This document shows positions 1-64,000 of a DNA stretch of 64,000 nt, one piece after another (positions within the stretch are counted from its first letter, which is position 1; each line of letters begins with the position of its first letter). The notes under the pieces are model-generated. The model searched no databases. It was not told where the DNA came from and saw nothing but the letters and a program-made list of their open reading frames with translations. The translations under genes and the position numbers were made by a program. The stretch is taken from NCBI GenBank assembly GCA_030039035.1, contig JASHQQ010000067.1, positions 110 through 64,109 on the forward strand, in the 5' to 3' direction. The stretch comes from Acidobacteriaceae bacterium (GTDB lineage Bacteria; Acidobacteriota; Terriglobia; Terriglobales; Acidobacteriaceae).

Positions 1-3000
1 CGGATTGTTGCAGGAGATTTCAATGCGAACGGCGTCCCGGATCTGGCGATGCTGACCAACAACAGCACTACGGCTTCGATCCTGCTGACGGTACCCACCC
101 GGACGGCAACCGCGACCGCGACCGGCATTGCGCCGGTGGGCGCCGGGACGCACAATGTGGAAGCCAGCTACGCGGGAGACAGCAACTACAGTCCGAGCGT
201 TTCCTCCACGGTTGCGCTGGCCGCGGCACTCGAACCGGTGGTCTTCTCACTTGCCTCCGGGACGTATACGACGGTGCAGACAGTCACGCTGAGCGAAGCC
301 ATCCCTGGCGCGACCATCTACTACGCGGCGGGCGGCCCAGTCTCGACGAACGGATTTGTCCCATACGCCGGCCCCATTGCCTTGCCCTACGGAGGCAGCG
401 AATCCATCGAGGCCTATGCCGCCGAAACCGGCTACTTACAGAGCACTTATACTTCCGCCTCCTATACGCTGAACTTTCCCCAGGCCCCCGCGCCCGTCAT
501 TTCGCCTCCCGCCGGTTCCTACCCAGGCGCACAGAACACCTCCATCTCCGACTCGCTGGCCGGGGCAGTCATCTTCTACACAACCAACGGAACCTTTCCC
601 AATATCGGCGGAAACCTGTACTCGAGCCAGATCGCTGTTGCATCGTCTGAGACCGTGGTGGCGACGGCAATCGCCTCGGGATACTCGTTGAGCCAGCCTG
701 CGGCTGCGCAATACTTCATCGACTCTGCGGCAGGTTCCTTCGTCTATTCGGCTGCCGGTGACGGGTCGCCCGGTTACGCGGGCGACGGCGGCCCTGCGAC
801 CGTTGCCGCGATGAATGAAGCCTTCGCTGCCGCGAAAGACAAGGCAGGCAACCTCTACATCGCAGATGTAAACAACAATGTCGTGCGCGAAGTGGCGGCG
901 GGCACCGGTATCATCACCACCCTTGCCGGCAACGGAACTCCGGGCTATAGCGGCGACGGCGGGCCGGCGACAAAGGCGCAGCTTTCCAACCCTGTCGGCC
1001 TTGCCCTCGACAGCGCCGGCAACCTCTACATTGCCGATTATGCGAACAATGTCATTCGCGAGGTTGCGGCATCGACCGGGACGATCTCGACCTACGTTTC
1101 CGGCCTCGGAAGTCCCCAGGGAATTACGGTCGATGGAACCGGCAATCTCTATGTCGCCGAACCATCGCGGAACGAGGTCTTGAAAGTGGCTGTGGCGACC
1201 AGATCGATCTCGACGTATGCCGGGACGGGCCAATATGGTTACTCCGGAGATGGCGGACTGGCTACGAGCGCCACTCTTGACTTTCCGACCGCGCTGGCGA
1301 CCGACAGCGTGAATAACCTCTATATCGCCGATTCAGGCAACAATGTCATTCGCGAGGTGAACGCCGCCAGTCAAACGATATCGACGGTTGCGGGCGATGG
1401 TTATGGGGCCGGCCAATTTCGGGGAGGGTATACCGGAGACGGCGGTCCGGCGACGAAAGCCGAACTCTACGACCCGTATGGCGTAGCCGTTGACCGGCTC
1501 GGCAACATCTACATTGCCGATATGTACAACTCTGTTATCCGGGAAGTAACCGCAAGCAGCGGAATCATATCGACTGTCGCCGGCAACGGAGTGATTTGCG
1601 CCGATTTCTCCGGAGACGGCGGCCCGGCCACGTCCGTGGGGCTTTGCCTTCCCAACAGCGTTTCGGTCGATCCAGCCGGCAATTTCTATATCGGCGATCC
1701 GGTGACAAACCGGATCCGTGTGGTAACGGCGCCGGCGCTTCCCCCCACGGTAGCCGCGGCTGCACCCGAGTTCAGCGTCTCGGCGGGCGCCTATGGCAGC
1801 CCCCAATCGGTGAGCCTTACGGATTCAACTCCAGGCGCAGCCATCTACGTCACGTTCGATGGTTCCACTCCGACAACCCTGTCGTATGACTACAAGGGAC
1901 CGATCGATGTCTCGGGCAATGTGACGGTCAGCGCCGTCGCCGTCGCGCCAGGCTACCTGCCCAGCGCGCCCGTGAGTGCGGCATATACGATTACCTCGCC
2001 GCCAACGGCCACAATCGCGACTATTGCCGGAAGCGGTACGTATGGCTTTACCCAGTCGGGCGGCTCGGCGCTGAGCGTCGACGTTGGCGACCTGGCAGGC
2101 ATCGCTCGTGACAGCGCCGGCGACGTTTACTTTGCCGATCCCGCGAACAACGTCGTCTGGATGCTTTCGGCGCAGTCCGGAGACCTCTCCGTCGTTGCCG
2201 GCAACGGATCGTATGGTTACAGCGGCGACAATGGTCCGGCAACCAGCGCGGAACTGTATGGTCCGCAGGGCATCGCGGTCGATAGCGCAGGCAATCTGTA
2301 CATCGCCGATTCGTATAACAACGTCGTTCGCCAGGTTGCGGCGGCAACGGGGTACATTTCGACCTACGCCGGCTCCCGGAACTCTTCCAATCCGGCGAAC
2401 AACGGCGATGGAGGACCCGCCACAGATGCGAGACTGATCTCTCCGCAGGGTCTCGCCGTCGACAGCGCCGGAAACCTGTACATTGCCGACAGCGGCGACG
2501 AATCAATCCGTCTGGTGACGGCGAGCACCGGCATCATCACCACCGTTGCCGGGACGGGAACCTATGGATCCAGCGGAGACGGTGGACCGGCGACGAAGGC
2601 CGATCTGGCGGTACCCATAGCCCTGGCCATCGACAGCAACGCCAATCTCTACATTGGCACGGAACGGGACGGCCGCGTTCGCGAAGTCGCGTCTGGAAGC
2701 GGCATCATCACCACCATTGCCGGAAACGGCGACCCGGAAGGCTCGAGCGGCGACGGAGGTCCGGCAACAAGCGCGGAAGTGAATCCCCTGGGTCTCGCGG
2801 TTGACTCGGCAGGTAACGTGTACATTTCGAACCCTCCCGGCGCAGTCCGGCAGATGGCCGTAGGCACCGGCGTGATCACAACGGTTGCCGGAAACGGCTA
2901 CGTCGGCTATGGCGGCGACGGTGGCTCGGCAACCCTCGCCGAACTCGCTTATCCGCAGGGCATCGCCTGCGATCCCGCCGGCAACCTCTACATTGCCGAC

Positions 3001-4260
3001 TCCGACAACTACCGCGTCCGGCAAGTCAACTTCTCCGGTCCCGCGGTGACGCCAGTGTTCGGACTTGCGGCCGGGACTTATGCCGGCACACAAAATGTAA
3101 CCATCTACGATGGCACGCCCGGCGCGACCGTTTATTACACCACCGACGGAACCACGCCCGGGTCAACCTCCATTGTCTACAGCGCCCCGGTTGCAGTTAC
3201 CCAGTCGGAGACGTTGCAGGCAATCGCGATCCTGAATGGGAGACCGCAAAGCGGAGTGGCGACGGCCGCGTACACCATCACGGCAGCGACTCCGGTCATC
3301 TCGCTGCCGCCCGGCTCCTACGTAGGCGCGCAATTGGCTACCATCACCGACACAACGGCGGGTGCGGTCATCTATTACACGACCGACGGTGTCACCGTGC
3401 CCTCGACAAGCTCGACGATGTACACGGGACCGGTCGCGGTCACGGCTTCGGAAACGATCATGGCGATTGCTGTCGCTTCCGGATTCCCCAACAGCCCCGT
3501 CGCGACGGCTGCCTACACCATCCGGTATCAACCGGCGTTGAACTGGACAACGCCTGCAGAGATTACCTATGGGACGGAACTCGGCCCAAGGCAGCTTGAT
3601 GCATCCAGCCTCGTCTCCGGCACGTTTGTCTATTCGCCCGCGGCCGGCTCCAGGCTGTCGGCCGGCACGCATACTCTCACCGTCACATTCACACCCTCCA
3701 ACCCCGGCGCCTACACAAGCGCGATGAAATCCGTAGAGATCGAGGTCCAGAAGGCAACGCTGACCGTCACGGCCAAGGATCTCGACAAAGTCTACGGGGC
3801 GCCTGTCCCTGGCCTTGAATATGCGATCACCGGATTCGTCTATGGTCAGACCGAAGAGCAAGCGGTCAGCGGCAAACCCGATCTGGCCACGAAGGCAACG
3901 AAGAAATCCGGCGTGGGAAGTTATCCCATCACGGTCTCGGCCGGTGAGCTCGAAGCGAAGGACTACGGATTCAGGTTCATCGATGCAGAGCTGACCGTGA
4001 CCAAAGCCCCGCTTACCTTTGCCGCTGACAATGCTTCGGTGGAGTACGACAAGCCGCTGCCCAAGCTCACCTGGTCCGTCGAAGGATTCGAGAACGGAGA
4101 TACTGCGAAAGTGCTCGGTGGCAGCCCGGTGGAGACAACGACTGCCAAACAAGGCTCGCCGCCCGGCACATATCCCATCGTGATCAGGCAAGGCACCCTG
4201 AAGGCGGAAAACTACAGCTTCAGGTTCAAGGATGGGGAATTGACGATCACCAGGCCATAA
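1..4260 (+). CDS. Large secreted multi-repeat surface protein, 5'-truncated: FG-GAP end, Ig-like domain, chitobiase/CHB_HEX_C-like repeats, two NHL beta-propeller blocks, two C-terminal MBG domains
   Basis: Frame is open from base 1 (RIVAGDFNANGVPDLA, an FG-GAP motif). Many 'P.GLA.DSAGNLYIAD..N..IR.V' NHL repeats with 'GYSGDGGPAT.A.L' linkers, 'GA.IYYTTDG.TP' modules and 'LTVTA.D..KVYG' MBG modules. Confidence 0.85.
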   Translation, partial: RIVAGDFNANGVPDLAMLTNNSTTASILLTVPTRTATATATGIAPVGAGTHNVEASYAGDSNYSPSVSSTVALAAALEPVVFSLASGTYTTVQTVTLSEAIPGATIYYAAGGPVSTNGFVPYAGPIALPYGGSESIEAYAAETGYLQSTYTSASYTLNFPQAPAPVISPPAGSYPGAQNTSISDSLAGAVIFYTTNGTFPNIGGNLYSSQIAVASSETVVATAIASGYSLSQPAAAQYFIDSAAGSFVYSAAGDGSPGYAGDGGPATVAAMNEAFAAAKDKAGNLYIADVNNNVVREVAAGTGIITTLAGNGTPGYSGDGGPATKAQLSNPVGLALDSAGNLYIADYANNVIREVAASTGTISTYVSGLGSPQGITVDGTGNLYVAEPSRNEVLKVAVATRSISTYAGTGQYGYSGDGGLATSATLDFPTALATDSVNNLYIADSGNNVIREVNAASQTISTVAGDGYGAGQFRGGYTGDGGPATKAELYDPYGVAVDRLGNIYIADMYNSVIREVTASSGIISTVAGNGVICADFSGDGGPATSVGLCLPNSVSVDPAGNFYIGDPVTNRIRVVTAPALPPTVAAAAPEFSVSAGAYGSPQSVSLTDSTPGAAIYVTFDGSTPTTLSYDYKGPIDVSGNVTVSAVAVAPGYLPSAPVSAAYTITSPPTATIATIAGSGTYGFTQSGGSALSVDVGDLAGIARDSAGDVYFADPANNVVWMLSAQSGDLSVVAGNGSYGYSGDNGPATSAELYGPQGIAVDSAGNLYIADSYNNVVRQVAAATGYISTYAGSRNSSNPANNGDGGPATDARLISPQGLAVDSAGNLYIADSGDESIRLVTASTGIITTVAGTGTYGSSGDGGPATKADLAVPIALAIDSNANLYIGTERDGRVREVASGSGIITTIAGNGDPEGSSGDGGPATSAEVNPLGLAVDSAGNVYISNPPGAVRQMAVGTGVITTVAGNGYVGYGGDGGSATLAELAYPQGIACDPAGNLYIADSDNYRVRQVNFSGPAVTPVFGLAAGTYAGTQNVTIYDGTPGATVYYTTDGTTPGSTSIVYSAPVAVTQSETLQAIAILNGRPQSGVATAAYTITAATPVISLPPGSYVGAQLATITDTTAGAVIYYTTDGVTVPSTSSTMYTGPVAVTASETIMAIAVASGFPNSPVATAAYTIRYQPALNWTTPAEITYGTELGPRQLDASSLVSGTFVYSPAAGSRLSAGTHTLTVTFTPSNPGAYTSAMKSVEIEVQKATLTVTAKDLDKVYGAPVPGLEYAITGFVYGQTEEQAVSGKPDLATKATKKSGVGSYPITVSAGELEAKDYGFRFIDAELTVTKAPLTFAADNASVEYDKPLPKLTWSVEGFENGDTAKVLGGSPVETTTAKQGSPPGTYPIVIRQGTLKAENYSFRFKDGELTITRP

Positions 4261-4442
4261 CCGCCAGGCAGCGCGCCCGTCGATCTCCAGGATGAAGTCG
4301 TGTGCCGCGGGCCGAAACCCGTCCGCGCCGCAGGCCGGGTCGCTCATTGCCCTTGAAACGCATCCAGTCCCGCGAAGACTCCCGGCAGACCAGCCAACAT
4401 CCGGATCGCCTCCATCCGCGCTTCGGCCGGGTACGGCCTCCT

Positions 4443-4471
4443 GAGTAACACAGAATTAACATTTGTTACTC
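4443..4471. promoter_or_regulatory. Putative operator upstream of the fdh-like operon
   Basis: GAGTAACA-N13-TGTTACTC is a perfect 8-bp inverted repeat in an AT-rich patch. It also contains TAACA twice at 11-bp spacing. Confidence 0.45.
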
Positions 4472-4537
4472 GTCGATTGGGCGCACATCCTGCTTTACCA
4501 CGGTGCGCTTCCGGTACTAGCATCCTGAAACGAGGTC

Positions 4538-7579
<3,042 letters not shown>

Positions 7580-7581
7580 AA

Positions 7582-8061
7582 ATGGCTCGCCCGATCTCTT
7601 TCGAAGTGGTTCCCCGCGATCCTCGCGATGAGCTGCGCAGGAAGCTCGAAGCCGCGCCCGCCGAGCATGCCGAAGCGCTGCTCGAAAGCTATGAGCTCCT
7701 TCAGGAACTCCACGACAAGGGCCTGCTCCAGCTCCTGCGTGGCGCGCTCTCGGCCGGCAGCCACATCGTGGAAACCACGGTTGAAGCCGCGCGTACCGAT
7801 GAATCCATCCGCGCCGCGCGCAACGCGATCGTCCTGACCAAAATGCTCGGCGCCATCAATCCCGAAATTCTCGAAGGCATCGCCGTTGCCGCGGCCGACA
7901 CGCTGGGCAGCTACAAGAAGCCTGTCATCGAGCCGCCGGGCCTGCTTTCGCTCCTCGGCCAATTTCGTCACAAAGAGCTGCGCCGCAGCATCGCCCTCAT
8001 CAATCGATTCCTGGAGAGCCTGGGAAACCAGATTTGCCAGCAAGCCCGCTGCAAGGAATGA
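7582..8061 (+). CDS. DUF1641-family protein (YjgD-like), the usual partner of YjgC-type FDH
   Basis: Starts 2 nt after the fdh stop with SD GGAG. Helical protein with 'LHDKGLLQLL' and a 'GLLSLL...RRSI' tail typical of this family. Confidence 0.7.
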   Translation: MARPISFEVVPRDPRDELRRKLEAAPAEHAEALLESYELLQELHDKGLLQLLRGALSAGSHIVETTVEAARTDESIRAARNAIVLTKMLGAINPEILEGIAVAAADTLGSYKKPVIEPPGLLSLLGQFRHKELRRSIALINRFLESLGNQICQQARCKE

Positions 8062-8146
8062 GCGAAACAGAGCGGCTCCACGTTTGCTGCATCCCATTCG
8101 GGACCGGGACGAACCGCGGAGCCACTCAACTGTCCTGGAGGAACGT

Positions 8147-9391
8147 ATGTCGAGCACCCATCGTTGGGGCATCGCGGTAGCCGGCTTCCTGATGCAGATC
8201 GCCCTGGGCGCCGTCTACGCCTGGAGCGTCTTCCGCATTCCGCTTGGCAAGCAATTCGGCTGGTCGGTCGCCCAGGTCACGCTCACTTTCACCATCTGCA
8301 TCTTCATGCTCGGCGTCGCTGCATTCTTCGGCGGTCTGTGGCTGAACAGGCGCGGGCCGCGCATCGTAGCCGTTACCGCCGGCATCCTTTATGGTCTCGG
8401 CGTCTTCCTGGCCGGCTGGTCGAGCATCGGCCTGTGGTGGCTTTATCTCTCCTACGGCTTCATCGGCGGCATCGGCATCGGCCTGGGCTACATTGTTCCC
8501 GTCGCCGTGCTGGTGAAGTGGTTCCCCGACCGCCGCGGCCTCATCACGGGCATTGCCGTGGGCGGATTCGGCGCAGGCGCGCTGGTTACAGCTCCGGTCG
8601 CCACCCGCCTCATCCAGTCCGTGGGCGTTCTGGCGACGTTCAAATACCTCGGCATCGCTTACCTCGTCGTGACCATCGTGGCCGGCCTGTTCATGCGCGT
8701 TCCGCCCGAAGGCTGGCGCCCCGAGGGCTGGTCACCGAGCGCCACGCAGGCGCGCCAGCGCGCCGCGCGCGACTACACTCTCGGCGAATCGCTCGGCACC
8801 TGGCAGTGGTGGGCGCTGTGGCTCATCCTTTTCCTCAACGTCACCGCCGGCATCTCGCTCATCTCGCAGGAATCGCCGATGTTCCAGAAGTTCGCCGGCG
8901 TCACTGCCATCGTGGCCGGCGGCATGGTGGGCGTTGTCAGCATCGGCAACTCGGTCGGCCGCATCTTCTGGGCGTGGGTCTCCGACGGCATCACCCGCCG
9001 CTGGACCTTCACCGTGATGTTCCTTCTCCAGGTTCTTCTGTTCTGGATTCTGCCTTCGCTCACCGGCGTCACCATCCTCACCGCTGTCTCCTTTGTGATC
9101 CTGATGTGCTACGGCGGCGGCTTCGGCACCATGCCCGCCTTCGCCGCCGACTACTTCGGCAGCAAGAATGTCGGACCCATCTACGGCCTGATGCTCACCG
9201 CATGGGGATTTGCGAGCGCCTTCGGGCCGCTGCTGCTGGCCAACACTCTCAAGTCCAGCGGCGCCTACACCAGCGGCCTGCACATCATCGCCGTGATTCT
9301 GATACTCTCCACCATTCTGCCCATTCTCGTCCGGCCGCCCCAGGCGCGTGCCGCGCAGCTCGCCCGGCAGAGTTCCAGGACCACGGCATGA
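8147..9391 (+). CDS. OFA-family MFS transporter (oxalate/formate antiporter-like)
   Basis: SD GGAGGA then ATG at 8147. 'GAVYAWSVF', 'KWFPDRRGLITGIAVGGFGAG', 'GRIFWAWVSDGI', 'YGGGFGTMPAFAADYFG', about 12 TM segments. Confidence 0.88.
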   Translation: MSSTHRWGIAVAGFLMQIALGAVYAWSVFRIPLGKQFGWSVAQVTLTFTICIFMLGVAAFFGGLWLNRRGPRIVAVTAGILYGLGVFLAGWSSIGLWWLYLSYGFIGGIGIGLGYIVPVAVLVKWFPDRRGLITGIAVGGFGAGALVTAPVATRLIQSVGVLATFKYLGIAYLVVTIVAGLFMRVPPEGWRPEGWSPSATQARQRAARDYTLGESLGTWQWWALWLILFLNVTAGISLISQESPMFQKFAGVTAIVAGGMVGVVSIGNSVGRIFWAWVSDGITRRWTFTVMFLLQVLLFWILPSLTGVTILTAVSFVILMCYGGGFGTMPAFAADYFGSKNVGPIYGLMLTAWGFASAFGPLLLANTLKSSGAYTSGLHIIAVILILSTILPILVRPPQARAAQLARQSSRTTA

Positions 9392-9516
9392 TTTCCGTCA
9401 CCACCTGGATGCAGGTTGCATGGGTATCGGGGATCGGCCCAAATACGGCCTCCTCACCCATTCCTTGACGGGCAAATCGGAGATTCTTCAATAATTATGC
9501 GGTGATTCTCGCTATA

Positions 9517-9610
9517 TGGCGGAGAGAGGGGGATTCGAACCCCCGATACAGGTTTTAGCCCGTATAACGGTTTAGCAAACCGCCGCCTTCAGCCACTCGG
9601 CCATCTCTCC
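9517..9610 (-). tRNA. tRNA-Ser (anticodon GCT)
   Basis: Reverse complement reads GGAGAGATGGCCGAGTGGCTGAAGGCGGCGGTTTGCTAAACCG...GGGGGTTCGAATCCCCCTCTCTCCGCCA. Acceptor stem, long variable arm, TTCGAAT T-loop and encoded CCA. TATAAT -10 on the minus strand at 9625-9630. Confidence 0.97.
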
Positions 9611-9847
9611 GGCGTTCATGGCGAATTATACCGGAATTCGCATCGGGGCTGCGATGGAGCGCCGGTTGCCCGCTCATCCTGCCTTCGCTCGCCGGAAGAA
9701 GAATCCCGGACCGGAAAGGGTGGAGAACCCCAGCGTGAGATGGAGCCATTTCCTCAACCTCGAGTGGGAGATGAGCCGCATGAAAAAAGCGGGCTCAGGC
9801 CCATTTTTCTCTTTAAGCAGCAGTCATTTATTGGTAGATTCACAATC

Positions 9848-11212
9848 GTGCAACTGGCCCTGAAACCCGTCCGGCGAAAGATGCGCATGCTGCCTCTCAT
9901 CGCCGCCACCTTCTTCATGGTGTCCGGAGGCCCCTACGCCATCGAGGACATTCTCGGCGGAGCCGGATTTGCGCGGGCCGTCGTCATTCTGCTCGTGCTG
10001 CCGTTCGTCTGGAGTCTGCCCACGGCGCTGATGATCGGAGAGCTGGCCAGCGCGCTTCCCGCCGAGGGCGGCTTCTACATCTGGGTGCGGCGCGCGCTGG
10101 GGCCGTTCTGGGGCTATCAGGAAGGGTGGCTTTCGCTTTCGGCCAGCATCTTCGATATGGCCATCTACCCGGCCATCTTCGTTCTTTATCTCGGCAAGTT
10201 CAATCCGGCTCTGACGAACGACTGGAAGGAATACGTCTGGATGGTTGCCGTGGTTGTGCTTTGCTGCGCGTGGAACCTGCGCGGCGCTCCGGCCGTCGGC
10301 GAGGATTCCGTCTGGCTTTCCGCGCTGCTGCTGGCGCCGTTTGCCATTTTTGTGGCGCTCGGCGTCTGGCACGGCGTAGCCCGGCATCCGGCGGTGCATT
10401 GGAGCCAGCCGGCATCCGAATCGGCGCTTTCGACGGCGATCCTTGTGGCGCTGTGGAATTACATGGGGTGGGACAACGCCTCGACCGTGGCCCAGGAAGT
10501 CGAGAACCCGCAGCGCAACTATCCCCGCGCCATGATTCTGGCCACCATCGTGGTCGCGGTCACCTACGTTCTGCCCTTGCTGGCCATGGCCCTTGCCGGC
10601 CTTTCCGTCGAAAGCTTCTCCACCGGCGACTGGATGACTGCGGCCGCGACGATCGGCGGGCCGCTGCTGGGCATCGCCGTGGTGGTGGGCGGCATGATCA
10701 CCGGCGTGGGCATGTTCAACGCGCTGGTGATGAGTTACACCCGCCTGCCCACGGCCATGGCCGAAGACGGCATGCTGCCGCGCGTTTTTGCGCGCCGCAA
10801 CGGCCGCGGAGTGCCGTGGGTAAGCGTGCTGGCTTGCGGGCTGGCCTGGGCGCTGGCGCTCAAACTGCCCTTCGAGCGGCTCATCTCCATCGATCTGATC
10901 CTCTACGGCACGAGCCTGCTGCTGGAGTTTGTCGCGCTGGTTGTGCTGCGCATTCGCGAGCCCCGGCTGGAGCGGCCGTTCAGGGCCGGCAATCTCGCCT
11001 TTGCCTGCGCCCTGGGAGTGGGCCCCGCGGCGCTGATCGCCTATGCGCTGTGGGCCTCGCGGGGAGACAGGTTGATGCAGGCGAATTCAACATGGGGTTC
11101 GGTGCCCGCATTGCTCTTCGCCCTCTGTGTCGGGCTGCTGGGACCGCTGCTGTATTGGTTCACGGCCGCTCCGCGGGCGCGCCGCCTGGCCGCCGCTCAG
11201 GCGACAGACTGA
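9848..11212 (+). CDS. APC-family amino acid/polyamine permease
   Basis: 'FFMVSGGPY.IED', 'ELASALPAEGGFYIWVRRALG', 'WNYMGWDNASTVAQEVENPQRNYPRA'. Start is probably GTG 9848 (alternative ATG 9881). Confidence 0.88.
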   Translation: MQLALKPVRRKMRMLPLIAATFFMVSGGPYAIEDILGGAGFARAVVILLVLPFVWSLPTALMIGELASALPAEGGFYIWVRRALGPFWGYQEGWLSLSASIFDMAIYPAIFVLYLGKFNPALTNDWKEYVWMVAVVVLCCAWNLRGAPAVGEDSVWLSALLLAPFAIFVALGVWHGVARHPAVHWSQPASESALSTAILVALWNYMGWDNASTVAQEVENPQRNYPRAMILATIVVAVTYVLPLLAMALAGLSVESFSTGDWMTAAATIGGPLLGIAVVVGGMITGVGMFNALVMSYTRLPTAMAEDGMLPRVFARRNGRGVPWVSVLACGLAWALALKLPFERLISIDLILYGTSLLLEFVALVVLRIREPRLERPFRAGNLAFACALGVGPAALIAYALWASRGDRLMQANSTWGSVPALLFALCVGLLGPLLYWFTAAPRARRLAAAQATD

Positions 11213-11238
11213 TTCCCGTCTTTCAGGTGCCGTGTCTT

Positions 11239-11285
11239 TCCCGCCCTTGCGGCAAGAACAAACACGCAGCAAGGATCGGGCACCC
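11239..11285. repeat. REP-like palindromic repeat, family A, copy 1 (intergenic, between convergent genes)
   Basis: TCCCGCCCTTGC-N18-GCAAGGATCGGGCACCC. Shares both arms with copies at 21887 and 41866. Confidence 0.7.
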
Positions 11286-11314
11286 AAACGGTACGAAGAC
11301 AGACATTCCTTGAC

Positions 11315-11875
11315 CTAGATTCCCGCGCCCGTTCCGCTTTCGGCTCCCCTGGCCTTGCTGGCCTCGAAGTTCTTCGCTGTCTTCACCACCTGATCGCGCG
11401 CGTACGAGGCATCACGCCAGCCCTTGATCTCGACGCGCTTGCCTTCCAGGTCCTTGTAGATCGAAAAGAAATGCGTGATCTCCTTCAATAAGTGCGGATA
11501 GATGTCGGTATAGTTCCATACATTTGCGTAGCGGGGATTGTTCTTGCCGACGGCCAGCACTTTTTCGTCCAGCGTGCCCTGGTCGAGCATTTCGAGCAGC
11601 CCGATGGGCCGCACCTCCTGCACACAGCCGGGAAAGCTCGGATGAGGCACCAGCACCAGCACGTCCAGCGGATCGCCGTCGTCGCTCAGCGTGGAGGGAA
11701 TGAAGCCGTAGTCGCCGGGATAATGAACCGGCGAGTGCAGGTTCCTGTCGAGCTTGAAGACGTGCAGCACCTTGTCGTACTCGAATTTCGCGGTGCCTTC
11801 CTTCGGAATCTCGATGACCGCGCGGAATACCTCCGGGCAGCGGTCGCCAATCGGCAGCTCCAGGTAATTCACCAT
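11315..11875 (-). CDS. ppa: Inorganic pyrophosphatase (family I)
   Basis: 'KFEYDK...LDRNL.SPVHYPGDYGFIP.TL.DDGDPLDVLV' and 'HFFSIYKDLEGK'. Confidence 0.95.
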   Translation of the reverse strand: MVNYLELPIGDRCPEVFRAVIEIPKEGTAKFEYDKVLHVFKLDRNLHSPVHYPGDYGFIPSTLSDDGDPLDVLVLVPHPSFPGCVQEVRPIGLLEMLDQGTLDEKVLAVGKNNPRYANVWNYTDIYPHLLKEITHFFSIYKDLEGKRVEIKGWRDASYARDQVVKTAKNFEASKARGAESGTGAGI

Positions 11876-11986
11876 CGTGGCTCTCCTGTGCGGGCTGAAT
11901 CCGTCAAGGGGATCCCGCGGCTGGTCCCGGCCCAGGCCGCGCTCGCGGCGGTCATCCCCGCTCCGCCGGAACTACTATAATCGCGG

Positions 11987-12235
11987 ATGATGAAGGCTCA
12001 TGTCCATGTCACCCTGAAGTCCTCGGTCCTCGACCCGCAGGGGCAGACCATCCACAACGCGCTGCGCAAGATCGGCTTCGCCGACGTGACCGGCGTCCGC
12101 CAGGGCAAGTACTTCGTCCTCACGCTCGACAACGGCATGAATGCCGGCGCCGCGCAGGCTGCGGTAGAGCGCATCGCCCGCGAAGTGCTCACCAATCCGG
12201 TGATCGAAGAGTTCACGTATCGCATCGAAGAGTAA
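11987..12235 (+). CDS. purS: Phosphoribosylformylglycinamidine synthase subunit PurS
   Basis: 'VTLK.SVLDPQG..I..AL..IGF..V.GVRQGKYF' and 'LTNPVIEEF'. Confidence 0.95.
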   Translation: MMKAHVHVTLKSSVLDPQGQTIHNALRKIGFADVTGVRQGKYFVLTLDNGMNAGAAQAAVERIAREVLTNPVIEEFTYRIEE

Positions 12236-12280
12236 GCCCTTTCCAATCACTCGTCACAATTCCCGCCGGAACGCCTTGAC

Positions 12281-12310
12281 CTTCTACACGTAGTCGCCTA
12301 TATGTAGAAG
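12281..12310. promoter_or_regulatory. Putative PadR operator overlapping the promoter
   Basis: CTTCTACACGTAG-N4-CTATATGTAGAAG inverted repeat (11/13 match), directly after TTGACC and 8 nt before the padR ATG. Confidence 0.65.
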
Positions 12311-12318
12311 AATAAGGT

Positions 12319-12666
12319 ATGAAGCACGACTCCGGATTCGACCTTCCCCAGGGAACGCTCGACCTTCTGATCCTGAAAGTCGTCGCGCATGGGCCCATCC
12401 ATGGCTACGCCATCGCCCAGCGCATCCGGCAGATGTCGCGCAACGCTCTCGAAGTGCAGCAGGGTTCGCTTTATCCCGCGCTGCACCGGCTCGAGTACAA
12501 GAAGTATCTGAACGCCGACTGGAAACTGACCGAGACCGGTCGGGAAGCCAGGTTTTACCGGCTCACATCGCGGGGCAAGGCGCATCTGGAGAGCGAAACC
12601 GCAAGCTGGGAGCGGCTGACGGAGATTGTCGGCCTTATCCTGCAGGGCTCACCGGGAGAAGCGTAA
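12319..12666 (+). CDS. Acidobacterial PadR-family transcriptional regulator
   Basis: 'QGTLDLLILK...GPIHGYAIAQRI', 'GSLYPALHRLE', 'GREARFYRLT.RG'. Stop overlaps the start of the downstream permease. Confidence 0.93.
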   Translation: MKHDSGFDLPQGTLDLLILKVVAHGPIHGYAIAQRIRQMSRNALEVQQGSLYPALHRLEYKKYLNADWKLTETGREARFYRLTSRGKAHLESETASWERLTEIVGLILQGSPGEA

Positions 12667-15416
12667 TGAGCTGGTGGCGCAGGCTGTTTGCCGGCAAGCG
12701 GATGGATCGCGATCTCGATCGCGAGCTGCTCTTTCACTTCGAGCAGCAGGTGGCCGACAAGATGTGCGCCGGGCTGAGCGAGCAGCAGGCCCGGCGCCAG
12801 ACGCGGCTGGAGTTCGGCGGCGTGGAGCAGGTGAAGGAGGACTGCCGCGAGAGCCGCGGAACGATGTGGGCCTGGTCGGTGCTGCAGGATCTGCGCCATG
12901 CGATGCGCCAGTTGCGCAAGTCGCCGGCTTTCGCGATCACCGCCATCGTTACCCTCGCGCTCGGCATCGGGGCCAACACGGCCATCTTCACGCTGGTCCA
13001 GCAGATTCTCCTGCGTTCCCTCCCGGTGACGAATCCCTCGCGGCTCATCCGCGTCGGCGACAAGGACGATTGCTGCTTCTTCGACAGTTTTGAGAACGAC
13101 GACGGCGACTTCGACCTTTTTTCCTACGATCTCTATCTGCACCTGCAGCAGTCCGCGCCGGAATTCGAGCAGCTCGCCGCGGTTGAGGCCGGGGGAGACC
13201 GCTTCAGCGCGCGCGTGGGATCGGAACCCGGCAAGCTGCTGCGCTCGGAGTATGTCTCCGGCAACTATTTCACCACGCTGGGCGTGGGCACGTACCTGGG
13301 CCGGCCGCTTGGCGAAAACGACGACCGGCCAGGCGCTCCGCCTGCGCTTGTGCTCAGCTACGCAAGCTGGCAGGCGGACTTTGCCGCCGATCCAGGCATC
13401 GTGGGTTCGACGGTCTATCTGGGAACGCACCCCTTCACGGTAGCTGGTGTGGCGGCGCCGGGCTTCTTCGGCGATCGCATTGTCTCTTTTCCGCCGGAGA
13501 TGTGGCTGCCGCTTTCCACCGAGCCGCTGTTCGAGGGAGGCAACTCCTCGCTCAATCAGAAAGACACCGACTGGCTCTATCTGCTGGGCCGCGTGCGCGT
13601 GGGTACGAATCAAAAGGCGCTCGCGACCAGGCTCTCGGAAGCGATGCAGCAGTGGTTCTTGACACGGCCCAACTACACCGGGCATGGCCGCGCGGCGGAG
13701 ATCCCCAGGCAGCATGTCGTGCTTTCATCCGCCGGGGGCGGCATTCAAAAACTCCAGCAGCAGACCGGCACTGGACTGCGCCTGCTCATGGCGCTTTCGA
13801 GCGTGGTCCTGCTCATCGCCTGCGCCAACATCGCCAACCTGCTTCTGGCGCGCGGCGCGGCGCGCCGCTCCGAAATCGCTGTGCGCATGGCTCTGGGAGC
13901 GCCGCAGGGCCGCGTCGTCCGCCAGATCCTGACGGAAAGCGTGGTGCTCAGCCTGATCGGCGGCTTCGCCGGACTGCTCGTCGCGTACTTCGGCTCGCAG
14001 ATGATCCTCGCGCTCGCATTCCCGCAATCCCGCAACATGCCCGTTCACGCCAGTCCATCGCTGCCTGTGCTCGGCTTCGCGTTCCTGATTTCGCTCTTCA
14101 CCGGCATCTTCTTCGGCGCGGCGCCGGCCTGGGCATCGTCGCACGCACAGCCGGCCGAGGCTCTGCGCGGCGTCAACCGGGCCACGCGCGATCGCTCCTC
14201 ATTGCCGCAAAAGTCGCTCGTCGTCTTTCAGGTTGCGCTTTCGGTGGTGCTGCTGGCCGGCGCGCTGATGATGACCCGGTCTCTCTTCCATCTCGAGCAC
14301 CAGAACCTCGGCATCGTCACCTCGAACAGCTACGAAATCATCATCGATCCCAAGGAGGCCGGCTATACAGTCGATCGTCTCCCCGCGCTCTACCGCGAGC
14401 TCGAAAACCGGTTCTCCGCGTTGCCCGGAATGGCCCACGTGAGCTTTGCGCGCTACGTTCCGCTCGGCGGCAACGAATGGGGATCGTGCGTCGTCCAGCA
14501 AGGCCAGCCCGCGCCGGGGCCGAGCGACCAATGCTTCTCCGACTGGAATCGCGTCAGCCGTAATTTCCTGGATTCGATCGGAGTGCCCATCCTGCGCGGG
14601 CGTGGCTTTTCCGCACAGGACGTCACCGGCTCGCAGCCTGTCGCGCTCGTGAACGAGAGTTTTGCGAAGCATTTCTTTCCCCGTCAGGACCCCGTCGGGA
14701 AACACTTCGGCATGGACGCGCAGAACTCCGGTATGTTCGAGATCGTCGGCGTCTTTGCGGACTTCAAGATGGCCAACCCACGCAGCGAGCCTCGCCCGGC
14801 TTTCCTCCGGCCGCTCGGACAACAGTATCCGGGATTGAAGAACCCGAACGATGCCGCCGGCGAAGCAGCCTCGTTGTATCTCAACTCGATCGTTCTCAAC
14901 TTCGCGCGCCCGCAGCGCGATGCGGAAACGCTGGTCCGCAGAACTCTCGCCGCGATTGATCCCGGGCTAACCATCTTCCACTTCGAAAGCTATGACGCCG
15001 AGGTGGCCGGCAACTACACCCAGGACCGGCTGATCGCGCGGCTCACCGGCATCTTCGGCGGGCTGGCGCTGATTCTCGCATCGGTCGGGCTCTACGGCGT
15101 CTTGTCATATTTCGTGGCCCGCCGCACCAGCGAAATCGGCGTGCGGATGGCGATGGGCGCTTCCCGGTCGCGCGTCATCTCCATGGTGTTGCGCGGAGCC
15201 CTGAGCCAGGTGCTCATCGGTCTCGCGCTGGGAATTCCGGTCGCGCTTTTTGCGGGCCGTTCCATGACAAGCCTGCTTTACAAGGTGAGCGACGCCGATC
15301 CGATCGCGTTTCTTGGCGCAGTTTCGGTGCTCGCGCTGTGCGCCTTGGCCGCTGCATTCCTGCCCGCGCGCCGCGCCGCGGCGATCGATCCCATGCAGGC
15401 GCTGCGAACCGAATAG
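12666..15416 (+). CDS. Acidobacterial duplicated orphan permease (ADOP; MacB/FtsX-type ABC permease) with N-terminal prefix domain
   Basis: 'DRELLFHFEQ...ARRQTRLEFGG' prefix, 'TLALGIGANTAIF', 'LLIACANIANLLLARG..R..EIAVRMALGA', second FtsX half 'RTSEIGVRMAMGA', ends 'IDPMQALRTE'. Confidence 0.93.
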   Translation: MSWWRRLFAGKRMDRDLDRELLFHFEQQVADKMCAGLSEQQARRQTRLEFGGVEQVKEDCRESRGTMWAWSVLQDLRHAMRQLRKSPAFAITAIVTLALGIGANTAIFTLVQQILLRSLPVTNPSRLIRVGDKDDCCFFDSFENDDGDFDLFSYDLYLHLQQSAPEFEQLAAVEAGGDRFSARVGSEPGKLLRSEYVSGNYFTTLGVGTYLGRPLGENDDRPGAPPALVLSYASWQADFAADPGIVGSTVYLGTHPFTVAGVAAPGFFGDRIVSFPPEMWLPLSTEPLFEGGNSSLNQKDTDWLYLLGRVRVGTNQKALATRLSEAMQQWFLTRPNYTGHGRAAEIPRQHVVLSSAGGGIQKLQQQTGTGLRLLMALSSVVLLIACANIANLLLARGAARRSEIAVRMALGAPQGRVVRQILTESVVLSLIGGFAGLLVAYFGSQMILALAFPQSRNMPVHASPSLPVLGFAFLISLFTGIFFGAAPAWASSHAQPAEALRGVNRATRDRSSLPQKSLVVFQVALSVVLLAGALMMTRSLFHLEHQNLGIVTSNSYEIIIDPKEAGYTVDRLPALYRELENRFSALPGMAHVSFARYVPLGGNEWGSCVVQQGQPAPGPSDQCFSDWNRVSRNFLDSIGVPILRGRGFSAQDVTGSQPVALVNESFAKHFFPRQDPVGKHFGMDAQNSGMFEIVGVFADFKMANPRSEPRPAFLRPLGQQYPGLKNPNDAAGEAASLYLNSIVLNFARPQRDAETLVRRTLAAIDPGLTIFHFESYDAEVAGNYTQDRLIARLTGIFGGLALILASVGLYGVLSYFVARRTSEIGVRMAMGASRSRVISMVLRGALSQVLIGLALGIPVALFAGRSMTSLLYKVSDADPIAFLGAVSVLALCALAAAFLPARRAAAIDPMQALRTE

Positions 15417-15447
15417 ACTCCCGTCGGCTGTCGCATAGAATGAACGC

Positions 15448-17331
15448 ATGTGCGGCATCGTTGGCTACGTAGGACCCAAACAGGTGGTCCCTGTCATTAT
15501 CGAGGGGCTGCGGAAGCTCGAGTACCGCGGTTATGACTCGGCCGGCATTGCCGTAGGCAGCCCTTCGTGCTCGACGCTCGAAGTGCGGCGCGCGCCGGGC
15601 AAGCTGGGCAACCTTGAGCGCGTGCTCGCCGAGCAACCGCTCGAAGGCAGTTTCGGTATCGGCCACACGCGCTGGGCCACGCACGGCCGGCCCACCGAAG
15701 AGAACGCCCACCCGCACCGCGATTGCAAAGGGCGTATCGTTGTCGTGCACAACGGCATCGTCGAGAACTACCTCGAGCTGAAGCACGAACTGGTGGCGCT
15801 GGGCCACAAGTTCGTTACCGAAACCGACACCGAGATCGTTGCCCACCTCATCGAGCAGGTGCAGAACGACGCCGCAGCCGATGGCGGGCCCATTCCGCTG
15901 GAAGTCGCGGTGCGCCGCGCCGTCAAGCGGCTCGGCGGAGCTTTCGCGCTGGGCATACTTTCGGCCGGCGAGCCGGACAAGATTGTCGCCGCGCGGCAAG
16001 GGCCGCCGGTGGTAATCGGTCTCGGCGAAGGCGAATCGTTCATTGCCTCGGACGTCCCCGGCATCCTGCATCACACGCGCAATCTCTACTTCCTGGCCGA
16101 CGGCGACATGGCCGTGCTCACGCCCGCCGGCGTCCAGTTGACCGACTTCGACGGCAGGCCGATTCAGCGCGCCGTGACGCGCATCCACTGGGATCCGATC
16201 CAGGCCGAAAAGGGCGGCTACAAGCATTTCATGCTCAAGGAAATCTGGGAGCAGCCGCAGGCCATCGCCGACACCACCCTGGGCCGCGTCTCGCTCGACT
16301 CGGGCAAAGTCTTTCTCGCCGAGATGGAGATCCCCGACGAAGAGCTTGCGCGCGCCGAGAGCCTCAACATCGCCGCCTGCGGAACGAGCTGGCACGCCGG
16401 GCTGACCGGCAAGTACATGATCGAGCGGCTTGCGCGGCTGCCGGTCGACGTGGACTATGCCAGCGAGTATCGCTACCGGAGCCCCATGGCCGGCCCCCAC
16501 CAGTTGGGCCTGCTCATTACGCAGTCGGGCGAAACCGCCGACACGCTGGCCGCGCAGCGCGAGATGATGGCGCTCGGCTCAAAAACGGTCGCCATCTGCA
16601 ACGTGGTGGGCGCCATGGTGGCGCGCGAAGCGCACGGAGCGATCTACACGCACGCCGGTCCCGAGATTGGCGTGGCCTCGACCAAGGCCTTTACAGCGCA
16701 ACTTACAGCACTGTTTCTTCTGGCGCTCAAGCTGGGCCAGTTGCGCGGCAAGCTCGACACCGCACAGTCCGTCGCGCTGATTGAAGAGCTCGGCCGAATC
16801 CCCGGCAAGATCGAGGAAGTGTTGCGCAAAAGCACCGGGCAGTGCGAACTGCTGGCCAAGGATTTCTCGAATGCGCGCGACTTTCTCTACCTCGGGCGCG
16901 GCATTCACTTTCCCATCGCGCTGGAGGGCGCGCTCAAGCTCAAGGAGATCTCCTACATTCACGCCGAAGGCTACCCGGCCGGCGAGATGAAGCACGGCCC
17001 CAACGCGCTCATCGACGAAAGCCTGCCGGTGGTGGTGCTGGCCACGTGCGACAAGTCCGACCCCGCGTCGAAGCTGCGCTACGAGAAGACGCTCTCGAAC
17101 ATCCAGGAAGTGACGGCGCGCTCGGGTCGCGTGATCGCCGTGGCCACCGAGGGCGATGCGACGATCGGCGGACTGGTCGAGCACGTCATCCATGTTCCCC
17201 ACGCGCCCGAGATGCTCTCGCCGCTCGTCGAGATCGTGCCGCTGCAACTGCTCGCCTATTACATCGCCGTGCGCCGCGGCTGCGACGTCGACCAGCCGCG
17301 CAACCTGGCCAAGTCGGTCACGGTGGAATGA
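15448..17331 (+). CDS. glmS: Glutamine-fructose-6-phosphate transaminase (isomerizing)
   Basis: Starts MCGIVG. '[10 protein letters not shown]', 'GHTRWATHG', 'QSGETADTL', '[14 protein letters not shown]', ends '[13 protein letters not shown]'. Confidence 0.98.
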
Positions 17332-17477
17332 ATTGCATGAGTTGAGCAGGCGTGCACCTACGGTCAATCGAGTCGCCCTTTCCGGGCCATCACGCGAAGC
17401 GCGGCCAACGGCGTATTCGCGCCAATTCATTTCGAAACGAGTTTGTCGCCATAACCTGACCGGGCATAATCGATGAT

Positions 17478-17570
17478 TCGTCCCGTAGGGACGAGCCGAA
17501 GTTAGCCCAGGACCAGCGAAGCGCAGTCCTGGGAAAGCCGGATTGTGCGATCAACCAGCTCCGGAGGGGC
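17478..17570. repeat. REP-like multi-hairpin element, family B
   Basis: Three hairpins: TCGTCCC-GTA-GGGACGA (17478-17494), CCCAGGAC-N12-GTCCTGGG (17506-17533) and GCTCC-GGA-GGGGC (17558-17570). Confidence 0.6.
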
Positions 17571-17702
17571 GGCGCGAGCCAGTCGCGCATCCTCGTTTCA
17601 AATACAGGCCATTGCCAGTCGTGGCCGGTGGCTTGCTCCACACATTCTGACGAGTCCATTATCCTTGTGCGATGATCTTGCGTTGAGCGCGGGAGATTTC
17701 GC

Positions 17703-19163
17703 ATGAAGGTATTTCTGTTCTGCCTCGTTTTCGCAGCATCGCTGAATGCTCAGGAATATCAGCCCACATGGGAGTCGCTCGATCGGCGGCCCACACCGGG
17801 CTGGTTTCAGGACGCCAGGTTCGGGATCATCATCCACTGGGGCGTCTATTCGGTTCCCGCATACGCGCCGGTGATTCCCGGAAAACTCGCTTATGCGGAG
17901 TGGTACTGGCACCAGATGACCGAAGGCCGCGACAATCCCGGCGCAAATCCCGTCGAGACCGGCACATGGGTCTATCACCAACGAATGTATGGCGCCGGCT
18001 TTCCTTACCAGGACTTTGCGCCGCAATTTCGCGCCCAGCTCTTCGATCCTGCCCAGTGGGCGGATATCTTCGCCGACTCTGGCGCGAAATATGTCATTCT
18101 CACTTCGAAACACCACGAAGGGTTCGCCTTGTGGCCGAGCAAGGAGGCATCGGCCACGTGGGGCCGGCCATGGAACGCGGTCGAAATCGGCCCCAGACGC
18201 GACCTGCTGGGAGACCTGAGCGATGCGGTGCGCGGCAAGGGGCTCAAGATGGGTTATTACTACTCGCTTTACGAGTGGTATAACCCGCTCTGGCTCAGCG
18301 ACAAGCCGCGCTATATCCGCGAGCACATGTTTCCCCAGTTCAAGGATCTCGTTACGCGCTACAAGCCGGCGATTGTCTTCAGCGATGGCGAATGGGAGCT
18401 CGCTTCGGCCGAGTGGCGCACCCCGGAGCTGCTTGCGTGGCTCTTCAACGAATCTCCGGTGAAAGACGATGTCGTCGTCAACGACCGTTGGGGAAAGGAC
18501 ACGCGCCATCGCCACGGCGGCTACTGGACCACCGAATACACGGCCGGCATGAGCGGCACGGACCACCCGTGGGAAGAAAGCCGCGGCATGGGATACAGCT
18601 ACGGCTACAACCGGGCCGAGCAGCTTGGCGACTACCAGACCGCCCGCGAGCTGGTGATGACGCTGGTGGACATTGTGAGTCGCGGCGGCAACCTGCTGCT
18701 CGATGTCGGCCCGAAAGCAGACGGCACCATTCCCGTGATCATGCAGGACCGTCTTCACCAGATCGGCGCGTGGCTCAGGATTAACGGCGATGCCATCTAC
18801 GGCACGCGGCCATGGAAGCAGTCGCGGCAATGGAGTGCCGGGGAGATTCCCCAGGTTCAGTACAACAACGAGTTCAATTCGGCTTACGACGTTTCGAAGC
18901 TGACAGAAGTTCCGGCACCTGGTCATGCCGCGATCGATGCATTTTTCACGAGCAAGGGGAACGATGTGTATGCCATTCTGCCGCGCTGGCCCGGAGCGAA
19001 GCTCCTTGTGAAGGACATCCCCGGCGTGAAGTCCGTCAACCTGCTCGGTTCGTCCGAAGCTTTGAAATTCAAATCGGCGGGCGACGGAGTCGCCATCGAT
19101 CTTCCACCGATTCCCGAGAACCTGTTGAACCAACCGGCATGGGTATTGAAGATCAGCAGGTGA
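17703..19163 (+). CDS. Secreted alpha-L-fucosidase (GH29)
   Basis: Signal peptide. 'Y.PTWESLD.RP.PGWF.DARFGIIIHWGVYSVP', 'AEWYW', 'GAKYVILTSKHHEGFALW', 'SRGGNLLLDVGP.ADG.I', 'WLRINGDAIYGTRPW'. Confidence 0.95.
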   Translation: MKVFLFCLVFAASLNAQEYQPTWESLDRRPTPGWFQDARFGIIIHWGVYSVPAYAPVIPGKLAYAEWYWHQMTEGRDNPGANPVETGTWVYHQRMYGAGFPYQDFAPQFRAQLFDPAQWADIFADSGAKYVILTSKHHEGFALWPSKEASATWGRPWNAVEIGPRRDLLGDLSDAVRGKGLKMGYYYSLYEWYNPLWLSDKPRYIREHMFPQFKDLVTRYKPAIVFSDGEWELASAEWRTPELLAWLFNESPVKDDVVVNDRWGKDTRHRHGGYWTTEYTAGMSGTDHPWEESRGMGYSYGYNRAEQLGDYQTARELVMTLVDIVSRGGNLLLDVGPKADGTIPVIMQDRLHQIGAWLRINGDAIYGTRPWKQSRQWSAGEIPQVQYNNEFNSAYDVSKLTEVPAPGHAAIDAFFTSKGNDVYAILPRWPGAKLLVKDIPGVKSVNLLGSSEALKFKSAGDGVAIDLPPIPENLLNQPAWVLKISR

Positions 19164-19261
19164 AAGATTCACATCTGCCGGCTTGCAACGGTCGCCGCGC
19201 GTAACGATACTTTCCAGGGTCCCTGCTGCGATCCCAACCATTCTTCAGGAGAGACCGATCC

Positions 19262-20059
19262 TTGTTACGCGAACTGTATACTGCCCGCCTCGAACGCAAG
19301 CAGTGCCTTTCCGAAGCGGCGCAATGCTTTCATCTCGAATTTGTCGTTGAGGGCGAAGAGGAGTTTTCATTCACGCCCGGGCAATTCATCTCCGTCGTCT
19401 CCAACGATGCGCGCGGCAAGCCCGACACGCGCGCCTATTCGATCGCGTCGGCTCCGCGCGACAATCGCTTCGACCTGTGCCTGAATCGCGTGGAAAGCGG
19501 ATACTTTTCCAATTTGTTGTGCGACCTCGCGGCCGGGGCGGCAATTCAGATCGAAGGCCCGCTTGGCTTCTTCACGCTCCGCGAGCCGCTTACCGATTCG
19601 ATCCTCGTCGCCACGGGCACGGGCGTCGCTCCGTTGCGCGGCTTTCTGCAACGGCTGTTTCCCATCGGCGGTCCCGATCGCAGCGGCGGCAAAGAGATCT
19701 GGCTGGTCTACGGCACGCGCAACGAAAGCGAGATCTATTATCGCGAGGAGTTTGAAACAATCGCCGCGCACTACGCGAACTTCCACTATGTGACGACTCT
19801 CAGCCGCGCGCCCGAAAGCTGGCCGGGCCTGCGCGGCTACGTGCAGGATCATGTTGCGCAGATCGTCGGGGATCGCGCCGCACGACTCGGCCAGCCGCTG
19901 CCCGCGCCCAGACCCGACCCCGCGATCCCTCCGGCGCAGCTCCGATTCGATATCTATGCTTACATCTGCGGGCTGAGCGAGATGATCGGCGCCGTGCGCG
20001 AACGGCTTGCCGGCTTCGGCTGGCATCGCAAGCAGATTGTGACGGAGCGCTATGACTGA
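19262..20059 (+). CDS. FNR-like FAD/NAD(P)-binding oxidoreductase
   Basis: SD AGGAG with TTG start. 'FTPGQFI', 'RAYSIAS', 'GYFSN.L', 'VATGTGVAPLRG', 'YICG', ends 'ERYD'. Confidence 0.88.
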   Translation: MLRELYTARLERKQCLSEAAQCFHLEFVVEGEEEFSFTPGQFISVVSNDARGKPDTRAYSIASAPRDNRFDLCLNRVESGYFSNLLCDLAAGAAIQIEGPLGFFTLREPLTDSILVATGTGVAPLRGFLQRLFPIGGPDRSGGKEIWLVYGTRNESEIYYREEFETIAAHYANFHYVTTLSRAPESWPGLRGYVQDHVAQIVGDRAARLGQPLPAPRPDPAIPPAQLRFDIYAYICGLSEMIGAVRERLAGFGWHRKQIVTERYD

Positions 20060-20987
20060 AGCGCTGAAAGAAGGGCGAAGTCGTCTTCGGCCTCGCGCCG
20101 GAGAACCGGATCCTTCCGAATTCATCTCCGGACGACCGGCAACGAATATCCTCCTCGTTGTCCTCGTTGCACTGTACGCATGCACTCGCCTTCTGGAAGT
20201 GACTCTTCACCCGTTTCCGCAGAGCGTGCTCGTCGCGTTCGACGTTCTTTCCGCGCTTGCGTTTGCTGTGGTTCACGGCGCGCGCCACTACGGCGTACGC
20301 GGGATCGGCGTCTTCATGGCCATCTGTTTGATCGTCGGCAATGTCATCGAGAACATCGGTGTTCTCACCGGATATCCATATGGCCACTATTACTTCGCCG
20401 GCCTCATGGGTCCAAGGCTCTTCAATGTGCCGATCCTGCTCGGCCTCGCCTACATCGGCATGGCCTACGTTGCGTTTACCCTCGCGCGTATCATCCTCGG
20501 TTATTTCGATCGGCCGCCGGCCGGGGCCCACATCGTCACATTGCCCCTCGTCGCTGCATTCATCCTGGTCGCATGGGACCTCGCGCAGGATCCGGTGTGG
20601 GCGACGGTGCTGCACGGCTGGGTCTGGCGCGATGGCGGGCCGTGGTTCGGCGTGCCCCTCTCCAACTATTTCGGCTGGTATCTGACCGTATTCGTCATTT
20701 ATCTGACCTTCACGAGCTGCCTGACCCGCAGTGCCATCCGGCACGTCTCCCTCGGGGACAGGAGTTGGAGCCTGGCGGTCCTTTTCTATGCGGTCTGCGC
20801 CGCCGGCAATGTCGCGCAGCACATTCCCGCACCCGATCCTGCCATCGCTGCGGACCCGGCCGGCAAGCTCTGGCGCGTCGCCGACATCACCGGCGCCTCC
20901 GCGCTGGTTTCGCTTTTTGTGATGGGTGCGTTTGCGGTCTTCGCGTGGGTGCGGCTCATCGGGATGCGAAAAGCCACTAAAGATTGA
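20052..20987 (+). CDS. CruF-like carotenoid biosynthesis membrane protein (DUF422 family)
   Basis: 'ENIGV.TGYPYGHYY', 'LGP.LFNVP', 'WDL..DP', 'W.W.DGG.WFGVPLSNYFGW'. Overlaps the upstream gene by 8 nt. Confidence 0.75.
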   Translation: MTEALKEGRSRLRPRAGEPDPSEFISGRPATNILLVVLVALYACTRLLEVTLHPFPQSVLVAFDVLSALAFAVVHGARHYGVRGIGVFMAICLIVGNVIENIGVLTGYPYGHYYFAGLMGPRLFNVPILLGLAYIGMAYVAFTLARIILGYFDRPPAGAHIVTLPLVAAFILVAWDLAQDPVWATVLHGWVWRDGGPWFGVPLSNYFGWYLTVFVIYLTFTSCLTRSAIRHVSLGDRSWSLAVLFYAVCAAGNVAQHIPAPDPAIAADPAGKLWRVADITGASALVSLFVMGAFAVFAWVRLIGMRKATKD

Positions 20988-21783
20988 ACAGCTCGCGCAG
21001 CCGTTTGGTTTGCGCGCGGCTCACCGGAATCTCCGACTGCTTCTTGTCGTCCATGCGCAGTTGATAGCTCGATTTGAACCACGGCACCACTTCGCGAATA
21101 TGGTTCAGGTTGACCACAAACCCGCGATGGGCGCGCCAGAACAGCGCAGGATCGAGGAGTTCCAGCAGATCTTCGAGCGTGCGGCATCTGGATTGGCCTT
21201 CGAAGCTCTGCGTGACCACGCGGATCACGCCTTCCTCGATGGCGGCGTAACAGATGTCAGCCTGGTCAATGAGCAACAGGCGGCTGTTGGCCTGCACGAT
21301 CAGCTTGGCCGGCTGGGCCGCGCGCGCCGTGGCTTGCGGGCGGCCGATCAGCTTGAGCAGCGCGTCGATCTGCGACTCCGGTGTTGCGCTGCCGGCCATG
21401 CGCGCGCGCACGCGATCGAGCGCCTGCAAAACGCGATTGCGGTCGAACGGCTTCAGCAGGTAGTCGACCGCGTTGACATCGAATGCGCGCACCGCGTACT
21501 GGTCGTATGCCGTCGCAAAGACAATCTGCGGCAGCGGTCCGGCTTCATTGCCGGGCGCGCGGCCGCGATCGACGAGGCGCTTGATCACGGCGAACCCGTC
21601 GAGTCCCGGCATCTGCACGTCGAGAAACACGAGATCCGGATGGTGCTCCTCGATCAGGTTGACCGCTTCAATGCCGTTGCTGCCTTGCGCAACGACATCG
21701 ACGTCGCCGGCCGAATCGAGCAGGTACTTCAGCTCGTCGCGGGCCAGTTGTTCGTCGTCGACAATGATTGCGGAAAGAGCCAT
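20977..21783 (-). CDS. LytTR-family response regulator (orphan)
   Basis: REC domain 'IIVDDE...DLVFLDVQMP...FATAYDQYAVRAFDVNAVDYLLKP'. LytTR domain 'FWRAHRGFVVNL...IPVSR'. Confidence 0.95.
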   Translation of the reverse strand: MALSAIIVDDEQLARDELKYLLDSAGDVDVVAQGSNGIEAVNLIEEHHPDLVFLDVQMPGLDGFAVIKRLVDRGRAPGNEAGPLPQIVFATAYDQYAVRAFDVNAVDYLLKPFDRNRVLQALDRVRARMAGSATPESQIDALLKLIGRPQATARAAQPAKLIVQANSRLLLIDQADICYAAIEEGVIRVVTQSFEGQSRCRTLEDLLELLDPALFWRAHRGFVVNLNHIREVVPWFKSSYQLRMDDKKQSEIPVSRAQTKRLRELFNL

Positions 21784-21886
21784 GCGCCGTGCTTGATTCT
21801 ACGGCAAGACCGGTGGGATTGTGTCCTGTTCAATGAGATTCAGGGGCGCCGCCGCGAATTGCCCGGGGAAAGTTTGCTTTTTGCGG

Positions 21887-21927
21887 TCCCTCCCTTCCGC
21901 AAAGTGCCCGTGAAGAATGGGGCGCCC
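21887..21927. repeat. REP-like palindromic repeat, family A, copy 2
   Basis: TCCCTCCCTTCCGC...GAAGAATGGGGCGCCC. Same arms as the copies at 11239 and 41866, with a shorter loop. Confidence 0.6.
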
Positions 21928-21964
21928 GTGAAGGTGGAATGCCATGGGAAGACGCCCGCCGGGG

Positions 21965-22468
21965 CTACGCACGCGCGGCGCAGCCGCCGGCGAACGCGAC
22001 ATCGCAGCAGGTCTCCCGCAACTCCCGCACGATGCGCCGCGTTGCTTCGTTCACTGCCTGGGCGCAGGGTTCGGAGAGACTCATCGCGATGGGCTGGAAG
22101 GGGCCGATCGAAATGGCGTAGAGAACGACCTCGCGGTTGCCGCCGCGCATGTAGAAGGCATCGAGCAGGTCCTTCACGCCGATATCGTGGGCCGTGAGCG
22201 TGGGCGGGTAATCGCGCGAGAACCTCGGCGTGGTGCGCGTGACCGTGCCGGGCGGATTGTCGTCGGCGGCGGCGTCAATGATCACGATGCGGCCGGCATT
22301 CTCCAGCGGTTCGAGCAGAACGAATCCGCCGGTGCCGCCGTCCAGGCATTCCACGCCCTCCGGCAACGTGTACCGCTCCAGGGCGCGAACCACGTGAACG
22401 CCCACGCCCTCGTCTCCCATAATGACGTTGCCCAGCCCCAGCACCAGCGTTTTCCGCGCGCCGGCCAT
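21965..22468 (-). CDS. hyaD: Hydrogenase maturation protease (HyaD/HybD family)
   Basis: 'LVLGLGNVIMGDEGVGVHVV', 'LDGGTGG', 'IIDA', 'TAHDIG'. The real start is ATG at 22468; the longer listed ORF overlaps the cytochrome b gene. Confidence 0.92.
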   Translation of the reverse strand: MAGARKTLVLGLGNVIMGDEGVGVHVVRALERYTLPEGVECLDGGTGGFVLLEPLENAGRIVIIDAAADDNPPGTVTRTTPRFSRDYPPTLTAHDIGVKDLLDAFYMRGGNREVVLYAISIGPFQPIAMSLSEPCAQAVNEATRRIVRELRETCCDVAFAGGCAARA

Positions 22469-23187
22469 CACTCTTTCTCCCGCTCGAACTTCCACCCGCC
22501 CACGATCGAAGAGATCGTCCCGCGGCCCTCGATGTAATCGTGGTAGAAGGCCAGATAGACGTGCACGATGGTGAAGCAGACAAAGAACCAGAGGAAGAGA
22601 TGGTGCCAGAAGCGCACCGCGAACTCGCCACCCATCAGCGGCACGATCCACACGAACATACGCGGCAGCCACGAGTTGCTCATGCTGGAGTAAAGCGCGA
22701 ACCCGGTGATGGTCTGGAAGCAGAAGACGAGGAACGTGAAGAAATAGATCAGTGCGGCCAGCGCGTTGTGGCCGGTCGAAATGGTCCCGTGCATCCGGGT
22801 TTGCAGCACGTCGGTCTTGATGACATCGACGATTTCGTCGCGTTGTCTTCGGGTCAGCGGAAAGAAATTGTTCCACTTCGCGTATTTGTTCCCCACGAAA
22901 CCCCAATAGAGCCGCGCCAGGAAGTTGAATACATAGACGAAAGCCGAGACGAAATGCAGGAAACGAATCCATCCGAACCAGTACTGCTGCCAGGCTTCCG
23001 CGGCGTAAAACGCGCGGATGGGCGCGCCGATCAGGTAGCCGGTGACGCACAGCATCACCAGGGCCACGGCGTTGATCCAGTGATAAAAGCGCACCGGCAG
23101 CTCCCACACGTAGACGCGCCGGTACTCGATCGGGTGTTCTTTTTGCACCACGGGCGCCGCGCCGGCGCCGATTTCGGGAGAACTCAT
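22468..23187 (-). CDS. hyaC: Ni/Fe-hydrogenase b-type cytochrome subunit
   Basis: 'YVWELPVRFYHW.NA', 'IRFLHF', 'GHNALA', 'RFWHH', 'VHVY...GTISSIVGGWK'. Start is ATG 23187 or GTG 23196 overlapping the large-subunit stop. Confidence 0.93.
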   Translation of the reverse strand: MSSPEIGAGAAPVVQKEHPIEYRRVYVWELPVRFYHWINAVALVMLCVTGYLIGAPIRAFYAAEAWQQYWFGWIRFLHFVSAFVYVFNFLARLYWGFVGNKYAKWNNFFPLTRRQRDEIVDVIKTDVLQTRMHGTISTGHNALAALIYFFTFLVFCFQTITGFALYSSMSNSWLPRMFVWIVPLMGGEFAVRFWHHLFLWFFVCFTIVHVYLAFYHDYIEGRGTISSIVGGWKFEREKE

Positions 23188-23192
23188 GGCCG

Positions 23193-24905
23193 TCACTCGA
23201 AGGAAATCTGGTGAATGTGCCGTCCCTGCGGATCGTAGAGATGCACGGCGCAGGCCAGGCACGGGTCAAAGGAGTGGATGGTGCGAATGATCTCCAGCGG
23301 CTGCTCGAGATTGGCCACCGGCGTGCCAATCAGCGACGCCTCGAACGAAGAGTGCTGCTGTTTTGCGTCGCGCGGCGAGCCGTTCCAGGTGGTCGGAACG
23401 ACGAGCTGATAGTTGTCGATCCGGCCCTCGTGGATCCTGATCCAGTGCGCCAGCGAGCCGCGCGGAGCCTCCTCCAGGCCCACGCCCTCGCAATCTGACG
23501 GCCATGTCTTCGGCTCCCACCGCTCGCCGTTGAAGGTGGAAACCTCGTTGATCTTCACGCGCTCCATCAACTGCCCGAAGAACTCCTTCAGCCAGACCAT
23601 GGCCAGCGCCGCGTCCACTCCGCGCGCCGCGGTGCGGCCCAGCGTGCTGAAGAGCGCCCCCACCGGAACACCAAGCTGGCCCAGCGTCTGCGTTACAACT
23701 TCCCTTACATCCGCGCGGCCGGCGGCAAAGGAGACGATGAGGCGCGCGAGCGGTCCCACTTCCATGGCATTGTCCTTCCAGCGCGGCGTCTTCAGGAACG
23801 AGTACTTTTCGTGGCCCTCCAGCGTTTCGAACGGCGGCTTCGGGCCGGTGTACCTGATCTTCGTCTCGCCTGCCCACGGATGTACGCCCACCGAATCGCC
23901 GCCTTCGTAGGTATACCAGGAGTGCGCGATGTACTCCTTGATCTCCTCGGCATCGCGCGGGTTCACCGGGTGCACGCGGGTCAGGTCGCGATTGAGCACC
24001 GCGCCCCGCGCGTATTTGAACGAGTCCGGCTGGCCGTAGCCCTTGGTGGGGAATTCGCCGTAGCTCAGGTAGTTGTGCAGCCCGCCGCCGTACCTGGCCC
24101 AATCCTTGTAGAACGAGGCGACAGCCAGAAGATCGGGGATGTAGACCTCGTTGACGAATTCATCGGCCTGGCTGATGAGATTCGAGACGAGATTGAGCCG
24201 CTCGGAGTTGATGGCCGCCACTTCTTCCGTATTGATCGAGCACGGCACTCCGCCGACGAGGTAATTCGGATGCGGGTTCTTGCCGCCGAAGACGGCATGG
24301 ATCTTGACGACTTCCTTCTGCCACTGCAGCGCGTCGAGGTAGTGCGCCACGCCGATCAGATTCACCTCGGGCGGCAGCTTGTATCCCGAATGACCCCAGT
24401 AGCCGTTGGCGAAGATACCGAGACCGCTGGCCGCGAAGGCCTTGATCTTGTCCTGCACCTCGGTGAAATACGACGTCGTGTTTTTGTCCCACCTGGAGAA
24501 CGACGCGGCCAGCTCGGCCGCTTTTTTCGGATCCGCTTTCAGGGCGTTGACGATATCCACCCAGTCGAGCGCATGCAGGTGATAGAAGTGCACCACGTGG
24601 TCCTGCACGTACTGCGTCAGCAGCATGATGCTGCGAATGATCTCGGCCGTGGGAGGCACGGCAATGCCCAGCGCATCCTCGACCGCGCGCACGCTGGCCA
24701 GCGCGTGGACCGTGGTGCACACGCCGCAGACTCGCTCGGTGATGGCCCAGGCGTCGCGCGGATCGCGGCCAATAAGAATCTTCTCCAGGCCCCTCACCAT
24801 GGTGCCCGAGCTGAACGCATCGGTGATCACGCCGTTTTCCACCACGGCTTCAACGCGGAGGTGGCCTTCAAGGCGGGTTACCGGATCGACAACTACGCGT
24901 GTCAT
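23193..24905 (-). CDS. hyaB: [NiFe]-hydrogenase large subunit, membrane-bound uptake group 1 (1d-like)
   Basis: 'VDPVTRLEGHLR', L1 motif 'ERVCGVC', 'GGKNPHPN', 'EAPRGSL.HW', L2 motif 'SFDPCLACAVH' followed by a cleavable C-terminal tail. Confidence 0.96.
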   Translation of the reverse strand: MTRVVVDPVTRLEGHLRVEAVVENGVITDAFSSGTMVRGLEKILIGRDPRDAWAITERVCGVCTTVHALASVRAVEDALGIAVPPTAEIIRSIMLLTQYVQDHVVHFYHLHALDWVDIVNALKADPKKAAELAASFSRWDKNTTSYFTEVQDKIKAFAASGLGIFANGYWGHSGYKLPPEVNLIGVAHYLDALQWQKEVVKIHAVFGGKNPHPNYLVGGVPCSINTEEVAAINSERLNLVSNLISQADEFVNEVYIPDLLAVASFYKDWARYGGGLHNYLSYGEFPTKGYGQPDSFKYARGAVLNRDLTRVHPVNPRDAEEIKEYIAHSWYTYEGGDSVGVHPWAGETKIRYTGPKPPFETLEGHEKYSFLKTPRWKDNAMEVGPLARLIVSFAAGRADVREVVTQTLGQLGVPVGALFSTLGRTAARGVDAALAMVWLKEFFGQLMERVKINEVSTFNGERWEPKTWPSDCEGVGLEEAPRGSLAHWIRIHEGRIDNYQLVVPTTWNGSPRDAKQQHSSFEASLIGTPVANLEQPLEIIRTIHSFDPCLACAVHLYDPQGRHIHQISFE

Positions 24906-24911
24906 GGTTCC

Positions 24912-26000
24912 TTACGACTCCTTCCGCTCTTCCGCGCGCACTTCCGCGATGACCTGGTGTTTGCGCACATTGGTGACGACGGCGTGGGCCGCGACTCCGG
25001 CGAGTGTGGCCACGCCCACAATCGTGCCCACGGTGTCGGCCGTGCTCTCGATGCCGAAGCCGGGGAACGACGGCAGATGCTGATAGAACGGCCCGTTGTC
25101 CCAGAAGCCATCTTCGCTGCAGCCGATACAGCCATGGCCCGACTGGATGGGGTAACTCGTCCCTTCGTTCCATCGCACCACCGAGCAGGCGTTGTAGGTC
25201 ACCGGCCCGCGGCAACCCATCTTGTAAAGGCAATAGCCCTTGCGCGCGTTTTCGTCGTCCCACGACTCGACGAAAAGGCCGGCGTCGTAGTTTGGCCGGC
25301 GGTAGCAGGTGTCGTGCACGCGCCGTCCATAGAACTCCTTCGGCCGGCCCAGGCTGTCGAGCGCCGGCAGTTTGCCCAGTACCAGCAGGTGCGTGACGAC
25401 CGCCATCATCACGTCGGCGATGGGCGGGCAGCCGGGCACGTTGATGACCGGCTTGTTCACCAGTTTGTGGATCGGCGTCGCGCCGGTCGGATTGGGCCTT
25501 GCTGCCTGCACACAACCGTTGGCCGCACAACTGCCCCACGCCACAATGGCTGCCGCATCCGCCGCCACCGTCTGCAGGATCGACTGCGCCGTCCTGCCGC
25601 CGATCATGCAATAGACGCCGTCGTCCTTCGTGGGTACCGCGCCTTCCACCAGCACGATGTACTTGCCCTTGTTGTCGCGGATGGTGTCGCTGAGGCTTTT
25701 CTCCGCCTGAAAGCCGGAGGCCGCCATCAGCGTTTCCGTGTAGTTCAGCGACAGCACATCGAGCAGCGCGTCGGCCACAATCGGGTGCGAGGCCCGGATG
25801 AACGACTCGCTGCAGCAGGTGCACTCCTGAAAATGCATCCACACCACAGCAGGCTTTTCCCGGGTTTGAAATGCCGATGCAACCTGGGCCACGCCGGATT
25901 TGCCCAGGCCGGCCGCTGCGGCTGCCGCCGTACAAAGCTGCAGAAACTCCCTGCGGCTGTACCCCTTCTTTTCCATGGTTTGCCAGATGGATTGACCCAT
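24912..26000 (-). CDS. hyaA: [NiFe]-hydrogenase small subunit with Tat signal, six-Cys proximal cluster and C-terminal TM anchor
   Basis: 'SRREFL' Tat motif, 'ECTCCSES', 'WGSCAANGCVQAA', 'PGCPP', 'HDTCYRR', 'CLYKMGCRGP', 'PIQSGHGCIGC', hydrophobic C-terminus. Confidence 0.96.
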   Translation of the reverse strand: MGQSIWQTMEKKGYSRREFLQLCTAAAAAAGLGKSGVAQVASAFQTREKPAVVWMHFQECTCCSESFIRASHPIVADALLDVLSLNYTETLMAASGFQAEKSLSDTIRDNKGKYIVLVEGAVPTKDDGVYCMIGGRTAQSILQTVAADAAAIVAWGSCAANGCVQAARPNPTGATPIHKLVNKPVINVPGCPPIADVMMAVVTHLLVLGKLPALDSLGRPKEFYGRRVHDTCYRRPNYDAGLFVESWDDENARKGYCLYKMGCRGPVTYNACSVVRWNEGTSYPIQSGHGCIGCSEDGFWDNGPFYQHLPSFPGFGIESTADTVGTIVGVATLAGVAAHAVVTNVRKHQVIAEVRAEERKES

Positions 26001-26125
26001 GCCTGCCTCACACGCGATAGGGTCGCCGGAAAACCCGCGGGCCCAGCGGCCTTGTCTGGCGCGGTCCCGTCCGGGCTCCCGGTGGAATGATGCAGGCACA
26101 TTACCGATTCGAAAACACGTTCGGC

Positions 26126-26141
26126 TGTGTTCCGGGTCACA
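26126..26141. promoter_or_regulatory. CRP/FNR-family binding site upstream of the hydrogenase operon
   Basis: TGTGT-N6-TCACA (9/10 to TGTGA-N6-TCACA). TAATGT -10 on the minus strand at 26098-26103 gives class II-like spacing. Confidence 0.55.
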
Positions 26142-26307
26142 GTTCTTCACGCTTTGGCGGCGGCGCCGGGTAGAAAATGAGAGCTGGATCACCATGGCCG
26201 GATTCCCGTCCGGCCCGTTTCTTCGAATTCGCATCGAAGCGGGGAGTGACGAAGCAGCGCGTTCCGGTTCACTATGGAGGGGATTGGGACCCGGAGGAGA
26301 TTGGGAA

Positions 26308-27636
26308 ATGGCGGCTGAAATTCAGGAAACGACATGTTGCGTGGTCGGCGGCGGGCCCGCGGGCATGATGCTCGGTTATCTGCTGGCGCGCCGGGGCATC
26401 GAGGTTATGGTGCTCGAAAAGCATCAGGACTTCTTCCGCGATTTCCGCGGCGACACGGTGCACCCTTCCACGATGGAGGTGCTCAAGGAGCTGGGGCTCC
26501 TCGAGGAATTCCTTCGGCTGCCGCACCAGAAGGTCACATCGGCCGGTGTGGTCCTCGGCGATACGCCCTTCGAAGTGGCCGACTTCCGCCATGTTCCGGC
26601 CACGTGCAGGTTTGTGGCGCTCATGCCGCAATGGGACTTTCTGAACTTTCTCGCCGATCATGCGAAGCGGTTTGCTTCGTTCCGGCTGCTCATGGGCCAC
26701 GAGGCGACCTGGCTGGTGAGCGATGGGGGACGCATTCGTGGAGTCTCGGTCCAGCGCGACGGACAGGACGTGCAGATTCGCGCAAAGCTCGTGGTGGGTT
26801 GCGATGGCCGCCACTGCGTCACGCGCAACGCGGCCGATCTCGAATTGATCGAGAGCGGCGTGCCCATCGACGTGCTATGGTTCCGCATCAGCCGCAAGCC
26901 GGACGACCCCGCCAACGTGCTGGGCAACGTGAACTACGGCAAGGCGCTGATCCTGATCGATCGTTCGGATTACTTCCAGGCCGGCCTGATTATCAAGAAG
27001 GGAACCTGGGACGAAGTGAAGGCGCGCGGCCTCGACGCGCTGCGCGGCGACATCGGCAAGATTGCGCCCTTCCTGGGTGAGCGCGTAAGCGAACTCCGCG
27101 ACTGGGAGCAGATCAAGGTATTGACCGTACAGATCAACCGGCTGCGGCGCTGGCACCGGCCGGGCCTGCTGTGCATTGGAGACGCGGCGCACGCCATGTC
27201 GCCCGCGGGCGGCGTGGGCATCAACCTGGCGATTCAGGATGCCGTGGCCACGGCGAACCTTCTCACGCGGCACCTGCTTGCGGGTCATGTCCCCGACGAA
27301 GCATTGGCGGCGGTGCAGCGCCGCCGCGAATTCCCCACGCGCGTGACGCAGACAATCCAGTCAGGCGCCCATCGCGCGCTCGCGCGAGTCTTCGAGAATC
27401 CCGGACCGATCCGGCCTCCGTGGCAGATGAAAGCGGTGACGCGCATTCCCGGCATTCATCGCGCGCTGGGATACGCGGTGGGCATCGGCGCGCGCCCCGA
27501 GCACGTGCGCGAGCAGCCACCGCCGCGGAAGCTGAAGCTCTCCCCGCTGGCCGCGGCAGCCTACTTCGGGATCGGCGTCACAGCCGCTGCCGTGTCCTGC
27601 GGATGGTCGTGGTGGATGAGGAGAAAAGCCGCGTAG
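26308..27636 (+). CDS. FAD-dependent oxidoreductase/monooxygenase (UbiH-like)
   Basis: 'VVGGGPAGMMLG', 'DFRGDTVHP', 'VGCDGR', 'IGDAAHAMSPAGGVGINLAIQDA'. SD GGAGGA precedes ATG 26308. Confidence 0.9.
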   Translation: MAAEIQETTCCVVGGGPAGMMLGYLLARRGIEVMVLEKHQDFFRDFRGDTVHPSTMEVLKELGLLEEFLRLPHQKVTSAGVVLGDTPFEVADFRHVPATCRFVALMPQWDFLNFLADHAKRFASFRLLMGHEATWLVSDGGRIRGVSVQRDGQDVQIRAKLVVGCDGRHCVTRNAADLELIESGVPIDVLWFRISRKPDDPANVLGNVNYGKALILIDRSDYFQAGLIIKKGTWDEVKARGLDALRGDIGKIAPFLGERVSELRDWEQIKVLTVQINRLRRWHRPGLLCIGDAAHAMSPAGGVGINLAIQDAVATANLLTRHLLAGHVPDEALAAVQRRREFPTRVTQTIQSGAHRALARVFENPGPIRPPWQMKAVTRIPGIHRALGYAVGIGARPEHVREQPPPRKLKLSPLAAAAYFGIGVTAAAVSCGWSWWMRRKAA

Positions 27637-27707
27637 CTTCTGTGCAAATCAGGAGAGCCATCGGCGATCGAATCGGCTGATGACGGATTTGAGATTCGCC
27701 GCCTTCG

Positions 27708-28241
27708 TCAGTCGGCCATCACGCGCAGCCGCGCCGGCATCCGGTCGCCGGCCAGTTCGTGGCCGCAGCGGGTGCAAAACTGGTCGGTGGCGCGCACCGT
27801 GCGGTAGCAGTTGCCGCAACTGGCGGTGAGCTGGTAATCGCACTGCGGGCAGAAGTGGAAGTCGCTCTGCACATGCGTGGAGCACGCCGGGCAGCGGGAG
27901 ACCAGGGGCTGGCGCAGCAGAAAATACAAAACGGCGCCGATGCCGCCCGGCATCACGAAGCAGATCGCCATCCAGAATCGCGAGCTCATGGCGCGGCGCG
28001 GCGCATCCTTGCTCACATAGCCCACCATCAGGAAATAGAGCGCCACCAGCGCGCCCCAGGAGAAATTGAAGTAGATGCGAAATCCCAGCGGCGGCGAATG
28101 GTGGTGCGGCTGCGCGGGCAAAATGAGCCAGAGGTAGTATTCGACCAGAACCAGAGCCAGTCCGGCGGCGACGATCGACCACGCGGGGATCAGCCGCGCA
28201 TCGTCATTGAAGGTGATGGATTGAGGCACGCGCTCCGGCAT
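27708..28241 (-). CDS. Membrane protein with C-terminal double zinc ribbon
   Basis: Three to four hydrophobic segments, then CPAC...FCPQC...CGNC...FCTRCG. Confidence 0.85.
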   Translation of the reverse strand: MPERVPQSITFNDDARLIPAWSIVAAGLALVLVEYYLWLILPAQPHHHSPPLGFRIYFNFSWGALVALYFLMVGYVSKDAPRRAMSSRFWMAICFVMPGGIGAVLYFLLRQPLVSRCPACSTHVQSDFHFCPQCDYQLTASCGNCYRTVRATDQFCTRCGHELAGDRMPARLRVMAD

Positions 28242-28286
28242 CGTCAGTTCGTTTGGAGGTTAAGAGTAGCTTAACTCCTGTTCGAA

Positions 28287-28314
28287 ATGACGGAAAAGCG
28301 CTACAAGAAGTTGC
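28287..28314 (-). promoter_or_regulatory. Putative ECF-sigma promoter for the zinc-ribbon gene
   Basis: Minus strand GCAACT-N16-CGTCAT, same geometry as the motif upstream of the ECF sigma gene. Confidence 0.5.
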
Positions 28315-28354
28315 GGGGGAGCGGATTTTCGCCAGGAGAACGGTAACGGCGCAT

Positions 28355-28729
28355 TTACGACCTGTGCTTCAACCATCCCGCCACGAGCGCGGCGGCGACC
28401 AGCGCCGGACACAGGATGCAGACCCACAGGCTGAACTGGCTGGTCAGGTCGCCGAGACGCTCGCCGGCGATCAGGTTATCCACCGCCCACCACACCAGCG
28501 GGCCTACAGCCAGCAAAACCAGCAGGATCGAAGCCAGCGCCAGCGCGCGAACCCGCTGCCGGTCGGCCTTCTGCTCCTGCATTACGCCCAGCGAGGCCAG
28601 CACCACGCGCCGCGTGCGGTGGGCCACACCGCGCTCCCGCGCGGCCTGGCCGCCGGCAAGCGCAGCCACCAGATCGCGGTCTGCCGCCGCATTCTTCAGC
28701 GTATCCTTGGATGGCCCAGCCGGATTCAC
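28355..28729 (-). CDS. Small two-TM protein, putative anti-sigma factor
   Basis: Overlaps the sigma stop by 4 nt. Soluble N-terminal helix followed by two hydrophobic helices. Confidence 0.65.
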   Translation of the reverse strand: MNPAGPSKDTLKNAAADRDLVAALAGGQAARERGVAHRTRRVVLASLGVMQEQKADRQRVRALALASILLVLLAVGPLVWWAVDNLIAGERLGDLTSQFSLWVCILCPALVAAALVAGWLKHRS

Positions 28730-29382
28730 GCTGCCCCCATCCGCCGCCTTCCACCGCGCTCGAGGGCGGGTCGGATCGCGGCCAGCCCGCGATAGAGCCG
28801 CGATTTGACCGTGGATAACGGCGCGCGCGTCACCTTCGCGATCTCTTCGAGCGACATCTCTTCATGGAAGCGCAGCACGAGCACCTCGCGGTACAGCGTA
28901 TCCAGCGTCATCAAGGCCGCGGCAATGCGCTCGCGATCCTCCAGATTCGACAGCCGGTCGAACGGCGTCGGCTCGCCGTCGGCGATCTCGAAGCTCATCG
29001 GCCGGTCGTCTTCGCTGCCCGCTTCGAAAAGCTCGTCCAGGCTCGACATCGTCTTCTTGCGCCGCTGATCGATCACCAGATTGCGCGCAATCGTGAACAG
29101 CCAGGTGTCAAAGCGCGCCTGTCCGTTGAATTGCGCGCCGCGCACCAGCACCCGCATCCACACTTCCTGAAACAAGTCCTCGGCCAGTTCGCGGTTGCTG
29201 GTTAAATAGAGCAGGTAGCGCAACAACCGGTGCTGGAAGCGGACGATCAGTTGATCGAGCAGACCGGCATCCTGGCGCTTGAGTCCCGCCGCCACGGTAA
29301 GACTTTCCTGGCGCACCTGCTCATCCAGACTGGCATCGGAATCCGGCGCAAAGCCGGTACGAATGTAGGCCATCGTGCTCAT
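28726..29382 (-). CDS. ECF RNA polymerase sigma factor
   Basis: Region 2 'AEDLFQEVWMRV...FDTWLFTIARNLVIDQRRK'. Region 4 'YREVLVLRFHEEMSLEEIAKV...STVKSRLYRG'. Confidence 0.95.
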   Translation of the reverse strand: MSTMAYIRTGFAPDSDASLDEQVRQESLTVAAGLKRQDAGLLDQLIVRFQHRLLRYLLYLTSNRELAEDLFQEVWMRVLVRGAQFNGQARFDTWLFTIARNLVIDQRRKKTMSSLDELFEAGSEDDRPMSFEIADGEPTPFDRLSNLEDRERIAAALMTLDTLYREVLVLRFHEEMSLEEIAKVTRAPLSTVKSRLYRGLAAIRPALERGGRRRMGAA

Positions 29383-29392
29383 CTTGCTCGAT

Positions 29393-29420
29393 TAGACGAT
29401 AAAGGGGGTACCCGAGTCAC
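29393..29420 (-). promoter_or_regulatory. Putative autoregulatory ECF promoter
   Basis: Minus strand GTGACT-N16-CGTCTA ending 10 nt before the sigma ATG. Confidence 0.5.
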
Positions 29421-29722
29421 GGAAAATCGTGTTCAAATGAAAAAAAGTTTCTGAATTGGGACAAAACGGTGCGCCAAGGCGCCGGATCCTGCCATTCTTG
29501 CCGCCCGAAACGATGGTTTCCCGCCGCTGGACCTCGCGCCCGCGCGGCCCCGGGCCGAAATCCGGCGCCCGTTATACTGATTCCTGACGGCAGCAACACA
29601 CCGCTGATTTTGTTCGAGATCTTCAGGCAGGGCCCATTCGGGCTGCGTTCGCGAGCGTTTGCGCGGACGGGCGGCTCCGGTTTCGACACCGACTCCAGAG
29701 GGCCCCGGAGGGACATTCCCAG

Positions 29723-31960
29723 GTGAAGCAGTTGTGGCAAAGCATTTCCACGGGAAAGTCGACCGCGGTGGATGTGCCTGCTCCGCTTGCCGGAAAGGGT
29801 CAGATCCTGGTTCGCGTGGCGGCGTCGGCGATCTCCGCCGGCACCGAGCGCAGCGTCGTTGAGTTTGCGGAAAAGAACGTGATTCAAAAAGCGATGGCCC
29901 GACCCGATCTGGTCAGGCAGGTCATCGCCAAGGGCAGGCGGGAGGGCTGGATAGCTGCCGTCGAAGCCGCCCGCAAACGGCTGGATTCAGAGCTTGTGCT
30001 CGGCTACAGCAATGCCGGAGTGGTCATCGGGGTGGGCGAAGACGTCGGAGAATTTCGCGCCGGGGACCGCGTGGCCTGCGCCGGGGGCGGTTTTGCCACG
30101 CACAGCGAAATCGTGCGAATCCCGCGCAACCTTGCCGCCGTGATGCCGGAAGGTCCCGGCCTGCGGACCGTTCCGTTCGAAGAGGCCGCCTTGGCCACGG
30201 TGGCCGCGATCGGTCTTCAGGGAATCAGGCTGGCGGAGTTGCAACTCGGCGAGGTTGTCGCGGTCATCGGGCTGGGCTTGATCGGTCAGATCCTCGTTCA
30301 GCTTGTGCAGGCCAACGGATGCGCGGCGATCGGGATGGACCCGGGCGCCGAGCGATGCAGCCTCGCGGAACGGATGGGTTGCGCCGCAACCGCCCGATCC
30401 GGCGAGGAGATGGAGGCCGTGGCGGCCCGCGCATCGAACGGCCGGGGCGTGGATTCGGTGCTGATTGCCGCGGCAACCCGGAGCAGCGAACCGGTTACGC
30501 TGGCGGCGGAGATTGCGCGCGACCGCGCCAGGGTCGTGGCCATCGGGGCCGTCGGATTCTCCCTGCCGCGCAAGCCCTATTACATGAAGGAACTCGATTT
30601 CCGCGTTTCCCGTTCCTACGGCCCCGGACGATACGACGTGGACTACGAGGAGAAGGGACGGGACTACCCCATCGGCTACGTGCGCTGGACCGAAGGCCGT
30701 AATCTGGCGGCGATCCTGCAGCTTCTGGCCTCGGGCCGGCTGGATTTCGCGCCTCTCATCACGCATCGCTTTCCCATTGACGAAGCCGACAAGGGATACG
30801 ACCTCATCAGCGGCAAATCGGGAGAGCCGTTTCTGGGCGTCGTGATCACCTATCCCCATGAGCCCTCCGCGGAGCGTCGCATCGAATTGCCAGCCCCTTC
30901 CGGTTCCGTCGCCGGCGCGACGGGAGTCCGCGTGGGAATGATCGGGGCGGGCAATTTCGCCACTGCGACGCTGCTGCCGGCGATGAAGGCCGCGGGCGGA
31001 ATCGAGTTTCGAGGCATCTGCGCGGCGGGTGGATCGAGCGCGCGCTCGGCCGGTCTGCGCCATGGATTCCGATATTGCTCCAGCGACGAGGCGGAGCTGC
31101 TCAGGGACGATTCGATCGATGCTATCGCCATTTCGACCCGGCCTTCGTCTCATGCGCGGCAGGTGGTGGCCACGATCGAGGCGGGCAAACACGTCTTTTG
31201 CGAAAAGCCGGTGGCGCTGAACGAGGGGCAGCTTGCCTCCATTGTTCAGGCTTGTGAGAAGCAGCTTCCCAACCGGTTGTTGCTGGTGGGCTACAATCGC
31301 CGGTTTGCGCCGCTCGCGCAAAGGCTGAAGGCTTTCGTCGGCGGTCTGGTCGAACCCCTGGTGATGAACTACCGCGTAAACGCCGGCTATCTTCCGCTCG
31401 ACCACTGGGCCCACGACGTGGAGCAGGGAGGGGGAAGAATCCTCGATGAAGTTTGCCACTTCGTCGATTTTCTGGGTTTCCTCTGCGGACATCCGATTGT
31501 ATCCGTCTCGGCATCCGTGCTTCCCAACGTCGGCCGCTACTCCAACGACAATCTCGCCGCTACGCTGCGTTTCGCGGATGGCTCGATCGGCACGGTCGTC
31601 TACGCCGCGAATGGAGACAAATCGTTCTCCAAGGAACGCATCGAGGTTTTCGCCCAGGGATGTGCAGCCGTTCTCGACGACTTCAGAACGCTCGAAACGA
31701 TTCGTGACGGGAAGCGTTCGATCTCGAGGTCGCGGCTGCGAGTCGACAAGGGCCATCGCGGTGAGTGGAGCGCCTTTGTCGACGCGATCCGCAAGGGCGG
31801 TCCGTCGCCGATCCCCTTTCAGGAGATTGTGAACAGCACGCTGGCCATCCTTGCCGTGGCTCGCGCCTGCCGGGACGGGCTCCCGGTCGAGGTCGACACC
31901 GAGGGATTCATTTCCCGCGTGCGCGCAGGCGAGTGGAGCGCGGCGGATAGCGAAACATAG
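29723..31960 (+). CDS. Bi-domain oxidoreductase (MDR/zinc-type dehydrogenase fused to Gfo/Idh/MocA)
   Basis: 'SAISAGTE', 'LGYS.AG', 'VIGLGLIG', 'SRSYGPGRYD..YEEKG.DYPIGYVRWTE.RN', then 'IGAGNFA', 'HVFCEKP', 'VGYNRRFAP', 'DKGH'. GTG start after SD GGAGG. Confidence 0.9.
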   Translation: MKQLWQSISTGKSTAVDVPAPLAGKGQILVRVAASAISAGTERSVVEFAEKNVIQKAMARPDLVRQVIAKGRREGWIAAVEAARKRLDSELVLGYSNAGVVIGVGEDVGEFRAGDRVACAGGGFATHSEIVRIPRNLAAVMPEGPGLRTVPFEEAALATVAAIGLQGIRLAELQLGEVVAVIGLGLIGQILVQLVQANGCAAIGMDPGAERCSLAERMGCAATARSGEEMEAVAARASNGRGVDSVLIAAATRSSEPVTLAAEIARDRARVVAIGAVGFSLPRKPYYMKELDFRVSRSYGPGRYDVDYEEKGRDYPIGYVRWTEGRNLAAILQLLASGRLDFAPLITHRFPIDEADKGYDLISGKSGEPFLGVVITYPHEPSAERRIELPAPSGSVAGATGVRVGMIGAGNFATATLLPAMKAAGGIEFRGICAAGGSSARSAGLRHGFRYCSSDEAELLRDDSIDAIAISTRPSSHARQVVATIEAGKHVFCEKPVALNEGQLASIVQACEKQLPNRLLLVGYNRRFAPLAQRLKAFVGGLVEPLVMNYRVNAGYLPLDHWAHDVEQGGGRILDEVCHFVDFLGFLCGHPIVSVSASVLPNVGRYSNDNLAATLRFADGSIGTVVYAANGDKSFSKERIEVFAQGCAAVLDDFRTLETIRDGKRSISRSRLRVDKGHRGEWSAFVDAIRKGGPSPIPFQEIVNSTLAILAVARACRDGLPVEVDTEGFISRVRAGEWSAADSET

Positions 31961-31981
31961 AAGAAGGAACAACCAGGGAAG

Positions 31982-32671
31982 CTATTCCCTGCCGGATTTC
32001 TTCCGGGCCACGCGCAGCGCCTCCGCAATCGCCTTTTCTGCGCGATTCTCGCGGCCCTCGGCCGACTGATAGTAGAAGATACCCATCAGATGACTGCGGC
32101 GCTGCGCTGCCGTCATGGCCCTCCATCCGGCCTCGGCCAGCGGCTGCCGTGCGAACGCCGCCTTCAGGATCGGCGGCGTCTCCTGTTCGCCTTCCATGGT
32201 CAGAAGCAGGCGCTCGGCCATCCGTTCGGCCATCTTCTGGCGCGACGCGGGATTTTTGACTTCGGCGACCATCGCGCCCAGCATTCTCCGCGTGTACTCG
32301 CTCAAGCCATCGAACCATTTGCGCAACTGCCGGTCGGCCTTCAGCGCCTTGTCGAGCTCCACAGGCATGAGCGCCGGCCGCTCCTCGAAGTCCGGCTCCA
32401 GCGTGATTTCCACCTTCGAGCCGACGCGCGCCTTCGCTCCCGCCTGCATGCGCTTGTTCACCAGCAGCATTCGACCTCCACTCTGCGGATAGGGAAACAG
32501 CGCTGTGCGAAAGGCAAAACCGTTGATCGTGCCGCGCACGCGATTGCCGCGCCGCTCCGGCCACTCCTCGGCAGGATCGAAGGGAATTCGTGCGATCACC
32601 CAGCGCAGTTCGTTGCCGAGCGCTTCGAGCATGGCGCGAAATTTCCTGGGCGCGGATTTCCTGGCGGGCAT
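31982..32671 (-). CDS. YdeI/OmpD-associated family protein (DUF1905 plus two OmdA-like modules)
   Basis: 'RVRGTINGFAFRTALFP', 'P.EL.KAL...FDGLS', second 'P.IL.AAF...W.AMT' module. Start at ATG 32671. Confidence 0.8.
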   Translation of the reverse strand: MPARKSAPRKFRAMLEALGNELRWVIARIPFDPAEEWPERRGNRVRGTINGFAFRTALFPYPQSGGRMLLVNKRMQAGAKARVGSKVEITLEPDFEERPALMPVELDKALKADRQLRKWFDGLSEYTRRMLGAMVAEVKNPASRQKMAERMAERLLLTMEGEQETPPILKAAFARQPLAEAGWRAMTAAQRRSHLMGIFYYQSAEGRENRAEKAIAEALRVARKKSGRE

Positions 32672-32748
32672 GGAGACGAAGCCAGTATGCGGCTGGCGCC
32701 CCGAATGGAGCAATCGCGAATTCCCGGGCAACGCCCGCGGTGGCAGGG

Positions 32749-32768
32749 TGGTTCCAATAGTGGTACCA
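32749..32768. promoter_or_regulatory. Putative HicB operator
   Basis: TGGTTCCA-ATAG-TGGTACCA imperfect palindrome (16/20) immediately upstream of hicA. Confidence 0.5.
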
Positions 32769-32810
32769 TTTCCTGGAGAACGTGACAGCTCAAAGAAGAT
32801 CCTCGAGTCC

Positions 32811-33053
32811 ATGAGGCGCGAACCGGGAAACGTCCGGTTCTCGGATCTTATGAAGATATGTGTTGAATGCTTTGGCGAGCCCCGCCAGCGAGGAACGAGT
32901 CACGCGATTTTCAAGACTCCCTGGCCCGGTGATCCGCGCGTGAACATCCAGAACGACAGGGGCAAAGCCAAAGCCTGCCAGGTACGGCAGGTCCTGAAGG
33001 CTATCGACAAAATTCGTGCTTCTGGAGCAACCGGCGATGAAATCGACGTCTAG
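32811..33053 (+). CDS. hicA: HicA-like toxin, start uncertain
   Basis: 'P.NVRFSDL.KIC..CFGEPRQ.GTSH.IFKTPWPGDPRVNIQ..GKAK..QVRQVL.AI'. HicA-like residues continue upstream of ATG 32811 without an in-frame start. Confidence 0.75.
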   Translation: MRREPGNVRFSDLMKICVECFGEPRQRGTSHAIFKTPWPGDPRVNIQNDRGKAKACQVRQVLKAIDKIRASGATGDEIDV

Positions 33054-33390
33054 AATGAAACCGAAACGGCGTCCCGATCATTACACCTATCGCGTTACCT
33101 GGTCCGCTGAGGACGGCGAACACGTCGGTCTCTGCGCAGAGTTTCCTTCGCTGTCCTGGCTGGCGAAGAGGCCGGATGCCGCGCTCGCAGGAATCCGGCG
33201 CGCTGTTGGAACTGCGGTCAAGGATATGGAATCCTCGGGCGAGCCCGTTCCCGTCCCGATCGCCGTCAAGCGCTATAGCGGTGAGTTCCGCGTTCGCATT
33301 CCGCCTGAAGTGCATCGCTCGCTCGCATTGCAGGCGGCCGAACAGGGCGTGAGTCTGAACCGCCTGGCCAGCGCCAAGCTGTCCGCTTGA
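33037..33390 (+). CDS. hicB: HicB-family antitoxin
   Basis: 'HYTYRVTWS.EDGEHVGLCAEFPSLSWLA', then an RHH domain 'YSGEFRVRIPPEVHR.LA..AAEQGVSLNRL'. Confidence 0.92.
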   Translation: MKSTSRMKPKRRPDHYTYRVTWSAEDGEHVGLCAEFPSLSWLAKRPDAALAGIRRAVGTAVKDMESSGEPVPVPIAVKRYSGEFRVRIPPEVHRSLALQAAEQGVSLNRLASAKLSA

Positions 33391-33411
33391 GTCGCACACT
33401 AAACTAGGTTC

Positions 33412-34230
33412 ATGGACGTTCTCTACGGCCTCCATCCCGTCGAGGAGGCCCTCAAGGCCGGCCGGCGGCGCTTCGACCACGTTCTGGTCGCCCGCGAGCG
33501 CCGCGACGACCGACTTGAACGACTCGTCGCCGCCTGCCGCCAGGCCGGAGTCCGCGTGCGCCAGGAGGCGCGCGAGCAGCTCACCCACGTCTCGCGGACG
33601 CAGGCCCACCAGGGAATTGTCGCGCTGGTGCGCCCGCACGAATTTCTCGCCATCGAAGACCTCTTCGAGTCCGATCCATCGCGTGCTGCGAATGGCGCCC
33701 GCCTCGTGCTGGCGCTCGACGGCATCGAGGATCCGCAGAACCTCGGCGCGTTGCTGCGCGTCGCGGACGGCGCCGGAGTCGACGGCGTCGTGCTCACCGA
33801 GCGGCGATCAGCGCCACTCACAGCCGCGGCCCTCAAGGCCAGCGCCGGAGCGGCCGAGCATCTGCGCATCGCGCGCGTGGTCAACCTGGTCCGCGCGCTC
33901 GAGGATCTCAAGCGCCACAATCTCTGGGTCGTTGGCCTCGACGAGCACGCGAAGACCGACTACGACCGCTTCGATCTCACCGGCGATTGCGTCGTCGTTC
34001 TGGGCCGCGAGGGCGCCGGCTTGCACGATCTCGTCCGCCGCACCTGCGATCACCTGCTGCGCATCCCCATGGCCGGCGGCGTCAGCTCGCTGAACGTCTC
34101 CGCTGCGGGCGCCGTCGTTCTTTATGAAGCGGCACGGCAGCGGCGGGCGACCGCGCCAGCGGCGGCCGCTCTCCACGGGCCTCGGCCCGCGTCAAAACCC
34201 GTGCTAAAGCAGAAAGGCCTTGGTTCATGA
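33412..34230 (+). CDS. rlmB: 23S rRNA Gm2251 2'-O-methyltransferase (TrmH family)
   Basis: 'YGLHPV.EAL', 'HQGIVA', 'LDGIEDPQNLGALLR', 'LGREGAGL', 'IPMAGGVSSLNVSAA'. Confidence 0.93.
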   Translation: MDVLYGLHPVEEALKAGRRRFDHVLVARERRDDRLERLVAACRQAGVRVRQEAREQLTHVSRTQAHQGIVALVRPHEFLAIEDLFESDPSRAANGARLVLALDGIEDPQNLGALLRVADGAGVDGVVLTERRSAPLTAAALKASAGAAEHLRIARVVNLVRALEDLKRHNLWVVGLDEHAKTDYDRFDLTGDCVVVLGREGAGLHDLVRRTCDHLLRIPMAGGVSSLNVSAAGAVVLYEAARQRRATAPAAAALHGPRPASKPVLKQKGLGS

Positions 34231-36329
34231 AGTATTGTTTCGCCGGCATGGTGGCAGCCCTCGGCATCTGGGTCATGCTGCAGCCGGCTCCCTGCACGGC
34301 CCAGAGCCAGCCGGCGTCGTCGCCTCAAACCTCGCCGCCCAACCCGCCGGCGCAATCGAAGGGCCAGGTCATTTTTTCGCGCTCTGTCGACGAGAACGGC
34401 AATGTCTCGACGCAGACCGGAACGGTGGATGCGCAACCCGGGATTCAAAACGTCGCGGTTCCCACCGCAGAGGACGCCGACCGGCGCGCGATCACGTTCA
34501 CCGGCCTCGATCTCGACGTACACCTGCGCACCGCCGAACAGCGCATCGCCGTGCGCGCGCGGCTCAACGTCCGCAACGACGGCAAGGACCCGCTTGCCCG
34601 CATCCCGCTGCAGATTTCGTCGTCGCTCCGGTGGGAGCGCATTCGGGTCGAAGGTCGCGGTATCGCTTTCACCGTCGCCACGCTCAACTCCGACACCGAC
34701 CACACCGGCCAGCTCCATGAAGCCGCTGTGCCGCTCGCCGCGCCACTCGCGCCCGGCGCCAGCCTTGCGCTCGATGTGACGTATTCGGGCACGGTTCCCG
34801 CCGACGCCAAACGCCTGCTCGCCATCGGAACCCCGGACGAAACGGCCCTGCTTTCCGACTGGGACCAGATCGGCGTCGACTTCACCGGCTTGCGCGGCTT
34901 CGGCAACGTTGTCTGGTATCCGGTGTCAAGCGTTCCGGCCATTCTGGGCGACGGCGCGCGCGTCTTCGACGAGATCGGCGAGCACAAGCGGCGGCTCGTG
35001 GGCGCGCGATTCCGGTTGCATCTCGCCGTTGAATATCCGGCAGACCAGCCGCCTACGGTGGCGCTCATCGACGGCCACTCCGTCCCGCTCGCGGTCACCG
35101 GCGGCTCCGCAAACGGGGAAGTCGATGGTGTAGCCACGACAGACCTCGGTCCGATCACTCTCGGATTCGAAGCGCCCAGCCTGTTCGTCGCCATTCGCGC
35201 TCCTCACGCAGGCCCGCACGTGAATGTGTGGACGCTCATGGGAAACTCCGCCGCTGCCGAACCGTGGGCCGACGCGGCGGCCGCAGTCACTCCATTCCTC
35301 GAGGGCTGGCTCGGAGACCGTCCAGCCGCGCGACTCACGGTGCTCGACCTGCCCGATCCGCAGGACGCGCCCTTTGAAACCGGCTCCATGCTGGCCGCGC
35401 CGGTGCGGCAGGCCTCGCCCGATACGCTCGAGAGCGCCCTTGCGCATGGGCTCACCCATGCGTTTCTCCACGCCGGAGCTCAACCGCCTCCTGCGTGGCT
35501 CGACGAAGGCGCGGCGACCTTCATGGAAACGCTGTGGGCCGAAAAGGAGCACGGCCGCGAAAAGGCCCTGGAAACGCTCGAATCGTCGCGTCAGGCGCTG
35601 GCGCTCGCCGAGCCCGGGAGTCCCGGCCAAAACCCGGGCCAGCCGCTGGCCTCGGCAATCTCGCCGATTTATTACCGCACCAAGGCCGCCTACGTGCTAT
35701 GGATGCTTCGCGACATCGCGGGCGATGCGGCGCTCTCCGCGGCGCTGCGTGCGTATCTTCCCGGCGCCACGGCCGGCCGCTCTGCAATCGCTGCATCGTC
35801 GGGTCCGGCGACCGCTCAAGCCGCAGGTCCGCCGGGCGATCCGGCATCCGCGCCCGAAACGGCTTTCGCCAGTCCGTTCGCCAGAGCCGCCGCCGAATTG
35901 CAGCACGACGAAGCGAGTCTGTCCGCCGATGCCGCCGCTCGGCCTCCATTCGAGAAGCTCCTCGAACAGTCCGACGGCCGTCGCGATTTAACCTGGTTCT
36001 TCTCCGACTGGGTCGATGCCGATCGTGGCCTGCCCGATCTCAGCATCGCCAGCGTCTTTCCCGGTTCGGCCTCGGCCGACTCCTGGCTGGTCACCATGAA
36101 CCTGGCCAACAACGGATACGCCGCAGCCGAAGTTCCGGTCACGGTCCGTTCCGCGGCCACATCCGTCACGCAGCGCGTGCTCATCCCGGCGCGCGGCAAG
36201 GTCTCGCGCCGCATCCTCATCCAGGGCAAACCTGTGCAGGTGCAGCTCAACGATGGGACAGTGCCTGAAACCCAGGCCAGCGTCCACGTGATGGACCTGG
36301 ATCAAGCCGCGCAAAACCCGCAGCAGTGA
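34227..36329 (+). CDS. Secreted M1 aminopeptidase/gluzincin-like protein with degenerate zinc motif
   Basis: Signal peptide, beta-rich N-terminal domain, 'WYP', 'LAHGLTHAF...WLDEGAA.F', 'YYRTKAAYVLWMLRD..GD', 'DLTWFFSDWV...GLP'. Confidence 0.7.
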   Translation: MKYCFAGMVAALGIWVMLQPAPCTAQSQPASSPQTSPPNPPAQSKGQVIFSRSVDENGNVSTQTGTVDAQPGIQNVAVPTAEDADRRAITFTGLDLDVHLRTAEQRIAVRARLNVRNDGKDPLARIPLQISSSLRWERIRVEGRGIAFTVATLNSDTDHTGQLHEAAVPLAAPLAPGASLALDVTYSGTVPADAKRLLAIGTPDETALLSDWDQIGVDFTGLRGFGNVVWYPVSSVPAILGDGARVFDEIGEHKRRLVGARFRLHLAVEYPADQPPTVALIDGHSVPLAVTGGSANGEVDGVATTDLGPITLGFEAPSLFVAIRAPHAGPHVNVWTLMGNSAAAEPWADAAAAVTPFLEGWLGDRPAARLTVLDLPDPQDAPFETGSMLAAPVRQASPDTLESALAHGLTHAFLHAGAQPPPAWLDEGAATFMETLWAEKEHGREKALETLESSRQALALAEPGSPGQNPGQPLASAISPIYYRTKAAYVLWMLRDIAGDAALSAALRAYLPGATAGRSAIAASSGPATAQAAGPPGDPASAPETAFASPFARAAAELQHDEASLSADAAARPPFEKLLEQSDGRRDLTWFFSDWVDADRGLPDLSIASVFPGSASADSWLVTMNLANNGYAAAEVPVTVRSAATSVTQRVLIPARGKVSRRILIQGKPVQVQLNDGTVPETQASVHVMDLDQAAQNPQQ

Positions 36330-36342
36330 ACAATGCTTCGGG

Positions 36343-38934
36343 TCACTCGTACCGCAGCGCCGCCATGGGATCGACGCGCATGGCTCGGCGCGAAGGCACA
36401 TAGGCTGCGACCAGAGCGATGGCGAGCAGGAGCATGGAGACGGCGGCATAGGAGATGCCGTCGAAGGGTCCCAGCCCGTACAACACCCCGCGCAGCAGAT
36501 ACGAATCTCCCGCGGCGAGCGCCATGCCGGCCAGCAGGCCGGCCAGCACCGGGCGCGTACTGTCGCGCACCATCAGCGCACCGATCTGCCCTTTTCTCGC
36601 ACCGAGCGCCATGCGGATGCCAACCTCGCGCGTGCGCAACACCACCATGTAGCTGACGGATCCGAAGATGCCCATCGAAGCCAGCACCAGGCCGAAGATG
36701 CCGATGGTTATGGCGATCAGGGCAATGATACTCGACCCGAAGAACGCACTCGTCTGGCGAAGCATCGCCTCCAGCGTGGAGGTCGTCGCCACGATGTTCG
36801 CATCGATGCTTTCGAGCAGCGGACGAATCGCATCCATCGCGTGCGTGGGATCGTCGCGCGTGCGAATCAGGATCGGGAACTCATCCTCGCCGCCTTGCGG
36901 CATCGGCAGGTAAACCTGTTCGGAGTCGCTGCCGTCCATCTGCGAGCCACGTATCTCGCGCGCCACGCCGATCACCTCGTACACGCGCCCATCGGGGACG
37001 ATCTCCTCGCGCGGATGCCAGCCGAAGAAGTCTGTGCCGAGCCGCAGCGTGCGCCCGATCGGATTTTGTCCCGGCCACAACCCTTTCGCGACCGACTCGC
37101 TCACGATCGCGACCGGCTGCGGCTCGCCGGATTGCGACTGAAACCCTCGCCCGAAGAGCAGCGGAATCCCCAGCGTGGCAAAGTAGTTCGGGCGCACATA
37201 AGTGTAGTAGAGATACGCCCGCGTATTGCGTGGCGTGGGCTTCTGGCCATCGAGCGAAACCGCTGCGCCGCGAAGTGCATTGTCGTCGGGCGCGCGCCCG
37301 AAGGTAACGGATTCGACACCCGGCAGCGCAGCGACGCGTTCGGCAAGCGTCCTTGCGATCGCCGCCCTGCGCTCCGCGTTGTACCCGGTCTCATCGGGAA
37401 ATTGCAGACTGAGATCGATGACGCGCTCGCCTTCGTAACCCGTGTCCATTCTGAGCGCGCGTAGCGAGCCATGGACCAGCATGCTTCCGGCAATCAGCAG
37501 CACCAGCGAGACCGCGACCTGCGCAGCCAGCAGAACATCGCGAAGCCGCCGGCCGCGCGCCGGCGAGATGGCCGCATTGGCCTTGAGCGCGGCGGCGAGC
37601 GCCGATCGCGAGCTCTCCAGCGCCGGCGCCAGCCCGAAGAGCACGCCGGCGAAGAGCGAGACTCCGAAGACGTAGGCAAAGGTCGCAAGATCTGGCCGCA
37701 CGTGAACCACAAAGGTCGCCATGTTGGGCGGCAGCAAATCCTCGGTCAAACGCGCCAGAGCTGCCAGCACCGCCCAACTTGCCAGAAAGGCCAACGCGCC
37801 GGCAATCAGCCCGAGCAAGGCGCTCTCGGTGAGCAGTTGCCGGACAAGGCGGCCACGCCTGGCCCCCAGTGACATGCGCAGCCCGAGTTCATTCTGCCGC
37901 GCCGCGGCACGCGCCAGTTGCAGGCTGGCCACATTGGCGCAGGCGATCACCAGCACCAGTCCGGCCGCCAGCATGACCAGAAAGATCGCAAACTTCGGCC
38001 CCGGCGGCAGCTTGTGCGGCAGCGGTGAAGCGGGAGAAAGCTGCGCCTCGGCCGGCTTGCTCAAGTCCGAATGAGGATCGTGCAGGCTGCGAATGTGGCC
38101 GGCCAGCAGATTCATCTCCGCCTGGGCTTCGCTCAGACTCACGCCCGGCGCCAGGCGGCCGAAGATGCGGCAGCACTGCGAGTTCCGGTCACGCAGCAGA
38201 TGGTCGCTGGGATGCACCAGGGGCTCGAGGCTCAGCGGCATCCAGAAATCGGGCACGCCGACACTGGTTCCCACAAAGTCGTGCGGGGCGATGCCGATGA
38301 TGGTGAAAGCGGCGCCATTGAGCCGGATCGCCTTGCCCAGGATCGACGGATCGCCGGCAAATCGCGTTTGCCAGTAGTTCTCGCTGATCAGCAGCGCGGG
38401 CGCCTTCGCAACCTCGGCTTTGTCTTGTGCGGTAAAGATGCGCCCGCGAATGGCCGCCACGCCCAGAACCGAAAAGAAGTTCTCGCTCACGATCGATGCC
38501 GTTGCCAGCTCGGCGCGGGTGCGCGATTCGAATGGCGGCAAGAGTCCCCACCGCTCGAACAGCGAATTGCCTGAGGCCTGGCGCTGGCTCTCATCTCCCC
38601 CCGCGCCGGTCAGGATCAGCGGTTCGAACTCCTGCGCGAGGGCAATGAGCCCGGAGAACGATCGAAGACGGTCGCGATACTCCTCGTAATCGGGATAGCT
38701 GAAGTCGGCATCGACCGTGCCCGACTGGCGAACCATGGCCACATTGACCATGCTGCCCGAGTCGCGCGCGTCGATTCCACGCGCGAACAGGGCCTTGTAC
38801 GCGGTAAACACGGCCGTGTTCAGCCCGATGCCGAGCGCCAGCGCCAGCACCGCAATCGCGGTGAAGCTTACGTTGCGGAACAGCATGCGCATGCCGTAGC
38901 GCGCGTCCTGGAGGATCGATCGAATCAGCATCAT
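36343..38934 (-). CDS. Second ADOP (duplicated MacB/FtsX-type permease), without prefix domain or adjacent PadR
   Basis: 'QDARYG.RML', 'LALGIGLNTAVF', 'LVIACANVASLQLARA', 'RTREVGIRMALGA', ends 'VDPMAALRYE'. Start trimmed to 38934 because the longer ORF is antisense to mntR. Confidence 0.92.
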   Translation of the reverse strand: MMLIRSILQDARYGMRMLFRNVSFTAIAVLALALGIGLNTAVFTAYKALFARGIDARDSGSMVNVAMVRQSGTVDADFSYPDYEEYRDRLRSFSGLIALAQEFEPLILTGAGGDESQRQASGNSLFERWGLLPPFESRTRAELATASIVSENFFSVLGVAAIRGRIFTAQDKAEVAKAPALLISENYWQTRFAGDPSILGKAIRLNGAAFTIIGIAPHDFVGTSVGVPDFWMPLSLEPLVHPSDHLLRDRNSQCCRIFGRLAPGVSLSEAQAEMNLLAGHIRSLHDPHSDLSKPAEAQLSPASPLPHKLPPGPKFAIFLVMLAAGLVLVIACANVASLQLARAAARQNELGLRMSLGARRGRLVRQLLTESALLGLIAGALAFLASWAVLAALARLTEDLLPPNMATFVVHVRPDLATFAYVFGVSLFAGVLFGLAPALESSRSALAAALKANAAISPARGRRLRDVLLAAQVAVSLVLLIAGSMLVHGSLRALRMDTGYEGERVIDLSLQFPDETGYNAERRAAIARTLAERVAALPGVESVTFGRAPDDNALRGAAVSLDGQKPTPRNTRAYLYYTYVRPNYFATLGIPLLFGRGFQSQSGEPQPVAIVSESVAKGLWPGQNPIGRTLRLGTDFFGWHPREEIVPDGRVYEVIGVAREIRGSQMDGSDSEQVYLPMPQGGEDEFPILIRTRDDPTHAMDAIRPLLESIDANIVATTSTLEAMLRQTSAFFGSSIIALIAITIGIFGLVLASMGIFGSVSYMVVLRTREVGIRMALGARKGQIGALMVRDSTRPVLAGLLAGMALAAGDSYLLRGVLYGLGPFDGISYAAVSMLLLAIALVAAYVPSRRAMRVDPMAALRYE

Positions 38935-39084
38935 GGAACGACTCTGTTTATGATGACGCAGCGACATGGCAATTTGTGACGAGCATCTCCGCCGGGCCTG
39001 CCGCGCTGGCGCGATCGTCCTTCGCAAAGCCGGCCGGACAGTGCTTGCACACTTCGAACCGATTACCATGGAACACAGCGCCCC

Positions 39085-39756
39085 ATGAAAGACTCGATCC
39101 ACGTTTCCAAGGAGAACTACCTCAAGGCGATCCTCGAGGCGGAAGCCGAAGGCCGACAGGTGATCCCCGCCACATTGGCGCATTGGCTCGAGGTCTCGGC
39201 TCCCGCGGTGACCATGGCCCTTAAACGCCTGCGCCGCGACGGGTTGGTCGAGATGGGCGCCGACGGTATCGTTCGACTCACTGCGGCCGGCCGCGAGACC
39301 GCCTACCGGACCGCGCTGCGCCACCACCTCATTGAGCGCATGCTGAGCGAGCTTTTCGGCATGGAGTGGTACCAGGTTCACGAGGAGGCCGAACGGCTGG
39401 AGCACGCCGTCTCGCCCGCATTCGAGGCCAAGCTTCTCGAGCGGCTGGGCAACACAGGCACCTGCCCGCACGGCAATGCCGTGCTGCCCGAAACGCCCGC
39501 TGAACGCAAAAAGCGCGGCGAGATTCCGCTTTCCGAGGCGGCCGCAGGCGGGCGCTACACAGTTGTCAGCCTGCACGAGCGCGATCCCAGGCTGCTGCTC
39601 TTTCTGCACTCAAGCGGCATCGACCCCAACAATACCTTGCGTGTTCTGAGCCAGAATTACGATCAAACCGTTTCGATTGAGCTGCCTGCAGGGACTTCCA
39701 TCCTCGGCCGCCCGGCTGCGGAAGCGGTCTGGCTGCGTCCGGCCAGCCAGGCGTAA
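39085..39756 (+). CDS. mntR: DtxR/MntR-family metal-dependent repressor with FeoA-like C-terminal domain
   Basis: 'ENYLKAI', 'VSAPAVTMALKRL', 'RHHLIER.L', 'VHEEAERLEHAVS', 'CPHGN'. Confidence 0.92.
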   Translation: MKDSIHVSKENYLKAILEAEAEGRQVIPATLAHWLEVSAPAVTMALKRLRRDGLVEMGADGIVRLTAAGRETAYRTALRHHLIERMLSELFGMEWYQVHEEAERLEHAVSPAFEAKLLERLGNTGTCPHGNAVLPETPAERKKRGEIPLSEAAAGGRYTVVSLHERDPRLLLFLHSSGIDPNNTLRVLSQNYDQTVSIELPAGTSILGRPAAEAVWLRPASQA

Positions 39757-39777
39757 GTAAAAATTAACAAAATAGTA

Positions 39778-39791
39778 TTAACCATACTTAA
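39778..39791. promoter_or_regulatory. Putative MntR/DtxR box upstream of mntH
   Basis: TTAA-CCATAC-TTAA in a very AT-rich gap between the regulator and the Nramp gene. Resembles SloR/PsaR-type TTAAC-N4-CTTAA boxes. Confidence 0.6.
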
Positions 39792-39845
39792 CAAGCTGTG
39801 GCATACTATGGCTGAACGGATGGTTGGTCACCTTCCCCGCTTGCC

Positions 39846-41174
39846 ATGGCCGCCGATCTCTCCATCGCGATCGCCAAACCCTCGTTGCCCGAGGTGCATG
39901 CCAGTGTCCGCATTTCGCCCTCGCCGCTGTTCTGGCGGCGGCTGATCGGCTTTCTGGGCCCGGGTTTCCTGATCTCCGTCGGCTACATGGACCCCGGCAA
40001 CTGGGCCACCGACATCGCCGGCGGTTCGCGCTTCGGATACACGCTGCTCTTCGTCATCATGGCCTCGAATCTGATGGCCATCCTGCTGCAAAGCCTCTCG
40101 CTCAAGCTCGGCGTGGCCACCGATCGCGACCTGGCCCAGCTATGCCGCGAAACCACCAGCCTCCCGGTAAGCTGGGCGCTGTGGATCCTCGCCGAGATCG
40201 CCATCGCCGCCTGCGATCTGGCCGAAGTCATCGGCTCGGCGATCGCGCTTAATCTGCTCTTCCACATTCCGCTCTTCTACGGCGTGCTGATCACCGGCCT
40301 CGACGTGCTGCTGATCCTGCTGCTGCAGCGCTGGGGATTCCGCTACATTGAGGCGCTGGTGATCGCGCTCATCGGCACCATCCTTCTTCTGTTCGTTGTG
40401 CAGGTGTTTTTCTCGCGCCCCGAGCTTTGGCCGGTGCTGCGCAACCTGGCCGTTCCCTCACCCTCGATCCTGACCAATCCGGCCATGCTCTACATCGCCA
40501 TCGGCATGCTGGGCGCAACGGTGATGCCGCACAACCTCTACCTGCACTCCTCGATCGTGCAGAGCCGAAGATACAAGCGCACGCCCGAAGGCCGCCGCGA
40601 AGCCATCCGCATGGCCAACATCGATTCGGCGCTCGCCCTTACCATTGCGCTCTTCGTCAATGCCGCGATTCTCATCGTCGCCTCGGCGGTCTTTCACCGC
40701 AGCGGGCATTTCGAGGTTGCCGCCATTGAAGATGCCTTCAGGCTGCTGTCGCCGCTGGTTGGCGCAGCCGGCGCAAGCACGCTCTTCGCCGTGGCGCTGC
40801 TCGCCTCCGGGCAAAACTCATCGATCACCGGCACGCTCGCCGGCCAGGTGGTGATGGAGGGCTTCGTGCAGATGAAAGTGGCGCCCTGGCTGCGCCGCCT
40901 GATTACGCGCTCGCTGGCCATCATTCCCACGATCATCGTGGTCTGGTTCATGGGCGAGCGCGGCACCGAAGACCTGCTGCTCTTCAGCCAGGTCATTCTC
41001 TCGCTGCAATTGAGCTTCGCCGTCGTCCCGCTGGTCCACTTCACCTCGAGCCGCAAGTTCATGGGTCAGTTCGTCAATCGCTCGTGGCTCAAGGCGCTGT
41101 CGTGGTCGGTCGCCGTTCTCATTGCCGCGCTGAATGGATGGTTCCTGTTGCTGATGGCGCAGGGCAAGGCTTAG
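39846..41174 (+). CDS. mntH: Nramp-family divalent metal (Mn2+) transporter
   Basis: 'GPGFLISVGYMDPGNW', 'LGATVMPHNLYLHS', 'GQNSSITGTLAGQVVMEGF', 'SQVILSLQL'. Confidence 0.97.
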   Translation: MAADLSIAIAKPSLPEVHASVRISPSPLFWRRLIGFLGPGFLISVGYMDPGNWATDIAGGSRFGYTLLFVIMASNLMAILLQSLSLKLGVATDRDLAQLCRETTSLPVSWALWILAEIAIAACDLAEVIGSAIALNLLFHIPLFYGVLITGLDVLLILLLQRWGFRYIEALVIALIGTILLLFVVQVFFSRPELWPVLRNLAVPSPSILTNPAMLYIAIGMLGATVMPHNLYLHSSIVQSRRYKRTPEGRREAIRMANIDSALALTIALFVNAAILIVASAVFHRSGHFEVAAIEDAFRLLSPLVGAAGASTLFAVALLASGQNSSITGTLAGQVVMEGFVQMKVAPWLRRLITRSLAIIPTIIVVWFMGERGTEDLLLFSQVILSLQLSFAVVPLVHFTSSRKFMGQFVNRSWLKALSWSVAVLIAALNGWFLLLMAQGKA

Positions 41175-41249
41175 AGCCCAGCGACCAGATCTTCAGACTA
41201 TCTCGATATCCCTGAATATGCTCCGGCTGTGCGAAGCTAATCGAATAGC

Positions 41250-42584
41250 ATGGCCGCGCCTGCATCTCTTCATCGTTACAAGTGGTACGTCGTCGCCATG
41301 CTGTGGTGGATCGCGTTCTTCAACTACGCAGACCGCCAGTCCATCTTCTCGCTCTTTCCGCTTCTCTCCCGCGAATTCCGGCTGAACGATGTGCAGCTCG
41401 GCCTGCTCGGCTCGTCGTTTGCCGCCGTCTACGGCATTTCCGCTCCCCTCATGGGATTCATTGTCGATCGCGTCCAGCGCAAGGCGTCGATCCTCGGCGG
41501 CCTGCGCATCTGGAGCCTCATCTGCATGGCGACCGCGCTCTCGCGCTCGTTCGCTTCGCTGATCTTCTTTCGCGCCGCCGAAGGCCTGGGCGAGACGATC
41601 TACTTCCCTGCCTCGATGTCGTTCATCAGCGACTATCACGGCAAAGGCACACGCTCGCGCGCCATGGGGCTGCATCAGACCAGCGTCTATATCGGCACCA
41701 TTGCCGGCGGATTCTTCGCCGGGCTCATCGGCCAGCGCTACGGGTGGAGATCTTCGTTCGTCGTCTTTGGCGCGGCGGGCATCGTGTTGAGCTTCATTCT
41801 CAGCCGGCTGCTCGTCGAGCCCGCCCGCGGCGCCGCCGATCTCGCCGATACGCAATCTTCTGCGATCCCACCCTTGCAGCGATCTGAAGCTCACGGCGAG
41901 GGTGGGGCACCCACTATCTCGTTTTGGAATTTTCTCCAACTCATTCCTGCGCGACCGTCGCTGGCGCTCTGCATGGCCGGGTTTCTCTTCCAGAACTTCA
42001 CCACGATGGTTCTCTTCACGTGGATGCCGACGCTGCTCTTCCGCAAGTTTCATCTCTCGCTTGCGCTCGCCGGCCTCACGGCAACCGTCTTTGTGCAGTC
42101 GGCTAGCATGATCGGTTCGCCGCTCGGCGGCTGGCTCGCCGATGCGCTGCGCAGGCGCATGGCAGGCGGGCGAATGCTTGCGCAGGCCATCGCTGCCGGC
42201 TTCGAGATCCCCTTTGTGGCCGTGTGCGCGCTGACGCAGTCATGGACCTTGCTGATCGCCAGCCTCCTGCTCTGGGGCGGCTTCAAAGGCATCTACGAAG
42301 CGAACATCTTCGCTTCGGTCTTCGACGTCGTTCCTCCCGAAGCGCGGGGAACGGCGACGGGCTTGATGAATCTGGTGGGCTGGCTCGCCGGGGCCGGCAC
42401 GGCTCCGGTCACCGTGGGCCTGCTCGCCGGGCGCATCGGCCTGAGCCGCGCTGTTGCGCTCACCGCCGCAGCCTGCGCGGCAGCGTGCATCCTGCTTCTG
42501 GCAGCCGCTCTGGTTTTTGCCCGGCGCGACACGCTGTCGCTCGAATCCGCGCTTGCGTCACCGGCCTCGAATAGAATCGGATGA
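41250..42584 (+). CDS. MFS transporter (ACS/spinster-like)
   Basis: 'FNYADRQ', 'GLGETIYFPASMS.ISDYH...RSRAMG.H', 'GGWLAD', 'RGTATGLMN', about 12 TM segments. Confidence 0.92.
   Translation: MAAPASLHRYKWYVVAMLWWIAFFNYADRQSIFSLFPLLSREFRLNDVQLGLLGSSFAAVYGISAPLMGFIVDRVQRKASILGGLRIWSLICMATALSRSFASLIFFRAAEGLGETIYFPASMSFISDYHGKGTRSRAMGLHQTSVYIGTIAGGFFAGLIGQRYGWRSSFVVFGAAGIVLSFILSRLLVEPARGAADLADTQSSAIPPLQRSEAHGEGGAPTISFWNFLQLIPARPSLALCMAGFLFQNFTTMVLFTWMPTLLFRKFHLSLALAGLTATVFVQSASMIGSPLGGWLADALRRRMAGGRMLAQAIAAGFEIPFVAVCALTQSWTLLIASLLLWGGFKGIYEANIFASVFDVVPPEARGTATGLMNLVGWLAGAGTAPVTVGLLAGRIGLSRAVALTAAACAAACILLLAAALVFARRDTLSLESALASPASNRIG
41866..41912. repeat. REP-like palindromic repeat, family A, copy 3, in frame inside the MFS gene
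   Basis: TCCCACCCTTGC-N18-GCGAGGGTGGGGCACCC. Ungapped 47-nt alignment to 11239-11285 gives 33/47 identity (25/29 in the arms). Confidence 0.7.
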
Positions 42585-42608
42585 GGCATCGCACGAGGAG
42601 AACTGTGC

Positions 42609-43643
42609 ATGAAGGCACTCGTCAAGAGCAAGGCGGAGCCGGGCCTGTGGCTGGAAGAGATTGCCAGGCCGGCGATCGGCATCAACGACGTGCTGATCCG
42701 CGTGCGCTATACCGGCATCTGCGGCACCGACGTGCATATCTATAACTGGGATGAGTGGGCGCGGAAAACCATCCCCGTGCCCATGGCGATCGGGCACGAG
42801 TTCGTCGGCCAGATCGTCGAGGTCGGCTCCAACGTCAGCGATCTCTATCCCGGCGATATCGTCTCCGGCGAGGGTCACGTGGTATGCGGCCGCTGCCGCA
42901 ACTGTCTCGCGGGCCGTCGCCATCTCTGCGCGCACACCCACGGCGTGGGCGTGAACCGCCCCGGCGCCTTCGCCGAGTTTATTGCGCTGCCCATGACCAA
43001 CATCTGGCGGCACGATTCCAGAATCGATCAGGAAGTCGCCGCCATCTTCGATCCCTTCGGCAACGCCGTGCACACCGCGCTCTCGTTTCCCGTGCTCGGC
43101 GAAGACGTGCTCATCACCGGCGCGGGGCCCATCGGCATCATGGCCATTCCCGTGGTGCGCCACGCCGGCGCGCGCCACGTGGTCGTCACGGATCTGAATC
43201 CCTTCCGCCTCGAGCTCGCCGGCCGCATGGGCGCCACGCTTGCCGTCGATCCCACCAGGACTCCGCTCGCCGACGTGCAGAAGCAGCTCGGCATGATGGA
43301 AGGTTTCGACGTGGGACTGGAAATGTCGGGCAATCCGCAGGCGCTGCGCGACATGATCGCCAACATGAGCCATGGCGGCAAAATCGCCGTACTGGGCATT
43401 CCCTCCAAGGACGTTACGCTCGATCTGCGCGCCGTGATCTTCGACATGATCACCATCAAGGGCATCTACGGCCGCGAGATGTACGAGACCTGGTACAAGA
43501 TGAGCGTGATGCTGGAGTCGGGCGTGGACATCACGCCGGTGATCACGCATCGCTTCTCGTACAGCGACTTCCAGAAAGGCTTCGACGCGATGATCTCCGG
43601 CCAGGCCGCCAAGGTCATCCTAGACTGGACCAGCCTGGCGTAG
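42609..43643 (+). CDS. tdh: L-threonine 3-dehydrogenase
   Basis: '[16 protein letters not shown]', 'GHEFVG', 'SGEGH..CGRCRNC.AGRRHLC', '[13 protein letters not shown]', '[15 protein letters not shown]'. Confidence 0.96.
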
Positions 43644-43694
43644 TTACCGCGTCGTTCCGCTCTCACGCCGGCTTCGCTGCCGCCTGCCGGGGAC

Positions 43695-44378
43695 TCAGTA
43701 CATCCAACTGCACTCGCGGGTGAAAGCGGTCGTCTCCGCGCGACGCCATTTCCCGCCGGCTTTCCCGGCCGCGAAGATGCCGCCGCTGCCGCAAAAGCTG
43801 CCGCACATCCTCACAATCGAAACCAATGCCTCCGTGTGCGCGCGGTTGAATCCCGGAACGCCCAGAAAGCGCACATTCGCGATTTGTCTGTATCCGTCGC
43901 ATTGCGCGGCATTGTGAAAGTGCGTGTCGAGGCAACTTTGAACCGTGGACGCCTCGACGCGCGAAATCAGCCGGTATCCTTGCGGGATCGTGAACCTGGG
44001 CTCCCAACGGTGGCTTTGCCGGTTGGCGGCTGCAAAGGCGTCGGCCATTTCGCGCTCCTGCGGCGTGGATGGCTGCAGGCAACTGCCGTTCACCTGCGGG
44101 ATGTCGGTCACAGAATCCTCCGAGAAGACCAGCGGATCCTGCGTCGAAGCCTGATAGAGAGCGGAGTAGACCTCGTACGCATCTTCCGGCGCCGATCCGC
44201 CTCCCGGCTGGTTCAGCGGACTGGCCAACGACAGATCGGCAATCGGCCCGGGAGCCGGCGCCTTCGCAGGGAGCCGCCAGACGATACGTGCGACGAGTAT
44301 CGCCAGCGTCGCCGCGATCACCGTTGCGCACGCCCACAAGCCGCGTTTGAGACGTCGATGCGTCGCCCGAGTGTCCAT
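43695..44378 (-). CDS. Hypothetical membrane-anchored/periplasmic Cys-containing protein
   Basis: One N-terminal TM/signal after a basic stretch, CGSFCGSG motif, ends in CSWMY. Fills the gap between tdh and the kinase gene. Confidence 0.6.
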   Translation of the reverse strand: MDTRATHRRLKRGLWACATVIAATLAILVARIVWRLPAKAPAPGPIADLSLASPLNQPGGGSAPEDAYEVYSALYQASTQDPLVFSEDSVTDIPQVNGSCLQPSTPQEREMADAFAAANRQSHRWEPRFTIPQGYRLISRVEASTVQSCLDTHFHNAAQCDGYRQIANVRFLGVPGFNRAHTEALVSIVRMCGSFCGSGGIFAAGKAGGKWRRAETTAFTRECSWMY

Positions 44379-44506
44379 CCGCCGCAATTCGAACTGACCG
44401 TCGAATGTCCCCGCCAGACATTATCGCTCTCATGTTTCTGAGTGGACGGTGGAAACACGCGGCGGCGGAAAGTGCGCCCGATGACGCAATCGCTTCGCGG
44501 TCCGGC

Positions 44507-47416
44507 TTATGGCTTTCCCTGTTTTTCCGGCGCCAACGGCAATCGGATATGGAATGTGGTCCCCTTGCCCACTTCGCTGTCAAAGGTCAGCGTCCCCTTG
44601 TGACGCTCCACGACGACCGAGCGCGCAATCGCCAGGCCCTGACCGGTGCCGCGTCCCACTTCCTTGGTGGTGAAAAAGGGATCGTAGATCTTGCCGCGAA
44701 TTGCCTCGGGGATGCCCGAGCCGGTGTCGGAAATGCTGATCAGCACCATGTCGCCTTCGCTCGCCGTGCGCACCCGAATGCGCCCCTTCCGGCCGTCTTT
44801 CACCACATCGGCAATGGCGTGCGCGGCGTTGACGAGCAGATTCAGGAAAACCTGATTGAGATCGCTGACGTTGCAGACGACCAGCGGCAATTCGCCAAAA
44901 TCGGATTCAATCTCGGCGACATATTTCAGCTCGTTCCGCGCCACCGTCATGGTGCTTTGCAACGCCCGGTTGAGGTCGGCAGCAGCCATCTCCCTGGCTT
45001 CCGGGTGCGCGAATTCCTTCATGGCGCGCACAATCGTCGCCACCCTCTCGACGCCATCCAGAGTCTGCGCCAGCGCCGACGGGATTTCCCCCAGCAGATA
45101 ACTGCAATCCGTCTCCTCCTCGACGCGTTGCACGCCGGCCAGAAGATCGGGGCCGACCGGGCCGGCGGCAAACGCGTCGCGCAATTCCCTGTAGCGGCCG
45201 AGAACAGCTTCGAGCGACGCGAAGGCATCGCGCAGAAAGCGCACATTGTCGCCGATGAATTGCACCGGAGTGTTGATTTCATGGGCGATTCCCGAACCCA
45301 GGCGGCCCACGGACTCCAGCTTCTGCGCATTGCGCAACTCCATTTCCGCAATCTGGCGACCGGTAATGTCCCGCGCGATTCCCTGAACGCCAATCGGGAT
45401 TCCGTCCTCATAGATCAGCCGCGGGTTCACTTCGACCAATACGCGGCGGCCGTCCCTGGCGATCATCTCGACTTCGGCCTTGACACGCTGTTCTCCCGCC
45501 AGCAGCCGGGCTCGCGCTTGCCGGAAAGCGTCCCGCGATGCAGGAGCAACCCACTGCCAGACGGTTCGTTGAGCCGCTTCCTCCTGCGAACAAGCGAACA
45601 TCAATTGGCCGGCGCGATTCAACGCCGTGAAGCGCCCGTCGAGATCGGTGGTATAGACAACGTCGCTTGCGTTCTCGAAGAGTTCGCGATAGCGCGCCTC
45701 GCTCTGGCGCAATGCTTCTTCCGCCCGTTTTCGCTCCGTGGTGTCCTCAACATGAGTAACAAAATGCGAAGGCTTGCCGGAGCCATCCAGTACGGCGGAG
45801 ATATTGAGACGAACCCAGACCACTTTGCCGCACTTGTGGATGTATCTTTTTTCGAGATCGAGAGTGGTGGCTTCGCCTCGACGGAACCGATCCGCCACCC
45901 GACAGGAACGCTCGAGGTCGTCGGGATGAGTGATTTGCTGCCAGGCTCCGGCTTGCAACTCTTGCGACGAGTAACCCAGCATCTGGCACAGTGCCGCGTT
46001 GGCGTGCAGGAACCGGCCATCCAGCGCGGTCATGCACATGCCGTAGGGCGCCTCTTCGAACGCGGTCCGAAAACGGTCCTCGCTCTCCCGAAGCGATGCT
46101 TCGGCGCGCTTGCCCTCGATAAACTGGGCCACGATGTGGGCGACGGATTCAAGAGCCTGCACCGCGGCGGTCGACAGCGGATCGCGGGCCAGCACTGCCA
46201 TGACGCCCAGGATGCGATCCCCGACCCGGAGAGGATAGCCTGCAAAGTTCGGGATTCCGTCCTGCCGGGTCCGTTCGCGGTCCTCCACCCGGCGATCTTC
46301 AGGCTCATTGCGACCTGGCCAGGGCTCGCCGCTCCCGGCGATTTGCAGGATGATCGGCCACTGGAACAATGCCTGTGCGCTTGCGCCATCCATCGGCGCA
46401 TCCGGCCCCGCACCCGCCTGCCATTCGGGGATGCCTTCCCGTCCGCTGACAGTCCAGATGCCGACGAACGCGGCGTTGGCGTGGGCGGCCAGGATCGCGG
46501 CGCATCTTTGCAAGCTTTGTTGCAGGCCTGTGGCGGCGTTGAGCGCTACTCCCAGTTCCGCAATCAGCGTCGCCAGACGGTGCCGTTCGGCCATGGCCGA
46601 CTCGGCCTGCTTGCGTTCCGTGATGTCCTGATAAAGAGCCAGGAGCCCGCACGTCTTGCCGTCCATCCGTACCGGTGCGGCAAAGATCTCCACGTCCATC
46701 AAGGCGCCATCCTTGCGGCGGCGACGGACGGCGGCGTGCAGGCCTCCCTCGGTGAAACATCGCCCGGTCAAGCTCGCGGACTCCGCGGCAAACTCCGTCG
46801 GAACGATCAGGTCATCCAGTCTGACGCCCCGACTCTCCCCGGATGTGTAACCGAACAGCTTTTCAAATGCGGAGTTGGATATCCGGACGCGCAAGGCCGC
46901 ATCCAGGACAAGGATACCCAAGGGACTCATTTCAATCAGGGAGTTGAGATAGTTCGTCCGCTCCCTGAGGACGGTCTCCGCGCGTTTCCGTTCCGTAATG
47001 TCGAGAAAGCTCTCCAGAAGATGAGGCCTGCCCGAGATCGTCACGGGGCTGACCGTCTTGATGATGGCGCGCTGCTCTCCGGTCGATGTGAGCAGGATGC
47101 GTTCGGAGTTGTCGACCGGCTGTCCGAGGTCGGTGACCGGGCAATGGCCGCATTCTGCCGGACACACGAACTTGTGGCAAATGGCGCCCACGACATTCGC
47201 GCGCGACATGCCGATCATCTTCAACGCGATGGGATTGGCATCGACGATCCGGTGGTTCCCGGGATCGATGATGAGGATGCCGGTCTCCACGCCCTCGAAG
47301 ATGGCTTGAAGCCGGCTCTGCGACTCCTCCAGGGCTCGCTGCAAGTCGCGGGCATCCTGCAACTCGCGAAGCGGATGGGGTCGGCCGCACTCGGGGGCGT
47401 CGTCGTCGCGGCTCAT
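44507..47416 (-). CDS. Soluble multi-PAS/GAF sensor histidine kinase (NtrB-like core)
   Basis: Four PAS-PAC units ending D[IT]T.R, a GAF-like region, H-box 'GIAHEINTPVQFI', 'QVFLNLLVNAAHAI', 'DTGSGI', 'FFTTKEVGRGTGQGL'. Start uncertain (47416-47521). Confidence 0.92.
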   Translation of the reverse strand: MSRDDDAPECGRPHPLRELQDARDLQRALEESQSRLQAIFEGVETGILIIDPGNHRIVDANPIALKMIGMSRANVVGAICHKFVCPAECGHCPVTDLGQPVDNSERILLTSTGEQRAIIKTVSPVTISGRPHLLESFLDITERKRAETVLRERTNYLNSLIEMSPLGILVLDAALRVRISNSAFEKLFGYTSGESRGVRLDDLIVPTEFAAESASLTGRCFTEGGLHAAVRRRRKDGALMDVEIFAAPVRMDGKTCGLLALYQDITERKQAESAMAERHRLATLIAELGVALNAATGLQQSLQRCAAILAAHANAAFVGIWTVSGREGIPEWQAGAGPDAPMDGASAQALFQWPIILQIAGSGEPWPGRNEPEDRRVEDRERTRQDGIPNFAGYPLRVGDRILGVMAVLARDPLSTAAVQALESVAHIVAQFIEGKRAEASLRESEDRFRTAFEEAPYGMCMTALDGRFLHANAALCQMLGYSSQELQAGAWQQITHPDDLERSCRVADRFRRGEATTLDLEKRYIHKCGKVVWVRLNISAVLDGSGKPSHFVTHVEDTTERKRAEEALRQSEARYRELFENASDVVYTTDLDGRFTALNRAGQLMFACSQEEAAQRTVWQWVAPASRDAFRQARARLLAGEQRVKAEVEMIARDGRRVLVEVNPRLIYEDGIPIGVQGIARDITGRQIAEMELRNAQKLESVGRLGSGIAHEINTPVQFIGDNVRFLRDAFASLEAVLGRYRELRDAFAAGPVGPDLLAGVQRVEEETDCSYLLGEIPSALAQTLDGVERVATIVRAMKEFAHPEAREMAAADLNRALQSTMTVARNELKYVAEIESDFGELPLVVCNVSDLNQVFLNLLVNAAHAIADVVKDGRKGRIRVRTASEGDMVLISISDTGSGIPEAIRGKIYDPFFTTKEVGRGTGQGLAIARSVVVERHKGTLTFDSEVGKGTTFHIRLPLAPEKQGKP

Positions 47417-47592
47417 ACCGGGACCATGACAGGCCATGACGCAGGGAGCGGGATCGCCGTCGAACCGGTGCAAACGTAGGTCACGGTAACCTGCCGCTTC
47501 TTCCGATTCCATGAGAAGCACGTCACAGTTAGCGGGTTCTCAATATCAATCTGACTTCGCTTAGAATCGGCAAATTCTGTCGATGATGATCA

Positions 47593-47619
47593 AGATCGGC
47601 AAATCCGGAAGGAACTTGA
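47593..47619 (-). promoter_or_regulatory. Sigma28 (FliA)-type promoter for the PAS kinase
   Basis: Minus strand TCAA-N15-GCCGATCT versus consensus TAAA-N15-GCCGATAA. Confidence 0.55.
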
Positions 47620-47647
47620 AGGGAGTCAATTTCCAGACAGCGGAGCA

Positions 47648-48124
47648 TCAGGGTTCCTTCTCCGGTTCGGTCAGAATCGTGACCCAGAAGAATCCGTCGG
47701 GCGAATCGAAGGCGCATTGCAGCATGAGCTCGGCCCGGCAAAAGCGCACCCGATAGTCTCCTCCATCCACGACCGAAGGCATGGAGAGGCTGATGCCGCG
47801 CGTCACGACGCATTTGAGATTCCCGCCGATCATGTTGGCCACTTCTCCCAGCACGTCCCGAACCGTGTCGTCCACGGTATCGGGCAAGTCGATCGACAGG
47901 AATCGGGCCGCGAAAGCGCAGGCCTGCCGGCGATCGCACTCGAGCAAGACCACTCCATTCCAGTCGCCCGACAGATGCACGGCCGCCGTCAGGCGGTTGC
48001 CGTCCGGCGACCAGGGGTCGGAAGATGGCACGATCTCCAGGCCGATCATGGTGGAGAAAACCGACTGGACGATCTGAACCAGATCGGAGACCTCGATGCA
48101 TACCTTCATCGCAGACGCTGACAT
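47648..48124 (-). CDS. cheX: CheX-family phosphatase
   Basis: 'VFSTM', 'V.LSGDW.G', 'DVLGEVANMIGGNLK', 'LSMPSVV.G'. Confidence 0.9.
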   Translation of the reverse strand: MSASAMKVCIEVSDLVQIVQSVFSTMIGLEIVPSSDPWSPDGNRLTAAVHLSGDWNGVVLLECDRRQACAFAARFLSIDLPDTVDDTVRDVLGEVANMIGGNLKCVVTRGISLSMPSVVDGGDYRVRFCRAELMLQCAFDSPDGFFWVTILTEPEKEP

Positions 48125-48136
48125 TGGCGATTCTCC

Positions 48137-48967
48137 TCACTTGGCGACATAGACGGTCGCGGCTCCAATGCTCCGCCGCTCGAACCAGCGGTCGACGCCG
48201 ATCGCCGTCTCGGCCCCGCCGAGCAGCAGCCAGCCGCCGCGAAAGAGCGTGGCGTGGAGCTCGCGCAGGATCTGGTCCTTGGTCCGGGCGTCGAAGTAGA
48301 TCATGACGTTGCGGCAGAAGACCAGATCGAACGGTCCGAGCGCCCGCATGCTCTTGCGCAGGTCGATCAACTCGAACTGCGCCAGCCGGCGCGCTTCCTC
48401 GCCCAGTTGCCATTCCATGCCCGCGCGGCGGAAGTATTTGACCAGCAGGGACGCCGGCAGCCCGCGGTTCACTTCGATCTGCTGATACTTGCCTGTCCGG
48501 GCGCGTTCCACGACTTTGGAGGCAAAATCGGTGCCCAGAATCTGAAGGTTCCAGTTGCCGAATCCTTCTTCCAGCAGCAGCATCGCGAGACTGTAGGCTT
48601 CCTGTCCGGTGGACGACGCCGCCGACCAGAACCGCATTCTTCTCGTATCGCGCCGCTCTTCCCGCAGGCGAGGCAGCAGAACCGACCGGATGGAATCGTA
48701 CTGGGCCGGATCGCGGAAAAAGTACGTTTCGTTGGTGGTCATCGCCTCAACCACCCGGCGATTGACTTCCGTTTCCCGCCCTGCCTTGAGCAGCGTGCAC
48801 AGATCGTTGATCGAACCGAGCCCGAGCTGCCTTACGATGGGCGAGAGCCGGCTTTCGAAAAGGTACTGCTTGTCGTCCTCGAATACGATGCCGGCCTCGG
48901 AATAGATACGATCCCGCAGGAACCGATAGTTGTCGGAAAAAATCGGGACTGTCTCGACCGCGGACAT
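48137..48967 (-). CDS. cheR: Chemotaxis methyltransferase CheR
   Basis: 'MTTNETYFFRD', 'WSAASSTGQEAYSLAM', 'FDLVFCRNVMIYF', 'LGGAET'. Confidence 0.96.
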   Translation of the reverse strand: MSAVETVPIFSDNYRFLRDRIYSEAGIVFEDDKQYLFESRLSPIVRQLGLGSINDLCTLLKAGRETEVNRRVVEAMTTNETYFFRDPAQYDSIRSVLLPRLREERRDTRRMRFWSAASSTGQEAYSLAMLLLEEGFGNWNLQILGTDFASKVVERARTGKYQQIEVNRGLPASLLVKYFRRAGMEWQLGEEARRLAQFELIDLRKSMRALGPFDLVFCRNVMIYFDARTKDQILRELHATLFRGGWLLLGGAETAIGVDRWFERRSIGAATVYVAK

Positions 48968-48979
48968 TCTGTCTGTCTC

Positions 48980-50077
48980 CTAACGCAGTTCCACCCGGCG
49001 CAGAACTTCGGGAATCATCTGATCCAGGGGCAGGACGCGGTCGGCCAGGCCGGCATTGACAACCGCTCCCGGCATTCCCCACACCACGCTCGACGCCTCA
49101 TCCTGGGCGAGGACGGTTGCTCCCTTTTTCCTCAGCACTTCGACACCGCGCAAACCGTCCTGCCCCATGCCGGTGAGGATCACGGTGAGAGTGGCCCCGC
49201 CGTAGGTTTCGGCGAGCGAAGCCAGCAGGGCGTCGACGGCGGGACGGCAGGAGTTGAGAGGCGGCGACTGATCGAGACGGATCGATACGGCATCGCCCGC
49301 CGCCGCGACCTTCATGTGATAGTCGCCGGGAGCGATGAAAATCCGGCCCGGCTTTACCGGCATGCCGTTGGCCGCTTCGGAAACCGGGAGCCGGCAGGTT
49401 GCGTCCAGCCTGTCGGCGAGAAACCGCGTGAACAGCGGCGGCATGTGCTGCACCACGAGCACGGGAAGCGGAAAATCGCCCGGCAGTTGGGGCAGCACCG
49501 CGCCCAGAGCGGTCGGTCCTCCGGTGGAGACGCCGATGGCCAGCGCCCGCGGCCGCGGACGCGGGCCTTGCGGAACCACCGCGGCCAACGATCCGTTTGC
49601 TGTCTTCGGCGCGGCGACGATGCCGGCGCTCCCCGGAAAGCGGAAGAACTGCCGGATCTTCGGGAGCAGTTCCTGCCGAAGCCGATCCATCGAGCGCTCG
49701 AGCGACGGTTCATTGGTGACCTTTTGCACATAGTCGTCGGCGCCCAGTGTCAGCGCTTCGAGGGTGATGGCCGCTCCGCGCTCGGTGAGCGTGCTGAGCA
49801 TGATCACGCGCAATTGGGGATACTCGCGGCGCAGGCGCCGCAGCGTTTCCAGTCCGTCCATCTCCGGCATTTCGATGTCGAGAGTAAGAACATCGGGATT
49901 GAGCTGCGGGATCCGCTGCAGGGCGATGGCGCCGTTCGATGCGGTGCCGACCACGTTCAGTTCCCCATCCTGCTCGAGGGCGTGCGTGACCAGGCGGCGA
50001 ACAACCGCGGAGTCGTCCACAACCAGAACCCGGACCCGCTCTCCGGGTTGAAGAACTCGCCTGATGGTCAACGCCAC
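48980..50077 (-). CDS. cheB: Chemotaxis methylesterase CheB (REC plus esterase domain)
   Basis: 'VLVVDDS', 'LDIEMP', 'IGVSTGGP', 'VQHMP', 'RPAVD', 'ILTGMGQDG', 'VVWGMP'. GTG start after GAGGAG. Confidence 0.96.
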   Translation of the reverse strand: MALTIRRVLQPGERVRVLVVDDSAVVRRLVTHALEQDGELNVVGTASNGAIALQRIPQLNPDVLTLDIEMPEMDGLETLRRLRREYPQLRVIMLSTLTERGAAITLEALTLGADDYVQKVTNEPSLERSMDRLRQELLPKIRQFFRFPGSAGIVAAPKTANGSLAAVVPQGPRPRPRALAIGVSTGGPTALGAVLPQLPGDFPLPVLVVQHMPPLFTRFLADRLDATCRLPVSEAANGMPVKPGRIFIAPGDYHMKVAAAGDAVSIRLDQSPPLNSCRPAVDALLASLAETYGGATLTVILTGMGQDGLRGVEVLRKKGATVLAQDEASSVVWGMPGAVVNAGLADRVLPLDQMIPEVLRRVELR

Positions 50078-50087
50078 GCCTCGCTCC

Positions 50088-50462
50088 TCAGCCTCGAACA
50101 CCGGTCATGTGGAGCTTCTCGAGAAGAATCTCCTTCGTGAAGGGCTTCATGACGTACTCGCTGGCTCCGGCCTCGAGCGCCTCGGTCATGTGATCCAGCT
50201 CCGTCTCCGTCGTGACCATCACGAAGGTGATCGACGCGAAACCCGGCCGCTGGCGCAGTTTTCTCAACAGCTCGATGCCTGTGACTTCCGGCATGTTCCA
50301 GTCGGCGAGGATCAGCTCCACCCTGATCCCTTCGCTTTCGATCATCTCCAGCGCGCGCTTCCCGTTCTCGGCCTCGACGACTTCGAATCCGATTTCCCGC
50401 AGCAGCCTGCCGATGAGCATCCGCATGGCCTTCGAATCGTCCACAACCATTGCCCTGGCCAT
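50088..50462 (-). CDS. cheY: CheY-like response regulator
   Basis: 'VVDDS', 'LADWNMP', 'MVTTE', 'YVMKPF'. SD GGAGG upstream. Confidence 0.93.
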   Translation of the reverse strand: MARAMVVDDSKAMRMLIGRLLREIGFEVVEAENGKRALEMIESEGIRVELILADWNMPEVTGIELLRKLRQRPGFASITFVMVTTETELDHMTEALEAGASEYVMKPFTKEILLEKLHMTGVRG

Positions 50463-50541
50463 GTTCCCCTCCAGGAAAAGGACAATCCGCCCATCGAACA
50501 CGGCCGGGAAACGACCGGCCGTATTTCGAAAAGGCGAACGA

Positions 50542-52788
50542 TCAGAAGGTGAACTTCGAGGTCACCATCTGCAGTTGAGACGCCATACGGCTCAGCTCCT
50601 GCGACGCTTTCTGCGTGTCGCTGGCGCCCTGGGTGGTGTTTTTGGCGGCCACGGCAACGCCGCCGATGTTCTTGGCGATGTTGCCCACCCCCTGCGCCGC
50701 CTCGGCCACGCTGCGGCCGATTTCATTGGTGGTCGCGGTCTGTTCCTCCACAGCCGAGGCGATGCTGTTGGAGATATCGTTGACCTGGTTGATGATGTTG
50801 CTGATCTCCTCGATGGCCTGAACAGCTCCGTGGGTGTCACCCTGGATGGCCTCGATCCTCTGGCTGATATCCTCGGTAGCTTTGGCGGTCTGCTTGGCAA
50901 GCTCTTTCACCTCGTTGGCCACCACCGCGAAGCCCTTGCCTGCCTCGCCGGCTCGCGCCGCTTCAATGGTGGCGTTCAGCGCGAGCAGGTTGGTCTGCTG
51001 GGCGATCGAAGTAATTACCTTGATGACATTGCCGATCTCCTGGCTGGACTCGCCGAGCTTTTTGACGGTGAGGTTGGTCGATTGCGCCACGCTGACGGCG
51101 TTCTTGGCCACCCGAGCCGACTCGTTGGCGTTCTTCGAGATCTCGCGGATCGATGCCTGCATCTCTTCGGAAGCCGATGCGACCGAGGCGACGTTGGCCG
51201 AAACCTGCTCGCTGGCCGCCGAGACCACGTTGGCCTGCGTGGCGGTCTCTTCGGCGTTGCCGGCCATCTGCTGGCTCACCGCCGTCAGCTCCTCCGAGGA
51301 AGATGCCAGCGCGGTGGCGTTCTCGGCCGTCACCTTGAGCGGCTCCACGACGACTTCGAGCATCCTGTTGATGCCCTCGATGATCTTGCGGAACTCGCCC
51401 GGATGCGCGGAGGCATTGGCGCGCGTTCCCAGCTTGCCGTCGGACGCGGCCTTGATCAGCGTCTCGGTATCGGCGATGAGAGCCTCGAGGTTCTCCATGA
51501 GCTGGATCAAGTTGGGTATCATCTCGTCCTGCTCGGAACGCTTCCCGACCTGCTTGAATTCGCGCAGCCTTCCCAAGTCGCCATTTGCAATGTGCTTTAC
51601 GGCATCGACTACGCTGCGCACTCGTTCTTCGGTCGCATTCACCGCCGTCGCGACCTCGGCGAAGACGCCGGTGTATTTCCCCTCGACGCTCCGGGTGTAA
51701 TCGTTCACCGCCATCCTCTGCAGGACCTGGTTGGCTTCCCCGAGCCCGCTCAGGCCATCAATGCAGGCGTTGATGCTTGCCGTCAACGCGGTAAAGTCGC
51801 CGCCGCAGGTTTCGGTGAGCTTGGGAGGAATCTCGCCCCGCCCGATACGATCGATGTGGCCGGCCATGGAGCGGAAGGCGCACTTCGCCGCGCTGATATC
51901 GGTGGCGAATTTGACGACCTTGAAGGGCTTGCCGTTCAGATCGAGGATGGGATTGTAGCTGGCCTGCAGCCAGACTTCCTTGCCGCCCTTGCCGATGCGC
52001 CTGTACTCGGCCGACTGATACTCGCCGCGGTTGAGCGCGGCCCAGAACTCCTTGTATTGGGCGGAGCGCCGGTACTCCTCGTCCACAAACATGCTGTGGT
52101 GACGGCCCTTGATCTCGTCGAGTGTGTAGCCCATCGTGTCGAGGAAGTTCTCGTTGGCGTCGAGGATCTTGCCGTCGAGGCTGAATTCGATGACCGCTTG
52201 CGCTTTGCGCGCGGCGGCAATCTGGCCCTCGAAGTCGGCGTTGCGCAGCTTCTGCGCGGTGACCTCGGTAGCGTATTTCACCACCTTGAAGGGCTTGCCG
52301 TTCATGTCCAGGATCGGGTTGTAGCTGGCCTGCAGCCACACCTCGCGTCCGCCTTTGCCGATGCGCTTGAATTCGTCGGCCCTGTATTCGCCGCGGTTGA
52401 GGGCGGCCCAGTTCTCCTTGTACTTCGCGGAGCGCACAAATTCCTCGTCCACGAACATGCTGTGGTGACGGCCCTTGATCTCGTCGAGCGTGTAGCCCAT
52501 CGTCTTGAGGAAGTTCTCGTTGGCGTCGAGAATGTTTCCCTCCATGTCGAATTCGATCACGGCCTGCGATCTGCGAATGGCCGCAACCTGGCCGGCATAG
52601 TCGTAAAACCGCTCGCGGTCGATCTCCTGCTCCGCGACTTTGCCCCTGTGAGCATCGGCTGAGCGGCTCCGCGAGCTGCCGTTGCCGCCCCGGTCGTGAA
52701 TGCGTTCATACTCCTCGTCCAACACTGCGGCTGCCGAAGAATCCCGGTCGGAGCGAAAGCGCCGGCCGTCATTGCCTTGCTTGTTCAT
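50542..52788 (-). CDS. Soluble methyl-accepting chemotaxis protein with two PAS domains and HAMP-like linkers
   Basis: No TM segment. Two '[27 protein letters not shown]...[11 protein letters not shown]' PAS units. Signalling hairpin '[37 protein letters not shown]'. Confidence 0.95.
51895..52620. repeat. Intragenic tandem duplication of the PAS unit (366-bp period)
   Basis: GAATTCGAT.AC at 52183 and 52549, with long near-identical stretches such as AACATGCTGTGGTGACGGCCCTTGATCTCGTCGAG in both units. Confidence 0.85.
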
Positions 52789-52905
52789 GTGCTTCTCCTG
52801 TCTCGTCCGTTGTGTTCGCTTCGCCGTCTCCGGCAGCATTTCTCTCTGATTGCATCGCGGATGAAACTGCTTCCGCATTTCGCGCGCCGCACCCTCTCGC
52901 GCCGG

Positions 52906-53385
52906 CTACGCGGCGTTCCTTTCTTCCAGGTCCATCGCCTTTTCTACGTCGAGAACCAACATCAGCCGGTCCTTGAGCTTGTACACGCCCCGGATCAGTT
53001 GGCGGGCCGCCGGATCGAGGCTTTCCGGCGGACGCTCGTAGAGCGCGCGATCCACATCGAGCACATCGCCGATTTCGTCCACCAGCAGGCTCACCGCGCC
53101 GTCCTCGCTTCCGATCACCATGTTCATCGGGCTCTGGCCCTCGGCGCGATCGGGCAGCTTGAGCATTCGCCGCATATCGATCGCGGTGACGATCTGCCCG
53201 CGCAGGTTGATCAGGCCTTCGATGACCTGGGGGGCCAGCGGCACCCGGGTCATGTGCTGGAAGAGCAAGACTTCCTGCACCCGCAGGACATCGACGCCGA
53301 AGAACAGGTTGCCGACGAAAAAGGTCGAGAATTGGCTGGCGGCTTGGGTTTCCGGGCCGATGGATGCTGTGTTTCCGTTCGACAT
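52906..53385 (-). CDS. cheW: Chemotaxis coupling protein CheW
   Basis: 'FGVDV..VQEV', 'TRVPLAP..IEGLINLRGQIVTAID', 'LLVDEIGDV'. Confidence 0.95.
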   Translation of the reverse strand: MSNGNTASIGPETQAASQFSTFFVGNLFFGVDVLRVQEVLLFQHMTRVPLAPQVIEGLINLRGQIVTAIDMRRMLKLPDRAEGQSPMNMVIGSEDGAVSLLVDEIGDVLDVDRALYERPPESLDPAARQLIRGVYKLKDRLMLVLDVEKAMDLEERNAA

Positions 53386-53388
53386 TTC

Positions 53389-55995
53389 TCATTTCTCCTG
53401 GCAGGCCAGCTCTCCGGCGTCCTGGGGATTCGGCGCGTCCGATCCCAGGCGCGCCACTGCTTCGAGAACGGCCTCCGAATCGGAGATATCGACAAGCTCC
53501 CGATAGCCCCTCGCCTGGCCGGATGCCGTCGTTGTGCGCCCGTCCAGATTCGTGAGGCCGAGAACGGGGATCCTCTGCCATTCCTGCCTGCCACGCAGGG
53601 CCGAGATCAGCTCGCCGCTCCCCTTCGGGGAAAGATCGAGCTCGGCGAGGACGACGTCGACCGGCTGCTTCTCCAGAACGCGAATCGTCCCGTCGAGATC
53701 GCCCGCTTCCACGACCCGATGACCGCCCATATCGAGGCTGCAGTGAATCAGGCTGCGCCGGAATTGGGATTTGGCCGCGACCAGAACGCGCTTGCCGGCT
53801 TCTCTTCTCCCGCGGTTGAACCACGCGCCCCCCGAGGACCGCAGAATGTGGTTGAGATCCAGAATGTCGGTGACCCGGCCGCCCAGCACCGCCGATCCCA
53901 GCAAACCCTTGCGGCTCGACTTTTCCCTGATGTCGATCGCCTCTTCCACTACATCGAGGATCTGGTCGACGACGATTCCGGCGCTGCGTTCCCCGTCGTT
54001 GAACACAACGACCTGGAGATGTCCGGCCGCCGGGGTTTCGTGGCCTTCTCCCGCGGACAACGCGTCGCGCAGGGAGATGAGCGGAAGGATGCGGCCCCGG
54101 TACTGAACCACCTGCGTGTCGCCGGCCTTTTCGATCGAGTCCTGGGAAAGCTCTTCAAGCCGCGAAACCAGCGACAGCGGAACGGCAAGGCGCTCGAACG
54201 ATCCGGTGCGGAAGAGGAGCATGCGCTGCTTGCGCTCGGCCAGGAACTCGGTTCGCTGTTCGGCGGAGCCGCGGGACTGCTCGCGGATCTCCGACAGGAC
54301 GCCGGACCGCTGGCCGATTCCGAGCACGTCGAGGATCAGGGCCACGCGGCCATCTCCCATAATCGTCGCGCCGGCATAGATGCTCAGCCCTTTCAACTGC
54401 TTGCTCAGGGGCTTGACGACGATCTCCTGGGTGTCGTTGATGCCATCGACCACCAGTCCGAACTGGCGGTCCTCGGCCTGCAGCACGATGATGTTGGTCG
54501 CATCGGCCTGGGCGCGCGACTTCAGACCCAGCACGTCGTTCAGACAGGCGATCGGCAGCAGCGTTCCCCGCCGGCGATAGACCGGCGTGCCGTGCACATG
54601 CTCGATGCGCTTGTCCGAGGAGTCGCTTTCCAGACGGATCAGCTCCAGCAGACTGACCTGGGGGATGACGAACCGCTCGCCGCCGCTGGTGATCACCAGG
54701 CCGGGAATGATCGCCAGGGTGAGCGGGATTTTCAGCTTGACCGTGGTTCCATCGCCCGGCTGGCTGACCATGTCGACGACGCCGCCGATCTTCTCGATGT
54801 GGGATTTCACCACATCCATTCCCACGCCGCGCCCTGAGACAGTGGTGACCCTTTGTGCCGTCGAGAATCCTGGTTGAAAGACCAGGTTCAGCGCTTCGCG
54901 GTCGCTTAGCTTCTCGGCCTGTTCGGGCCGCAGCATGCCTTTCTCGATCGCCTTCCGGCGCACCGAAGCGACGTCGATGCCGGCGCCGTCGTCGCTGATC
55001 TCGATGTTGACCTGTCCGCCTTCGTGGTAGGCGCGAAGCAGCAGTTTCCCGGCTGCCGGCTTGCCCACCGACGAGCGCACCTCCGGCGCCTCGATGCCGT
55101 GGTCGCAGGAATTGCGCACCAGATGGACGAGCGGGTCCTTGATGGCTTCGATGATGGTGCGGTCGAGCTCCGTCTCGGCGCCGTCCATCTCCAGCTGGAT
55201 CTGTTTTCCCAGCGCCTGGGCCATGTCGCGCACCACGCGGGGCAGCTTGTTCCAGATCACCCCGATCGGCTGCATGCGCGTCTTCATCACGCCTTCCTGC
55301 AGCTCCGAGGTGATCAGGTTCAGCCGTTGCGCGGTGGCATTCAACGCAGGATCTTCGCGCTCGGAGTTGAATTGCAGGATCTGGTTGCGCGCCAGAACCA
55401 GCTCGCCGACCAGATCCATGAGGTTGTCCAGCAATCCCACTCCCACCCGGATGTTGGCATCGGCGATGGCCGACGATCTGGTGGCATCGGTCTCCGCCCT
55501 GGCGGCTTCCACGGCGCCGGAAGGGCTTTCGTCGCTCCCGGGACCCGGCGCCGGATTTGCCGCTCCGTCTTCGGCCAATGATGCGGACGCAGGCCTGTTT
55601 TGTTTCGTATCGGATGCGTTGACGGCCGCGCGCAGGCGTTCGGTCAGGTCCTCGAACCGCTCGGTGCCTTCCTCGTTGCTCGCTTCGATCGAGGCCAAAA
55701 CCTTTCGGGTCGCGTCGACGGTCTCCAGAATCAGCGAAACAATGTGGCTGTCGAGTTCGCATTGACCGTCGCGCAGCCGGCTCAGCAGGCTTTCGGCCTG
55801 ATGCGTGATCTTTTCCAGCGTGGAGAAGGCGAGAAACCCGCAGGTGCCCTTGATCGTGTGGATGGTCCGGAAGATGCTCGTCAACAGCTCCTTGTCTTTC
55901 GGTCTTTGCTCGAGCTCGACGAGCTCCTGGTCCAGGCGCGAGAGGTTCTCGTAGCTCTCCACAATGAATTCGCGAATCACTTCCTGATCCTGCAT
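53389..55995 (-). CDS. cheA: Chemotaxis histidine kinase CheA (Hpt, dimerization, HATPase, CheW, CheW, degenerate REC)
   Basis: 'IFRTIHTIKGTCGFL', 'LMDLVGELVLARNQ', 'HLVRNSCDHGIE', 'SGRGVGMDVVK', 'IPLTLAII', two CheW-like domains. Confidence 0.96.
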   Translation of the reverse strand: MQDQEVIREFIVESYENLSRLDQELVELEQRPKDKELLTSIFRTIHTIKGTCGFLAFSTLEKITHQAESLLSRLRDGQCELDSHIVSLILETVDATRKVLASIEASNEEGTERFEDLTERLRAAVNASDTKQNRPASASLAEDGAANPAPGPGSDESPSGAVEAARAETDATRSSAIADANIRVGVGLLDNLMDLVGELVLARNQILQFNSEREDPALNATAQRLNLITSELQEGVMKTRMQPIGVIWNKLPRVVRDMAQALGKQIQLEMDGAETELDRTIIEAIKDPLVHLVRNSCDHGIEAPEVRSSVGKPAAGKLLLRAYHEGGQVNIEISDDGAGIDVASVRRKAIEKGMLRPEQAEKLSDREALNLVFQPGFSTAQRVTTVSGRGVGMDVVKSHIEKIGGVVDMVSQPGDGTTVKLKIPLTLAIIPGLVITSGGERFVIPQVSLLELIRLESDSSDKRIEHVHGTPVYRRRGTLLPIACLNDVLGLKSRAQADATNIIVLQAEDRQFGLVVDGINDTQEIVVKPLSKQLKGLSIYAGATIMGDGRVALILDVLGIGQRSGVLSEIREQSRGSAEQRTEFLAERKQRMLLFRTGSFERLAVPLSLVSRLEELSQDSIEKAGDTQVVQYRGRILPLISLRDALSAGEGHETPAAGHLQVVVFNDGERSAGIVVDQILDVVEEAIDIREKSSRKGLLGSAVLGGRVTDILDLNHILRSSGGAWFNRGRREAGKRVLVAAKSQFRRSLIHCSLDMGGHRVVEAGDLDGTIRVLEKQPVDVVLAELDLSPKGSGELISALRGRQEWQRIPVLGLTNLDGRTTTASGQARGYRELVDISDSEAVLEAVARLGSDAPNPQDAGELACQEK

Positions 55996-56110
55996 GTCCT
56001 TGCTTTCTCCAACCGGTCAGGCGCCGTCGTCGGCACAAGGGATGGTCAACGCGCGCCCTGTGGGTGTTGAATCCCGGCTTCAGGCGATCATCGGTATCGA
56101 TCCGGTTGGA

Positions 56111-56137
56111 TTATCGGCAACCGGGAGAAAAACTGTA
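56111..56137 (-). promoter_or_regulatory. Sigma28-type promoter of the che operon
   Basis: Minus strand TACA-N15-GCCGATAA (perfect -10 element). Confidence 0.7.
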
Positions 56138-56538
56138 GAAGGTCGATCGCGGGCGGCGAGCCTGTCGTCGGCTCTCTTTCATTCAGCCTTTCCCGGCCAT
56201 TCCCCTCCGCACCGCGTTGAAAAGGCAAAATGCGGAATTCCGCGCTGCGCCATCCGCCTTCGTTTCAGATGGAGCCGGCGTACATGGCATCGATCCACCT
56301 CGGCTGCCCTCCGGAGCAAGCGAGCGCGTGCAAATCCATGCCCCGCCTGCCAGCCGGCATGCCATAAAAGTCATTAAATCCGCATGTCCGGGCGCATCGG
56401 GATTGCACAGTGTTCAAGCGCATTCCGTTTCGCACGATAACGGGAGAGACGCCAGTCCCGCCCGATTCCGCGCCCGCTTCTGCGCCTGGCGCGAACGGGA
56501 AGACTGCGCTTTTTTGCAATCGGAAAGGTTGTCTGTCC

Positions 56539-58701
56539 ATGCGAGAATTGAAACCCTGGCTTGCCGGTCTGCTGATCTTGCCGGTCATGGCCGTGCCGCT
56601 CCATGCGCAATATGACAGAGGCGGAAAAGCCGTCGAGACGGAGCCCGGAGCTTCGAGTGAGAAGGCTGGAACCGGTCCCGCGACGGCGGCTCCGGCTTCC
56701 AACCCGGCCCTGAGACCAGCCGCGGCTCCAGGGGCGGCGAGTCTCTCGGCATTGGTCGATGTGCTCTTGACGAAAGACGTGCTCACGCCGGCGGAGGTCA
56801 AAGCCATCCGCAACGCGGCCCCCGCGGCCCAATTGCAGCTTCTGGTGCAAGCGCTCACGCGCAAAGGCGTACTGAACGCAGCGGACCTGGCGGGGGCGCC
56901 GACCGGAACCGGGGTCGTCACAGCCCCGACCGCGCCACCGGCCCCGGTCTCCGCCGCCGCGCCTCGCCCGAAACAGCAGGCCCCCGTGCCGCAACCCGAA
57001 CTGGCGGAACTGAAGCCGCCTTCCGCAAAAGTGGTTCCGGCGATTGTTCCCCTGCGCGTTCTTGCTCTCGACCCTCCCAAATCCGGCGGCCTGGCCGGTC
57101 TCAAGGTCGGCCCGGTCACATTTACGCCCTATGGCTTCATTAAAGGAACTGCGGAGCAGGATAGCAGTTCGCCTAATGGCGACGACTTTCCCATTCCCGC
57201 CGGTCTCATGTTGCTGCCCGGCAGCAACACCGGCCCGAATGCCGATCCCGAGTTCCATATGAAAGCGCGTCAAAGTCGCATGGGAGTGAATCTGGAGTGG
57301 CCGTCCATTTCCCGGAAGATGGTCCTCACTGGCCGCTTCGAGGCCGACTTCGAAGGCAACTTCAACGAATCGGACAACGCCGACGTCACTTCCATCCGCA
57401 ACCCCAATCTGCGCTTGCGCCTCGCTTACGCGCGCGTGGACTACGGCGCCGCGGAGAGAACAAGCCTGTACTTCGTGGGCGGACAGGACTGGACGCTCTT
57501 CGGTTCAAAGGCAATGCCGAACATGCTCGACACCACCTGGAATGCCGCCGACTACGGCGCCATCTACAACCGCTCGCCGCAGTTCCGTTTCGGCGCTGTG
57601 CAGAAGCTGGGCGGGTCCTCGCGCGATTTCAAAGTCTCGCCCGAGTTCGCGATCATGATGCCGAGTTCAGGCCAGGTGGAGAAGCTCACCTTCTGCACCC
57701 TGGCAGCCCTGGACTGTCCGCCCGCGGTCGCGCCCACCGCCGGCTTCCTCGGCCAGGTCGGCGAGGCGGAGCGCCAGGGAGCCGACTCCGACCGGCCCGA
57801 GCTGAACGCGGGACTGACGTTGCAATTCCGCCTGGACGCTGCTCCGGCCGTTGCTCCCGCGCAGTTCTTCTGGACCGGAATGTATGGACAGCGCTCTTCG
57901 ATCGTTCCCAATACCGAAGAGGATCTCATCGGCGACAAATATCCTTCCGCGCTGGTCGCGGGCACGCCGTTAGCCAAGGGATTTATCGCCGGCAGCGACA
58001 TGTACGGCAATCAGATTGGCGCGCAATTGCCCACCCGCTGGTTCACGCTGGTGGCAAGCGCCTATCGGGGCGCCGACCTGCGCGATGTGCTGGGCGGCCA
58101 GCTCACAACCAACTACACCGATACAACAAAACTGTTCCCCATTCCCCTGGTCAACGCGAACGGCGTCAATCCGGCGCCCTTCTTTCTGGGTACGGGGTTG
58201 GATAACGTAGCCGGCACGCTTTCCGGCTTCGCCGCGCTGGGTTGCGGCGTCAATCCGGGCAAGGGAGCCTGTCCCCCGGATGACGTCGTGGTTGCTCCCG
58301 AGCATGGCGTGGGCGCCTACGGCGGATTCGCCGAATTGGGCCTGCCGCTTTCGCGCTGGTTCGACGCCGATCCCAGGGGCTACAACGCGGGATGGCAACT
58401 CTATTTCCACGCCGGCAAGGATCAGCTTGTCCATCGGAACGCCGCCATGCAGCTTGGATTACTGGATGCGGCCGGCCCCAACCAGGCAGGCCAGGGACTC
58501 GGCATCCCCATGATCGGGGGCGAATTCATCGGAGCGACACTGTATTACAAGATCAACCAGTGGTGTACGTTCGGATTGGAGCCGACGCATTACGGTTCGC
58601 GCGCCATACCCGAGCTGGGCAAATTCTGGATCATTGCGGCGACGCCGTCGCGCATCTGGCAGGACCAGCGCGTGGAATTCGGACCGGTGTTCACGTTCTA
58701 G
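56539..58701 (+). CDS. Outer-membrane beta-barrel porin (DcaP-like) with Pro/Ala-rich periplasmic N-terminus
   Basis: Signal peptide, 'PYGFIK', 'ARQSRMG', 'FEADF.G', 'LRLRLAYAR', 'GQDWTLF', 'RSPQFR', C-terminal 'EFGPVFTF' ending in Phe. Confidence 0.7.
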   Translation: MRELKPWLAGLLILPVMAVPLHAQYDRGGKAVETEPGASSEKAGTGPATAAPASNPALRPAAAPGAASLSALVDVLLTKDVLTPAEVKAIRNAAPAAQLQLLVQALTRKGVLNAADLAGAPTGTGVVTAPTAPPAPVSAAAPRPKQQAPVPQPELAELKPPSAKVVPAIVPLRVLALDPPKSGGLAGLKVGPVTFTPYGFIKGTAEQDSSSPNGDDFPIPAGLMLLPGSNTGPNADPEFHMKARQSRMGVNLEWPSISRKMVLTGRFEADFEGNFNESDNADVTSIRNPNLRLRLAYARVDYGAAERTSLYFVGGQDWTLFGSKAMPNMLDTTWNAADYGAIYNRSPQFRFGAVQKLGGSSRDFKVSPEFAIMMPSSGQVEKLTFCTLAALDCPPAVAPTAGFLGQVGEAERQGADSDRPELNAGLTLQFRLDAAPAVAPAQFFWTGMYGQRSSIVPNTEEDLIGDKYPSALVAGTPLAKGFIAGSDMYGNQIGAQLPTRWFTLVASAYRGADLRDVLGGQLTTNYTDTTKLFPIPLVNANGVNPAPFFLGTGLDNVAGTLSGFAALGCGVNPGKGACPPDDVVVAPEHGVGAYGGFAELGLPLSRWFDADPRGYNAGWQLYFHAGKDQLVHRNAAMQLGLLDAAGPNQAGQGLGIPMIGGEFIGATLYYKINQWCTFGLEPTHYGSRAIPELGKFWIIAATPSRIWQDQRVEFGPVFTF

Positions 58702-58733
58702 AAAACTGCGGCTGATTCGCCGCGCTCGCTGGC

Positions 58734-59264
58734 CTATGCGGTTCGGGGCTTTGGCTGCGACAGCCCGCCGTACGCGATTGAAACTGTGAAGCGCACGTCT
58801 TCAAACCCGTAAGCGCACTGGAGCTGGAACTCGAGCGCCTGCAGATGGAGATTGTACCCGCTCCCGGAGACCACTGCGGGGACGGAGAGACCGCAACTGG
58901 CCGCCAATTCCGGCACCTTGTTGCGCCAGGCCCCGGCCACCATGTTGCAGATTTCGCCGATCCCGTCCTCCACCATTTCGTCGACCTCGGCAAAGACCAT
59001 TCCTGCCATGCGGCCGACCATCCTCATGGCGGCCCGGGCGCTGCAGCGGAGAACGCAGGCCCCGCTCAGCACTCCGCCAAGCCCGATCACGGCCGTCACG
59101 ATTCCCTGCTCGGTTTCCATCTCCGCAGCGGGCGCGTCGGCGATTCGCCGGCAATTGACCCCCAGCATCATGCCGAAGACTTCTTCAACGCCGGCATCGA
59201 GATTCTTCGCATCGCAAAGCCCAGGATGAGTTTCCTGCAGGCATTGCGGCGTTGTACATTTCAT
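58734..59264 (-). CDS. cheX: Second CheX-family phosphatase
   Basis: 'EVFGMMLG', 'TAVIGLGGVLSG', 'DGIGEICNMVAGAW', 'LSVPAVVSG'. Confidence 0.88.
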   Translation of the reverse strand: MKCTTPQCLQETHPGLCDAKNLDAGVEEVFGMMLGVNCRRIADAPAAEMETEQGIVTAVIGLGGVLSGACVLRCSARAAMRMVGRMAGMVFAEVDEMVEDGIGEICNMVAGAWRNKVPELAASCGLSVPAVVSGSGYNLHLQALEFQLQCAYGFEDVRFTVSIAYGGLSQPKPRTA

Positions 59265-59331
59265 GGTCTTCACTCCGCGGAAATGCAATGCCGCTGCGAT
59301 GGGAACCCGTTCCGCTTGCAGCGGCCTTCGT

Positions 59332-59715
59332 TCAGGCGGTCTTCAGCAACGGCAATACGCGGGCCCGAATCTGCTCGATGCTGAACGGCTTGGGAATGAA
59401 GTACTGCGCCCCCGCCGCCAGCGCCTGCTTGGCGCGGTCCAGGCTCGCCTCGGTCGTGATCATGACTACCGGCACGCCGGGAGCCAGATCCTGCGAGCGC
59501 AACTGGCGGAGGAACTCCAATCCGTCCATCGAAGGCATATTAATATCGGTAAGGATCAGATCGACCGGCTTGCTTTTCAGCGTCTCCAGCGCGTCGGCTC
59601 CGTTGCTGGCCTCGTACGCCAGCAGGGAATCGAGGCCCGCCTGGCGCAGGGAACGTTCCACGATCTTGCGCATCACCGAAGAATCGTCGACGATGAGGAC
59701 TCGCACTTCGCTCAC
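59332..59715 (-). CDS. cheY: Second CheY-like response regulator
   Basis: GTG start after SD AGGAG. 'LIVDDSSVMRKIV', 'LTDINMP.MDGLEF', 'MITTE', 'KPF'. Confidence 0.92.
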   Translation of the reverse strand: MSEVRVLIVDDSSVMRKIVERSLRQAGLDSLLAYEASNGADALETLKSKPVDLILTDINMPSMDGLEFLRQLRSQDLAPGVPVVMITTEASLDRAKQALAAGAQYFIPKPFSIEQIRARVLPLLKTA

Positions 59716-59738
59716 GGATACACTCCTTCGCGATTGCC

Positions 59739-59765
59739 TTATCGACTGTTCCGCGCGGGACTTGA
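59739..59765 (-). promoter_or_regulatory. Sigma28-type promoter of cheY-cheX
   Basis: Minus strand TCAA-N15-GTCGATAA. Confidence 0.6.
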
Positions 59766-59871
59766 ATGCTTCATCCCGGAGCATGGACCGGACGGCTCGT
59801 CTTTCCGCCTTGTTGGAGCCGCAAGGCGGCGTGGCTTTTGGCCTGAAGTCGATTCCGGGAGGCCGCATCGC

Positions 59872-61053
59872 ATGGCGCGGGCATCGGATGTTCTCGTAAT
59901 CGGACTGGGCGCGATGGGCAGCGCGGCCGCGGCGTGGCTGGCTGAAAACGGATATCGCGTGACGGCTTTCGACCGCTTTGTTCCGCCGCATGCGCACGGC
60001 TCGTCGCACGGGCGCTCGCGAATCTTTCGCCAGGCGTACTGGGAAGACTCGCGCTACGTGGAATTGCTGCTGCGCGCCGGCTCCCTGTGGGCGAAGCTGG
60101 AACGCGACAGCGGTGTGCGATTGCTTCACGTCACCGGTGGTCTGATGATCGGACCATTCGACGGGCAGCTCGTGAAGCGCAGCGCGGAAAGCGCGCGAAG
60201 ATACGGACTGCCGCATGAGATCTTTGCCGCCGGCGAGCTGCGCAGGCGCTGGCCGGTCTTCCGCGCCGGCGACGATACCGTCGCGCTGCTGGAGCATGGC
60301 GCCGGGTATCTCATTCCCGAGGCTTGCATCGAACAACAACTTCGCCAGGCCGCTCGCCATGGCGCGCGCTTGCAGCTCGACGAAGAGGTGCTCGCATGGA
60401 GCGCGGGATCCGGAGAAGTTCGCGTAAAAACGGGGCAAGGAGTCTACGCCGCCGGACATCTGGTCATTGCGGCCGGTCCGTGGGCGCCGCAGGTCCTCGC
60501 GGAAATGAAGTTGCCCATGCAGGCGACCCGGCAAGTGGTCTTCTGGTTCGCGCCCGATGGGGATCTCGCGCAGTTTCGCGAAGACCGGCTGCCGGTTTAT
60601 CTGTTCGGGACCGGGGACGAGCATCCGATTGTGTATGGTTTTCCCCTGACCGGAGCGGATGCGGAAGGCGTGAAGGTGGCCGTGCATGGCGGCGGCGAGG
60701 TCTGCACTCCGGAAACGGTCGGCCGCGAGATTCGCGCCGAAGACGAGCAGCTCATTCGGCGCCGGCTCGCGGAGACATTGCCCTCGCTTGCCGGAAGAGT
60801 CGTCAAGGCCGAAACCTGCCTCTACACCATGACTCCGGACGAACATTTCATTCTTGGCGTTCATCCTCATCATCCGCGTGTGACGCTGGCGGCGGGATTC
60901 TCCGGCCATGGCTTCAAATTCGCGCCGGTCATCGGGGAGATTCTGGGCGAACTGGCAACCCGCGGCGAGTCACGTTTCGACTTCGGAATGTTTTCGCCGG
61001 ACCGGTTTGCGGCCGTTCCGCGCGCCGAAGCGCAGCCAGGTCCCCGATCATAA
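59872..61053 (+). CDS. solA: N-methyl-L-tryptophan oxidase / monomeric sarcosine oxidase family
   Basis: 'VIGLGAMGSAAA', 'HAHGSSHG.SRIFR.AY.E', 'CLYTMTPDEHF', 'GFSGHGFKFAPVIGE'. Confidence 0.92.
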   Translation: MARASDVLVIGLGAMGSAAAAWLAENGYRVTAFDRFVPPHAHGSSHGRSRIFRQAYWEDSRYVELLLRAGSLWAKLERDSGVRLLHVTGGLMIGPFDGQLVKRSAESARRYGLPHEIFAAGELRRRWPVFRAGDDTVALLEHGAGYLIPEACIEQQLRQAARHGARLQLDEEVLAWSAGSGEVRVKTGQGVYAAGHLVIAAGPWAPQVLAEMKLPMQATRQVVFWFAPDGDLAQFREDRLPVYLFGTGDEHPIVYGFPLTGADAEGVKVAVHGGGEVCTPETVGREIRAEDEQLIRRRLAETLPSLAGRVVKAETCLYTMTPDEHFILGVHPHHPRVTLAAGFSGHGFKFAPVIGEILGELATRGESRFDFGMFSPDRFAAVPRAEAQPGPRS

Positions 61054-61162
61054 AGCCGGCGGGGTTGAACAAAAGCGGCCTCCGGACGACGCGGAAAAAA
61101 AGGGATGCATCGGAAGCGCCTCCGGGGGCGTCTTTACCTTGGGGTACGGTCGCCGCACCCCG

Positions 61163-61194
61163 TGCTTTGGCATACGTTCCCTGCTTTGGCATAC
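61163..61194. repeat. 13-bp perfect direct repeat upstream of the cytochrome c gene
   Basis: TGCTTTGGCATAC at 61163-61175 and 61182-61194 (19-bp period). Confidence 0.7.
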
Positions 61195-61357
61195 TGATGA
61201 AGGCGCGGTAGTGCGCAGCCTTTCCGCTGCTCGCGAACCGGCCGGGCGATCCGCGCCAGGAGACAAGGACGCGGCGTTCCATGCCCTCGCGGTCTGAGGC
61301 GGCCATGAAGTACCCGCAAAGACCGGGCTGCCACATCGCAATCCAAGGATAAACCGG

Positions 61358-61744
61358 ATGTTCTCACGGAAAACAAGAAGGATGGACCCCTCGATCTCAG
61401 CGCGCAGGCCGTGCGCCGCCGCGATTCTCGCTTTGTCCGCATCGCTCGTGGTTGCGGTATATTTCGCGCCCTCCTCTGCCGCGGCAGGCACCCTCGGCGG
61501 CCGCGCCAGGCTCGGTCAGGCGATCTTTCAGCAGCGTTGCATCACTTGCCACAACAAGCAACCTGGAGACACCTCGCCTTTTGGCCCGCCCAATCTCAAC
61601 GGGATCTTCCGGGGGCCGTCGCCGCTCACGGCGAAGCAGGCAACGAACATCATTGAAAACGGGAAGTCCACCATGCCGGCATTTGGCAGCGTGCTGACAC
61701 GGAGCGATGTCGACAACCTGATCGCTTATCTCAGGACGCGGTGA
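61358..61744 (+). CDS. Small monoheme cytochrome c
   Basis: Signal peptide, 'G.AIF...CITCH', 'GPPNL.GI', 'MPAF...L...DV.NLIAYL'. Start 61358 or 61382. Confidence 0.9.
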   Translation: MFSRKTRRMDPSISARRPCAAAILALSASLVVAVYFAPSSAAAGTLGGRARLGQAIFQQRCITCHNKQPGDTSPFGPPNLNGIFRGPSPLTAKQATNIIENGKSTMPAFGSVLTRSDVDNLIAYLRTR

Positions 61745-61765
61745 GCCGGCAATCGCGGCCGTCCC

Positions 61766-64000
61766 TCATTGCACCTTCAAGGTGAACTGGATGGACTGCG
61801 TCACATTGCTCGCGCCGGTCATCGCTCCGGTGGGCGAGGCGACCGCGTTGATGGTGACGGTGGACGTGCCGGTCGGAGTGACGAAAGCGGTTGTGCCGCC
61901 GCACGCGGAGATTCCCGTCAGCGAACCCAGGACGACGACCGCCGCCGCGCATTGCATCCACAAGCGGCGTCTCGCCCTCCGGTTGCTTGCCACCCCGAAG
62001 AGGCTCAGTCCGAGCAGAAGTCCGCTCCACCAGAAAACCCCGGTCGGGGTGACCACCGGCGCCTGATCCACCAGCACGTTGAGCGTGGTGGTGAGAACCG
62101 GCACATTGATGGGCACCGCACCGGTTGCGCTGAGCGACAGAACCGCGGGAACGAACTGACACGTCGCGTGGGCCGGCAACCCGCTGCAGGAAAAGTCCAC
62201 TCCTCCCGTAAATCCGGCCCAGGAAGTCACCGAAATCGTCGAAGTTCCCGGAGCGCCCTGTGACGACGTGATGTTCGGCGCGCTTTCGGCCAGCACGAAC
62301 TTCGGCGGCGTGACGATCAACTGCGTCGGCTGCGACGCAGAGGAGATGTAGTTGGAATTCCCCATGAAAGTCGCGATGACAGGATACGTGCCTTCGGGAA
62401 TCGTGGTGGTGGTCAGCACCGCTGTGTAGACGGTCGCGGCGCCGACGGTTGTGCCGGTTACCGTTGCCGTTCCCAAAATCTTGTTCCCGCCCGAGAAAAC
62501 CACCGGCCCGGAGAGCGCGCCGGCGATCGACGGAACGACGGTCGCCGTCATGGTGACGCTGTCGCCGGTATTTGTGGGGTTCGGAGGCTCGATGGTGAGC
62601 GGGTTCACGGCGTAGCCCACAATCGAAAGCGTGGTCGCGGAAGGATCCGGAGTCACCACGATCGTTATGGGGCTGGACGCGCCGGGCGCATAGTGATTGT
62701 CGCCGCTGTAGCTGACGGCAATGGTATGACTGCCTCCGCTCAACCCTTTGAGCGTAAGCGAAGCCGTGCCGGAGGCGTTCAGGGTCAGCGGCTGGCCGTT
62801 GGCTCCATCCACGATGAAGATCACGGTTCCGGTCGGCGTGCCGAAGACTCCGCTCATGCGGCTGACGGTCACCTCCACGGTGACCGATGTGCCGTAGCTG
62901 ATCGTCCCGCCGCCGGGCGCAATTTTCGCCAGCGACACCTTGGGAATCGTCAGGTTCACGGTATCGCCGGTGAGCAGCAGCGACGCCGAAGAGGTGTTTT
63001 GCGCCTTGGTGCCGAAATCCAGCGTGTATTGTTGATCGCCCTCCAACGACTTGCTCGGGGCAAAGACCGTGTCGAGCGTACAAGTGGATCCGGCGGCGAG
63101 CAGTGGCAGGCCGGCGCAGCCGCCGCTGGCGGGCGAGGTAACCAGGAACGGCGTTCCCGTGGGCGGCGGATAGAGCGGCTTGTCAAAAGTCAGGTCCGCC
63201 GGACCGGAACTGGCCAGCACGGCCGTTTCTTCCACGCTGGTGCTGCCTCCGTTCACACGGCCGAAAGCGATCAATCCCGAGGTTCGGTTCAGGAATTCAA
63301 CGACGCCATTGGTGTTGTCCGTGGCATAGATATTTCCGGTCGCGTCCAACTGGACGGAGTGGGGGCTGGCAATTGTGGTGTTGATCGTGACCTGATCGCT
63401 GGTGGTCAGCACGCCGTTCTCCAGGGGAACGCGCACAATGCGGCCGTTTCCCTGGTCGGCGATCAGAATGCTCCCCGATGCATCGAGCGCCACGCCCGCG
63501 GGAGCGCTCAGGCTGCTGCCCACCGTGCTGCTGGCTCCATCGGAAAACTTCACCACGACATTGTCCCCGGTGTCGGCGATGTAAAGGTTCCCCGCGGAAT
63601 CCGCCGTCACAGCCTCCGGCGCTTTCAGCCCGCTCACCTGGGGGGTGGTCAAGGGACTCGAGCCCAGGCCGCCGCGGCTTACAAAGGCGAGCACGTCGTC
63701 ATTGCCCGTCTCGGGGATAAACAGCGTGCCGCCGGGATCGACGGCCAGTTGACCGGGAGCCTTGACGTTGCTCAACAGGGTGCTTTGCGCGGCGGGGTCA
63801 AGCGCGCCACCGGAGTTGGGAATCATGACAATGCGATCGTTTCCGGTGTCGGAGATGTAGAGGTTGCCTCCGGCGTCTACCGCAACACCGGCGGGCTGTC
63901 TCAGCCCGCTGCCCAGTGCCGTGCCCGAGCCCTTGCCGCCGGGAAACTCATAGACCGAGTCCGAGGCCGCATCGGCAACGAACACATTGCCGGCAGCGTC
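61766..64000 (-). CDS. Large NHL-repeat/Ig-like (Big_3) surface protein, 5'-truncated, with C-terminal TM hairpin and lipobox
   Basis: Frame open to the window edge. 'P.GVAVD..GNLYI.DTGN.RI' repeats, 'PTGTV.F..DG...G.H.I...YSGD.HY' Ig domains, C-terminal TM-RRARRR-hydrophobic-ISAC-GG. Confidence 0.88.
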   Translation of the reverse strand, partial: DAAGNVFVADAASDSVYEFPGGKGSGTALGSGLRQPAGVAVDAGGNLYISDTGNDRIVMIPNSGGALDPAAQSTLLSNVKAPGQLAVDPGGTLFIPETGNDDVLAFVSRGGLGSSPLTTPQVSGLKAPEAVTADSAGNLYIADTGDNVVVKFSDGASSTVGSSLSAPAGVALDASGSILIADQGNGRIVRVPLENGVLTTSDQVTINTTIASPHSVQLDATGNIYATDNTNGVVEFLNRTSGLIAFGRVNGGSTSVEETAVLASSGPADLTFDKPLYPPPTGTPFLVTSPASGGCAGLPLLAAGSTCTLDTVFAPSKSLEGDQQYTLDFGTKAQNTSSASLLLTGDTVNLTIPKVSLAKIAPGGGTISYGTSVTVEVTVSRMSGVFGTPTGTVIFIVDGANGQPLTLNASGTASLTLKGLSGGSHTIAVSYSGDNHYAPGASSPITIVVTPDPSATTLSIVGYAVNPLTIEPPNPTNTGDSVTMTATVVPSIAGALSGPVVFSGGNKILGTATVTGTTVGAATVYTAVLTTTTIPEGTYPVIATFMGNSNYISSASQPTQLIVTPPKFVLAESAPNITSSQGAPGTSTISVTSWAGFTGGVDFSCSGLPAHATCQFVPAVLSLSATGAVPINVPVLTTTLNVLVDQAPVVTPTGVFWWSGLLLGLSLFGVASNRRARRRLWMQCAAAVVVLGSLTGISACGGTTAFVTPTGTSTVTINAVASPTGAMTGASNVTQSIQFTLKVQ

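What the first reader, a model, noticed from the sequence alone, without database searches (positions are those of the whole stretch)
61766..62310. Split Ig domain interrupted by a membrane hairpin with an internal lipobox: candidate undescribed surface-anchoring/sorting system
Seen in sequence: the C-terminus reads [Ig-like part: FVL...GTSTISVT...GFTGGVDFSCSGLP..ATCQF.P...TTTLNVLV] - TM1 (GVFWWSGLLLGLSLFGVA) - basic cluster (NRRARRR) - hydrophobic stretch (AAAVVVLGSLTG) - ISA|C-GG - TPTGTSTVTINA...TQSIQFTLKVQ. Established knowledge: a basic n-region, h-region and [LVI][ASTVI][GAS]C form a canonical Lgt/LspA lipoprotein signal, but such signals normally sit at N-termini. Here the Cys (codon 61901-61903) begins the final 45-residue tail. 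From my recollection of uninterrupted versions of this Ig-type module, a 'TP.GT.T.T.T....T.TL.V' segment supplies the last two beta-strands. Inference: the tail could be lipidated and released as a 45-aa lipopeptide that completes the Ig fold by strand complementation. That would tether a giant NHL/Ig protein to the membrane after processing of the TM hairpin. I know of no named CTERM sorting system with this architecture.
Basis: partly seen in the sequence, partly recalled or inferred. Interest (0 to 1): 0.75.

Follow-up and report, generated by a model that had tools for sequence, protein, structure and literature searches.

The report
Lipo-invert tail splitting an Ig domain
This large, likely exported protein of an acidobacterium ends in a widespread tail in which two predicted membrane helices and a lipoprotein-type cysteine sit inside its last Ig-like domain, so a short, likely lipid-tagged end-piece is predicted to hold the protein at the cell envelope by completing that domain's fold; NCBI already catalogues this tail type as a putative anchor, and I found no paper that tests it.

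Summary
The gene is a 1253-aa NHL-propeller/Ig protein. Its tail matches NCBIfam NF058595 'lipo-invert putative C-terminal anchoring domain' over almost the whole model, at the cut-off (35.2-37.1 bits against 37), so the architecture is catalogued, not unnamed.

With hits chosen on the pre-membrane Ig half alone, 71 of 72 split copies keep the Cys. Intact versions of the module align with a gap exactly over the hairpin. AlphaFold2 places the post-Cys strands in one Ig sandwich with the first half (97 residues on 1eut, Z 11.8, rmsd 2.0). A two-chain prediction gave weak support only (0.37, best control 0.00). The tail occurs in 61 of 61 genomes of the order.

Likely mechanism (0.55, untested): Lgt lipidates and LspA cuts at the internal lipobox, and the lipopeptide holds the protein by strand complementation. 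The fate of the first helix is unresolved and I found no dedicated protease. My literature searches found no study. This scan reported the same tail on other genomes at least nine times.

The parts
61766..64000 (-). 3' 744 codons of a 1253-aa gene (G000:C110:65636-61875): N-terminal signal-peptide-like start outside the window, NHL/SBBP propeller repeats, two Big_3_5 domains, split Ig tail
63302..64000 (-). NHL-repeat beta-propeller region (part inside the window)
   Evidence: Pfam NHL, Vgb_lyase-like stretch to residue 233 of P0002
62651..62908 (-). Big_3_5 Ig-like domain (best of two stretches)
   Evidence: PF16640, residues 365-450 of P0002
62069..62302 (-). First part of the last Ig-like domain (strands A to E), with the Cys pair at 62188-62186 and 62161-62159
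   Evidence: alignment to intact modules; AlphaFold2 pLDDT 92-95 for residues 1-70; Cys columns 90/95 and 89/95
61988..62041 (-). Predicted membrane helix 1
   Evidence: sequence; family median hydropathy 1.78, Pro in 69 of 94; low model confidence, pLDDT 58-59
61964..61984 (-). Basic cluster NRRARRR, predicted cytoplasmic loop and n-region
   Evidence: sequence; R/K in 94 and 93 of 95 rows at positions 108 and 109
61913..61963 (-). Predicted membrane helix 2, like the h-region of a lipoprotein signal
   Evidence: helix 111-129 in the model; last K/R to Cys 13-25 residues, median 19
61901..61912 (-). Internal lipobox I-S-A-C
   Evidence: Cys 94 of 95; -1 is G, A or S in 94 of 94; no Asp at +2
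61766..61903 (-). 45-residue post-Cys tail and stop codon; predicted strands F (61870-61835) and G (61801-61772)
   Evidence: two-chain prediction weak

Best explanation
The tail is a membrane-hairpin insert with a lipoprotein-type cysteine inside the last Ig-like domain; the cysteine is likely lipidated by the ordinary Lgt and likely cut in front by LspA, and the 45-residue lipopeptide is predicted to stay bound to the large protein by supplying the domain's last two beta-strands. Shown: the insert lies between strands E and F of a module that also occurs intact; the Cys and the -1 residue are conserved; the enzymes are encoded. Predicted: the tail strands pack into the sandwich. Inferred: Sec export through the N-terminal signal puts both Ig parts in the periplasm, with the basic loop inside, so helix 2 and the Cys face Lgt and LspA as in a normal prolipoprotein. 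Least certain: helix 1 is then removed by an unidentified membrane protease, which would free the complex for transport to the outer membrane; if it stays, the protein is doubly anchored in the inner membrane.
For: Non-circular conservation: of 89 hits found with the pre-helix Ig half only, 72 are split, 15 intact, 1 broken, 1 cut off; 71 of the 72 split ones keep the Cys. -1 is G/A/S in 94 of 94, -3 mostly L/M/I/A/V; many of the host's own candidate N-terminal lipoprotein signals end alike (a noisy regex list of 56). Nine intact modules align with one gap over the hairpin. AlphaFold2 with 95 rows: mean pLDDT 82.5, tail strands 94-97; the model's residues 1-178 superpose on the 98-residue Ig domain of 1eut (405-502): 97 aligned, rmsd 2.0, Z 11.8. 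Two-chain prediction: weak support, 0.37 against best control 0.00, contacts agree 95% or more between runs, partner pLDDT 62; the mark was reached by 116 of 157 solved and 2 of 215 mismatched pairs, at 0.60 or under by 18 solved and both mismatches. In 150 repeat proteins a helix plus basic cluster followed 29 last and 0 of 1251 earlier repeats. Natural variants fit a self-standing lipopeptide: two proteins carry an extra domain between the Cys and strands F/G, one has the hairpin between F and G. LspA 1, Lgt 2, Lnt 1, LolA 1 in the genome.
Against: No experiment. Only 39 of 94 copies meet the strict lipobox. One split copy has Gly for Cys in an open frame (L085). The structure predictions may rest on likeness to intact Ig domains, and they would look the same for an uncut hairpin. 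The two-chain score lies in the range the tool calls more often wrong than right unless likely beforehand. No processing enzyme lies beside the tail genes read, and the second Lgt and one rhomboid do not follow the tail. I found no published case of LspA acting at an internal lipobox. No conserved cleavage motif stands out before helix 1.
Confidence: 0.55

Rival explanations
1. The hairpin is a permanent two-helix inner-membrane anchor. The Cys is lipidated but the chain is not cut, and the Ig domain simply folds around the insert in one chain.
For: The split fold and the models fit an uncut chain equally. The lipobox is loose at -3 and -2. No dedicated protease was found.
Against: The -1 position is G/A/S in 94 of 94, the rule for the Lgt/LspA site (established knowledge). 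A lipid adds little to a protein already held by two helices (inference). The same Ig module is also anchored by a plain single C-terminal helix in 7 other proteins, with no Cys.
Confidence: 0.2
2. A dedicated, clade-specific sortase-like enzyme, not the housekeeping Lgt/LspA pair, recognises the Cys and cuts or transfers the chain, as myxosortase does for MYXO-CTERM.
For: The tail is clade-bound: 65 of 65 genomes in four families against 6 of 85 in nine others. The genome has 9 Rce1-like, 3 rhomboid and 2 exosortase matches and a second Lgt.
Against: The Cys follows the second helix in normal prolipoprotein order; MYXO-CTERM has inverted topology and no defined lipobox (PMC11980579 Discussion). 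The second Lgt is in 130 of 151 genomes, tail-less families included. Single tails occur in families that mostly lack it (one read in full, L199), though bins may be contaminated.
Confidence: 0.13
3. The Cys is not lipidated; it serves a disulfide, or dimerisation, at the membrane surface of an uncut hairpin.
For: The split Ig half carries two further conserved Cys, so disulfide chemistry is in use there.
Against: Those two Cys are 9 residues apart and also occur as a pair in intact modules that have no third Cys (9 of 15), which leaves the tail Cys unpaired. The fixed small -1 residue and the spacing from the basic cluster are not expected of a disulfide Cys (inference).
Confidence: 0.08
4. 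The tail is made separately from an internal start codon, as a small ordinary lipoprotein.
For: This copy has a Met at position 116, in front of the hydrophobic stretch.
Against: That column is not a conserved Met (R, gap, L lead), and a start there would leave out the basic n-region. The short frames I pulled were contig ends or looked like broken genes; one (L189) holds only helix 2, Cys and tail without a fitting start.
Confidence: 0.04

Closest known systems
NCBIfam NF058595.1 invert_tail, 'lipo-invert putative C-terminal anchoring domain' (release 20.0)
   Same: Matches model positions 6-113 of 113 at the protein's C-terminus; 92 of 95 aligned tails match at E<=0.01.
   Different: This copy scores at the edge: 35.2-36.2 bits as protein, 37.1 as DNA, cut-off 37. 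The model starts near strand E and does not cover the first half of the Ig domain. I saw only the model's name, not its comment, so I cannot say whether the curators noted the split fold.
Sec/SPII lipoprotein signal peptides (Lgt, LspA, Lnt, Lol pathway)
   Same: Basic cluster, hydrophobic stretch, small -1 residue, Cys, Gly/Ser-rich linker, no Asp at +2.
   Different: It lies about 1200 residues into the chain, behind another helix; the product would be a short peptide that holds the upstream part non-covalently. Processing untested.
Tripartite C-terminal sorting signals: PEP-CTERM, GlyGly-CTERM, MYXO-CTERM
   Same: Helix 1 plus the basic cluster has the same order (helix, then basic residues) on exported proteins, many per genome.
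   Different: The chain goes on through a second helix and back out. No such model matched any of 95 tails. In MYXO-CTERM the Cys precedes the helix and there is no defined lipobox (PMC11980579).
Donor-strand complementation in chaperone-usher pili and type V pili
   Same: An incomplete Ig-like fold finished by strands from another chain; type V pilins start as lipoproteins (recalled; papers seen only as a search listing).
   Different: Here donor and acceptor come from one gene, two strands are given, and nothing points to a polymer.
DAG-RiPPs (PMC13056109)
   Same: Small peptides lipidated through the ordinary lipoprotein pathway (abstract).
   Different: They use an N-terminal signal peptide and MNIO modifying enzymes; no split domain.

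Membership tests
NCBIfam NF058595 invert_tail | Score at or above the curated cut-off of 37 bits | tested here: inconclusive
   35.8 and 36.2, 36.0, 35.2 on the whole protein; 37.1 on DNA. Four paralogs score 45-58 bits on DNA.
NCBIfam NF058595 invert_tail | Match over the whole model at the extreme C-terminus | tested here: met
   Positions 6-113 of 113, ending at the last residue, E about 1e-8.
NCBIfam NF058595 invert_tail | Same layout as members over the cut-off: helix, basic cluster, helix, Cys, two-strand tail | tested here: met
   Aligned with 94 others, all parts in register.
Sec/SPII lipoprotein | Basic n-region, h-region, lipobox with Cys | tested here: met
   NRRARRR, hydrophobic stretch, ISAC. 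Judged by pattern; SignalP was not available.
Sec/SPII lipoprotein | Signal at the N-terminus of the translated chain | tested here: not met
   The Cys is residue 1209 of 1253; no conserved internal start. It may work like one but is not filed as one.
Sec/SPII lipoprotein | Diacylglyceryl on the Cys and cleavage by LspA | not testable with these tools
   Enzymes are encoded; activity on this site needs an experiment.
PEP-CTERM / GlyGly-CTERM / MYXO-CTERM | Signature motif, one helix and basic residues ending the chain | tested here: not met
   A second helix and a 45-residue tail follow; no such family among matches for 95 tails.
Donor-strand complemented Ig fold | Acceptor lacks strands that the donor supplies | tested here: met
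   Intact modules align with strands F and G on the tail; the model forms one 97-residue sandwich. Predicted, not solved.
Donor-strand complemented Ig fold | Complementation between separate chains | tested here: inconclusive
   Weak support, 0.37 against best control 0.00; depends on a cleavage not shown.

The most novel reading that the evidence does not exclude
A whole order of Acidobacteriota sorts many large enzymes and adhesins to the cell surface by a route not yet described in the papers I could search: one gene makes both the cargo and its own lipoprotein anchor; Lgt and LspA act at an internal lipobox, a membrane protease removes the hairpin, and the cargo rides to the outer membrane held only by two donated beta-strands, a C-terminal lipid anchor built from the N-terminal lipoprotein machinery.
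Probability: 0.35. Interest if true: 0.8.

Novelty: new member of a known kind. Interest (0 to 1): 0.5.

Why it matters
If the mechanism holds, Lgt and LspA can work at an internal site, which signal-peptide predictors do not look for. It would also explain how a major group of soil bacteria anchors S53 proteases, lectin- and sugar-binding proteins and propeller proteins (up to 25 matches per genome). The tail could serve as a portable C-terminal lipid-anchor tag. This copy itself is one of many; its value is as a test case for a catalogued but untested anchor.

Tried and rejected
A second, divergent Lgt as a tail-specific enzyme: found in 130 of 151 class genomes, including f90 22/22, f4 21/21 and f89 5/5, which mostly lack the tail. 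Rhomboid C324 as a dedicated protease: at E<=1e-22 f1 21/22, f92 2/21, f2 3/21, f91 10/22, which does not follow the tail; the result depends on the threshold and does not exclude a housekeeping role. The two other rhomboids, nine Rce1-like proteins and two exosortases were not profiled; the tail follows clades, so a profile has little power. Neighbouring genes: no processing enzyme seen beside 5 own-genome genes or in 14 loci from three other genomes, read by eye. AlphaFold2 on the first Ig half alone had no alignment (pLDDT 43) and is not a fair control; ignored. Sequence search of the PDB: nothing under E 0.05. Pfam: no family for the last 192 residues at E<=1. The Solirubrobacteraceae locus L134 is a chance match to a short frame. 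Search for a stand-alone tail gene among short frames: none convincing in 17 regions, two of which were mis-chosen and gave nothing. Alignment-based scans of genome contigs could not run for lack of conserved blocks. The weak phylum-wide matches are noise: 6 of 14 control genomes also rang at that E-value.

Full report
Observation. The window holds the last 744 codons. The whole gene is G000:C110:65636-61875, 1253 aa, and begins with a stretch that reads like a type I signal peptide (judged by eye). Pfam gives NHL and SBBP propeller repeats and two Big_3_5 domains. Close relatives are in records titled Acidobacteriaceae bacterium and Terracidiphilus sp.. The gene follows an outer-membrane beta-barrel gene (PF25183) on the same strand, here and in the three named orthologous loci (two of the three scanned, one judged by likeness).

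It is catalogued. NCBIfam NF058595 'lipo-invert putative C-terminal anchoring domain' matches positions 6-113 of 113. The score sits at the cut-off of 37: 35.2-36.2 bits as protein, 37.1 as DNA. Four paralogs in the genome score 45-58 bits and share the layout. I saw the model's name only.

Spread. Over the cut-off in 61 of 61 genomes of the order, 70 of 151 of the class, 30 of 301 of the phylum and 0 of 14 control genomes. At E<=1e-6 four families have it in 22/22, 21/21, 21/21 and 1/1 genomes, nine others in 6 of 85. The tallies include unpublished genome G023 and those include G302 and G318; no sequence count rests on them.

Is the Cys conserved? To avoid circularity I searched 61 family genomes with the 79-residue Ig half that precedes helix 1 (323 matches). 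I read 90 top-ranked ones and dropped one from G318. Of 89, 72 are split by a hairpin (this gene included; one reclassified by eye), 15 are intact, 1 is broken and 1 is cut by a contig end. The Cys is present in 71 of 72: the script found 69, two were parse misses, and the alignment column confirms that only L085 has Gly. In alignment A1 (these 72 plus 23 tails picked by the NCBIfam model) the Cys is 94 of 95, -1 is G/A/S in 94 of 94, +2 is never Asp, and the last basic residue lies 13-25 residues upstream. The strict lipobox holds in only 39 of 94. All 13 long orthologs and 4 further hairpin-bearing proteins among 25 hits keep the Cys.

Is the Ig domain split? Nine intact modules align to this sequence with one gap over the hairpin, then resume at the TP.G strand. 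AlphaFold2 on A1 gives strands through residue 71, helices, then strands 145-156 and 168-177, with pLDDT 92-97 on both Ig parts and 58-67 on the linker and helix 1. The model superposes over residues 1-178 on single Ig domains, for example 1eut 405-502 (97 aligned, rmsd 2.0, Z 11.8), which needs both parts in one sandwich. Caveat: the model takes 62-71 as strand E, following the alignment, while the orthologs suggest 71-78; this does not touch strands F and G. Folding the two parts as separate chains gave weak support: 0.37, best control 0.00, runs agreeing in 95% or more of contacts, partner pLDDT 62; such a pass was reached at 0.60 or under by 18 of 157 solved pairs and both of the 2 mismatches of 215 that passed, and may come from likeness to intact Ig folds.

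Variants. The profile search returned 24,985 representatives at E<=1e-10, which include many with intact modules only. In the best 150, 1401 Ig halves were scored: a helix plus basic cluster followed 29 last and 0 of 1251 earlier repeats; 22 of the 29 are hairpin-Cys tails, 7 are intact modules with a plain terminal helix; the rule missed six tails seen by eye or. P0082 and P0126 carry an extra domain between the Cys and strands F/G; P0036 has the hairpin between F and G, so its tail gives one strand (one case). The Cys pair in the first half is present in 71 of 71 split against 9 of 15 intact modules and in 19 of 20 split halves against 55 of 158 intact repeats of the same 23 proteins. The query carried both Cys, and shared descent of the terminal cassette could explain this as well as a need to brace the half domain.

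Mechanism. With an N-terminal Sec signal, helix 1 would run out-to-in and helix 2 in-to-out, which puts the Cys at the periplasmic face in normal prolipoprotein order (inference). The genome encodes LspA, two Lgt, Lnt and LolA. I put Lgt lipidation, LspA cleavage and retention by strand complementation at 0.55. Helix 1 is weaker than helix 2, with Pro in 69 of 94 and a median of three Gly, as in substrates of membrane proteases (recalled), but no cleavage motif stands out and no enzyme was tied to it: the second Lgt and one rhomboid do not follow the tail, and none lies beside the tail genes read. Rivals: uncut two-helix anchor 0.2, dedicated enzyme 0.13, non-lipid Cys 0.08, internal start 0.04.

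Literature. 'lipo-invert', 'internal lipobox' and 'internal lipoprotein signal' gave 0 papers each; broader searches listed nothing on this tail (listings only). PMC11980579: passages and part 1 of 2 of the Discussion. bioRxiv 10.1101/2023.06.07.544157: a term search found no mention of Acidobacteria, lipobox or lipoprotein in the main text; its supplements were not seen and could bear on this. PMC13056109: abstract. The library lacks most subscription journals.

Earlier notes. The scan's readers reported this tail on other genomes nine times with the same NCBIfam assignment. I had found that match before looking; they are not independent support.

Verdict. A real feature and a new member of a catalogued but untested kind. 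The split fold is well supported by alignment and prediction, the lipid chemistry is likely, and the sorting route is open. Interest 0.5.

Noticed in passing
G000:C110:65718-66662 (L031:5219-6163, minus strand), just outside the window: An outer-membrane beta-barrel gene (PF25183) lies about 80 bases upstream on the same strand; the same pairing holds in L131-L133, and in L147 such a gene precedes three tail genes in a row. It recalls a barrel plus surface-partner operon, but most tail genes read have no such neighbour.
   Followed up: partly
P0082, P0126, P0036: Two tails hold an extra domain between the Cys and the two strands; one has the hairpin between strands F and G.
   Followed up: partly
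window 62159-62188: The Cys pair of the first Ig half is near-universal in split modules and much rarer in intact repeats, even within one protein.
   Followed up: partly
G000:C269:6180-7031 (L135:1681-2532): A second Lgt-like gene that has Gln where the first Lgt has the Arg of its GR.G motif; matches at E<=1e-10 in 130 of 151 class genomes, the weakest of which may be the first Lgt. Role unknown.
   Followed up: partly
G000:C119:8729-8731: An in-frame TGA separates a 532-codon and an 1818-codon frame of another tail gene; a broken gene or an assembly error.
   Followed up: partly
L085 (G320:C1:1851800-1853000): The one split copy with Gly in place of the lipobox Cys; its frame in L201 is only 281 codons with no clear start, so it may be decaying.
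   Followed up: partly
window 61358-61744, plus strand: A small c-type cytochrome gene (PF13442) converges on the tail gene, 21 bases from its stop.
   Followed up: no
window 44507-60909: A chemotaxis cluster by eye (CheX-, CheR-, CheB-, CheY-, CheW-, CheA-like and a PAS chemoreceptor); one CheY-like frame seems to overlap a sarcosine-oxidase-like gene on the other strand. Names recalled, not scanned.
   Followed up: no
G000:C247:14520-15371: A rhomboid-like protein reading GCMG where active rhomboids have GxSG (recalled motif); possibly inactive.
   Followed up: no
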